DNA of 36,788 bases from Candidatus Moraniibacteriota bacterium (lineage in GTDB: Bacteria; Patescibacteriota; Minisyncoccia; Moranbacterales; UBA1568). Positions 1 through 36,788 of this stretch are shown here, piece by piece (the first letter of the stretch is position 1; the number at the start of each line of letters is the position of its first letter). The stretch lies in the NCBI GenBank assembly GCA_043785755.1, contig JAYVWV010000022.1, positions 1 through 36,788 of the forward strand, given 5' to 3'. A program made the translations under genes and the position numbers. The notes beneath the pieces are model-generated. The model made no database searches. It was given only the letters and a program-made list of their open reading frames with translations, and was not told the origin of the DNA.

Positions 1-113
1 AAACAAGTAACTTGTCATTTGGTTCTTTGTCGTTTGTTTTCTTCTTTTTTCTTTTCTTTCCGTCTTCTTGTATTCATTCCCGGAGCTTGCTCCGGGCCGG
101 CGAGCGACGGTGG

Positions 114-142
114 TTGACGAATGGCGACTTTTCCCGTACAGT
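114..142 (+). promoter_or_regulatory. Putative sigma70 promoter for rpmG (TTGACG-17-TACAGT)
   Basis: -35 at 114-119 and -10 at 137-142, 17-bp spacing, 40 bp upstream of rpmG. Confidence 0.5.
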
Positions 143-182
143 GGAAAGGCTTTGAATTTTATCTGATTTTAAGGGCACAGGT

Positions 183-344
183 ATGGGAATGATCAAGGAC
201 AACATGGCCAAGCTCAAGTGTAGTGCTTGCAGCCGTATTACGCACTACACCAAGCGCAATAAGAAGAAGGTGAAAGAAAAGCTTTCGCTCTCCAAGTACT
301 GCAAGTTCTGCAAGAAAAACACCACCCATACCGAGAGCAAATAG
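183..344 (+). CDS. rpmG: 50S ribosomal protein L33 (Zn-ribbon type)
   Basis: Manual translation MGMIKDNMAKLKCSACSRITHYTKRNKKKVKEKLSLSKYCKFCKKTTTHTESK with two CxxC motifs; too short for the ORF track. Confidence 0.93.
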   Translation: MGMIKDNMAKLKCSACSRITHYTKRNKKKVKEKLSLSKYCKFCKKNTTHTESK

Positions 345-399
345 TTCTCGGTTTTGTGTGATTATGGTATAATGAATATGGTTATATAACCATTAGCCA

Positions 400-1074
400 T
401 TGTATTATGTTAGTGGCAGAAATGAGAAAGAAAGCTGTAACTTAAGACAGCAGGGATGTTCTTTCAGAGAAATTAGCGAAGCACTAGGGGTTTCTAAAAG
501 TACTGCGAGTCTTTGGCTACGTGATGTAAAGCTTTCTTTTTTAGCAATCAAGACTTTAGAGGAAAAGAAGACAAATGGTAGAAGCAAGGGGAATGATACG
601 CAAAAAGAAAAGTTGTTACAGAAAGAGAAGGATATACGTGTGTTAGCAGTCCGATATACTGAAGAGACTCCTTTTTCTCAAGAACAAGCAAAGGGAATTT
701 GTGCGCTTTTGTATGGGTGCGAGGGGACGAAGAATGGTACGAGAGTGGCCTTTGTCAACTCTGATCCGGACTTGGTTCGTTTCTTTCTGCTTCTTTTCCG
801 AAAAGCCTTTCTTGTAGATGAAAAAAAATTCAGGGTGCAAATGCATTTGCACGAGTATCATAATGAGAAGCAACAACTGCAGTTTTGGGCGGATATTACG
901 GGTATTCATGAGGAACAATTTTCCAAAACTTTCCAGAAGAAAAGTGGAAAAAAAAATATACGAGAGGGGTATCAAGGATGCATCAGTGTCAGGTATAATA
1001 GTGCAGATGTTCAGAGGGAGCTCGTGAGTGTTTATAGAGAAATATTGAAGCGAGGACAAGGAGTTATTGAGTAA
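400..1074 (+). CDS. HTH plus LAGLIDADG-like domain protein (CPR tRNA-adjacent type); N-terminus probably frameshifted near 438
   Basis: LRQQGCSFREISEALGVSKSTASLWLRDV HTH; LYGCEGTK...FVNSDPDLVRFF LAGLIDADG-like helix; AT-rich relative to neighbours. Confidence 0.65.
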   Translation: MYYVSGRNEKESCNLRQQGCSFREISEALGVSKSTASLWLRDVKLSFLAIKTLEEKKTNGRSKGNDTQKEKLLQKEKDIRVLAVRYTEETPFSQEQAKGICALLYGCEGTKNGTRVAFVNSDPDLVRFFLLLFRKAFLVDEKKFRVQMHLHEYHNEKQQLQFWADITGIHEEQFSKTFQKKSGKKNIREGYQGCISVRYNSADVQRELVSVYREILKRGQGVIE

Positions 1075-1085
1075 AGATGAGACAC

Positions 1086-1159
1086 GGGGGCGTCGTATAG
1101 TGGCAGTACAGGACTCTCCAAAAGTTCTAGCGTAGGTTCGATTCCTACCGCCCCTGCCA
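1086..1159 (+). tRNA. tRNA-Trp (CCA)
   Basis: Acceptor GGGGGCG/CGCCCCT, anticodon arm GGACT-CT-CCA-AA-AGTTC, GTTCGAT T-loop, encoded CCA end. Confidence 0.95.
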
Positions 1160-1201
1160 AAATCATTTGATATTGGTCATTTGGATTTTGAAATTTTATC
1201 C

Positions 1202-1273
1202 GGCCCCATCGTCTATCGGCTAGGACATCAGGTTCTCATCCTGAAAAGAGGGGTCCGACTCCCCTTGGGGCTA
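1202..1273 (+). tRNA. tRNA-Glu (CTC)
   Basis: Acceptor GGCCCCA/TGGGGCT, anticodon arm TCAGG-TT-CTC-AT-CCTGA; atypical T-loop TCCGACT; no encoded CCA. Confidence 0.9.
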
Positions 1274-1279
1274 CAGATA

Positions 1280-1318
1280 AATTAAAAAATCTCCAGTGCA
1301 TATGGAGGTTTTTTAATT
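1280..1318 (+). terminator. Intrinsic terminator after the tRNAs
   Basis: AATTAAAAAATCTCCA...TGGAGGTTTTTTAATT hairpin with T-tract. Confidence 0.75.
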
Positions 1319-1321
1319 ATT

Positions 1322-1483
1322 GCCCCAAGGGGAGTCGGACGAGAAAGGGGTCGGCTCGCTTCGACTCGAATCGAGGCGAGGAAAACATCTGTTTGCCCGT
1401 CTGGGGTGACCGAGGTCTGCCGAGGGCTAGAGGGCGGAAGCCCTCCGTGACGGGATGAGCAGTCCGATCCTTCTCTTGGGGCT
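1322..1483. repeat. Structured element bounded by inverted copies of the tRNA-Glu 3' end
   Basis: 1322-1340 is the exact reverse complement of 1253-1271; 1462-1483 GTCCGATCCTTCTCTTGGGGCT is a degenerate direct copy. Confidence 0.7.
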
Positions 1484-1552
1484 CCTCAATCTTTTTGTGT
1501 TAAAATGTGGATGTCAGTTGCCGTTTGTTGATTGTTAACTGTCGATTGTCCT

Positions 1553-2266
1553 ATGGCTACCCTTGTTTTTGATATCGAAACGGTTGGGGAAGACTTTGAC
1601 TCACTGGATGAAACCAGTCAGGATGTTTTGACACGCTGGATCAAAAAGGAATCGGAGAGTGGTGAAAATTATGCCGCGGCTCTGGCGGATCTCAAGAATG
1701 GCATGGGCTTTTCACCGCTCACCGCGGAGATCGTGGCCATTGGTATTCGTGATGTTGAACGAAAAAAGAGTGCTGTGTATTATCAGGCTTCGAAAAAAGG
1801 TGCGGAGGAAAACTTCGAGGAAGGGGATTGTAAATTCGAGGTGCTAAGTGAAAAGGCGATGCTCCAAAAGTTTTGGGACGTGGTCGATAAATATGACACC
1901 TTGGTCACGTTCAACGGGCGCGCTTTTGATGTGCCGTTTCTCATGGTGCGCTCGGCCCTTTGCGCTATTCGTCCGAGTAAGAATCTTTTGGCCAATCGCT
2001 ACTTGAACTATCATCCTGCCAATGCTCGTCATATTGACCTCTTGGACCAGCTGACGTTCTATGGAGCGATGCGCAAGAAGGGGAGTCTTCATCTGTGGTG
2101 TCGAGCCTTTGGTATCGAAAGTCCTAAGGCTCAGGGTGTGGATGGCGATGATGTCAAAGCACTGTATGACCATGGAAAGAGCGCTGACATCGCCCGCTAC
2201 AATGCCCGTGACCTTTTGGCAACGGCCGAGCTGTATGAGCACTATGTAAAGTTTTTGCAGTTTTAG
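1553..2266 (+). CDS. Predicted 3'-5' exonuclease, PolB-like/RNase H fold
   Basis: ExoI LVFDIET, ExoII TFNGRAFDVPFL, HIDL, ExoIII YNARDL; ATG at 1553. Confidence 0.88.
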   Translation: MATLVFDIETVGEDFDSLDETSQDVLTRWIKKESESGENYAAALADLKNGMGFSPLTAEIVAIGIRDVERKKSAVYYQASKKGAEENFEEGDCKFEVLSEKAMLQKFWDVVDKYDTLVTFNGRAFDVPFLMVRSALCAIRPSKNLLANRYLNYHPANARHIDLLDQLTFYGAMRKKGSLHLWCRAFGIESPKAQGVDGDDVKALYDHGKSADIARYNARDLLATAELYEHYVKFLQF

Positions 2267-2387
2267 GACAGGCTTGGCACGTCGCTTCACTTGCCACTGC
2301 CGTTCGCGTAACGACGATGGCGAGCGACGGTGCCTTGTCCTCGCTATTTTTTCTTGCTACACTCCAAGGCATATTGTCGCTGTTTTT

Positions 2388-3464
2388 ATGATGATTGAAG
2401 AAACGTTGAAAAATTTCAAGGGGCGTCTTGATCCGCTTATCGACGCCTATTTTGATGAAGTCATCAAGGACGCTCGTCAGGAAGACGCTTTCGTCGCCGA
2501 AGCCATTGGATACGCCAAGGATATCGTGCTTTCCGGGGGAAAACGTCTGCGCCCGGCTTTTATGTATTATGGGTATCTGGGGGCGGGCGGTACGGAGGTC
2601 GAAAAGATTCTTCATACCTCGATGAGTATCGAGCTCATTCACTCGTTTCTTCTGGTGCATGATGATATCATCGATCGTGATGATCTGCGGCACGGTGTTC
2701 CGACGCTACACAAACGCTATGCTGATTTTGGGCGGCGTTATTTTCCTGATCAGGACGTTATGCACTTCGGTAATTCCATCGCGCTCATTATCGGCGACAT
2801 GCTCTCAGCTTTCGGCAACGACATCATTTTTCGGGCTGACTTTCCCAAAGAGTGCATCTTCAAAGCCCTCTCCCGTTTGCAGAAGATTGTTTCCTTCACC
2901 GTGGTCGGCCAGGCGCGCGATATCTATATGGAATACCGGGGCGAAGCGAGTGAAGCAGAAATTTTGACCATGTATCGCAACAAGACAGCCAAGTATACGG
3001 TGGAGGGGCCGCTCCATCTAGGAGCTATCCTGGCCGGGGCCACGGATGAACTTTTGACCAGTCTTTCCGCATATGCCATTCCGCTGGGGATTGCTTTTCA
3101 GATACAGGATGATATCTTGGGTATATTCGGTTCTGCTGAACGGATCGGCAAACCGGTCGGTTCCGATATTGAGGAAGGAAAGCTGACACTTTTGGTCGCG
3201 CGCGCCCAGAAGAATGGTTCGTCCGAGCAGGGGAAGCGCCTCAAGGCGATTCTCAAGCGTGGCAAGGCACTTTCGAAGGAAGAGCAGGAGGAATTCCGCA
3301 CCATCATCAAAGAAACAAAGTCCCTCGAACAGGTGCAGGCGCTTGCTTTGGAATATATCGCAGAGGGTCGCCAGGCGCTCGGACAACTGCGCTCACAGGT
3401 CGGGGCGGAGACATTTGAATTTTTGGAAGGGGTGGCAGCGTATATGACCAATCGACAATATTAA
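2388..3464 (+). CDS. Polyprenyl (geranylgeranyl) diphosphate synthase
   Basis: GGKRLRP, HDDIIDRDDLRHG, KTAKYT and QDDILG motifs; ATG at 2388. Confidence 0.93.
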   Translation: MMIEETLKNFKGRLDPLIDAYFDEVIKDARQEDAFVAEAIGYAKDIVLSGGKRLRPAFMYYGYLGAGGTEVEKILHTSMSIELIHSFLLVHDDIIDRDDLRHGVPTLHKRYADFGRRYFPDQDVMHFGNSIALIIGDMLSAFGNDIIFRADFPKECIFKALSRLQKIVSFTVVGQARDIYMEYRGEASEAEILTMYRNKTAKYTVEGPLHLGAILAGATDELLTSLSAYAIPLGIAFQIQDDILGIFGSAERIGKPVGSDIEEGKLTLLVARAQKNGSSEQGKRLKAILKRGKALSKEEQEEFRTIIKETKSLEQVQALALEYIAEGRQALGQLRSQVGAETFEFLEGVAAYMTNRQY

Positions 3465-3471
3465 AATCACC

Positions 3472-4194
3472 ATGGAAGTAGTCACGAAAATCGCAGAGCG
3501 TCTCCCTCGGCACGTCGTTATCATCCCGGATGGTAATCGGCGCTGGGCGGCTGCGCGCTCCAAAGAACCCTGGGAGGGTCATGAGGCCGGGGCAGAAAAT
3601 ACCGAACGCTTGATGCGTGAGGCACATCGTCTGGGCGTCAAAGAGATTTCTTTTTGGGGGTCGTCACTGGAAAATCTCGTGAAGCGTCCGCTCGCCGAAA
3701 GCAAAGCCCTTTTGCATATTTACGAGACCTACTTTCAGAAATTGCTCAAGAGTGAAGACATCCATCGCGATCGGGTGCGCATCCGTTTCATCGGCCACTG
3801 GCGTGAGCAGTTCCCCGAGTCGCTCAAACGGGTTTTGAACGAATGCCTGGAAGTGACCAAACAGTATAGCGATCATTTTCTCAATTTCTTCCTGGCCTAT
3901 AGCGGTGACGATGAGATGCGTTTGGCTTTCGAAAATGTGGCAAAAACATTACCAGCTGGCGGCAAGGTCACGGACGAGATGATCAAGGAAAGCTTGATGA
4001 CGCACGAATTGCCCCCAGTCGACCTGCTCATCCGCACGGGCGGCGAGCCTCATCTCTCGGCTGGTTTCATGATGTGGGATATGGCCAATAGCCAGCTGTA
4101 TTTTTCCGAAAAGCTCTATCCGGATTTTGACGAAGCAGCCTTGCGTGAGGCTTTATCAGACTACAGCGCGCGCGAACGACGCTTCGGTCGCTAA
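3472..4194 (+). CDS. uppS: Undecaprenyl diphosphate synthase (cis-prenyltransferase)
   Basis: HVVIIPDGNRRWA, GH..GA, DLLIRTGGE..LSAGF motifs. Confidence 0.93.
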   Translation: MEVVTKIAERLPRHVVIIPDGNRRWAAARSKEPWEGHEAGAENTERLMREAHRLGVKEISFWGSSLENLVKRPLAESKALLHIYETYFQKLLKSEDIHRDRVRIRFIGHWREQFPESLKRVLNECLEVTKQYSDHFLNFFLAYSGDDEMRLAFENVAKTLPAGGKVTDEMIKESLMTHELPPVDLLIRTGGEPHLSAGFMMWDMANSQLYFSEKLYPDFDEAALREALSDYSARERRFGR

Positions 4195-4270
4195 AGAGGG
4201 ATTCATAGAGGCTTTTGGAGCGTGTACAGAAGGATAGGTGATTGACCGCCGTCGCTCGCGAGCGACGTGG

Positions 4271-4298
4271 TTGACAGATTATTTTTATCTGCTACAAT
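4271..4298 (+). promoter_or_regulatory. Sigma70 promoter for the infA/alpha operon (TTGACA-16-TACAAT, extended -10)
   Basis: Consensus -35 and TGc-TACAAT. Confidence 0.65.
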
Positions 4299-4463
4299 AG
4301 AACCACGTTTTGAAAAATTGCATAGATACGGGAAAAAGAGAGGGTTTGCAAAAGAGCGTCTCAGGAATGAGGATGGAATTGCTTACCAGACAAAGACTTC
4401 TCTGTTTTTGTGTTCTCCTGAGCTTTTGCAGCTCATTTTTCTGTGTCAGACTTCGTCCACAAT

Positions 4464-4685
4464 ATGGCCAACAATAAAGAACTGATTCGGATCGAAGGGG
4501 AGGTCTTGGAGACACTGCCGAGCACCACTTTCCGCGTTCGTCTTGATAACGGTCATGAAGTCCTCGCTCACATCTCGGGCCGTATGCGGGTCCATTACAT
4601 CCGTCTTTTGCCGGGTGATCGCGTAACGCTCGAAATGAGCCCGTACGATCTCTCCAAAGGCAGGATCGTCCATCGTAATAAATAG
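4464..4685 (+). CDS. infA: Translation initiation factor IF-1
   Basis: EGEVLETLP...LAHISGRMR...[19 protein letters not shown]; ATG at 4464. Confidence 0.97.
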
Positions 4686-4693
4686 GGAGCACT

Positions 4694-4807
4694 ATGAAAG
4701 TCCGGGCCTCTGTCAAAAAAATCTGTATCCAGTGCAAGATTGTGAAGCGCCGTGGGACGCTCTATGTCGTGTGCACCAATCCGAAGCACAAGCAGCGCCA
4801 GGGCTAA
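4694..4807 (+). CDS. rpmJ: 50S ribosomal protein L36
   Basis: Manual translation [37 protein letters not shown]. Confidence 0.97.
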
Positions 4808-4836
4808 TTTAAAGAAACAGTGAGTTTTCAGAAACT

Positions 4837-5226
4837 ATGGTACGTATCGCGGGAATCAACATTCCGGACAACAAGCGCATCGAAGTCGCCCTGACCTATG
4901 TCTATGGTATCGGTTTGTCGACCAGTCAGAAGATTTTGAAGGAACTGGCTATCAGCCCGGATACTCGGACCAAAGATCTGTCCGGCGACGATGCCAATCG
5001 TTTGCGCGATATGATCGAAAAGAAGTACCGGGTGGAAGGCGAACTGCGCCACGTGGTCAAGTCCAATATCAAGCGCCTCAAAGAAATTGGTTGTTATCGA
5101 GGAACGCGCCATCAGAAGGGTCTGCCATCGCGCGGTCAGCGTACCAAGACCAATACCCGTACGGTGCGTGGTAATGTCCGTAAGACGATGGGCAGCGGTC
5201 GCAAGAAGTCTGATGCCAAGACCTAA
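4837..5226 (+). CDS. rpsM: 30S ribosomal protein S13
   Basis: [10 protein letters not shown]...[20 protein letters not shown]. Confidence 0.98.
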
Positions 5227-5283
5227 GCAGAATGAACGTCTCGAATATTTTTAAAGAGTAGTCTACTGACTGTAAGCGAACCT

Positions 5284-5742
5284 ATGACAGAAGAAGTGAA
5301 GGCAACCGAAACCCCAAGCGAAGAAGCAGTGACCCCTGTGGTCGCTGCCGAAGATGCGGTGGCTGCCAAAAAGAAGGGGAAGAAAAGTAAGCGTCAGATC
5401 CTCAAGGGTCGCGCCAGCATTCAGTGCACCTATAACAATACTATCGTCACGATCGCCGATCTGAGCGGGGCGGTCTTGGGCTGGTCCAGCTCAGGTCACC
5501 TGGCTTTCAAGGGTGCCAAGAAATCGACACCCTATGCTGCGACTCAAGTAGTAGCTGATGTTACTGAGAAGGTCAAGAAGTACGGTGTCCAAGAATTGGA
5601 AGTGTTCGTGCGCGGCGTCGGCAGCGGCCGCGAGGCATCGATCCGCGCTCTGGCCAACAACGGTTTCAATCTAGTGACTATCAAAGACATCACCCCAATT
5701 CCTCATAACGGTTGCCGTCCGCGTCGTCCGCGTCGCATCTAA
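5284..5742 (+). CDS. rpsK: 30S ribosomal protein S11
   Basis: TYNNTIVT, KKSTPYAA, DITPIPHNGCRP; N-terminal extension. Confidence 0.98.
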   Translation: MTEEVKATETPSEEAVTPVVAAEDAVAAKKKGKKSKRQILKGRASIQCTYNNTIVTIADLSGAVLGWSSSGHLAFKGAKKSTPYAATQVVADVTEKVKKYGVQELEVFVRGVGSGREASIRALANNGFNLVTIKDITPIPHNGCRPRRPRRI

Positions 5743-5758
5743 GACCCATTTCCATACT

Positions 5759-6394
5759 ATGGCCAAAAATCTCAACTCCAAATGCAAACTCTGTCGGCGC
5801 GCCGGCGAAAAACTCTTCTTAAAGGGTGATCGTTGTCTGTCTCCGAAGTGTGCCATGGTGCGTCGTCCCTATGCGCCTGGTATCCACGGTCACAATCCGA
5901 CGCGTGGTGGTGGCAGTGAATATGGCCGTCAGCTCGCTATGAAGCAGAAGATCAAGCGTCTCTACGGCGTCATGGAGCGCCAATTCCGTCATCACTTCGA
6001 TGAAGTGCGCAATGTCCCTGGTGTCACTGGTGATCAGCTCTTGGCTCGCTTGGAGCGTCGTCTCGACAACGTGGTCTACCGCTTGGGCTTTGCTGCCTCA
6101 CGCGTTCTGGCCCGCCAGCTCGTTTCTCACAAGATGTTCGAGGTCAATGGCAAGCGCATGAATATCCCATCCGTCGAAGTGAAGGTGGGCGATATCATCA
6201 CTCTCAAGACCAACAAGAAAGAAAAGACCTATTTCAAGAATCTGCTCGAAGTTTTGAAAAACAAGAAAGACGTGCCGCACTGGCTCGCTCTCGACCTGGA
6301 GAAGCTCTCCGGGACGGTGGTGGCTCTGCCCAACCGTCAGGATGTCGGAGTGCAGGTTGATGCCCAGATGGTCGTTGAATATTACTCCAAGTAG
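5759..6394 (+). CDS. rpsD: 30S ribosomal protein S4
   Basis: CKLCRRAGEKLFLKG, SEYGRQL, LERRLDNVVYRLGFA, VVEYYSK. Confidence 0.98.
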   Translation: MAKNLNSKCKLCRRAGEKLFLKGDRCLSPKCAMVRRPYAPGIHGHNPTRGGGSEYGRQLAMKQKIKRLYGVMERQFRHHFDEVRNVPGVTGDQLLARLERRLDNVVYRLGFAASRVLARQLVSHKMFEVNGKRMNIPSVEVKVGDIITLKTNKKEKTYFKNLLEVLKNKKDVPHWLALDLEKLSGTVVALPNRQDVGVQVDAQMVVEYYSK

Positions 6395-6503
6395 GACTTT
6401 CATTTTTGACACATTTCGTTAGCGTTATTACCCTTATAATCGTTTCCGGTGGTCGGTCAATGAGATTCAGGTCCGACAGTCCATCCGAAACCAACACGCA
6501 GGT

Positions 6504-7322
6504 ATGCAGACGATCACTTCACCACAAGCGCCGAAGTACACAGAGCTGGCCCTCAATCATGGGAAGTTCGAGATTTTGGGCTGTCACCCGGGCTATGGGA
6601 CAACACTTGGCAATGCTTTGCGTCGGGTCGTCCTTTCTTCTTTAGCTGGCGCCGCTGTGCGTTCGGTCAAGATCAAGGGTGTTTCGCATGAATTTTCTAC
6701 GATTGACGGTGTCATGGAAGACGTCGTTCAGATCATTCTGAATCTGAAGCAGGTACGCTTCAAGTTTCATGGTGAGGGCGAGGAATCGATCAAGCTGACG
6801 CTCAAGAACAAAGGCGAAGGTGTCGTGACGGCTGCTATGATCAAGGTTCCCTCCAATGTGGAAGTGGTCAACCCGAATCAGGTGATCGCTACCGTGACCG
6901 ACAAGAAGACTGACCTGGAAATGGAAATCGAGATCGACAGGGGTCTCGGCTATGTGCCCGTGGAGAGCCGTGAGCGTGATGAGAGTCGCGAAATTGGTGT
7001 CATCGCTATCGATGCCATCTATACACCAGTCAAGCGCGTGAATTACGAGGTAGAAAATATGCGCGTCGGCAAGCGGACGGATTATGACAAGATTACTTTA
7101 GAAATCGTCACGGATGGCAGTATTACCCCGACGGAAGCCTTCGAAAAGAGCGTCGCCATTCTGGTCAATCAATTCTCCTCAATCCTTTCGGTGGCTGGAG
7201 AAGAGGTAGCCGAAGAGGTAGCTCTGGTTGCGGAAGAAGCTGTGGCCGAGGAGCTTGCTCCGGTGGTTGAAGAAAAAAAGGCCAAGAAGGTGGCCAAGAA
7301 GAAAGTAGAAAAAGCCGAATAA
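6504..7322 (+). CDS. rpoA: RNA polymerase alpha subunit (no recognisable alpha-CTD)
   Basis: GYGTTLGNALRRVVLSSL, HEFSTIDGVMED, IDAIYTPVKRVNYEVE; ends in an E/A/K-rich tail. Confidence 0.97.
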   Translation: MQTITSPQAPKYTELALNHGKFEILGCHPGYGTTLGNALRRVVLSSLAGAAVRSVKIKGVSHEFSTIDGVMEDVVQIILNLKQVRFKFHGEGEESIKLTLKNKGEGVVTAAMIKVPSNVEVVNPNQVIATVTDKKTDLEMEIEIDRGLGYVPVESRERDESREIGVIAIDAIYTPVKRVNYEVENMRVGKRTDYDKITLEIVTDGSITPTEAFEKSVAILVNQFSSILSVAGEEVAEEVALVAEEAVAEELAPVVEEKKAKKVAKKKVEKAE

Positions 7323-7343
7323 ACTCCCAGAGAGGATTGCATT

Positions 7344-7709
7344 ATGAAGCACCTGCACCAAGGCCGTGTTCTCGGCCGCGAAATGAATCAACGAAACGCT
7401 CTGATCAAGACACTGATTGGCAGTCTCATTGTGCATGAGCGGATCACGACCACCGAAGCCAAGGCCAAGGAAATCAAGCATTATATCGACCAGATCGTCA
7501 ATAAGGCCAAGGTGGCTCGTAATGAGGCCGGTCGCCGGGTCGCGATGATTCGCGAGCTCCAGAAATATATCCCAGCCATGGCCACCAAAAAACTTCTCAC
7601 CGATTTCAGTGTCCGTTTTGAAGAGCGCAAGAGCGGTTACACGCGTGTGGCCAAGCTCGAGCAGCGCAAGAGCGACGGTGCTAAGATGGCCGTCATCGAA
7701 TTCGTCTAA
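7344..7709 (+). CDS. rplQ: 50S ribosomal protein L17
   Basis: HERITTTEAKAKE, SGYTRVAKL, DGAKMAVIEFV. Confidence 0.97.
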   Translation: MKHLHQGRVLGREMNQRNALIKTLIGSLIVHERITTTEAKAKEIKHYIDQIVNKAKVARNEAGRRVAMIRELQKYIPAMATKKLLTDFSVRFEERKSGYTRVAKLEQRKSDGAKMAVIEFV

Positions 7710-7719
7710 CCGTACCCCT

Positions 7720-8133
7720 ATGGCCGCCAAGAAAACCATGATCGATCGCAAATATCACCTCTTCGATGCCAAGGGGAAAGTTTTGGGTCGTTTGGCAACG
7801 GAAATTGCTCGCATCTTGATGGGCAAGGACAAGGTTTCGTATGCTCCTCATATCGACGGCGGTGACTTCATCGTGCTTATCAATACGGACCTCATTACCG
7901 TGACCGGCAACAAGGCTGAAGACAAGATCTACTACCGCTTCAGTGGCTACCCGGGTGGCATTCACTCCATTTCTTTTGAAGACCAGCTCAAGAAAGATTC
8001 TCGTAAGGTCATCTATCAGGCCCTGTACGGGATGCTTCCCAAGAATTCCCTGCGTGATCGGATGCTGACCCGTCTCCATCTGTACAAGGATGCCACGCAC
8101 ACGGAAAAGATCATTCATGTGACTCACGCCTAA
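7720..8133 (+). CDS. rplM: 50S ribosomal protein L13
   Basis: DAKGKVLGRLATEIA..LMGK, SGYPGG, GMLPKN; ATG at 7720. Confidence 0.97.
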   Translation: MAAKKTMIDRKYHLFDAKGKVLGRLATEIARILMGKDKVSYAPHIDGGDFIVLINTDLITVTGNKAEDKIYYRFSGYPGGIHSISFEDQLKKDSRKVIYQALYGMLPKNSLRDRMLTRLHLYKDATHTEKIIHVTHA

Positions 8134-8136
8134 CCT

Positions 8137-8640
8137 ATGGCCACTAAGGAAACGAAAGAATTGGAGGGAGAAGAAGTGAAACCGGTTGCCAAAACAACCA
8201 GGAAGAAGGCCGTCGCCAAAACTGCTCCGAAGGCTTCCAAAGAGGCTGCTCGTTATCTGTATGCTGTCGGTCGGCGCAAGACAGCAGTCGCTCAGGTACG
8301 GCTCTACCCAGTCGATGCCTCTGAAGGCGTGGTGGTGAACAAGAAGACCATTCTGGCCTATTTCGGGACACCGGCTTTGGTAGCGCAGGCACTGACCCCA
8401 CTGAAGACCGCTGGCATGGAAGAGACTTTCACCGTGACCGTCGTGGTACGGGGCGGGGGACTCCACGGCCAGGCGGACGCCATCAAGCTCGGCGTGGCCC
8501 GCGCACTTATCAAACACGATATTCTGCTTCGTCCGGCACTCAAGGCTCAAGGACTGCTCACGCGCGACGCCCGCGCCGTAGAGCGCAAGAAGCCTGGGTT
8601 AAAGAAAGCTCGTCGCGCGCCGCAGTGGAGTAAGCGTTAA
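8137..8640 (+). CDS. rpsI: 30S ribosomal protein S9
   Basis: GRRKTAVAQVRL, GGGLHGQADAI, ERKKPGLKKARRAPQWSKR. Confidence 0.98.
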   Translation: MATKETKELEGEEVKPVAKTTRKKAVAKTAPKASKEAARYLYAVGRRKTAVAQVRLYPVDASEGVVVNKKTILAYFGTPALVAQALTPLKTAGMEETFTVTVVVRGGGLHGQADAIKLGVARALIKHDILLRPALKAQGLLTRDARAVERKKPGLKKARRAPQWSKR

Positions 8641-8663
8641 TCGGTTTCGAAACACGTCTTTCC

Positions 8664-8690
8664 AAAACGCCCCGTAGGGGGCGTTTTTTT
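8664..8690 (+). terminator. Intrinsic terminator after rpsI
   Basis: AAAACGCCCC-GTAG-GGGGCGTTTTTTT. Confidence 0.85.
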
Positions 8691-8718
8691 GTCCTGCTTG
8701 TTAGAAATCCTGGTTCTG

Positions 8719-8887
8719 GTCATCTTCGGGTCAGGCCCGAGGACGTATGGTCTGCTTGGAGAATCCTTCCTGGATCGCGCATCCCTCCTGAGGCGGGCGG
8801 GCAAGTGCGGGATGACAGAAGAGATAGAAACGTGTGCACTTACTGGAAACAATTTTCCCGTCATTCGCGGGCTTGCTCCGGGGATTC
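8719..8887. repeat. Cluster of REP-like GTCAT...ATGAC palindromic repeats
   Basis: GTCATCTTCGGG..CCCGAGGA, TGGATCGCGCAT..AAGTGCGGGATGAC, GTCATTCGCGGGCTTGCTCCGG; related copies at 74-96 and 17073-17100. Confidence 0.55.
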
Positions 8888-8991
8888 ATGGGATGCTGTT
8901 CATAGAACAGAGAAGAAACGGAAGGCTCTTGACAGAAATTTGTTTTTTATGCAAAAAATGATATTATGAAAATAATTCTCAAATAAAAAAA

Positions 8992-9336
8992 ATGTCCGAA
9001 GAATTTTCACAGTCGCCGGTACCCCGATCGTTCAAGAGACCTTTGTTTTTGTTACTAGTTGTTTCGTTAGCGATACTGGTGTTTGTTATCTTGGTCCAGA
9101 AGAGTGTGTTCAGCAGAAAAACGGCCCTGACACCAGGCGAAGGTCTGACGACGCAGGCTCCAGTGACAGGCCCCGCTTCTCTAGCTCCTCCTGGAGTCAC
9201 CCCGAAGATGAGTGACACGAAACCGACCGCGGCGCCTGACCCGGCTGGTAAACTGACCGCTCCTCCCGCACCCGCACCCGCGGTGTCAGGTTCACCGCCT
9301 GCTGCACCTCCTGCACCGACTGGTAGGTCTCAGTGA
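8992..9336 (+). CDS. Membrane-anchored Pro/Ala-rich protein
   Basis: Single N-terminal hydrophobic helix then P/A/T-rich low-complexity tail; own TTGACA promoter at ~8929. Confidence 0.7.
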   Translation: MSEEFSQSPVPRSFKRPLFLLLVVSLAILVFVILVQKSVFSRKTALTPGEGLTTQAPVTGPASLAPPGVTPKMSDTKPTAAPDPAGKLTAPPAPAPAVSGSPPAAPPAPTGRSQ

Positions 9337-9388
9337 ACATGAGGAGCGAGGAAGTGTTTTCAAAAATAATCAAAATAAGGAAAGAAAT

Positions 9389-9784
9389 ATGTTTGACCAA
9401 TATTCGCGTGGAGTGAAGATGACCGTCGTCGTGGTAGTGATGCTCATCCTGGCTGGAGTGCTCGCCACCATGGTTTTGTTGCAGCGTGGTCTGATCGGTA
9501 AGAAGATGAATCCATCTGCCAGTATTACTCAGTCTCAGGGCACTGGTATGGTAGCGCCAACTACCCCAGGGGATCAGACCGTTGTGGTTCCTCCACCGAC
9601 TGCTGAAATCAAGCAGAATCCGGGTGCGCCGAAACTTTTGACTCCTGAGGAAGTTTTGAAAGAGCGTGGCATCACTATGCCGACTCCTCCAACTCCACCA
9701 GTCGCTCCTGTTGCCCCAGTTGCTCCAATGGCCCCGCCCGCTGCACCTGCTGCACCAGCCGCTCCAGCTCCCGCCCAACAGTAA
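9389..9784 (+). CDS. Membrane-anchored Pro/Ala-rich protein
   Basis: N-terminal TM helix, PVA/PAA repeats at the C-terminus, AAGGA upstream. Confidence 0.75.
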   Translation: MFDQYSRGVKMTVVVVVMLILAGVLATMVLLQRGLIGKKMNPSASITQSQGTGMVAPTTPGDQTVVVPPPTAEIKQNPGAPKLLTPEEVLKERGITMPTPPTPPVAPVAPVAPMAPPAAPAAPAAPAPAQQ

Positions 9785-9830
9785 ATTTTTCTGTCATCCA
9801 TCTCATGATTTTTATATCATGAAGTGAAAA

Positions 9831-10002
9831 ATGAAAAACCGCTCCTGATGCGGTGTTGCAAGCGGGAAATCCCGGATCGCTCACTCCTGCGCCGGTAGCG
9901 CCTGCTCCAGCCACTCCGGCCGCGGCTCCTGCGACGGTGCATGTGCCCACCCCTTCGATCGCTCCTTTGCCGACCACACCCGCGTCGGGATCTCAACGAT
10001 AA
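9831..10002 (+). pseudogene. Third Pro/Ala-rich ORF, frameshifted or truncated at its start
   Basis: Frame from 9835 reads KTAPDAVLQAGNPGSLTPAPVAPAPATPAAAP...SGSQR*; ATG 9831 is one base out of frame in an A run. Confidence 0.4.
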
Positions 10003-10028
10003 TATAAAAACCAATCGGGACAAGATCT

Positions 10029-13000
10029 ATGCCGAGATTTCAAATAGCCTCATACTTGAGGAAAATACAGAGCGTCAGTCAGGCACTGACGTTTGGTTTC
10101 GGTATTCTTTCCTTTGGTCTGATCATCGGTCTTTCTTTCCAGTTTGTTCGAGCCTGGACCGGACCGGCCGGTGTCCCGCCGAGTGGTAACCTACCTGGAC
10201 CACTCAACACGAGTGCGAATGCCCAGACCAAAGCCGGTCAACTCAGCATCACGGGTGGTGGTAATGTTGCCGCGGGCAGTGTTGGTGGGCTTCGAATCGG
10301 AAACCAGTCGTTCAGTTCCGCTGCAGGGTGGCTCTATCTTGGTGATGCTGCTAACGTGCTGTATCAGGGGCAGGGCATTGCGATGTCAAATTTATGGGTG
10401 GCCAGTGTCAATACACTTGGTCCAGGAGCTTTCATTTCGGACGCGGACGTGGCCGGCGCTTACTTCGTTGATCCCAGCCTCACTTCCAACATGTACATCG
10501 TCAAGCGCTACGGTGGCTTCGATGATGGTGTTGCCGGCGGGGAAGTTGATGTCAATGATCCAACGTACAAAGTCAACCCGAGTGGTGATACCATCCTGAA
10601 ACGCCTGTGTTTGAGTAGCGTCTGTAATGCTGCCTGGCCAGCGGGCAATGTGACTGGCAGCGGGACGATCAACAGGATCCCTCTGTGGACCGGTACCACG
10701 GCTCTGGGTGATTCACCGCTTTCGGCGAGCGGGACCACTGTCACCGCGTCCGGCAATCTTACTGTTAATGGCCTGACGAGTGCTAACGGGAGCTTACTTG
10801 TGAGTGATGGTGGTGGATCGTGGTCCCGTATCTATATGGTTAATGCCGGATCATCGGGTGGTACCAAGTCCATTTATGCTAACTCGAACCTCATCGGTTT
10901 CGTGAATGGAGGTGGAAGCTGGCTGTCTTATTGGGACACTAACGGGAATATGACCAATGCCGGGAGTATTTCTACGGTAAATGGGAGTATTGCGAGTAGT
11001 TCTTATCTCGTAGCCAATGGAGGCGGGCAGCCTTCTTACTTGCGCTACACCCCAGACGGCATAAATTATTACAATTATTTGCGTGGAGATACGTATTTTA
11101 AGGGGAGACTGGTTGACGAGAACAATTCTGGGTACTTCATCGTTCCGAGCGGCACTTCCAACATGTACATCGTCAAGCGCTATGGCGGATATGCTGCCGG
11201 TGGAGAAGTCGATGTCGATGATCCAAGATACAAAGTCGACCCCAGTGGTGATACCATCCTGAATCGCCTGTGTTTGGGTGGTACGTGTCTGTCAGCGATG
11301 CCAGCTGATCCTACCGGGGTCTATCTCCCCTTGGCTGGCGGAACGATGAATGCTGGAGCCACTATCGGTTTCAATGGTGGAACCGCCTACGGGATAGGAG
11401 TACTAGGCAACAAAAACTCAATTTCAGTTGATACGGTAGATTCTGGGAGTGCTTCTGACCCCCTTGAACTCGCTTACTATAATGGTGCTGAAGTAAGAGT
11501 TGGTCAGCCTGGTGGTGGGTTGAGTGTAGCCAATAAACCTATCTACGCCTCAGTGTTCAGTGATGGAAATGATTGGCATTACTATGTCGACCCGAATGGT
11601 GGCAGTCGATTGAATGCTATCTACCCGAACACTATTTGGACACAGTCCCAGGGACAAGTTGCTCAGCGCTGGGATGCGTCTGTTTACGTCCTGGAAGCTG
11701 ACTACTGGTACGCTCACGCCAATGATGGTCGGTCGATGTTATTGGGAGAGAATACAAATAATGTCATCGTGCGTGGCATCCTGACTCCAAGCAGTCTCTG
11801 TCTCAGTAATGGATGTTTGAGTGCCTGGCCAGCGGGCAATGTGACCGGTAGCGGGACGATCAACAGGATCCCTCTGTGGACCGGTACCACGGCTCTGGGT
11901 GATTCACCGCTTTCGGCGAGCGGGGCGAATGTAACCGCGTCCGGTACTTTCACTGCGAACGGCAACGTGATTAATAATCAGCCATCCCAAGGAACCTTGG
12001 GACTCACAGGGGATTTGCCAGGCTATGCCGATGGACTGTACCCTACCCTGAAAACGAACGGAACATACATATATTTCTCGACTGCCGGGGCTTACATTGG
12101 ATACCTTTGGGCCGGGGGGATGGTGGCGTCGACCTTCACTGATTACAACGATCCGCGCTACTCTGTCGACCCGAATGGGACTTCTTACCTTAATAATGTG
12201 CATACGGATGGGTCGGTTCTCTTCGCTGGGTACGGTCATGAAACTTGGTTTCCATACGTCAATGGTTGGAACTACCTGCGCGGTCCGACCAATCTGTGGG
12301 GTGTTCTTTTTGATGAACAGAATAACGGCTATAGACTCGACCTCAACGACTGGTCCAATGCCTACATCTTCTACCGTGCTTACGGCTATAATGGTCCGGA
12401 GCGTGATATTGATAATCCGGGCTACTATCTCGACCCAAGCAGTGTTAGCAATCTCGATACACTGTGTATCAGGGGTACTTGTAAGACGGCCTGGCCAGCT
12501 GATCCTACCGGGTCCTACCTTTCCTTGGCTGGCGGAACGATGAATAGTGGCGCAGTCATTGACAACGCTGGTCGTATGCATATTGCCTCGACGGAGAATA
12601 TCTACCTCCTCGCCAGAGGTGGCACTACCTATGTTTCGGGTGCCTGGGGTGGTGCTGCCAATCTTTTTGTCGATGGCTTTACGACAGCCAACAACGGTTT
12701 GAAAGTCAGTAACGCCGGTGGGGCATACTCATATATTTACATGGCGGATGACCAATCACCGAATGGCGTCAAATACATCCATGCCGATAGTAATTATATT
12801 GGATTTCTCGGTGGCGCCTCTGGCTGGCTGACGCGTTGGGACGAGGCGGGCAATATGGTGAACACCGGGAATATTAATGCCGCCGGAGGCGTCACTGCCA
12901 GTTTCCTTCGGAGTACTGGCAATGTCTATACCGATTGGAACTATGGCTATGGCTTGGTGGGGGTGTATGATTCCTATCGTTATCAGGGAATCTTTGCTAT

Positions 13001-13661
13001 GAGTGATTCCTACAAGCTACCAGCGGATGGCTCTGGTACTGGTAACCTCTATGGCCTAGCCTGGACCCATAGTAATGCGGGCGGACAGTCCAAACCTGGT
13101 CTCGGTCATCAGCTGTTGGTGATGACCAGCGGCACGACGACGGCGGCCATTGGCAATGGTTTTTGGACCAATTATGCTTCCTCTCTCTCGTATATCGCCG
13201 ATACGGATGATCCGGGCTACTATCTCGACCCGAATCAGACTTCTTACCTCAACACTCTCTATGCCAGTGCTTTCTACTATAATTCCGATGAGACCCTCAA
13301 GAAGAATATCGTGACCATCCCGAACGCTCTCGACGACATCCTAGCCCTTCGGGGTGTCCGCTTCAACTGGAAGAGCGATGATACCCTGAGCGTCGGTGTC
13401 ATCGCTCAGGAAGTCGAGAAAGTGTACCCAGAGCTGGTCGCAACCGATGAAAAAACCGGCCTCAAGTCTGTGGAGTACGGCAACCTGGTCGGCCCCATCA
13501 TTGAGGCTATCAAAAGCCTCAATCAGAAGGTAGAGAGTGTGCTGGCACGGAGTGACGTAGCCGAAGAGCGTGCCCTCGAACAAGCGGCCACCATCGCCAC
13601 CCAGCAAAAGGCCATCGAACAATTACAAAGCGAAGTGGAGCTCTTGCGAAGCAATAAATAG
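10029..13661 (+). CDS. Large secreted fibre/adhesin with repeated modules and C-terminal peptidase S74 intramolecular chaperone
   Basis: N-terminal TM plus AWTGP..PP.GN..PLN; repeated Y.(V/L)DP..S.LN and LC.xxxC..AWP motifs; SDETLKKNI...GVIAQEVEKVYPELV then coiled coil. Confidence 0.85.
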   Translation: MPRFQIASYLRKIQSVSQALTFGFGILSFGLIIGLSFQFVRAWTGPAGVPPSGNLPGPLNTSANAQTKAGQLSITGGGNVAAGSVGGLRIGNQSFSSAAGWLYLGDAANVLYQGQGIAMSNLWVASVNTLGPGAFISDADVAGAYFVDPSLTSNMYIVKRYGGFDDGVAGGEVDVNDPTYKVNPSGDTILKRLCLSSVCNAAWPAGNVTGSGTINRIPLWTGTTALGDSPLSASGTTVTASGNLTVNGLTSANGSLLVSDGGGSWSRIYMVNAGSSGGTKSIYANSNLIGFVNGGGSWLSYWDTNGNMTNAGSISTVNGSIASSSYLVANGGGQPSYLRYTPDGINYYNYLRGDTYFKGRLVDENNSGYFIVPSGTSNMYIVKRYGGYAAGGEVDVDDPRYKVDPSGDTILNRLCLGGTCLSAMPADPTGVYLPLAGGTMNAGATIGFNGGTAYGIGVLGNKNSISVDTVDSGSASDPLELAYYNGAEVRVGQPGGGLSVANKPIYASVFSDGNDWHYYVDPNGGSRLNAIYPNTIWTQSQGQVAQRWDASVYVLEADYWYAHANDGRSMLLGENTNNVIVRGILTPSSLCLSNGCLSAWPAGNVTGSGTINRIPLWTGTTALGDSPLSASGANVTASGTFTANGNVINNQPSQGTLGLTGDLPGYADGLYPTLKTNGTYIYFSTAGAYIGYLWAGGMVASTFTDYNDPRYSVDPNGTSYLNNVHTDGSVLFAGYGHETWFPYVNGWNYLRGPTNLWGVLFDEQNNGYRLDLNDWSNAYIFYRAYGYNGPERDIDNPGYYLDPSSVSNLDTLCIRGTCKTAWPADPTGSYLSLAGGTMNSGAVIDNAGRMHIASTENIYLLARGGTTYVSGAWGGAANLFVDGFTTANNGLKVSNAGGAYSYIYMADDQSPNGVKYIHADSNYIGFLGGASGWLTRWDEAGNMVNTGNINAAGGVTASFLRSTGNVYTDWNYGYGLVGVYDSYRYQGIFAMSDSYKLPADGSGTGNLYGLAWTHSNAGGQSKPGLGHQLLVMTSGTTTAAIGNGFWTNYASSLSYIADTDDPGYYLDPNQTSYLNTLYASAFYYNSDETLKKNIVTIPNALDDILALRGVRFNWKSDDTLSVGVIAQEVEKVYPELVATDEKTGLKSVEYGNLVGPIIEAIKSLNQKVESVLARSDVAEERALEQAATIATQQKAIEQLQSEVELLRSNK
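10631..11924 (+). repeat. Intragenic direct repeat, 103 bp, at 10631-10733 and 11822-11924
   Basis: Encodes AWPAGNVTGSGTINRIPLWTGTTALGDSPLSASG twice, 2 nt differences seen; further repeats near 10482/11154 and 11301/12495. Confidence 0.9.
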
Positions 13662-13679
13662 CCGTCTAAACAGTATCGC

Positions 13680-14411
13680 GTGATGACCGAGAAGTTTATT
13701 GTCGCCCTTTTGGCGGTGACGACGTTGCTGGTCGGGGTCGTGACCGTGACCCGAGGAGTCGTGGTGCTGGAAGAAAAGCAATCTTTTTCGGGCCATCCAT
13801 CCGATTTGCCGTCCAATTGGCTCTCCAATGTGCCATCTAACCTGCCAGCGAACCCGGCGTCACCATTGTCAGGTCAGTCTGGGACGGGTATCTTGCCGAC
13901 CCCCGAGACGCCTACTCCTGCTCCGGTGCCCGGGAAAAGCGCGAAAATCGCCCACACTTCCCCGCCTTTCGGTATTCCCGCCGCTGTTCCGAAATCTCCC
14001 CCCGTGCCCCTCCCTGGGCCGGCCGTAGGCCTACCCCCTCAGACTACCCCACAGCCTCAGAGTCAACCGTTCTCGAGGGAGGTGTCGGGAGAGATTAAGA
14101 GTGTTTCTCAGAATAAAATGATCATTTTTCTGTATCAGGATGGCATGGTCACGAAAGATGAAAAGACCGTTCTCTTGTCTGACGGTACCAAGGTGTATGA
14201 GATGATACTGAAAGACCAAGGTGTTTTTGAAAAAGAACACGCGGCCTATCGGGCCAAGCATGATATTTCCTTGCCCACGCCTCAGATGGCTGAAATGAAA
14301 AAATCAAATAGGAGTGCCCTGGTGGTCGGGAAGCGGGTGGCGGTGGTGATTGACCAAGACCCGGCTGCATCCACGATAGCGGCCCTCAGTGTCAAGGTGC
14401 AGGAATACTAG
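13680..14411 (+). CDS. Membrane-anchored protein with Pro-rich linker and small C-terminal beta domain
   Basis: N-terminal hydrophobic helix, P-rich middle, VSGEIKSVS...LVVGKRVAV globular end. Confidence 0.75.
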   Translation: MMTEKFIVALLAVTTLLVGVVTVTRGVVVLEEKQSFSGHPSDLPSNWLSNVPSNLPANPASPLSGQSGTGILPTPETPTPAPVPGKSAKIAHTSPPFGIPAAVPKSPPVPLPGPAVGLPPQTTPQPQSQPFSREVSGEIKSVSQNKMIIFLYQDGMVTKDEKTVLLSDGTKVYEMILKDQGVFEKEHAAYRAKHDISLPTPQMAEMKKSNRSALVVGKRVAVVIDQDPAASTIAALSVKVQEY

Positions 14412-14438
14412 TCTTTGTAACATGGGTGTACGGAAAGT

Positions 14439-15236
14439 ATGAAACACGGCAAGCGCTTCTGGTGGACAAGTGGATTCATATCTTTGGTAGGCGTTGTTCT
14501 CCTGGGGGGCTACGCAGAACGGCCAGCGCTCGGCTGGCTCGTGTGGGATGTATTTCACGGGGCCACGGTCGCGACAGCGCTCAATCCGGCCGATGCCTCA
14601 TTGTATTTCGCTATCGGCAACGCCTCCTTCGGTGAGAGCAGGGCGTATGATCTTCCGAAGGCCGAGCAATACTTCCTGCGTGCCACGGCTCTTGATGATA
14701 CACTTCCGAGCGCTCACTACCAGTTGGCTCGGGTGTATTTCATCGAGGGGCGTTTTTTTTCGGCTTTGGAGGAAATCAACAAGGAGATTACATTGTACCC
14801 GGACTTCAAGCGCTCCCACTATGTGCGTGGGCTGATTTATGGATATACGCGAGTGTTCGATTTGGCAGTAGCAGACTTTCGGGAGTTTTTGGTGTTCAAG
14901 CCGGAGAGTTGGGCGGCTCACAACGATTTGGCCTGGATCTATTTTCAGATGGGCGATTATACCCAGGCTCTGGCGACGACGGAAGAAGGACTTCGTACCA
15001 CACCAGACAATATGTGGCTCTTCAATTCACAGGGGGTGGCGCTCCTCAACCTTGGGCGCAAGGATGAGGCGAAAGAATCTTTCAAGCGGGCACTCGCCCT
15101 GTCTCTTAACGCCACGCCGGAGCAGTGGGGATGGTCATACCCTGGTAACGACCCAGAGATTTATGGAGAGGGGTTGACCGCTATGCAGGATTCGATACGG
15201 AGGAACCTGGCGCTCCTTGCTGCGAAAGAGCAGTAG
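14439..15236 (+). CDS. Tetratricopeptide repeat protein with N-terminal anchor
   Basis: Several TPR motifs (AHYQLARVYF, SHYVRGLIY, AHNDLAWIYF, NSQGVALLNLG). Confidence 0.88.
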   Translation: MKHGKRFWWTSGFISLVGVVLLGGYAERPALGWLVWDVFHGATVATALNPADASLYFAIGNASFGESRAYDLPKAEQYFLRATALDDTLPSAHYQLARVYFIEGRFFSALEEINKEITLYPDFKRSHYVRGLIYGYTRVFDLAVADFREFLVFKPESWAAHNDLAWIYFQMGDYTQALATTEEGLRTTPDNMWLFNSQGVALLNLGRKDEAKESFKRALALSLNATPEQWGWSYPGNDPEIYGEGLTAMQDSIRRNLALLAAKEQ

Positions 15237-15285
15237 TGATTTTTGTGGTATAATATATCTTGTATAATATCTCGCGAGGAAAACT

Positions 15286-15747
15286 ATGAAAAAGACACTG
15301 AAGATGACATCAGTCATACCTGGGAGGAATAGTGTCGGCGGAAATATTCTTCTTGCGGGCCTTCTTTTAGTGCTAGTTGTCTCTGCTGGGCTCCTCTCCG
15401 TTCGTCAGTCGAGTGCTTTGCATCGGGCGGAGCCGTCGGTAGAAGTATCTTTTTCTTCCCTGTCGCCGAGCGGTGCTCTGGGGGGTGAGATCATCCCTGC
15501 GTCCTGCGAATCGGGAGGGTATGATCATACGGCCGGTAGAGCGATTACCAATATTGTAACGAATAATGGATCCTCTCCCGAACCGAGGATTCAACCTGGG
15601 GGCAGCTATCGAGCCTCGGCATTCGGGAACTATTGCTTCGGTAACAGGGGGTCGTTAAGTTATCTGGCTCCACTGCGGTCGTGGGCGGAGTTTATTTCGT
15701 TTTGGAACAGAATTGGGAGTTTATCGGGTCTGTATACCATTCCATAA
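15286..15747 (+). CDS. Secreted/membrane hypothetical protein
   Basis: GAGGA SD, hydrophobic N-terminal helix, GGEIIPASCES. Confidence 0.7.
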   Translation: MKKTLKMTSVIPGRNSVGGNILLAGLLLVLVVSAGLLSVRQSSALHRAEPSVEVSFSSLSPSGALGGEIIPASCESGGYDHTAGRAITNIVTNNGSSPEPRIQPGGSYRASAFGNYCFGNRGSLSYLAPLRSWAEFISFWNRIGSLSGLYTIP

Positions 15748-15798
15748 ACATTTTCTCTTGATACCTCGAAGATTTTTGAGCAGTTTCATTTTAAAAAA

Positions 15799-16884
15799 GT
15801 GTATTTTGCTACTGATGTGAAGAAACACACGATTCCCTTATTTGTTTTGTTCTTTGGCGCCGGGTTCCTGGTGCTGGTTTTTGGTATCCGGGCCAGTTTC
15901 ACTCAGAATACGATTGGTTGGATTTGGGGCGGGATGGACGCGACCGGGGGCGGGACAACCACCCTCGGGTGGATCAGTCTCAACAGCCGTGACTGTGATA
16001 CTGATGGCAATGGTACCGTGACGGGAGCAGAACAAGTGACGCATCCGGGCTGTCCTCCTGGAGCCATCATCGATTATGGCGTCAATGTGCCGGAAGTCAG
16101 TGGCGATCTCAGTGGCTATGCTTGGAGCGAGAACTACGGTTGGATTTCTTTCGAGCCCGGCGATATGGCTGGTTGCCCGAGCGGGACCTGTAGTGCCCGG
16201 CGCGCGGTCAACAGTCTGGCTGGTTGGGGGCGTATTCTCTCGATCCGTGATGGCGGGGCGGGGTGGAATGGTTGGCTCAAGCTCGGATCGGATGGGAGTG
16301 ACGCCGTCTCTTACGGAGTGACCTTGAGCGGTCGTGACATGAGCGGCTATGCCTATTCCGACGAGCTCGGGTGGATTGATTTTTCCTCCGCCAAGATCCT
16401 GCCGAATGATTTTCTCCAGCTCTGTGTTGATGGCGTACCATTTATGATTCAGGGGGATGCTCCAAAGGGATTCACGATGAGTAATGGCGCGACAGTGTCT
16501 ATCCAAACATATTATGATAACACGAACGACTGTTTGGGAACTCCCGTGACAGGAGCGATGACATTTGTTGAGTCTGCTGGTAATCCCAATGCAGCTGTCA
16601 TCACACTGAGTGCTAACGGGCCGAGTGGGAGAGGGGCTACGGGGAACATTAACACTGCGCCAAGCGGGAAAGATATAGGGACAGAAACAGTCGCGGCTAC
16701 GTATAACAGCCTTACTCTTACCATTAATTTTAGAGTCGAGGAAGTGTGTTCGTCCAATTGCCCTGTCGCCGAAGCGACCACATGTATCGGAACGTCCTAT
16801 CATGTCAACAACAGTTGTCAGCAAGATGAAGTGTGCGGCGGTACCCGCGCCTGCGACTACAACTACAAGGAAGTGGCCCCGTAG
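15799..16884 (+). CDS. Secreted Cys-rich protein with GYAWSENxGWI repeats (CPR surface protein type)
   Basis: GWIWG..GWISL, SGYAWSENYGWISF, SGYAYSDELGWIDF; Cys-rich C-terminus; start may be GTG 15817. Confidence 0.8.
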   Translation: MYFATDVKKHTIPLFVLFFGAGFLVLVFGIRASFTQNTIGWIWGGMDATGGGTTTLGWISLNSRDCDTDGNGTVTGAEQVTHPGCPPGAIIDYGVNVPEVSGDLSGYAWSENYGWISFEPGDMAGCPSGTCSARRAVNSLAGWGRILSIRDGGAGWNGWLKLGSDGSDAVSYGVTLSGRDMSGYAYSDELGWIDFSSAKILPNDFLQLCVDGVPFMIQGDAPKGFTMSNGATVSIQTYYDNTNDCLGTPVTGAMTFVESAGNPNAAVITLSANGPSGRGATGNINTAPSGKDIGTETVAATYNSLTLTINFRVEEVCSSNCPVAEATTCIGTSYHVNNSCQQDEVCGGTRACDYNYKEVAP

Positions 16885-16924
16885 ACGGGGTGACGATGCC
16901 TCCAGCATAACAGAAGCAGGAAAC

Positions 16925-16964
16925 AAAAAGCTGACAGAGCAGTAATGCTTCTGTCAGTTTTTTT
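16925..16964. terminator. Bidirectional intrinsic terminator
   Basis: AAAAAGCTGACAGA..TCTGTCAGTTTTTTT between convergent genes. Confidence 0.75.
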
Positions 16965-17112
16965 GTTTGACTGATTTTCCTCGCTCAAAAAAATGACGAC
17001 AATATATCTGTCTGTCAGAAATTCGAGTGTTGTGTACGATTTCCCCGTCCTTTTTTGGAAATAATTTTCCTTGTCATTCGCGGGATTGACCCGGAGATTC
17101 GAATAATGGCTT

Positions 17113-18582
17113 CTATAGGCCAAAAAATGAGGTGTATTGGAGAAGGGCGATACTGACGACAGTATTGGTGTCAGAAGAAGAGCCGCGGACGATGTACAGG
17201 GTATCCGTTGAGAGGCGAGGCAGGACCTGGAGTGGGGGAACATTAAGCGTCATTAGGTCAGCGAGGGCACGCCGGTCGCGACTGTCGAGTTCGACCATCT
17301 TGATACTCTTGTCTAAGGAAAAAATAACGTGTTCATAGTCTTTGGCCCACTGGACATTTTTGATGGGCGTGGAGAAGCGGGCGATTTGGATGACGCTGTC
17401 CTGAGCGCGTATGGGCTGGGTTTGCCAGGCTTCATTGAAGTAGACGGACACTTCGTTATCCGTAAAAAAGAGGAGTTTTTTGCCGTCGTCGGAGTACTGA
17501 ATGCCCTGGACGCCTTGCTCTAGTTCCTTCAAGACATTTTCGCTCAACAGTCCATTGTAGACAAAGAGCGCCCCACTTTTTTCATCAATGACCGAGACAC
17601 GGGTTTCATTGTAGGCGATGAGTGAGTAGGGATGACCGAGATCGAGTATAATCGGTAGGGAAGTGATCTGGCGCGGTGTTCCGTTCGTGTCATTCCCGTT
17701 CATCTGGTACACGACGCCGTTTTGATCGTTTAAGTAGTAGAGGTTCTTGCCTGAGATATCGTAGGCGGTGACGTGATCAGTGATGACTTCCGTGGCCGTT
17801 TCGGGACTACTGGTATCGAAGCGATAGAGCACATCTTGGTTGAGGAAAAAAAGATGATCTTTGGTGGTAGCGTCCCAGCGCGGTGCCTGGAGTGGTGTAG
17901 CGATATGGACAGCGTCATTGAGGTAAAAAACCTCTTTCGTTTTGATGGTGACGACAGCATAGATGGGCTGGTCATTCTTGATAAGGGGAATGATCAGTTT
18001 GTGGCTCTCTGGCGACCATTCGATGTTGGTCTTGAAGGTGGGGAGAAAGAGAGCATCTGTTGTACTGAAAACCTCATTGTCGGTGTCAGCCTTGGTGTCG
18101 AGGACGTCGACAGCGTAGCGGTTACCATTTTTTTTGACAGTGGCAAACAGTCCGTTGGGAGCGGGAAACATTTTGATTACCGTATCTGTACCCGGGACTG
18201 GCACCTGCTCATAGGTGTCCCGGACCAGGAAGATGCTCCAGAATTCAGTGGCCAGGCCGCTTTGAATGACTGTTTTCTTGCTCCAGGGCTGGTAGCCTGG
18301 GGCACTCACTTCGACTAAGTGTTCGCCTGGATTGAGACCAGTCAGGTGGATGGAGTTATTGAGGAGGCCCAGGCGCTTCTCGGGGATGGCGGTGCCGTCG
18401 ATCTTGATGTTGACCGTCTGGACATTGGTTTTGAGGGAAAGTGAGCCTGTATAGATGAAAATTCCGCGTTCGAAGCTGAAGCGGTAGCCGAAGGCATAAA
18501 AGACGACTGACGAGGCGGTCACAAAGAAAACGCCCACGAAGAGGAGGAAGAGAACGGTGCGGTAGCGGTGGATGGCGGCCAT
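17113..18582 (-). CDS. PEGA-domain membrane protein with beta-propeller-like C-terminus
   Basis: TM then YAFGYRF..TGSLSL, LNPGEHLVEVSAPGYQPWSK (PEGA), WSPESHK and YSDDGKKL blades; ATG at 18582. Confidence 0.82.
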   Translation of the reverse strand: MAAIHRYRTVLFLLFVGVFFVTASSVVFYAFGYRFSFERGIFIYTGSLSLKTNVQTVNIKIDGTAIPEKRLGLLNNSIHLTGLNPGEHLVEVSAPGYQPWSKKTVIQSGLATEFWSIFLVRDTYEQVPVPGTDTVIKMFPAPNGLFATVKKNGNRYAVDVLDTKADTDNEVFSTTDALFLPTFKTNIEWSPESHKLIIPLIKNDQPIYAVVTIKTKEVFYLNDAVHIATPLQAPRWDATTKDHLFFLNQDVLYRFDTSSPETATEVITDHVTAYDISGKNLYYLNDQNGVVYQMNGNDTNGTPRQITSLPIILDLGHPYSLIAYNETRVSVIDEKSGALFVYNGLLSENVLKELEQGVQGIQYSDDGKKLLFFTDNEVSVYFNEAWQTQPIRAQDSVIQIARFSTPIKNVQWAKDYEHVIFSLDKSIKMVELDSRDRRALADLMTLNVPPLQVLPRLSTDTLYIVRGSSSDTNTVVSIALLQYTSFFGL

Positions 18583-18753
18583 AGGGAGTTTGAAAGTCTG
18601 TTCCAAGTATACCCCAAAAGGGCAGAGCCGGGAAAATGAGCTTAAGGCCTCTTTAAGATAGCGAGAATTCTCCTTTGACAAGGCCATTCTGCGGGCAGTA
18701 TACTTGGGAGTATTGATAAGCAGTTTTTGTGGCGACTTTTGACCGATGTTTTT

Positions 18754-19257
18754 ATGCCTTTCCTCACAAATCTGCTTGCTTCGCTCTCGATTCCCAAGAA
18801 TGTAGCTGGTGACTTCTCGCTCCTCTTTGTTTTTATTGGACTTAGCATCGCGCTTGGTTTTATTTTTGGGCGGTGGAAGCTGGTCAATATCCTGATCGAT
18901 ATCTATATCACCGTGGCTCTGATCAGCATCCTGCCCAAGGAATTGCTCGCGTTTTCCCCCTATGCTCGGGCGATTATTTTTCTTGGGCTACTCATCGTTC
19001 TCAGTGTTATCGACAGTCGGCTCTTTGATGTCCACATCACGAGTGCCGGGACAGACTTTTTCTGGCGTCTGTTGATTATGAGTATGTTGGTGACGGGCAT
19101 GCTTTTCAGCGCCACCCTGTCCTTTGTTCCTCAGCCCTTAGCTCTCTCCTTTATTTCTACCACGTCTTACGGCTACTTCGCTTCGCCCGTCGCCCTGATA
19201 TTCTGGATGACTGTTCCGCTTCTTCTCCTTCTTTTCATCAACAATCGTTTGAAGTAG
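18754..19257 (+). CDS. Multi-pass membrane hypothetical protein
   Basis: About 5 hydrophobic segments; ATG at 18754. Confidence 0.75.
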   Translation: MPFLTNLLASLSIPKNVAGDFSLLFVFIGLSIALGFIFGRWKLVNILIDIYITVALISILPKELLAFSPYARAIIFLGLLIVLSVIDSRLFDVHITSAGTDFFWRLLIMSMLVTGMLFSATLSFVPQPLALSFISTTSYGYFASPVALIFWMTVPLLLLLFINNRLK

Positions 19258-19337
19258 GGGACAAGAGAGAAAAAAGCCGCGGCGCAGATGTTCTGGCGCG
19301 CGGCTGGGTGATGCTCCTGTGCGACAGGGCCAGGCTG

Positions 19338-19859
19338 TCATTCCTCGCCCGCGAACTCCTCGGTGTTTGACAGGAACCATTTCGACCGGGGCGTCTTGGG
19401 GACGTTGAGTAAAGTCCAGATGGCCATGGCCGTCACCCCCCACCACCACAGGACGAAGGAGGGGATGCGCCACTCTCGAGAGACCATCACTAGGACGGCT
19501 ATAATGGGCGTGAGAAAGAGCAACTCCCAGCCCATGGTATTCTTGTCTGCGAATCTGCGCACAGACATGTTGACGACGATGACCGCATAGCCAACCAGCA
19601 TGAGAATGACGGCCGCATGTCGTCCAATCACCGGATCCTGCCCATGTTGCTGGGCTAGCCATGAGAGCCAAAGCCCAATCGCGAGGCACATGGCCACGAG
19701 CATAGCTGACCACATGACGGCCCTCAACAAGAAGCGCAGTTGCCGCCAGAGAAAGCTGAGTGCCTCCTTTAGTAAGACCTCTTTGATGATGGCAGTCGCC
19801 AGGATGGTTGCTGCGACCAAGGAACGTAGACGTTGTCCGGAAAAACCGAGCGTGTTCAT
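19338..19859 (-). CDS. Membrane hypothetical protein
   Basis: AAGGAGG SD before ATG 19859; TTGACA-17-TAGAAT promoter at 19937-19909; several TM segments. Confidence 0.6.
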   Translation of the reverse strand: MNTLGFSGQRLRSLVAATILATAIIKEVLLKEALSFLWRQLRFLLRAVMWSAMLVAMCLAIGLWLSWLAQQHGQDPVIGRHAAVILMLVGYAVIVVNMSVRRFADKNTMGWELLFLTPIIAVLVMVSREWRIPSFVLWWWGVTAMAIWTLLNVPKTPRSKWFLSNTEEFAGEE

Positions 19860-20020
19860 GAAAAGAACCCTCCTTTGCATATCCAAACGACGGTCGTTTG
19901 AATTGGCTATTCTACAATACCACGGTCTTTCTGTCAATGTCGATTGGTGGCTTTTTTGAGGGGAAAACGTCGATATCTGAGCGGTAGCACAGGAATGATA
20001 TCCTAAGGCTGGCCACGCCC

Positions 20021-20048
20021 TTGACACGTCTAAAAAGCCTGCTATACT
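20021..20048 (+). promoter_or_regulatory. rRNA promoter (TTGACA-16-TATACT, extended -10)
   Basis: Consensus boxes ~340 bp upstream of 16S. Confidence 0.75.
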
Positions 20049-20390
20049 AGGTAAGCAATCTAGAAGCCTTTGAGGTAACGGGATTGCTTTTGTTTCTATC
20101 TGTTTTTCTTGAACAGGGTGAAATTTCTTTAACAATTGAGAGCCGTCCAGAAATTTTGCGCACGCAAAGTTCTGGATAAAACAATAAACCCTGCCCGCAA
20201 TACTATACGAAGTATTGTAGGCGGGATAATCACAATTTTTTGTGGTTAGTTCTTACGGAGAACTCTATTCTAAGGCAAGCGAAGAAAGCGGAATTTATTC
20301 CAATTTCCAAGCGAACCGAACACGAATCTGAAAATTTCCGCGCGTGAAGTAGAGCGCGGGAGGTCTGAGCAATCAGACGATTCACATACT

Positions 20391-21950
<1,560 letters not shown>

Positions 21951-22220
21951 TAGGGAGTAAGGTGTACGAATTCTGATCTATGATTAGAATCACAACCATA
22001 TGGTCGTTCACTGCACCATTCTCTGCCGACGTTTCGACGAGAGCAGAGCTAGCAGTGAAAACATATATCTTAGAGAACTCTGTACAGAACTAACCACAAA
22101 AGGTTTTGATTATTGTTTTAATACAGCATACTTGATGGAGCGCTCTTCACTGAGCACTTCCCTGCGAAACCTGCCTCACGGTAGGAGGGAATTTCGTCAG
22201 TATTAGTCAGGCTTTGACGC

Positions 22221-22296
22221 ACGCTATCCCAGGATAAAGGAATTTCCTCTGGTAGCCGTGTAAGACACGGAACCCGCTCACAAGGCGGGTTTTTTG
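22221..22296 (+). repeat. Array repeat R1 (includes 16S terminator)
   Basis: ACGCTATCCCAGGATAAAG...ACACGGAACCCGCTCACAAGGCGGGTTTTTT. Confidence 0.85.
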
Positions 22297-22419
22297 TTTT
22301 TCATCATGCACACAGTATGTCACGACCGTTACTGTGTGTGTGCATTTCTTTTTGGCGCAATTGGATATGATGTTGTACACTATATAGTGTATATAGAGGA
22401 AACATTAAAGTAGAGTCAT

Positions 22420-22755
22420 ATGAAACAAGAGATAGATACAACTAAGAGCTTGGCAATTTTCAGGGGCAAAGAAATTCGTAAGACCATCCATGAAAATGAG
22501 TGGTGGTTTTCAGTTATTGATGTTGTAGAAGCGTTAACTGAAAGCGTTAACGCTCGTGATTATTGGTTCAAAATGAAGATTCGTGTCAAAGAAGAAGATG
22601 GGTTTCAACTGTCGACAGATTGTCGACAGTTGAAATTGCTTGCTCCTGATGGAAAAATGAGAGAAACAGACTGTGCAAATACTGAAGGTATATTTCGTAT
22701 TGTTCAGTCCATCCCGTCCCCCAAGGCCGACACCGTTCATTCCGTTCTGAATTAG
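22420..22755 (+). pseudogene. Bro-N domain protein truncated by IS30
   Basis: IRK...EWWFSVIDVVEALT, QLKLLAPDGKMRETD, RIVQSIPSPKA, then stops inside the IS end instead of continuing EPFK.WLA. Confidence 0.8.
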
Positions 22756-23754
22756 GACACTCTGTTGGAGAGTGTCAGTATGAAAAAGAAATCAAAATTG
22801 CAGCGAGTAGAGCGTCTGGAGATAGCTATCCTCCTTGAGAAGGGGTACTCCCTACGAAAGATAGGAAGAGCCCTGGGACGGAGTCCCAATGCCATCTCGT
22901 ATGAAATACGAGAGAACAGTACCAATGGTGTGTATGACCCTCTGAAAGCCGATGCCAAAGCGAGAGTTCGGAAGAGAATGAGCAAGTACCTGAGGCAGAA
23001 GATAGAAGAGAACGATGCCTTACGAGACTTCATCATCGAAAAGCTCACCCTGCACTGGAATCCTGATGAGGTAGCTGGAAGCATGAGACAGAAAAAGACT
23101 CCCTTCTACGCCTCAAAAACAACCATCTATGAATGGCTGTACAGTGGGAGAGGACAGCAGTATTGTCAGTATCTGTACTCTGAGAGATATCGGAAGAAAC
23201 CGAGAAAAGGTAAGAAAACAGAACGAGTGATGATTCCTGATAGAGTAGGCTTAGACAAACGTTTTCTTGGAGCTACTCATCGTACCAGATATGGTCACTT
23301 TGAAGGAGATACCGTAGTCTCACGAAGAGGCGGAAAAGGAGGGCTTTCTGTGCTCTCAGAACGAAAGAGTCGTCTCCTCATGGTGAGAAAGATTCATTCG
23401 ATGTCACCAACGGAAAACATCAGAAAAATACATGGTATGATGAAACTCCTCAATCTGAAAAGTATCACCTTTGACAACGGGATTGAGAACAAAAAGCATG
23501 CCTTTCTTGGTATCCCCACCTTCTTCTGTGATCCCTACTCCTCCTGGCAGAAGGGAGGAGTGGAGAATGGGAACAAGATGCTTCGGAGATACTTTCCCAA
23601 GGGGACTGACTTCAGAGAAGTCAGTCAAAAGGAGATAAACTCTGCTGTGACATTGATCAATGAAAAACCGAGGAAAATCCTCGGGTAATGGTGTATTGTT
23701 AGGAAAAGATAATCTTTGATTTCATCAGGTGTCCTCATTGAGGGGTGAATTAAG
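22735..23754 (+). mobile_element. IS30-family insertion sequence
   Basis: Imperfect 26-bp inverted repeats at 22735-22760 and 23729-23754 (shared AGGACAC) around a DDE transposase; no clear target duplication. Confidence 0.85.
22780..23688 (+). CDS. IS30-family transposase (C-terminus slightly short)
   Basis: HTH SLRKIGRALGRSPNAISYEIREN; GHFEGDTV, SITFDNG, PYSSWQKGGVENGNKMLRRYFPKG; ends KPRKILG*. Confidence 0.92.
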   Translation: MKKKSKLQRVERLEIAILLEKGYSLRKIGRALGRSPNAISYEIRENSTNGVYDPLKADAKARVRKRMSKYLRQKIEENDALRDFIIEKLTLHWNPDEVAGSMRQKKTPFYASKTTIYEWLYSGRGQQYCQYLYSERYRKKPRKGKKTERVMIPDRVGLDKRFLGATHRTRYGHFEGDTVVSRRGGKGGLSVLSERKSRLLMVRKIHSMSPTENIRKIHGMMKLLNLKSITFDNGIENKKHAFLGIPTFFCDPYSSWQKGGVENGNKMLRRYFPKGTDFREVSQKEINSAVTLINEKPRKILG

Positions 23755-23811
23755 GAAGCCGTTTGTATATGTAGTATACCCATTTTACGAGTTTTGTCAA
23801 TGGTTCTACGG

Positions 23812-23886
23812 ACGCTATCCTAGGATAAAGTTATCTGCCTAGGAGGATAGGGAACCCGCTCACAAGGCGGGTTTTTTGTATTTGAC
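23812..23886 (+). repeat. Array repeat R2
   Basis: ACGCTATCCTAGGATAAAGTTATCTGCCTAGGAGG..GGAACCCGCTCACAAGGCGGGTTTTTTGTATTTGAC. Confidence 0.85.
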
Positions 23887-23934
23887 GGGGAAATCTCTGG
23901 TATACTGAAAAGACAAAATAAGCCGTGTGCCCAT

Positions 23935-25380
23935 ATGAGCCTTATGGCGTTTGAAAAATTCAACCCAGTCGATCCAAAGTATAAAACAACCACGGATCTT
24001 CCTGAAAAACTACAGGGAAATTTTCGAGATGTGTCCGGGGGGTTTGTGCGGAAAGAAGTGGTCCGGTATGAAGAGGGTCTCGGAGCGCGAGCAGAAGAGG
24101 TGTCTCGTTGGGGTCAGCGGGGAGAGTCAGTTACGGTTGATGAGCTACGGGAACAGGACGCTGTGATCACTGATCAGAAAATAGCCGAAGAGGTGAGGCA
24201 GCGCGTTGAGCGACTCGAGGCATCAATTGGTGTACCGCTCTCGGAAGAAGCGAGGCAAGAGATTTATGGCGCGGCTGCTCGTGAGACGTATCTTTCTCCA
24301 CAGGAGATATATGATCAGCACTATGAACAGGGGCAGTTTCTTAATATTCAGATTGAGGAGATCTCTCGAGAAATTGTTGCTCTGTCAGAAGAACAGTTAC
24401 GGGCACTCCCACCCGAAAAAAAGAGAGCAATGCTGGCTCAATTGGGGGAATTTGATCGGTTTGTCCCGGATGCGAAGCGAACGGAAACACTTGATAGCGC
24501 CTCTCAGCGTCTCTTAGAAGGGTATCAACCAAGTGGCGAACTCAAGCAACTCCACCGAGAAGCCCATGGGGCGGTAATGGAGGGCTTTGAGCAGAAAGAA
24601 CTACTTGAGTTTCGGTATAATTGGGGTAGTTATTCGCAGGAAAGAAAACTTTCTCTTTGCCAGAAAGTGGCCGATTTGTTGGCTGTTGCTTATAGACTCG
24701 ATCGGGCTCCTAAAGTCATTATTTCCACCCAACAACCTGAGGATATGAGAGAGACCACTGCCGCTTTTGTTGAGTCAGCGGAGGGAGGGATTGTTTTTGT
24801 TTACAGGCCGGAAGTTATGCTATCAAGCTTCGCTGAAATGGCATCTAATATGTCTCATGAGATGGCTCACGCTCATCAGAAAAAACTTACCAATCAAAGA
24901 GGAGAAGGAGAAGCGAGTAATGGTGCATTCAGAGAGGATGCTTCGTGGTTTCAATTGGATGAAAAATTGGAGCAAACATATGGTAAGGAATTTTATCAAA
25001 ATAATTATTATTCCATAACGAAGGAACAGGATGCTTTTGGCGCACAGGAGGACTTCAAAGCATTTTTTGATAGTCAAATGGATTTGGTGATAAAAAAATG
25101 GGATACTCTCCTCATGGCGAGTGGCCTTTCCTCTGCTCGAGAGATGGGGAATCGCTCTTCTGTTATTATAGAGGCTCAAGAGGCTCTTCAGACGAAGCAG
25201 CCTCAGAATGGGGACGAACTCATAAAGATATTGGAGGACGATTTTCTGGTTTTCCCTCAAGATTCGGAACCTCTCTTTAAGGAGAAAACTCTTGCAGAGT
25301 GTCAGGAAGCGATCCAGAGTTTTGGTGCTATGATGCGAAAAGCCCTCGATCTTTTACCTCGTGACATTCCTGAGGTATAA
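23935..25380 (+). CDS. Acidic protein with HEXXH zincin-like metallopeptidase motif
   Basis: SHEMAHAHQ followed by EQDAF; 481-aa ORF. Confidence 0.7.
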   Translation: MSLMAFEKFNPVDPKYKTTTDLPEKLQGNFRDVSGGFVRKEVVRYEEGLGARAEEVSRWGQRGESVTVDELREQDAVITDQKIAEEVRQRVERLEASIGVPLSEEARQEIYGAAARETYLSPQEIYDQHYEQGQFLNIQIEEISREIVALSEEQLRALPPEKKRAMLAQLGEFDRFVPDAKRTETLDSASQRLLEGYQPSGELKQLHREAHGAVMEGFEQKELLEFRYNWGSYSQERKLSLCQKVADLLAVAYRLDRAPKVIISTQQPEDMRETTAAFVESAEGGIVFVYRPEVMLSSFAEMASNMSHEMAHAHQKKLTNQRGEGEASNGAFREDASWFQLDEKLEQTYGKEFYQNNYYSITKEQDAFGAQEDFKAFFDSQMDLVIKKWDTLLMASGLSSAREMGNRSSVIIEAQEALQTKQPQNGDELIKILEDDFLVFPQDSEPLFKEKTLAECQEAIQSFGAMMRKALDLLPRDIPEV

Positions 25381-25440
25381 GTTTATCTGCTTAGGAGGAC
25401 ACGGAACCCGCTCACAAGGCGGGTTTTTTGTATTTTGACA
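25367..25440 (+). repeat. Array repeat R3
   Basis: ATAAGTTTATCTGCTTAGGAGGACACGGAACCCGCTCACAAGGCGGGTTTTTTGTATTTTGACA; overlaps the stop codon of the upstream gene. Confidence 0.85.
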
Positions 25441-25492
25441 GCGACCTTCGGGGGGGGGTACAATAGAAGAATCTAATCTCTAAGGTTTTATT

Positions 25493-26536
25493 ATGCCGAA
25501 TTTTGAAGACCAAACAACGGGTTCACGGAAGGATGATTTTGAGAAGGCAGAAACGAGTCTGGAAGAGATAAAGAAAACTCAAGTGGGTGATTTGTCATTG
25601 GAAGAATTGCAGGCTTTGGTTGCTAAGCGTCAAGAGCTCTCCGGAGAAAAAGAAACGATTGTGGAAGCCGACCATGAAGAAGCACTTGGTATGGAGGAAG
25701 GTCGCAATGCTGCCATAGCAGAAGCAGCTCAAGTCGAACAGGCGAGGCAAGAGGCAGCAAGACATGCCGAAGAGAAAGCTGCTGCCGAGGCTGCTGACGC
25801 TGCTAGGGCAGAAGCTCTTCTTGCCCAGATTAAGAGTGGAGAGGCACCTCAGGCAGAGGCTGTTGAAGGAAGTACTATTTCGAACCAAGAGCCAATCGAG
25901 GAAAGGCTTGAAGCGCCAAGAACTCCGATGTTTGAGAAGTACGGAAACACTATGCGCCAGGCAGCAGGTGAATTAGTGAAAGTAATGAAAGCGATGGACG
26001 AGAATCAGGAGGCAATAAATTCTGCTCAGTACGGGACTCCAGAAGCGAAGCAGTTGTGGGACGAACAGCAAGCATTGAATGATGAAAGAAATCGGCTGCT
26101 GGATAATGTCACAGGAGGGAATAGGGTCATTGAATTTGAAAATAAATCATCCGTTTGGTCTGAACAAAATAAGTACGAAAGCAGCGAAGTAAGAAAATAC
26201 AAAGCTGCTGCCATGAGCGACCCGAAGACAGTGATGCTTTTAGCGGAGGCTGGCCAGCTTGCTTTGGACTACAGAAGCAGGGAGATCGGTGAATCGCTGA
26301 GTAGTAACGCGGAGTTTATGGCAAAACTTCTCAAATCCTTACCTAATAGGAATGCTGCGCAGTATTTTTGGGCGAGCTGTACTGGTGAGGCAAGAAAGAG
26401 TAGGGAGCTCTACATCGCCGCTGTTCAGAAAAATCATCTGAACTATCAGTTTGGGCCTAAAGAATGGACGACTGATTCAAAAATACAAGAGATTGCGATC
26501 GAGAGCGGGCTCAGTCCGATGTACCTTCAGAAATAA
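25493..26536 (+). CDS. Coiled-coil protein with C-terminal DUF4116-like repeat
   Basis: E/A-rich helical N-half; ELYIAAVQKNHLNYQFGPKEWTTDSKIQEIAI resembles DUF4116. Confidence 0.7.
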   Translation: MPNFEDQTTGSRKDDFEKAETSLEEIKKTQVGDLSLEELQALVAKRQELSGEKETIVEADHEEALGMEEGRNAAIAEAAQVEQARQEAARHAEEKAAAEAADAARAEALLAQIKSGEAPQAEAVEGSTISNQEPIEERLEAPRTPMFEKYGNTMRQAAGELVKVMKAMDENQEAINSAQYGTPEAKQLWDEQQALNDERNRLLDNVTGGNRVIEFENKSSVWSEQNKYESSEVRKYKAAAMSDPKTVMLLAEAGQLALDYRSREIGESLSSNAEFMAKLLKSLPNRNAAQYFWASCTGEARKSRELYIAAVQKNHLNYQFGPKEWTTDSKIQEIAIESGLSPMYLQK

Positions 26537-26569
26537 CTTATCGTACAATAAAAATACTGGTTTAACACA

Positions 26570-26661
26570 CACTAGCCCAGAATAAAGTTTACCCGCCTTG
26601 TATGGCAAGCGTTGTGGGCGGGACGCGGAACCTGCTCACAAGGCGGGTTTTTTGTTTGACT
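26570..26661 (+). repeat. Array repeat R4 (with internal palindromic insertion)
   Basis: CTAGCCCAGAATAAAGTTTA...GGACGCGGAACCTGCTCACAAGGCGGGTTTTTTGTTTGAC. Confidence 0.8.
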
Positions 26662-26853
26662 TTTTGTCCAATTTGTGCAATACTGAGAGACAAGAATATA
26701 TTAGTATGAAGTATCAGAGTATGCGAAAGCAATATCGTCATTGGCATGGATTGAGCTCATTTTGAGGGCTGGTTTTTGCTTTTCTTCTTCAAGAAATTAA
26801 TGACGAGCTCTCCACCGGGGGCTCGTTTTTGTTTCTTCATGCAGGAGTATGTG

Positions 26854-27096
26854 ATGCCGAAAGTTAAGGTGCCCAATCGAAGCTGGCCAGTGTCTGAGTC
26901 GAGAGGTTGGCAACAGTCCACAGAGTTCTTTCGTACTTATCCAACGAGACAGGCGCGCCACGATTTCTACCAGAAGCGCGAAGCACTGAACAGGGCAGTA
27001 CGGGAAGGATGGCGAAATCCCGATGGTTCTCCTCGACCCAATCTTTGTCCCGATCCCTATCATGGGCCACGTACCGAGTCAATGGGCGCCTGGTAG
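26854..27096 (+). CDS. Small basic hypothetical protein (80 aa)
   Basis: AGGAG SD at 26843-26847 before ATG 26854; followed by a terminator-like hairpin. Confidence 0.55.
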   Translation: MPKVKVPNRSWPVSESRGWQQSTEFFRTYPTRQARHDFYQKREALNRAVREGWRNPDGSPRPNLCPDPYHGPRTESMGAW

Positions 27097-27154
27097 TTTT
27101 ATAAGCGTCAATGAACGTTTGGTCAGTTTTCTTATGGGAGCTGGCTTTTTTATT

Positions 27155-27183
27155 TTGACAATGATTCTCTCTAGTATTATAGT
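27155..27183 (+). promoter_or_regulatory. Promoter of the PemK-like gene (TTGACA-17-TATAGT)
   Basis: Consensus boxes 30 bp upstream of ATG 27213. Confidence 0.7.
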
Positions 27184-27212
27184 ATATGTAAGTATAGTAA
27201 ACATATAAAGAT

Positions 27213-27611
27213 ATGAAGGAATATAGTAAGGATTTTGATCGGTGGAATGAGAAGAAGAAACAGACCGACGGAAAATCAATAGACCGAGATCTCTTCTTGC
27301 ATGAGCGCGAGGTGTGGTGGTGTGCCATTGGGGTGAATATCGGCGTTGAAATCGATGGAAAACATGATGATTTCAAACGACCAGTGCTCCTAATAATGAA
27401 GTTCAATGGGCTCATGTTCTGGGGAATCCCTCTAACACCCAAAGCAAAAGAAAATCCTTATATTGTAAAAGCCGAACATTCGAAAGGGGTATCGTATGCT
27501 AATTTTTCGCAGTTAAGGCTATGGAGTTCCAAGCGGGTCTTGCGAAAGGTGGGAGTGATTTCGGAGGAGGGCTTTGCCGAAGTGCTCAAGCGCTTGAAAA
27601 ATCTTTTCTAA
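27213..27611 (+). CDS. PemK/MazF-like endoribonuclease toxin (CPR type)
   Basis: KDFDRWNEKKK, EREVWWCAIGVNIGVEIDGK..FKRPVLL, GIPLT, SQLRLWSSKRV. Confidence 0.85.
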   Translation: MKEYSKDFDRWNEKKKQTDGKSIDRDLFLHEREVWWCAIGVNIGVEIDGKHDDFKRPVLLIMKFNGLMFWGIPLTPKAKENPYIVKAEHSKGVSYANFSQLRLWSSKRVLRKVGVISEEGFAEVLKRLKNLF

Positions 27612-27663
27612 AAAAATCGGACCCACCATTGCTGGTGAGTCCTCGGAGGCCGAAGCCACTAAT
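27610..27663 (-). ncRNA. Candidate small RNA convergent on the PemK-like gene
   Basis: Minus-strand TTGACA-16-TACACT promoter (27697-27670), GGC-UUCG-GCC hairpin, 10-bp GCAA-capped hairpin with G-U pair, U7 tract. Confidence 0.55.
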
Positions 27664-27706
27664 AAATATAGTGTACACTATATTCACAGTCTGTCAAGGC
27701 AGTCAG

Positions 27707-27795
27707 GGAATTTCCTTTGGTAGCCGTGTAAGCTTGCCTGCTTGGGGCGGGACACAGAATCCGCTTCGCCAGCTGGCGGACGGGTTTTTTGTATT
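27707..27795 (+). repeat. Array repeat R5 (R1-like, two palindromic insertions)
   Basis: GGAATTTCCTTTGGTAGCCGTGTAAG..ACACAGAATCCGCT..CGGGTTTTTTGTATT. Confidence 0.8.
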
Positions 27796-27934
27796 TCTTT
27801 GCGCACACAGCACCTAACGGTCGCCCGCCTAGACGTCGAGGCTGGTGGTATAGTGTGTGCATAATTTTTTGACGTAATTATGTATTGTGTTGTATAACAA
27901 GTAGTGTATATAGAGTAAACATTAGACCAAAGCT

Positions 27935-28906
27935 ATGCCAAAGAAAACAATACAAAGGGGCGCAGTAATCTATCAGGCCAAGTCCGGGGCGATTGAGCTA
28001 AAGGGTGATTTTAGTAAAGAAACGCTCTGGGCGACCCAGGCGCAGATAAGTAAAATCTTTGGTGTTGAGAGGTCGGTTGTCACAAAGCATATCAATAATA
28101 TCCTCAAGTCGCAGGAAATTGACCAAAAAAGCAATGTGCAAAAAATGCACATTGCAAATTCGGATAAACCAGCCGCTTTTTACTCGCTAGATCTGATTTT
28201 GGCAGTGGGGTACAGAACAAACTCTTCGCGAGCTATTCTTTTCAGAAGGTGGGCTACGGGAATACTGCGTAAGTATCTGGTAGATGGCTATACCATCAAT
28301 CGGTCGCGCATTGGGCAGAATTATGACGTCTTTATGGAGGCCGTAGCCGATGTCCGGGCACTGTTGCCTGCCAGTATGCAGAGTGATACCGGCAGCACCT
28401 TAGAGTTGGTCCGGGTGTTTTCCGATACCTGGATGTCACTCGATGCCTACGACAAAGAGTCTCTCGACCTGAGGAAGCCAACCAAGAAAAAGGTGGCTTT
28501 GACGGGGGCGAAGTTGGCTGAGAGCGTCAGTGTCTTGAAAGGGGAGTTGATACGAAAAGGCGAGGCGACCGATCTCTTTGCTACCGAACGGAATAGAGAA
28601 GCGCTCGAGGGAATTGTAGGGAATGTCATGCAGGCGATGGGCGGACAGGATTTGTATCCGAGTATCGAGGGGAAAGCTGCTCATCTCCTCTACTTTATTG
28701 TGAAAAATCATCCCTTTGTCGATGGCAACAAGCGGACGGGTGCCTATGCGTTTATTTGGTTTTTACATCAGGCCAGAGTATTAGATCGGGAACGACTTTC
28801 GCCGACAGCACTGACCGCTATCACGCTCCTCATCGCCGAGAGTAACCCCAAGGACAAAGACAAAATGGTCAAACTCGTTATGATGCTCATTGGGAAAAAG
28901 AGATGA
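27935..28906 (+). CDS. RhuM/Fic-Doc family fusion protein
   Basis: RhuM-like TLWATQAQIS..YSLDLILAVGYRTNS..FRRWA; Fic motif HPFVDGNKRTG. Confidence 0.9.
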   Translation: MPKKTIQRGAVIYQAKSGAIELKGDFSKETLWATQAQISKIFGVERSVVTKHINNILKSQEIDQKSNVQKMHIANSDKPAAFYSLDLILAVGYRTNSSRAILFRRWATGILRKYLVDGYTINRSRIGQNYDVFMEAVADVRALLPASMQSDTGSTLELVRVFSDTWMSLDAYDKESLDLRKPTKKKVALTGAKLAESVSVLKGELIRKGEATDLFATERNREALEGIVGNVMQAMGGQDLYPSIEGKAAHLLYFIVKNHPFVDGNKRTGAYAFIWFLHQARVLDRERLSPTALTAITLLIAESNPKDKDKMVKLVMMLIGKKR

Positions 28907-29092
28907 CGGCCTGCCAGAAATGTTTCGCATATGTGATGCGGACGGGACACAAAATATGCCTCAGACTGGTTTTTTCTTTTGCTACGATACAAATCTACTT
29001 ACGGTCGTGAGAAAACTTGTATAGTACATGAGATGGCTTGGGTTGACACCTGGATCTATTCTTGCCAAACTAAGGGAAAGTTAATTTTCGAC

Positions 29093-29689
29093 ATGACTAT
29101 GAAAAAGATACTCTTACTCGATGCAGATGGGGTGACGATCGTGCCACGAGAGAAATATTTTTCTGACCGATACTCGGAAGAATTTGGTGTGTCTAAGGAT
29201 TTGATCATGCCTTTTTTCAAGAACGAATTTAATGATTGTCTTGTTGGGAAGCGAGAAGTGAGCGAGGTTTTTGCGGAACAGAATATGCTCGAAAAGTGGG
29301 GTTGGAAAGAGACGCTTCCAGAATTGTTTCAGTATTGGTGGGCGGGGGAGAAAACCCGCTTCGAAGAGGTGCTGGCCGTGGTCAGGGAACTGCGGGCACA
29401 GGGGGTCAAATGCTATCTGGCGACCGACCAAGAGAAGAACCGGGCCGAATATATCATGCACGGTATGGGGCTGGCTCAGGATTTGGATGGGGCGTTTTTC
29501 TCATACCAGTTGGGGGCGCGGAAGACCGACCCGGAGTATTGGGAGAAGGTTTTGGTGGAGCTTGGCAATCCTCACCCATCGGATGTCGCGTTCTGGGATG
29601 ATGACGAGGAAAATGTCGCGGTGGCCAAAGCTGCCGGCATCGCTGCTCATTTTTTCACGAACTTCGAGGACTTTAAAAAATCAGTATAA
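29093..29689 (+). CDS. HAD-family phosphatase
   Basis: LLLDADG motif I, LATD, RKTDP, FWDDDEENV..A..AG. Confidence 0.88.
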   Translation: MTMKKILLLDADGVTIVPREKYFSDRYSEEFGVSKDLIMPFFKNEFNDCLVGKREVSEVFAEQNMLEKWGWKETLPELFQYWWAGEKTRFEEVLAVVRELRAQGVKCYLATDQEKNRAEYIMHGMGLAQDLDGAFFSYQLGARKTDPEYWEKVLVELGNPHPSDVAFWDDDEENVAVAKAAGIAAHFFTNFEDFKKSV

Positions 29690-29774
29690 GTACTATGAAA
29701 ACCGTCATTTGCCGCGATAGAAAGATGACAGTCCTCTCTGGTATAATTAATTTGAACTAACTTTCAGTACAACT

Positions 29775-30632
29775 ATGATATCCGAAAGACATATGCCGGC
29801 GTCACAAGATCCACCCCTACCGGGCTATAAGATGGAAACTATTTCTGGGCCGAATGGGAACGAGGTGGCCTTTTCCCCAGAAAGGGGAGGCATTATCACA
29901 TCGCTGAAGCTACATGGCGTCGAGGCCTTGTATCTGGATACGAAAACGTTTGTTGACCCAAAAGTAAATGTCAGAGGTGGCGTCCCTATTCTTTTTCCCA
30001 ATGCCGGACCGCTTGAGGGCGAGAGGAGTCCCTATCCTGCTTTGAAGCAGCATGGATTCGCCAGAACATCGGCGTGGACAGCTGAACGCGTGGAAGGGGC
30101 GGGGTGGAGCGAACGTTTAGTTTCAGATGACGAAACCAAGCAAGTATTTCCCTATGATTTGGAACTGCGAATGAAGGGTGAATTACGCGATGATGGATCT
30201 GTCGTACTTGTGCAGGAAGTGACAAACCGGGAGACCGATAGAGAAATGCCAGTTGCCATGGGGCTCCACCCATACTTTTGGGTGTCGAATGACAAGAAGA
30301 AGGATATCAAATTTGCTTTTCCGGGCGGAAAGTATATTGAAGACAATGTTGAAAAATGGGCGAATGGGGAAATGGTGAGTACCGAGAATCCGAAGGTCAA
30401 TGATCCAGATGCGGTCCTGAGAATCGAGATACCCGGACTCGGGACGCTTGTCATGGATGTTTCGGCAGAGTATCAGAAAATTTGGGTTTGGTCATTGCCT
30501 GATAAAGATTTCATTTGTATTGAGCCGGTGATGCGCAATATAGGTGGTCTTATCAGTGATCCGGAAATGGTGAAACCGGGTGAAACCTTGTCGGGCCGAG
30601 TTTCTCTACAGCTGGAACAAGAAGTAATCTGA
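29775..30632 (+). CDS. Aldose 1-epimerase family protein
   Basis: RGGVPILFP, HGFAR, GLHPYF, FICIEP. Confidence 0.9.
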   Translation: MISERHMPASQDPPLPGYKMETISGPNGNEVAFSPERGGIITSLKLHGVEALYLDTKTFVDPKVNVRGGVPILFPNAGPLEGERSPYPALKQHGFARTSAWTAERVEGAGWSERLVSDDETKQVFPYDLELRMKGELRDDGSVVLVQEVTNRETDREMPVAMGLHPYFWVSNDKKKDIKFAFPGGKYIEDNVEKWANGEMVSTENPKVNDPDAVLRIEIPGLGTLVMDVSAEYQKIWVWSLPDKDFICIEPVMRNIGGLISDPEMVKPGETLSGRVSLQLEQEVI

Positions 30633-30638
30633 AAATTT

Positions 30639-31139
30639 ATGACCACCCCCGAGAAGCCGAAAACTGTCATCTGTCACGACAAAGATAACAACAAGTTTGA
30701 GGTACCGGTGGACGAGCTTCATATGCGGCCGTCGATTTATGGGGTGATTATTCGGGATGACAAGATTTTGTTGGCGCGCCAGTGGGATGGCTATGACTTT
30801 CCTGGCGGCGGCATCGATCTGGGCGAGGATCTGCGTGATGCCCTGGTACGAGAAGTGCGCGAGGAGACCGGCATGGAGGCCAAGGTAGGAGAGATAGTTT
30901 CCTGTGAAAATTCTTTCTTCAAGACGGAAGAGGGGAAGTGTCTCCACTCTATCCTCCTCTACTTTACCTGTGAAGTCGTCGGGGGCGAGCTTACTATCGA
31001 TGGCATCGATGAAGCGGAAAAAGCCTATGTCCATGAGCTACCGGAATGGGTACCCTTGGCTCATATTGAGAAGATCAAGTTTTATAACTCGGCGGACAGC
31101 CTAAAAATCATCGCGGCGGCGCGGAAAGCCCTTGGGTAA
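30639..31139 (+). CDS. NUDIX hydrolase
   Basis: Nudix box PGGGIDLGEDLRDALVREVREETG. Confidence 0.92.
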   Translation: MTTPEKPKTVICHDKDNNKFEVPVDELHMRPSIYGVIIRDDKILLARQWDGYDFPGGGIDLGEDLRDALVREVREETGMEAKVGEIVSCENSFFKTEEGKCLHSILLYFTCEVVGGELTIDGIDEAEKAYVHELPEWVPLAHIEKIKFYNSADSLKIIAAARKALG

Positions 31140-31300
31140 GCCTTCGTGCTCCCACCGATCGGTCGGGAGTGATTTTTTTGTCTTGACAGTGGAAGGAAAC
31201 GGTTGAGAAACGGGTGTATAATGAAAGCAACAGGGTAATGCCTTTGGCATGGTGGTCGATACCCATCTTTCTTATCAAAAATCGGTAATACACAAAGTCT

Positions 31301-31516
31301 ATGAATCTGCACAAAGTGGCCTTCGTTCTCTTGATTGTTGGGGGGTTAAATTGGCTCTTGGTGGGTGTCTTGGGCTGGGATATCAGTCGCTTCCTTGGTG
31401 GTATGGATTCGCTGGTTTCGCGCGCCGTCTATGTCTTGGTGGGCTTGTCTGCCATTTATGAGGTAGCAACACACAAGGCGAATTGTCGGGCCTGCACTGC
31501 GACCCAGACGATGTAG
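31301..31516 (+). CDS. DUF378 family small membrane protein
   Basis: LLIVGGLNWLLVG..SRAVYVLVGLSAIY. Confidence 0.88.
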   Translation: MNLHKVAFVLLIVGGLNWLLVGVLGWDISRFLGGMDSLVSRAVYVLVGLSAIYEVATHKANCRACTATQTM

Positions 31517-31533
31517 AAGGGGACGAAACGCCG

Positions 31534-31564
31534 AAGTCAGCTCGGGTGAGCTGGCTTTTGTTTT
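31534..31564 (+). terminator. Intrinsic terminator
   Basis: AAGTCAGCTC-GGGT-GAGCTGGCTT then T-rich. Confidence 0.7.
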
Positions 31565-31617
31565 GTCCTCGAAGATGCGCTATACTGGCTACACTATAAT
31601 CCCTAGCTAAAGTTTTT

Positions 31618-32376
31618 ATGCAGGAATCGACAATGAAAATGATGAAGACCGTCGCTTTTCTCCTCGTGGCGTTTTCGGCTGTGGTGGGGAGTTATCAGTA
31701 CAAGCGCTTTGCTGATAATGGCTACCCGACCAGGACTTTTTCAGTAGATGGTTCGGGGGATATTGATACAGTGCCCGATTTGGCTACTTTTTCAGCCACC
31801 GTGCTATCTGATGGCGGAAAGAACGTGGCTGAGGTGCAGAGTGCCAATGCGGAGAAAATGAATAAAGTGAATGCTTTCTTGAAGGACAAAGGGGTAGCGA
31901 AAGAAGACCTGAAGACGACCCAGTACAGTCTCAATCCTCGCTACAACAATGTTCTCTGTACGGCCAGTAGTTGTCCAGCGCCGGTGATCATCGGGTATAG
32001 TCTGAGCCAGTCACTTTTGGTCAAGGTACGAGACAATGCCAAGTTAGGAGACCTCCTCTCCGGCGTGGTGGGGAATGGGGCCAATATGGTCTCCGAAGTG
32101 ATTTTGGTCATCGATGATGACGGTGCTGCTAAGGATGTCGCTCGTGGTAAAGCTATTGCTGATGCTAAGAAGAAGGCTGTGGCGACTGCCGCGGCGGCCG
32201 GTTTCCGTCTCGGGAAGTTAGTGAATTTCGTGGAAAATACCGATATGCCACAGTATGGCATGGGTGGGGATGTAGCGGAGACGGCGGCCTACAAAGCGGC
32301 CCCAGCCCCCGTCATCGAGCCAGGCACGCAGAATACCAAGGTGCAGGTAACACTGACCTACGAGTTGCAGAGTTAG
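31618..32376 (+). CDS. SIMPL domain (DUF541) protein
   Basis: SVDGSG...PDLA, DLKTTQYSLNPRY, AIADAKKKA, IEPG...VQVTLTYEL; start may be 31633. Confidence 0.9.
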   Translation: MQESTMKMMKTVAFLLVAFSAVVGSYQYKRFADNGYPTRTFSVDGSGDIDTVPDLATFSATVLSDGGKNVAEVQSANAEKMNKVNAFLKDKGVAKEDLKTTQYSLNPRYNNVLCTASSCPAPVIIGYSLSQSLLVKVRDNAKLGDLLSGVVGNGANMVSEVILVIDDDGAAKDVARGKAIADAKKKAVATAAAAGFRLGKLVNFVENTDMPQYGMGGDVAETAAYKAAPAPVIEPGTQNTKVQVTLTYELQS

Positions 32377-32494
32377 GAGGCTGTTGTTTCCGGAAAATCC
32401 GCTCTCCCTGGGCGGATTTTTTGTTGACCCCGCGAGAGAACGCTGCGTCTCTGGCGCGACTTCAGTCGATTGCAGTGTTTTTTCTCTCACGGGG

Positions 32495-32533
32495 TTGACA
32501 CCATTTTGAGTATTTTGTATACTTCATAGTGTA
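32495..32533 (+). promoter_or_regulatory. lexA promoter (TTGACA-17-TATACT) with overlapping palindrome TATACT-N4-AGTGTA
   Basis: Consensus boxes immediately upstream of ATG 32539. Confidence 0.7.
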
Positions 32534-32538
32534 ATTCG

Positions 32539-33207
32539 ATGAAACAAAATTCCATGCAGATTCTTACCCCAAAACAGCGCATCGTTCTTCAGGCGATCAA
32601 GCAGTTTTTTTCGGAAAACGGTACCATGCCGACGGTCCGTGAGATCCAGTCAGTGTCTAACTCTCTGGGCTTAAAGTTGAAAAGTTTGCGCAGTTTTTTC
32701 ATCTACCTCAATGAGTTGGAAGAGAAGGGCTATATTGAGCGTACCTCAGAAGATCGCGGTATCAAGCTGAAGGGGATCACCAAGGACAGCTTCTTGGATG
32801 TCCCCGTCTTTGGAATGGCCAATGCCGGAGCAGCCACGATGTTTGCTGATCAGTATATCGAGGGTTTTCTCAAGGTTTCTAAGCGCATCGTGCGTGATAG
32901 TCGCAATGTTTTCGCTATCCAGGTTTCGGGGACGTCCATGAACAAGGCTCGGGTCAACGGCAAGACTATTCAGAACGGGGATTTCATCTTGGTGGATTCG
33001 ACCTGGAAGCACTATAACAACGGGGACCGGGTGCTGGTCGTCATTAACGGCATGGCCACGGTCAAAACCTATCGCACGGTCGATGGCAAGAACATCGTTC
33101 TTTTGCCGGAATCGACCGAGAAGAAGCACAAACCGATTTTCCTCACTGAAGAGGATGACTTCGTCATCAATGGCAAGGTTATCGATGTGCTCAAGCTGCA
33201 CGCCTGA
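32539..33207 (+). CDS. lexA: LexA-like repressor (wHTH plus S24 peptidase)
   Basis: LTPKQ..VL, PTVREI, LEEKGYIER; A-G cleavage site (NAGA), GTSM serine and ATVK lysine. Confidence 0.88.
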   Translation: MKQNSMQILTPKQRIVLQAIKQFFSENGTMPTVREIQSVSNSLGLKLKSLRSFFIYLNELEEKGYIERTSEDRGIKLKGITKDSFLDVPVFGMANAGAATMFADQYIEGFLKVSKRIVRDSRNVFAIQVSGTSMNKARVNGKTIQNGDFILVDSTWKHYNNGDRVLVVINGMATVKTYRTVDGKNIVLLPESTEKKHKPIFLTEEDDFVINGKVIDVLKLHA

Positions 33208-33245
33208 GCCTAAAACAACGGCTCGCCGCGTGCTATAATAGGGGT

Positions 33246-34628
33246 ATGGTCAAGGGATATACTGTCCGTCGCACATGGCTACGCCGGCTCTTGAAAATAC
33301 ATACTCTGGCCCTCTCTGTTTCTTTAGGGGTCTATTTTACCCTGGCTTTTGTCGATCCTGGGCTTTTGTCGTATGATCTGCGGCAGAAGTTCCATGCCCT
33401 GGCGAGTGACACTATCGCCGTGACGGCGCGGGTCTTGGGTCCGCCGGTCGTGCCAGTAGTGAGTGCGACCGCTGCGTGTAATGGTACTACTGGGGTGCTT
33501 AGTGTCACGCTTGATTGGGCCGATGATCCCAACAGCTATACTTTCGATATTACACGGAACACCTTGCCTTTGGTCAGTGGGCTCGCAAATTCCGCCTATA
33601 GCGACACCACCATCTTGGTCGCTACCGCCTATCAGTATGAAGTGACGGCTCATGGTCCGATGGGCGCGGGCTTTGCCACGTCGCTTCTGGTCACGGTTAC
33701 GACACCGAATGAATGTCTGATCACTTTGGCCGCTCCCGCTGTGACAGTTGTGTCTTTTGCGGGGAGGAATGTGGATTCTTTTAACGGCACTTTTCGTACC
33801 AGAGAACGTCAGCCGACGTTTACCGGGACGACCAGTATGCCGGGCGCCACGATGGTGGTCAGTATCGGCAGTAATTTCCTCTCGACTTTTCCGGCCAATG
33901 GTGCCGGCTATTGGGAGTGGCAACCACCAGAACGCGTGGCCTTTGGAGAGCATAATTTCACTATCACGGCAACCGATCCACATGATGGTGCTCGGCAGGC
34001 AACGGCGACCCTTCATTTCGAGATTACCAACTCTGCTGCATCGGGTGGTAGTGCTTCAAATGCCAAGGTACTGGTCACTCCGAGTACCAGTGAGATGCCC
34101 CAGGTGGCGTTGTTTCAGTTTATCTTTGCTGTCGAAAATAAGGATGCGGCAGTTCTTCAGGGAGAGGCGCTTTCTGTAGTAACGACGCTTCAGGGCTTGC
34201 CAGGGAAATATACTCACATCACCGTGCCGATTCGTTACACGTTACTCGATGAGAATCGAAACATTATCTCTTCTGATACGCACGACACGTATATCACCGA
34301 AGGCGCGGTCATCCACACCTCTCTTGCTATCCCACTCTATCTACAGCCAGGGGAATATACTGCCCAGGCTGAAATCCTTTTCGATGGGCTCGATGTCAGT
34401 CGCCTTGCTTCTTTTTCTGTTAGGGCATTGCCCCTGATTGAGCTTTCGAGTGGAGCGACCATATCGTATGCTGATATCGTCCGCAATCTGGGCTGGGTCA
34501 CTTTCTTGTTTCTGACGTTCTTTTTCCTCTGGATCTTCCTCTTTATCCGGGAATTCCGGCTGTACCTGCAGGGAGACAGGGAAATTACTGAATATGATTT
34601 GGGGCGGGCTGGGTATTTCCGTAAATAG
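33246..34628 (+). CDS. Surface protein with Fn3/Ig-like domains and terminal TM anchors
   Basis: N- and C-terminal hydrophobic helices; YSDTT..YQYEVTA; PTFTGTT..GEHNFTITATD. Confidence 0.78.
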   Translation: MVKGYTVRRTWLRRLLKIHTLALSVSLGVYFTLAFVDPGLLSYDLRQKFHALASDTIAVTARVLGPPVVPVVSATAACNGTTGVLSVTLDWADDPNSYTFDITRNTLPLVSGLANSAYSDTTILVATAYQYEVTAHGPMGAGFATSLLVTVTTPNECLITLAAPAVTVVSFAGRNVDSFNGTFRTRERQPTFTGTTSMPGATMVVSIGSNFLSTFPANGAGYWEWQPPERVAFGEHNFTITATDPHDGARQATATLHFEITNSAASGGSASNAKVLVTPSTSEMPQVALFQFIFAVENKDAAVLQGEALSVVTTLQGLPGKYTHITVPIRYTLLDENRNIISSDTHDTYITEGAVIHTSLAIPLYLQPGEYTAQAEILFDGLDVSRLASFSVRALPLIELSSGATISYADIVRNLGWVTFLFLTFFFLWIFLFIREFRLYLQGDREITEYDLGRAGYFRK

Positions 34629-34643
34629 GAAGGAGGTGGCATT

Positions 34644-34952
34644 ATGAATATAGATATGGTATTTTTCGGGATTGATAGTCTGACTATCATGCTGTTTCTT
34701 TTGATACTGATGTTTTCTGTCGGTATCGTCTGGCGCGTGGAGAAAGAACTTGACTGGTCGTATAAGTTTTTCGTCATAGCGGCCACGAGCATAATGCTTG
34801 CTGATGTCTTTGGTCTGTATGCGATTGGCCAGGGAACGTCCGCTATCCTGTTCGGCAAGGGTCTCCGTTTCATTGGTGCGGCAGCGTTTTTAGTGAGCGT
34901 CCTTCTCATGCGTGATATCGTCCGTAAACTCGATCACGAAAAGAAGTCCTAA
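34644..34952 (+). CDS. Small membrane protein
   Basis: AGGAGG SD; three hydrophobic segments. Confidence 0.75.
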   Translation: MNIDMVFFGIDSLTIMLFLLILMFSVGIVWRVEKELDWSYKFFVIAATSIMLADVFGLYAIGQGTSAILFGKGLRFIGAAAFLVSVLLMRDIVRKLDHEKKS

Positions 34953-34962
34953 TTTTTCCTCT

Positions 34963-35493
34963 ATGGCTACAAATTTCACCACACCGAAACTTGTTTTTCC
35001 TCTCGATCCCTATCGGGTCAACGGCACGCTGTTCGGGAAGCGAGCCGAACACCAAGGGGTGTTTTGGGGCGTCCACCTCGGTGAAGACTGTGTGGCACCG
35101 GCTGGCACGGACGTACGCGCGATCGGGCGTGGTCAGGTGGTCTATGCAGCACTCCACCCCGGGAGCGCGGAAAAAGAGAATTGGGGGCATATCGTCATCA
35201 TCCGTCATCGGCGGCCGCGGACCAAAGAAGTTTTTTATTCTCTCTACGCGCACTTAGGGACGAGCTTCAAGCGGATCGGGGAAAAGGTGGAATGTGGTGA
35301 ACCGCTCGGTTTTATCGGCGAAGCCCTGACGCCGGAGAATGGTTATTGGGAGGCCCACTTGCACTTCGCCATCTATGTCGGCCCTTGGCAGGACGAAGTG
35401 CTGCCGGGGTATTGGAAGGAAGGCGAGGAGCGGACCCGTCCAGAATGGTGGCGCAGTCCCGGTGAGTTCATCTGCAACTACGGGAGAAAGTAG
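34963..35493 (+). CDS. M23 family peptidase
   Basis: HLGED, YSLYAHL, HLHF motifs; ATG at 34963. Confidence 0.9.
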   Translation: MATNFTTPKLVFPLDPYRVNGTLFGKRAEHQGVFWGVHLGEDCVAPAGTDVRAIGRGQVVYAALHPGSAEKENWGHIVIIRHRRPRTKEVFYSLYAHLGTSFKRIGEKVECGEPLGFIGEALTPENGYWEAHLHFAIYVGPWQDEVLPGYWKEGEERTRPEWWRSPGEFICNYGRK

Positions 35494-35501
35494 GCTCAAA
35501 C

Positions 35502-35527
35502 AAAAAAACCGCCTGTAAGGCGGTTTT
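35502..35527. terminator. Bidirectional intrinsic terminator
   Basis: AAAAAAACCGCC-TGTAA-GGCGGTTTT. Confidence 0.8.
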
Positions 35528-35734
35528 CTCTTGTGCGCTCGGCCCGCTTCGACTGATGTCTAATCGAGGCGAGAGGGAATTGGTCACAGATAATTCGTCT
35601 GCCGTCGCAGCCAAATTTCCGCGACCCCGGCTCGTGGTTTCGCGTACTCGCGAAACATCACTCCGCCTTTCGATTCGCTACGCAAGCCAAGCAGTTGGCT
35701 TGCTCCGCGCTCTGGCGTTCACTTTGTTCTCTTG

Positions 35735-35807
35735 TGCGCTCGGAGGGAATTGAACCCCCGACCCTCTGGTTCGAAGCCAGATGCTCTATCCACTGAGCTA
35801 CGAGCGC
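35735..35807 (-). tRNA. tRNA-Arg (TCG)
   Basis: GCGCTCG acceptor, TCTGG-CT-TCG-AA-CCAGA, GTTCAAT T-loop. Confidence 0.95.
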
Positions 35808-35883
35808 GCTCCACTCTCATTGTACAGACATGTGTTTCCGTCGACAAACAGTTTCTGGTGGTATAAAAAAATAGACCCACAGG

Positions 35884-35955
35884 GGTGGCCAGAGGGAATC
35901 GAACCCTCATTCATGGTACCACAAACCATTGTCCTGCCATTGAACGATGGCCACC
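35884..35955 (-). tRNA. tRNA-His (GTG)
   Basis: G-1 GTGGCCA acceptor, ATGGT-TT-GTG-GT-ACCAT, GTTCGAT. Confidence 0.95.
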
Positions 35956-36048
35956 CCTCTAAGTCTATTCTCAAATCAAGTGCCCCGAGAGGGAATTCCA
36001 GCCTGACAGAGTCCTTCTGGCGAGGAACCAACAGCAGGCTAATTCGTG

Positions 36049-36120
36049 TGCCCCGAGAGGGAATCGAACCCCCATCAAGGCCTTAGAAGAGCCCTGCTCT
36101 ATCCGTTGAGCTATCGGGGC
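36049..36120 (-). tRNA. tRNA-Arg (TCT)
   Basis: GCCCCGA acceptor, GGGCT-CT-TCT-AA-GGCCT, GTTCGAT. Confidence 0.93.
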
Positions 36121-36141
36121 GAATCCAATACTTTATTCGCT

Positions 36142-36217
36142 TGGTGGGTGTAGCAGGATTCGAACCTGCGACCGTTGGCTTAAGAGGCCACTGCTCTACC
36201 AACTGAGCTATACACCC
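36142..36217 (-). tRNA. tRNA-Lys (CTT)
   Basis: GGGTGTA acceptor, CT-CTT-AA loop, GTTCGAA, encoded CCA. Confidence 0.95.
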
Positions 36218-36393
36218 CTCCATTGTCCCTCCTCAAAACAAAAAACGTTTCAGGGGAACGTGTGGGGATTGTAACAAAAAGAGAGAAAGGAGTCAATAAA
36301 AAGTTCAAGAGCCCCATGCGATGTTTTTCGCTTGGGGCTCAGGCTCCGTGGTTGTGTGGCTGACTTCTTTGCCGTTGCGAGGCCCGGGTTGGG

Positions 36394-36633
36394 TCAGGCG
36401 TAGGCGACCAGCGCGGCAGAAGCTTGGTGGCCGGCGCCGGGCTTTTTGGAGGCCGGCGTCATCTTGGTGATGACCGCGGAGATGACCAGCACCAGAGGTG
36501 CCAGTTCGTCCGGGGCCATCTTGGTGATGACGTGCGGCTTGCGCGGCGACCGGCTCGTGGCCGCTGCGGGGTGGGAGTGATACCCGATCGGAGGCGCGTG
36601 AGCGCCGGAGAAAGTGGTGCGGTGGACGCGCAT
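36394..36633 (-). CDS. Possible small hypothetical protein
   Basis: AAAGGAG SD before ATG 36633; internal VITKM(A/T)P repeat; GC-rich; no recognisable domain. Confidence 0.3.
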   Translation of the reverse strand: MRVHRTTFSGAHAPPIGYHSHPAAATSRSPRKPHVITKMAPDELAPLVLVISAVITKMTPASKKPGAGHQASAALVAYA

Positions 36634-36788
36634 GGCGAACTCCTTTTTCACAGATGCGGGGCGGTGCTGCGTAGACGACATCTCACATGACGGTAAGAGA
36701 TCGGTGGTAACCGGATCTTTCCGTAATGCGGGGTGACAGGCGGTAACCTGCTTTCGTCCTTGAGGGGGTTCCCTGGTACAGCAGGGAA

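What the first reader, a model, noticed from the sequence alone, without database searches (positions are those of the whole stretch)
22221..28906. Cassette-like gene array downstream of the 16S gene, partitioned by five copies of the rRNA terminator region
Seen: five related repeats (R1 22221, R2 23812, R3 25367, R4 26570, R5 27707) share ...ACACGGAACCCGCTCACAAGGCGGGTTTTTT, with upstream ATAAAG or GGAATTTCC..GTAGCCGTGTAAG blocks. They separate co-oriented, unrelated units (Bro-N/IS30; HEXXH protein; DUF4116-like protein; small ORF plus PemK; RhuM-Fic). In R2-R4 the T-tract runs straight into the TTGAC of the next promoter, and R3 overlaps the preceding stop codon, so each unit is promoter-gene-repeat. 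R1 is also the 16S terminator. Inference: this is an integron-like accretion site where toxin/effector cargo is added or swapped by recombination at the repeat, anchored on the rrs 3' end. No integrase is in the window and the repeats lack attC R-box architecture.
Basis: partly seen in the sequence, partly recalled or inferred. Interest (0 to 1): 0.82.

Follow-up and report, generated by a model that had tools for sequence, protein, structure and literature searches.

The report
Variable gene array behind 16S gene
Directly behind the 16S rRNA gene of a tiny uncultured bacterium, copies of that gene's own end-signal separate a row of unrelated accessory genes that differ between close relatives, which marks a gene-swapping hotspot at a target not described before.

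Summary
The 27-base terminator core occurs 4 times in the window, 0 times in 100 shuffles and nowhere else in the 834-kb genome.

R1 is the conserved 3' trailer of an unlinked 16S gene. It is a covarying hairpin plus terminator found across the genus. Whole-genome scans of the genus put all but one extra copy on contigs tied to the 16S-downstream region.

Relatives differ in cargo exactly from the end of R1. One genome has the empty site, and two others carry different genes between R1 and a second copy before the same distal flank. Metagenome contigs with near-identical trailers show empty and differently filled states. One relative has a 23-kb prophage with two integrases, flanked by a 202-base repeat of the 16S end and trailer.

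It is not an integron. There is no integrase at the locus, no attC-like cores, and each unit has a promoter-like site.

Best reading: an insertion and exchange hotspot anchored on the rrs trailer. The repeats are duplicated target sequence left by recombination. Whether RecA or integrases do this is unresolved.

The parts
20391..21949 (+). 16S rRNA gene (rrs). It is unlinked from the 23S gene, which lies on another contig.
   Evidence: Rfam SSU_rRNA_bacteria 1397.7 bits. 23S at G000:C7:6-2670.
21950..22213 (+). 16S 3' trailer. Bases 22071-22113 are complementary to the leader at 20226-20267, a likely processing stem.
   Evidence: Minus-strand self-match of the trailer query to 20226-20267. Spacer is 81-84% identical in relatives.
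22214..22299 (+). R1: conserved trailer hairpin (modules A/B, loop GATAAAGGAATTTC), linker GTGTAAGACAC, terminator hairpin D and T-tract.
   Evidence: Alignment of 24 sequences: 93.1% of cells paired against 42-50% when slid, 7 pairs with compensatory change, 0 of 500 shuffles as good. Fold -33.8 kcal/mol, z -4.0.
22308..22345 (.). REP-like palindrome. It is a separate genome-wide element, not part of R.
   Evidence: Copies on C17, C19, C35 (2), C42, C59 (2) and twice in the window.
22420..22755 (+). Unit 1: truncated Bro-N gene (111 aa).
   Evidence: Pfam Bro-N 5.4e-9. phrog_15286 positions 6-104 of 274.
22736..23753 (+). IS30-family insertion sequence (transposase ORF 22765-23688) interrupting unit 1.
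   Evidence: NCBIfam transpos_IS30 8e-60. Inverted ends 22736-22760 / 23729-23753, 72% complementary.
23808..23883 (+). R2: module A, a different 3' strand that still pairs with it, and D (exact).
   Evidence: Fold is hairpin plus terminator, z -3.3.
23935..25380 (+). Unit 2: 481-aa protein with an HEMAH motif and no known family.
   Evidence: No Pfam/NCBIfam/PHROG hit. 0 of 49 genus genomes. 4 homologues in the 5.8-billion-cluster search. Atlas leads to putative metallopeptidases at 0.92-0.93.
25367..25435 (+). R3: overlaps the stop codon of unit 2. 92% identical to R2 over 59 bases; D exact.
25493..26536 (+). Unit 3: 347-aa protein of unknown family.
   Evidence: No family hit. Atlas DUF4116 lead of only 0.76. 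Promoter-like site at 25435-25464.
26570..26657 (+). R4: degenerate module A, C hairpin (TTTACCCGCC..GGGCGGG) and D with 1 mismatch.
26854..27096 (+). Unit 4a: 80-aa ORF of no family, with its own terminator-like hairpins (26802-26827, 27121-27146).
27143..27700 (+). Unit 4b: PemK/MazF-like module. Promoter-like site at 27155, gene 27213-27611, hairpin 27619-27642, convergent minus-strand promoter-like site 27697-27670.
   Evidence: Pfam PemK_toxin 8.8e-8. phrog MazF-like. 80% DNA identity to the G016 unit. 82-86% aa identity in G016, G033, G064.
27707..27792 (+). R5: module B (25/26 to R1), short C hairpin and a diverged terminator.
27935..28906 (+). Unit 5: RhuM-Fic/Doc protein. Its 5' region (27853-27945) is 72% identical to that of unit 1 (22336-22428).
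   Evidence: Pfam Virulence_RhuM 8.4e-17 and Fic 6.6e-13. Repeat D7. Alignment.
28909..28975 (+). R6 (new here): C hairpin homologous to that of the second copy in G009, then a degenerate terminator.
   Evidence: Poor fold, z +0.9.
28979..29689 (+). First gene past the array: HAD-type hydrolase, shared with 5 relatives at this locus.
   Evidence: Pfam Hydrolase 1e-12. tblastn hits in G009, G011, G063, G072, G036.
32539..33207 (+). LexA: the conserved downstream anchor of the variable zone.
   Evidence: Pfam Peptidase_S24 + LexA_DNA_bind. 76-93% aa identity in 17 relatives.

Best explanation
The region just 3' of the unlinked 16S gene is a genus-wide hotspot for insertion and exchange of accessory DNA.

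R1 is the functional end of the 16S transcript: a covarying hairpin followed by an intrinsic terminator. This part is shown. When DNA is inserted here, it recombines with the trailer, so the insert ends up between two copies of trailer sequence. The rrs-proximal copy stays clean and the distal copy is free to decay and pick up small hairpin inserts. This step is inferred.

Repeated events, together with loss or swapping by recombination between copies, give the array of promoter-gene-terminator units seen in the window. These units are remnants or cargo of earlier insertions.

The crossover is most likely in or next to the terminator D, which is the longest uninterrupted identity between copies (29-36 bases). 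It could be made by host RecA on DNA taken up or excised as circles, or by integrases of incoming elements, as in the prophage of relative G024. Which enzyme acts is not shown.
For: Locus specificity.
- 4 core copies in the window, and none elsewhere in the genome at up to 5 substitutions.
- Scan of 61 genomes: 9 of 36 same-genus genomes and 0 of 24 from other families hold the core.
- The two other terminator types occur at 10 places in 7 of 50 genus genomes and 6 places in 6 of 50.
- All of these lie on contigs with the rrs trailer or rrs-downstream genes, except one unplaced 2.4-kb contig (G020:C12).

R1 is the rrs end. It follows the 16S and spacer in 23 genomes, and its helix covaries.

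Breakpoints.
- G002 and G016 are 99% identical through R1, then unrelated for 2.5 and 3.5 kb.
- The same distal flank follows R1 directly in G069. In G009 it follows a second copy after a 156-aa ORF, and in G026 after ORFs of 204 and 525 aa.
- Metagenome contigs whose trailers are 99.7-100% identical over 293-296 bases are empty (L122) or hold different units (L121, L114). They diverge right after TTTTTTGT.

Trailer duplications downstream of rrs occur in 9 of 26 loci examined, and also in G020. Extra copies match the terminator type of their own genome.

A mechanism precedent exists. G024 has two tyrosine integrases, TerL, ParB_N, a D12 methylase and AAA_25 between 202-base repeats (96%) that begin with the last 12 bases of the 16S.

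R1-to-LexA distance ranges from 2.7 to 35.4 kb in 18 genomes.

RecA and ComEC are present in the genome.
Against: - No recombinase lies in the window apart from the IS30 transposase.
- No circles, alternative unit orders or empty junctions were seen for this strain. The only reads available were k-mer contigs that break at R1-R3.
- The identity tracts (26-39 bases) are near the lower limit for RecA recombination (limit recalled, not tested here).
- DprA was not found.
- The segment duplicated in G024 and G005 is a different part of the trailer from the one repeated in the window.
- The 5' extent of distal copies varies between loci.
- The boundary between the 80-aa ORF and PemK has no copy.
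- The PemK unit also sits at a non-rrs locus without any copy.
- All the data are metagenome-assembled genomes.
Confidence: 0.6

Rival explanations
1. A dedicated cassette system. A recombinase acting in trans recognises R (hairpin plus terminator) as an attI/attC-like site and inserts or excises R-tailed cassettes right after TTTTTTGT. This would be integron-like, or like Xer-dependent dif modules. The enzyme could be the single chromosomal Xer-like protein or one missing from the assembly.
For: - Cassette boundaries fall at one fixed point after the T-tract in every comparison.
- The 27-base core, including its loop, is invariant in 10 species whose spacers are only 81-84% identical.
- Copies are restricted to one locus.
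- Distal copies are structured.
- A Xer-sized tyrosine recombinase is present in 48 of 50 genus genomes.
Against: - No integrase is next to the locus in 24 of the 25 genomes whose locus was examined.
- No attC-type core pairs.
- Each unit has a promoter-like site.
- The 5' extent of the copies varies, and G024 and G005 duplicate other trailer segments. That fits homology better than a single fixed core.
- The fixed 3' boundary is also what homology ending at the T-tract would give.
- A motif search beside 20 xer genes found only a promoter/leader, nothing R-like.
Confidence: 0.15
2. The copies are passive. A good terminator and trailer was duplicated locally by slippage, unequal crossing-over or gene conversion. 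The variable content comes from ordinary indels and transposon activity unrelated to the repeat.
For: - Copies are kept alike within a genome.
- A possible conversion of R2 to R1 type appears in a metagenome contig (L127 against G026).
- An IS30 is in the array.
- The PemK unit moves without R.
Against: - Empty and filled sites share the same flank, and the second copy sits exactly at the cargo's distal end (L121/L122).
- Different cargo in near-identical backgrounds starts at the same base.
- Two terminator types lie on one contig in G020, which suggests import.
- A prophage is bounded by trailer repeats.
Confidence: 0.15
3. The array is an assembly artefact: repeat-induced chimeric joins in a metagenome bin.
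For: Public k-mer contigs break at R1, R2 and R3, so unit order rests on the original assembler.
Against: - The identical stretches are at most 36 bases (R2/R3: 92% over 59), shorter than reads.
- Every unit is present at similar depth in 3 runs.
- One contig spans R4 and R5.
- Comparable arrays occur in 8 other genomes and in independent metagenome contigs.
Confidence: 0.03

Closest known systems
Tandem genomic islands and prophages at the 3' ends of tRNA and tmRNA genes
   Same: The target is the 3' end of a conserved structural RNA gene. Each insert is bounded by direct repeats of target sequence. The proximal copy keeps the gene intact. Arrays form by serial events, and cargo is accessory (toxins, phage-type genes). 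One relative (G024) has an integrase-bearing prophage bounded by repeats of the 16S end.
   Different: The target is the trailer and terminator of an unlinked 16S gene, not a tRNA. Units are single genes of 0.6-1.6 kb without integrases. Distal copies carry extra small hairpins.
Integrons (intI, attI, attC cassettes)
   Same: One-directional array of unrelated single-gene units separated by structured repeats at a fixed anchor. Cargo differs between relatives.
   Different: No intI, no attC core sites. Units have promoter-like sites and terminators of their own. The repeats are copies of the anchor itself.
Minimal mobile elements of Neisseria (cassettes exchanged by transformation and homologous recombination between conserved flanking genes; recalled, no paper read here)
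   Same: Conserved flanks (16S and LexA region) with different whole-gene cassettes between strains and no associated recombinase. RecA and ComEC are present.
   Different: Here internal repeats of the flank partition the cassettes. DNA uptake by this organism is not shown.
Tn7-type insertion downstream of glmS (attTn7; recalled)
   Same: A safe harbour just past the terminator of an essential, conserved gene, which can accumulate tandem inserts.
   Different: No Tn7-like transposition genes or element ends were seen in the window; this was not searched genome-wide.

Membership tests
Integron | intI tyrosine recombinase adjacent to the array | tested here: not met
   No Phage_integrase hit in the window. 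The single genomic hit is on contig C59. Flanking ORFs carry other or no families.
Integron | attC sites with inverse core RYYYAAC and core GTTRRRY | tested here: not met
   0 such pairs spaced 40-140 bases apart on either strand of 22201-29000. No attC covariance model was available.
Integron | Mostly promoterless cassettes read from a common promoter | tested here: not met
   Promoter-like sites directly after R2, R3 and R4 and before PemK. These are consensus matches only; no expression data.
RNA-gene-targeted integrative islands (tRNA/tmRNA type) | Insertion at the 3' end of a structural RNA gene, with direct repeats of that end bounding the insert | tested here: met
   R1 is the conserved rrs trailer. 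Copies bound the units.
RNA-gene-targeted integrative islands (tRNA/tmRNA type) | An integrase gene inside each island | tested here: not met
   None in the window's units. Met only in relative G024.
Minimal mobile element (homologous exchange after DNA uptake) | Different cassettes between the same conserved flanks in related genomes | tested here: met
Minimal mobile element (homologous exchange after DNA uptake) | Movement by transformation and RecA | not testable with these tools
   RecA and ComEC genes present, DprA not found. No functional data.
Xer-dependent dif modules | Modules flanked by 11-6-11 Xer binding sites | tested here: inconclusive
   The dif site of this lineage is unknown. 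The motif conserved beside 17 of 20 xer loci looks like a promoter/leader and does not resemble R.
REP/BIME-type genome-wide repeats | Many copies scattered in intergenic regions | tested here: not met
   R modules A, B and D occur only at this locus. A different palindrome (22308-22345) is the genome-wide one.

The most novel reading that the evidence does not exclude
The rrs terminator acts as the landing site of a dedicated cassette-capture system without an adjacent integrase. R-tailed single-gene cassettes, each carrying its own promoter and a structured copy of the 16S trailer, are inserted and excised just after the terminator's T-tract. The enzyme would be a recombinase acting in trans, for example the lone Xer-like protein. 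This would give these tiny symbiont-type bacteria an integron-like gene-sampling device anchored on their most conserved gene.
Probability: 0.15. Interest if true: 0.85.

Novelty: new variant of a known kind. Interest (0 to 1): 0.62.

Why it matters
Record titles label the genomes that hold the core as Candidatus Moraniibacteriota, bacteria with genomes under 1.2 Mb whose routes of gene gain are poorly known.

A hotspot anchored on the 16S trailer would explain where such genomes keep strain-specific accessory genes, such as toxins and phage-type genes. It would also add the end of an rRNA gene to the list of RNA-gene targets used by integrating DNA.

There are practical consequences:
- The locus offers a natural, conserved landing pad for genetic work in these uncultured lineages.
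- It explains why assemblies break just past the 16S gene.
- Cargo next to the 16S gene can be used to tell strains apart.

My four literature searches found no description of such a locus. I saw listings and abstract starts only, plus passages of one paper, so prior description cannot be excluded.

Tried and rejected
Reads. No RNA holder was listed. Five DNA runs from 2 studies hold the stretch, and 3 of them may be the source of this DNA. All are k-mer contigs that end at R1, R2 and R3. No joint between repeat copies was reported, so neither alternative unit orders nor circles could be assessed.

Viral collection.
- The exact 27-mer is in 4 viral contigs, but in unrelated contexts with no A/B module.
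- The A/B loop pattern is in 0 viral contigs.
- A 16S-end pattern gave 2 contigs. One is another lineage's 16S / tRNA-Ile / integrase arrangement, whose integrase is only 25% identical to G024's. The other is a chance match.
- No phage-borne copy of R was found.

Genome collection. Outside the genus the 27-mer is only in two Rheinheimera species. I treat this as unrelated.

Xer/dif idea. The 12-mers conserved beside 20 xer loci resolve to a promoter and leader of a neighbouring gene. Not pursued further.

Other mobile-element enzymes in the genome. No IS110-type or Y1 transposase. One reverse transcriptase far from the locus.

C hairpins as the cassettes' recombination sites. Rejected as the main reading, because the same hairpin type occurs at non-rrs places.

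tRNA relic in the trailer. Rfam found no tRNA there.

Cargo function. Pfam, NCBIfam and PHROGs give nothing for the 481-, 347- and 80-aa proteins.

My tblastn used the 80-aa ORF one base out of frame, so its lack of hits in relatives says nothing.

Full report
WHAT IS THERE. The window is one contig of an 834-kb, 61-contig genome. Record titles of related genomes that hold the same repeat name them Candidatus Moraniibacteriota. The 16S gene lies at 20391-21949. The 23S gene is on another contig with other DNA upstream of it, so rrs is unlinked.

After a 270-base trailer comes R1 (22214-22299). Part of the trailer (22071-22113) is complementary to the leader. The 27-base terminator core of R1 recurs at 23851 and 25403 (exact) and at 26627 (1 mismatch). 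No shuffle of the window gave any match, and the rest of the genome has none even at 5 substitutions.

R5 (27707-27792) keeps the 26-base B block of R1 but has another terminator. I found a sixth, degenerate copy at 28909-28975, right after the RhuM-Fic stop. Its hairpin aligns with the second copy of relative G009.

ANATOMY OF THE REPEAT. R is modular:
- A: ACGCTATCCCAGGATAAAG.
- B: GAATTTCCTCTGGTAGyyGTGTAAG.
- C or C': optional small hairpins (yTTrCCyGCC...GGGnGGG).
- D: ACGGAACCCGCTCACAAGGCGGG followed by Ts.

The copies are built as follows:
- R1 = A+B+D.
- R2 and R3 = A or an A-like strand, a different pairing strand, then D.
- R4 = A+C+D.
- R5 = B+C+D'.
- R6 = C plus a degenerate D.

R1, R2 and R3 each fold as hairpin plus terminator, with z -3.3 to -4.0.

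R1 IS THE END OF THE 16S UNIT. I fetched the rrs-downstream locus from 26 relatives. The genus has 50 genomes, and 27 of them match the trailer.

I aligned 24 R1 sequences from 23 genomes. Left out were G026 and G019 (extra hairpin in the loop), G020 and G017 (no R1 on the fetched contigs) and the truncated G036 contig C121.

The loop GATAAAGGAATTTC and the linker TGTAAGAC are nearly invariant. The A/B helix has 7 pairs with compensatory changes. 93.1% of cells pair, against 42-50% when the partners are slid, and 0 of 500 shuffles reach the observed values. The terminator comes in at least three sequence types across the genus.

THE COPIES ARE LOCUS-SPECIFIC ACROSS THE GENUS. Whole-genome pattern scans at up to 3 mismatches gave:
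- Type 1: 10 of 61 genomes, that is G000, 9 of 36 same-genus genomes and 0 of 24 from other families.
- Type 3: 10 places in 7 of 50 genomes.
- Type 2: 6 places in 6 of 50 genomes.

Every place is on a contig that carries the rrs trailer or genes syntenic with the rrs-downstream region. The one exception is an unplaced 2.4-kb contig, G020:C12.

RELATIVES DIFFER IN CARGO, AND THE BREAKS SIT AT R.
- The distance from R1 to lexA is 2.7-35.4 kb in 18 genomes.
- G002 and G016 are 99% identical through R1. They are then unrelated for 2.5 and 3.5 kb before homology resumes.
- A distal flank (ACCACG..CGACGGTGGTTGAC) follows R1 directly in G069. In G009 it follows a second copy after a 156-aa ORF, and in G026 a second copy after ORFs of 204 and 525 aa. 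The motif was found in 3 of 30 oriented loci.
- In a metagenome scan, 12 of 15 hits carry this genus's trailer context, judged by eye, and 3 contigs hold two copies.
- Contigs L121, L114 and L122 are 99.7-100% identical over 293-296 bases up to TTTTTTGT of R1. After that point L122 continues into the distal flank (empty). L121 has a 130-aa ORF, then A-C'-B-C'-D, then the same flank. L114 has a 100-aa membrane ORF and another second copy.
- Duplicated trailer sequence downstream of rrs occurs in 9 of 26 loci examined, and also in G020.
- Extra copies carry their own genome's terminator type, but G020 has types 1 and 2 on one contig.
- The PemK unit (80% DNA identity) is the first unit in G016, the second in G033 and the fourth in the window. 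It also sits at a non-rrs locus without R in G064.

MECHANISM: WHAT IS SHOWN AND WHAT IS NOT. The window has no integrase. The genome has one Xer-sized tyrosine recombinase, on C59. It has no serine recombinase, IS110-type or Y1 transposase. There is one reverse transcriptase elsewhere. RecA and ComEC are present, and DprA was not found. No attC-type cores occur in the array.

A precedent for enzymatic insertion at this target exists in G024. There, 3-5 kb past R1 lie two tyrosine integrases (30% identical to each other), followed by AAA_25, a D12 methylase, ParB_N and TerL. The roughly 23-kb block is bounded by a 202-base direct repeat (96%) that starts with the last 12 bases of the 16S gene. 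A second similar block covers the next terminator.

G005 has a 112-base (97%) copy of the mid-trailer after an amino-acid-kinase/PUA gene. Different parts of the trailer are thus duplicated in different genomes. This fits recombination through homology carried by the incoming DNA better than one fixed core site.

The clean proximal copy and decorated distal copy are what a crossover in D would give, because D is the longest uninterrupted identity between copies. A metagenome contig (L127) has an R2 with R1-type C-D. This could be gene conversion or an assembly chimera.

VERDICT ON THE INTERPRETATION. 'Accretion and swapping site anchored on the rrs 3' end' is supported as a description. 'Integron-like' is supported only as an analogy of layout.

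The cargo in the window is partly toxin-type: PemK, and a Fic/Doc domain fused to RhuM. It is partly phage-type: the Bro-N fragment and the IS30. The rest is partly unknown. The 481-aa HEMAH protein is absent from the other 49 genus genomes and has 4 homologues in the large protein search. Of 10 ORFs tested from relatives and metagenome contigs, 7 have no Pfam family.

LIMITS. All sequences are metagenome assemblies. Public contigs for this strain break at R1-R3, so population variants of this particular array could not be seen. No expression data exist. Promoters and terminators are consensus matches only. Supplementary files of papers were not consulted. Literature searches showed me listings and abstract starts, plus passages of PMC12455944, none of which mention an rrs-linked hotspot.

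Noticed in passing
window 22308-22345 and about 27801-27862; G000 contigs C17:6378, C19:4178, C35:45923 and 45210-45249, C42:12464, C59:305 and 369: A roughly 38-base palindrome (GCACACAG..CACGACCGTTAC..GTGTGTGC) is scattered over the genome. It is a REP-like element separate from R. It sits between R1 and unit 1, and a longer variant sits between R5 and unit 5.
   Followed up: partly
window 27143-27700; L029:348-869; G033 oriented 5200-5760; L083:1430-1990: The PemK/MazF-like gene has no neighbouring antitoxin ORF. It carries a conserved 3' tail with a convergent minus-strand promoter-like site (27697-27670) and a hairpin with T-run (27642-27619). This could give a short antisense RNA. The whole module is conserved in four genomes, in four different contexts.
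   Followed up: partly
window 27185-27205, 22390-22420, 27900-27925; G005 4430-4490, G019 3195-3250, G064 2575-2640 (oriented loci): PemK, Bro-N and RhuM genes of several species share a promoter and leader with the motif TATGTAAGTnnnGTAAACA. lexA lies just downstream of the variable zone, so this may be an operator. Not tested.
   Followed up: no
G024:C1, about 425116-448431 (L063 + L091): A roughly 23-kb prophage-like block (two integrases, TerL, ParB_N, D12 methylase) bounded by 202-base repeats that include the last 12 bases of the 16S gene.
   Followed up: yes
L149-L167 (12 places in 10 genus genomes); G000:C35:26537 and C18:17: The small hairpin GTTTACCCGCCnnnnGGnGGG that decorates distal R copies also occurs elsewhere. 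Several copies lie directly beside tRNA-Gly(CCC) or tRNA-Ile genes, inside sequence that looks tRNA-like but is not called by ARAGORN or Rfam. The reversed-pattern control gave 0 hits. Their nature is unexplained (mini-insertions in RNA genes?).
   Followed up: partly
L093-L096 (viral contigs); L103, L104 (Rheinheimera): The exact 27-base terminator core also occurs in two Rheinheimera species and four viral contigs, with unrelated flanks. Chance seems unlikely, but no link to this locus was found.
   Followed up: partly
G000:C17:29718-30332 (-): A 354-aa ORF with a reverse-transcriptase domain (E 2.1e-20). Its type (retron, DGR or other) was not determined.
   Followed up: no
window 10029-13661: A 1210-aa protein with internal repeats of about 660-1190 bases (families D1-D3, D6, D8) and a C-terminal Peptidase_S74 (endosialidase chaperone) domain. 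It resembles a phage tail-fibre or surface protein.
   Followed up: no
G005 oriented locus 936-1720: The 16S 3' end appears interrupted between ..ATCACCTCC and TTTCTAGGGAG, and a 225-aa ORF lies just upstream. This may be an insertion in the 16S gene. Judged by eye only.
   Followed up: no
G000:C51:2-106: A second IS30 transposase fragment at a contig end, so the IS in unit 1 probably has at least one more copy.
   Followed up: no

Follow-up and report, generated by a model that had tools for sequence, protein, structure and literature searches.

How is a MazF/PemK-like toxin held in check when no protein antitoxin is encoded beside it? The question is raised by a short region (27155-27697) of contig JAYVWV010000022.1 from Candidatus Moraniibacteriota bacterium, assembly GCA_043785755.1; the window, in what follows, is the whole stretch of 36,788 nt that was analysed. 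A preliminary description of this DNA had proposed that the toxin gene is paired with a convergent, structured RNA of about 55 nt, which might be a different kind of RNA antitoxin. To the extent that sequence can answer the question, it is most likely this small RNA, and not a protein antidote of the usual kind, that restrains the toxin.

The toxin ORF lies on the plus strand (27213-27611, with its stop codon at 27609-27611) and encodes a protein of 132 aa with a MazF/PemK fold. Residues 32-132 match the Pfam family PF02452 (PemK_toxin) with 32.8 bits, above the curated cut-off of 23.1 (E 8.8e-8), and searches of NCBIfam and PADLOC gave no match for the 132-aa protein. A structural model was computed with AlphaFold2 from 54 homologues, with a mean pLDDT of 83.8, and compared with the PDB using Foldseek. 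The top match was MazF-mt1 of M. tuberculosis (E 5.9e-7, TM 0.61-0.72). Among the matches listed for this predicted fold, all were MazF/PemK-type chains and none was ToxN; the best structural matches include the MazF-RNA complexes 5hjz, 4mdx and 5hkc. By sequence, the toxin family is remote from the solved MazF proteins, the best E-value being 0.0015.

Two residues, R56 and P57, do not vary across the 54 homologous sequences, and T75 hardly does. In an alignment with S. aureus MazF, the three fall opposite R24, P25 and T47, of which we take R24 and T47 to be the catalytic Arg and Thr. Judged by this alignment, the catalytic Arg and Thr/Ser positions of the MazF/PemK family appear to be present in the toxin, as R56 and T75. 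The family also carries an N-terminal extension of its own, residues 1-30, which is absent from canonical MazF; it includes a predicted helix (residues 8-19) and the conserved residues K6, F8, D9, W11, N12, K15 and K16. Sequence and predicted fold together suggest that the protein is most likely a MazF/PemK-fold endoribonuclease, and that it is presumably toxic.

The toxin gene would be transcribed by itself. A promoter-like site, TTGACA-17-TATAGT (27155-27183, plus strand), precedes it with 11 of 12 matches, and a terminator-like hairpin with a T-run (27121-27156, plus strand; an 11-pair stem at 27121-27146, then TTTTTATTTT) closes the unit upstream. Because of this closure, the toxin gene is regarded as monocistronic. 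The only upstream ORF, at 26854-27096, is set apart from the toxin by the same hairpin and matches no Pfam family. Neither is any neighbouring ORF conserved around the toxin homologues: when the 1046 ORFs lying within 700 nt of the toxin were clustered by similarity, the largest cluster was found at 4 of 88 loci. Thus an adjacent, co-transcribed protein antitoxin, as in the type II systems MazEF and PemIK, is absent, and the toxin has its own promoter behind a terminator. As for the upstream tandem repeats of type III systems, the search of 26500-28000 gave two trivial 2-copy rows of 9-10 nt. The own promoter and the lack of an adjacent antitoxin ORF, both part of the preliminary description, are borne out. 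RefSeq labels relatives of the protein 'type II toxin-antitoxin system PemK/MazF family toxin'; since there is no protein antitoxin, this public label is misleading.

Downstream of the toxin gene, the first plus-strand site that resembles a terminator lies at 27765-27790 and is the probable end of the toxin mRNA; the hairpin from 27643 onward is followed by no T-run on the plus strand. The stretch from the toxin stop codon to the RNA gene described below holds no plus-strand terminator, and the toxin mRNA should therefore read through that gene. With an end at 27765-27790, its 3' UTR would hold the full and perfect complement of the small RNA.

The RNA gene lies on the minus strand, facing the toxin gene. 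Its promoter-like site, TTGACA-16-TACACT (27697-27670), is near-consensus, with 10 of 12 matches. The predicted transcript of about 55 nt spans 27663-27610, its start being placed about 7 nt past the -10 box and its end at the U-run. It consists, in order, of a 5' leader, a first hairpin (P1), a UCCGA linker, a second, terminator hairpin (P2) and the U-run. P1, GGC-UUCG-GCC, occupies 27657-27648. The linker, at 27647-27643, is spanned by a CCGAG stretch that proved invariant among the related RNAs considered below. P2, at 27642-27619, has 10 bp, a GCAA loop and one U-G pair, and is followed by GATTTTTTTA. The 3' tail, GAUUUUUUU, at 27618-27610, is complementary to the last two bases of the stop codon and to the A-run behind it; the U-run of the RNA therefore overlaps the toxin stop codon. 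The minus strand folds with -22.4 kcal/mol (z -3.46, none of 200 shuffles being as good), and the plus-strand fold is weaker, at -17.0 kcal/mol (z -2.17, a value that 5 of 200 shuffles equal or better). The preliminary description had placed the promoter, the RNA and the end of the RNA on the stop codon just as we find them, and had held that folding favors the minus strand, which is likewise the case.

Within a 1.8-kb region around these genes, promoter-like sites number 9, against 2.9 (sd 1.7) in shuffles, and terminator-like sites 10, against 1.7 (sd 1.4). That the toxin and the RNA are paired beyond chance is concluded from the comparison with homologous loci. In the genome of the window and 60 related genomes, the toxin occurs in 7 of the 61, at 9 places. 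The convergent module is present at all 8 of the toxin places outside the window, even where the proteins are 36-44% identical. A scan at the level of species, with one genome per species, confirmed at least 563 relatives of the toxin from 599 candidate stretches, and the best 80 of these were added to the loci for comparison. Candidate phyla of ultra-small bacteria account for most of the 80; a small number are from Methylocystis, Hyphomicrobium, gammaproteobacterial MAGs and one Bdellovibrionales MAG. A convergent promoter and a two-hairpin RNA are found at the 3' end of toxin homologues that are 35-86% identical. At 73 of 104 homologous loci, the strand opposite the toxin bears, close to the toxin 3' end, a promoter-like site that matches in 10 or more of 12 positions; the controls gave 8 of 104 on the same strand as the toxin and 5 of 95 in stretches 600 nt further on.

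To assess the structure of the RNA across loci, we used an alignment of 44 RNAs of the type seen in the window (class 1), which were picked by eye from 60 promoter-anchored flanks and aligned by sequence alone. The 16 flanks left out are 13 RNAs of a second class, one duplicate (L068) and two loci with no clear module (L048 and L067). In the 44 sequences, CCGAG and a CG behind P2 are invariant. RNAalifold finds 12 pairs in this alignment, 10 of them with compensatory changes: the pairs of P1 are kept through exchanges among GC, CG, AU and GU, and 8 of the 9 modelled pairs of P2 have changes on both sides. Standard pairs make up 93.1% of the paired cells (74.0% in shuffles), and the covariation score is 0.508 (0.181 in shuffles); none of 500 shuffles reached the observed value in either measure. 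A control in which the 3' partners were slid by 1-3 columns gave covariation scores of at most 0.152. The alignment holds 25 G-U cells but just 5 A-C cells; read on the plus strand, the former would become A-C mismatches. We thus conclude that the minus strand is the functional one. The check suggested in the preliminary description, namely that the 3' flanks of PemK-like homologues be searched for a conserved GAGGCCGAAGCC stretch and for covarying hairpins, therefore turned out in its favor on both counts.

A covariance model, R1, was built from the 44 class-1 sequences and run on the window and 88 loci. In the window, it matches 27610-27669 with 69.5 bits (E 1.1e-18). At E<=0.01, it matches at the toxin's 3' end, on the opposite strand, at 69 of the 88 loci, or at 68 of 87 if the duplicate pair L007/L068 is counted once. 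Six R1 matches are omitted from this count: that in the window, one at 36-107 of L077, which belongs to a second toxin copy truncated by the contig end, one upstream in L024, the second copy in L046, one in L025 that lies 290 nt downstream, and a partial one on the plus strand in L053. The modelled RNA end is at or past the toxin stop codon at 65 of 76 loci; at the other 11, it falls 3-28 nt short of it, beyond the stop. At 17 loci the RNA falls within the reading frame of the toxin, and the phases of read-through differ, which gives differing peptide tails. Since both these frames and the length classes from P1 to P2 vary, the constraint is on the RNA and not on a peptide. Tandem copies of the RNA occur at L046 and L098.

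The exact motif of the window is one subtype in a wider family of two-hairpin RNAs. To this extent, the expectation that the motif accompanies the toxin has to be qualified: a convergent RNA is conserved beside it, but the class-1 motif represents a single form of that RNA. In other subtypes, P1 is followed by UCG or CGA, P2 is different, and the tail is often A-rich and lacks a U-run. Among the 19 loci missed by R1, inspection by eye revealed 13 variant two-hairpin RNAs and 3 divergent convergent RNAs; at L075 and L025, a module is present. When 150 genomes were drawn evenly from the phylum, 14 of them proved to hold the toxin, at 23 places in all. R1 detected the class-1 motif at 7 of the 23 (E<=0.01), and the remaining places were judged by eye. 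Two of the 23 (L129 and L134) are truncated by contig ends and were not assessable. A convergent promoter and two hairpins are present at 20 of the 21 assessable places, and L124 is unclear.

Matches to R1 are rare away from the toxin. The search of the 61 genomes, i.e., that of the window and its 60 relatives, gave 10 places, of which 8 are toxin loci (one being that of the window) and 2 are orphans. In the 150 genomes of the even draw there were 6 places, of which 5 are toxin loci (one with a frameshifted toxin) and 1 is an orphan. Beyond the genome of the window, 211 genomes contain 15 places, 12 beside toxin homologues and 3 orphans; the 834-kb genome of the window itself has a single place. 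Two of the orphans are those in the relatives: one, beside a different gene, retains some 45 nt from the 3' end of a toxin gene, and the other adjoins a fragment of a Fic gene. The genomic contexts of the module are of the mobile or defence type: plasmids, a prophage, and an island beside Fic/RhuM and Bro-N genes.

The RNA corresponds to no family in the current collection. Rfam release 15 gave no match on the window RNA, either at gathering scores or at E<=10, nor any at gathering scores in 20 related loci, and the 'pemK RNA motif', a family name from one paper, does not match here. Full-text literature searches brought up no account of ultra-small bacteria that pair a toxin of the MazF/PemK family with a small RNA encoded convergently.

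A probable precedent exists outside this group. Using tblastn, homologues of the toxin were found on plasmids of Campylobacter, Helicobacter and Nitratiruptor and in CJIE4 prophages of Campylobacter. The homologue on plasmid pVir of C. jejuni 81-176 (NC_005012, 30630-31034) aligns with the family profile with an hhalign probability of 99.5% (E 1e-22), in a match that covers the N-terminal KFDEWN motif. This PemK-like gene is the sole toxin-annotated gene of pVir, and it has no protein partner. Downstream of it is a convergent promoter-like site, TTGATT-17-TATAAT. The predicted RNA, about 90 nt long, forms three hairpins, lacks a U-run and extends to the stop codon of the homologue. The convergent layout is likewise present at the other four Campylobacterota loci inspected; at the toxin 3' ends of all five, R1 has no match even with its filters off.

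In strain 81-176, the plasmid's toxin system is reportedly the pair cjrA/cjpT (Shen et al. 2016, Mol Microbiol 101:909). From the annotation of pVir, we consider it very probable that cjpT is the PemK-like gene. In passages of two later papers (PMC10470494, PMC7826846), Shen et al. 2016 are credited with showing that, on pVir of this strain, the antisense small RNA CjrA serves as the antitoxin in a type I system, and a passage of a bioRxiv preprint makes the same attribution. If cjpT is what it seems to be, cjrA/cjpT resembles the pair in the window in having a homologous PemK-like toxin gene, no protein partner, and a convergent RNA that reaches the stop codon. The RNAs themselves differ in sequence, and in the length, the three hairpins and the missing U-run of the pVir form. 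Unlike that on pVir, moreover, the version in the window belongs to a large clade in ultra-small bacteria with a conserved RNA motif of its own. Thus, the convergent arrangement of toxin and RNA probably has a precedent on pVir, and a homologous pair was probably characterised earlier in C. jejuni. The idea of a different RNA antitoxin is supported, with no type III repeat array upstream, but this probable precedent has to be set beside it. New, it appears, are the breadth of the family, the conserved RNA motif and the mismatch with the public 'type II' label.

How might the RNA act? The preliminary description had left open whether it binds the protein or acts as antisense RNA at the 3' end; we lean towards the latter. 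It seems to us about an even proposition that the two genes form a toxin-antitoxin module whose RNA antitoxin is type I-like, acting by antisense pairing at the 3' end followed by decay through RNase III. The toxin would be expressed from its own promoter, on an mRNA that runs through the RNA gene. The antitoxin RNA of about 55 nt would be made abundantly from the strong convergent promoter just downstream, and would pair with the toxin mRNA at its 3' end; this pairing may begin at the linker, which is single-stranded. RNase III would then cleave the duplex of RNA and mRNA, and the toxin mRNA, having lost its 3' end, would decay. Were synthesis of the RNA to stop, toxin would accumulate. A gene for RNase III is present in the genome of the window. 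The antisense reading is favored by the near-universal overlap with the stop codon, by a layout that outlasts changes of sequence, and by the type I label of the pVir system.

The reading has its difficulties. As the pairing is remote from the ribosome-binding site, the RNA can only act through decay of the mRNA. The complementary stretch of about 55 nt, compared with 100-140 bp in the Bacillus examples, would by analogy count against it. In addition, CCGAG and CG are invariant though a cis-antisense RNA needs no fixed sequence, which suggests an extra constraint, possibly binding to the toxin protein. The invariant CCGAG linker and the conserved P1, which antisense pairing leaves unexplained, could be either a nucleation site or a toxin-binding site.

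Among known systems, the closest in mode of action would be those of type I. A cis-antisense RNA gene complementary to the toxin mRNA, as in systems of this type, is present here at the level of the DNA. The small hydrophobic peptide toxin that is typical of the type, though not universal, is replaced by a soluble MazF fold of 132 aa. As described in passages of PMC6562991, the antitoxins of the B. subtilis type I systems txpA/RatA, bsrG/SR4, bsrE/SR5 and yonT/SR6 pair convergently with the 3' ends of the toxin mRNAs and trigger decay that is started by, and dependent on, RNase III; the toxins of these systems are hydrophobic peptides of small size, with overlaps of 100-140 bp and RNAs that form about four stem-loops, whereas the window has an RNase fold of 132 aa and an RNA of about 55 nt with two hairpins. 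In SymE/SymR of E. coli, a type I toxin is likewise a soluble, nucleic-acid-directed protein and not a membrane peptide, under the control of a cis-encoded RNA. SymR, however, overlaps the 5' end and the ribosome-binding site, and the fold of SymE is AbrB/MazE-like, not MazF; the RNA of the window is at the 3' end.

The type III systems ToxIN, CptIN and TenpIN would share with the window an endoribonuclease toxin, an RNA antitoxin and the lack of a protein antitoxin. Their antitoxins, however, are tandem repeats processed by the toxin and encoded upstream on the same strand, whereas the putative antitoxin in the window is a single convergent gene downstream, with its own promoter and terminator. 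In contrast to type III toxins, that of the window is a bona fide member of the Pfam PemK family, with a fold that matches MazF chains. With the type II systems MazEF, PemIK and Kis-Kid, the window has in common the fold of the toxin and, by alignment, the positions of the catalytic Arg and Thr; it differs from them in having no MazE/PemI-like gene, an extra N-terminal helix, and weak similarity to solved MazF proteins (E about 1e-3).

Should the RNA be the antitoxin, a small RNA would control a bona fide nuclease of the MazF family, one whose relatives in the species genomes scanned number at least 563. The family extends over many candidate phyla of ultra-small bacteria, some Proteobacteria, and plasmids and prophages of Campylobacterota, a spread that would be unusually broad for an antisense-regulated toxin system. 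The RNA would give Rfam a family that it is missing, compact and well covarying. The module, small and in two parts, would also be a clean testbed for antisense action versus protein binding.

This second mode of action is the foremost alternative: the RNA antitoxin would act on the toxin protein, as in type III systems or in a dual manner, and its antisense position would reflect compact packing of genes. We consider this tentative reading unlikely, at about one chance in four. The invariant linker, perhaps together with the leader or tail, would serve as a pseudo-substrate that blocks the RNA-binding groove of the MazF-like dimer. Several observations fit. CCGAG and CG are invariant, and P1 is strongly conserved, across toxins that are 35-86% identical. 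MazF-fold proteins bind single-stranded RNA, and complexes of this kind are among the structural matches of the toxin model. ToxN of type III systems has a Kid/MazF-like fold, a kinship that speaks for the same reading. The tandem RNA copies at L046 and L098, and the intact orphan RNAs that persist without a toxin, can also be cited for it, and so can the conserved N-terminal extension with its K, W and F residues, which is otherwise unexplained. Against it, the convergent position over the stop codon is near-universal, yet binding has no need of it; the toxin strand has no tandem repeats upstream; and among the matches listed the fold resembles MazF chains, not ToxN. The sequence of the RNA, too, varies widely among the subtypes and in Campylobacterota while the layout persists, and the pVir system is cited as type I in the passages mentioned above. 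That a single-unit convergent RNA binds a MazF-like toxin through CCGAG, alone or in addition to antisense pairing, and so forms a new class of RNA antitoxins, is a doubtful proposition; if protein binding were true, the class would act on nucleases that truly belong to the MazF family, would be widespread among ultra-small bacteria, and would stand apart from type III with its repeat arrays.

It is improbable that the RNA is tied to the toxin gene without being an antitoxin, for example as a 3'-end or stability element of the mRNA, an insulator against convergent transcription, or the nuclease's cofactor or substrate, in which case the protein may be an enzyme of RNA processing that is not toxic. 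Such a role would be in keeping with the fact that toxicity is attributed to the protein by its sequence, with the plus-strand hairpins directly behind the stop codon, which could shield the 3' end of a processed mRNA, and with the N-terminal extension that separates the family from canonical MazF. It does not sit well with a near-consensus promoter that is conserved on the opposite strand, with G-U pairs that point to the minus strand, or with the mobile and defence-type contexts on plasmids, in a prophage and in the Fic/RhuM and Bro-N island. Furthermore, remnants with the RNA alone exist, yet just 1 of the 21 assessable toxin places has no recognisable partner RNA. This asymmetry is that expected of a toxin and its antidote.

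Finally, it is exceedingly improbable that the element is no gene at all but a dispersed GC-rich hairpin repeat of ultra-small bacteria, a chance promoter and terminator, or the start of a small minus-strand ORF, for although AUGG precedes P1 in many copies and a 46-aa ORF begins at GUG in the window (GUG/AUG-GCU-UCG-GCC...), the covariation is strong, a dispersed repeat is ruled out by the single copy in 834 kb and by matches elsewhere that lie almost only beside toxin homologues, and a small ORF is ruled out by the differing read-through frames and by the distance from P1 to the end of P2, which falls into all three length classes modulo 3 (15, 11 and 18 of the 44 sequences) and conserves no reading frame.

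The toxin encoded in the window carries an N-terminal extension (residues 1-30; positions 27213-27302), which features the motif KDFDxWNxKKK and a predicted helix at residues 8-19. This extension is conserved, and is common to the homologue encoded on pVir, a plasmid of Campylobacter jejuni 81-176; canonical MazF is devoid of it. As to the small RNA, at one locus in another genome (L046, 2380-2495) a single toxin gene is followed downstream by two class-1 copies in tandem, i.e., copies of the subtype found in the window.

The small RNA also occurs in relatives without an intact toxin gene. At locus L093 (1460-1610), in genome G019, the small RNA is intact and has its own promoter, and its score of 70.7 bits is the best obtained with the covariance model. 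Beside it, only about 45 nt of the toxin gene's 3' end are left, and the small RNA adjoins two genes, one LexA-like and the other Bro-N/RhuM-like. The locus is a remnant with only the putative antidote. In genome G020, a search with the window's toxin as query did not detect the toxin. Its locus L098 (1440-1560) contains a tandem pair of small RNAs, which differ from each other in subtype, and the terminator of the second adjoins the stop codon of a C-terminal Fic gene fragment that resembles the Fic gene of the window.

The latter, a gene with RhuM and Fic/Doc domains (27935-28906, plus strand), neighbours the toxin/small-RNA module. It is a match to PDC-S23 (E 4.6e-102), a candidate defence family, and lacks a convergent small RNA downstream. 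Sequence in the spacer that separates this gene from the small-RNA promoter recurs in the region that follows the 16S rRNA gene, with positions 22239-22264 and 27707-27732 being 96% identical, and positions 22336-22428 and 27853-27945 being 72-78% identical. The repeat contains a promoter-like stretch and a common 5' leader ahead of Bro-N/RhuM-type genes. In the post-16S region, positions 22420-23688 hold an ORF of 111 amino acids with a Bro-N domain and, directly after it, one whose HTH_38 domain is of the IS30 type; an insertion may have truncated this Bro-N gene.

The island downstream of the 16S gene appears to be cassette-like in build: one 36-nt terminator unit, consisting of a hairpin and a T-run, ends each of four of its genes in succession (22264-22299, 23846-23881, 25398-25433 and 26622-26657; 92-100% identity among the four copies). 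The 16S gene itself is flanked on both sides by a 28-nt inverted repeat (20226-20253 and 22086-22113; 89% complementary), which probably forms the stem at which the precursor is processed.
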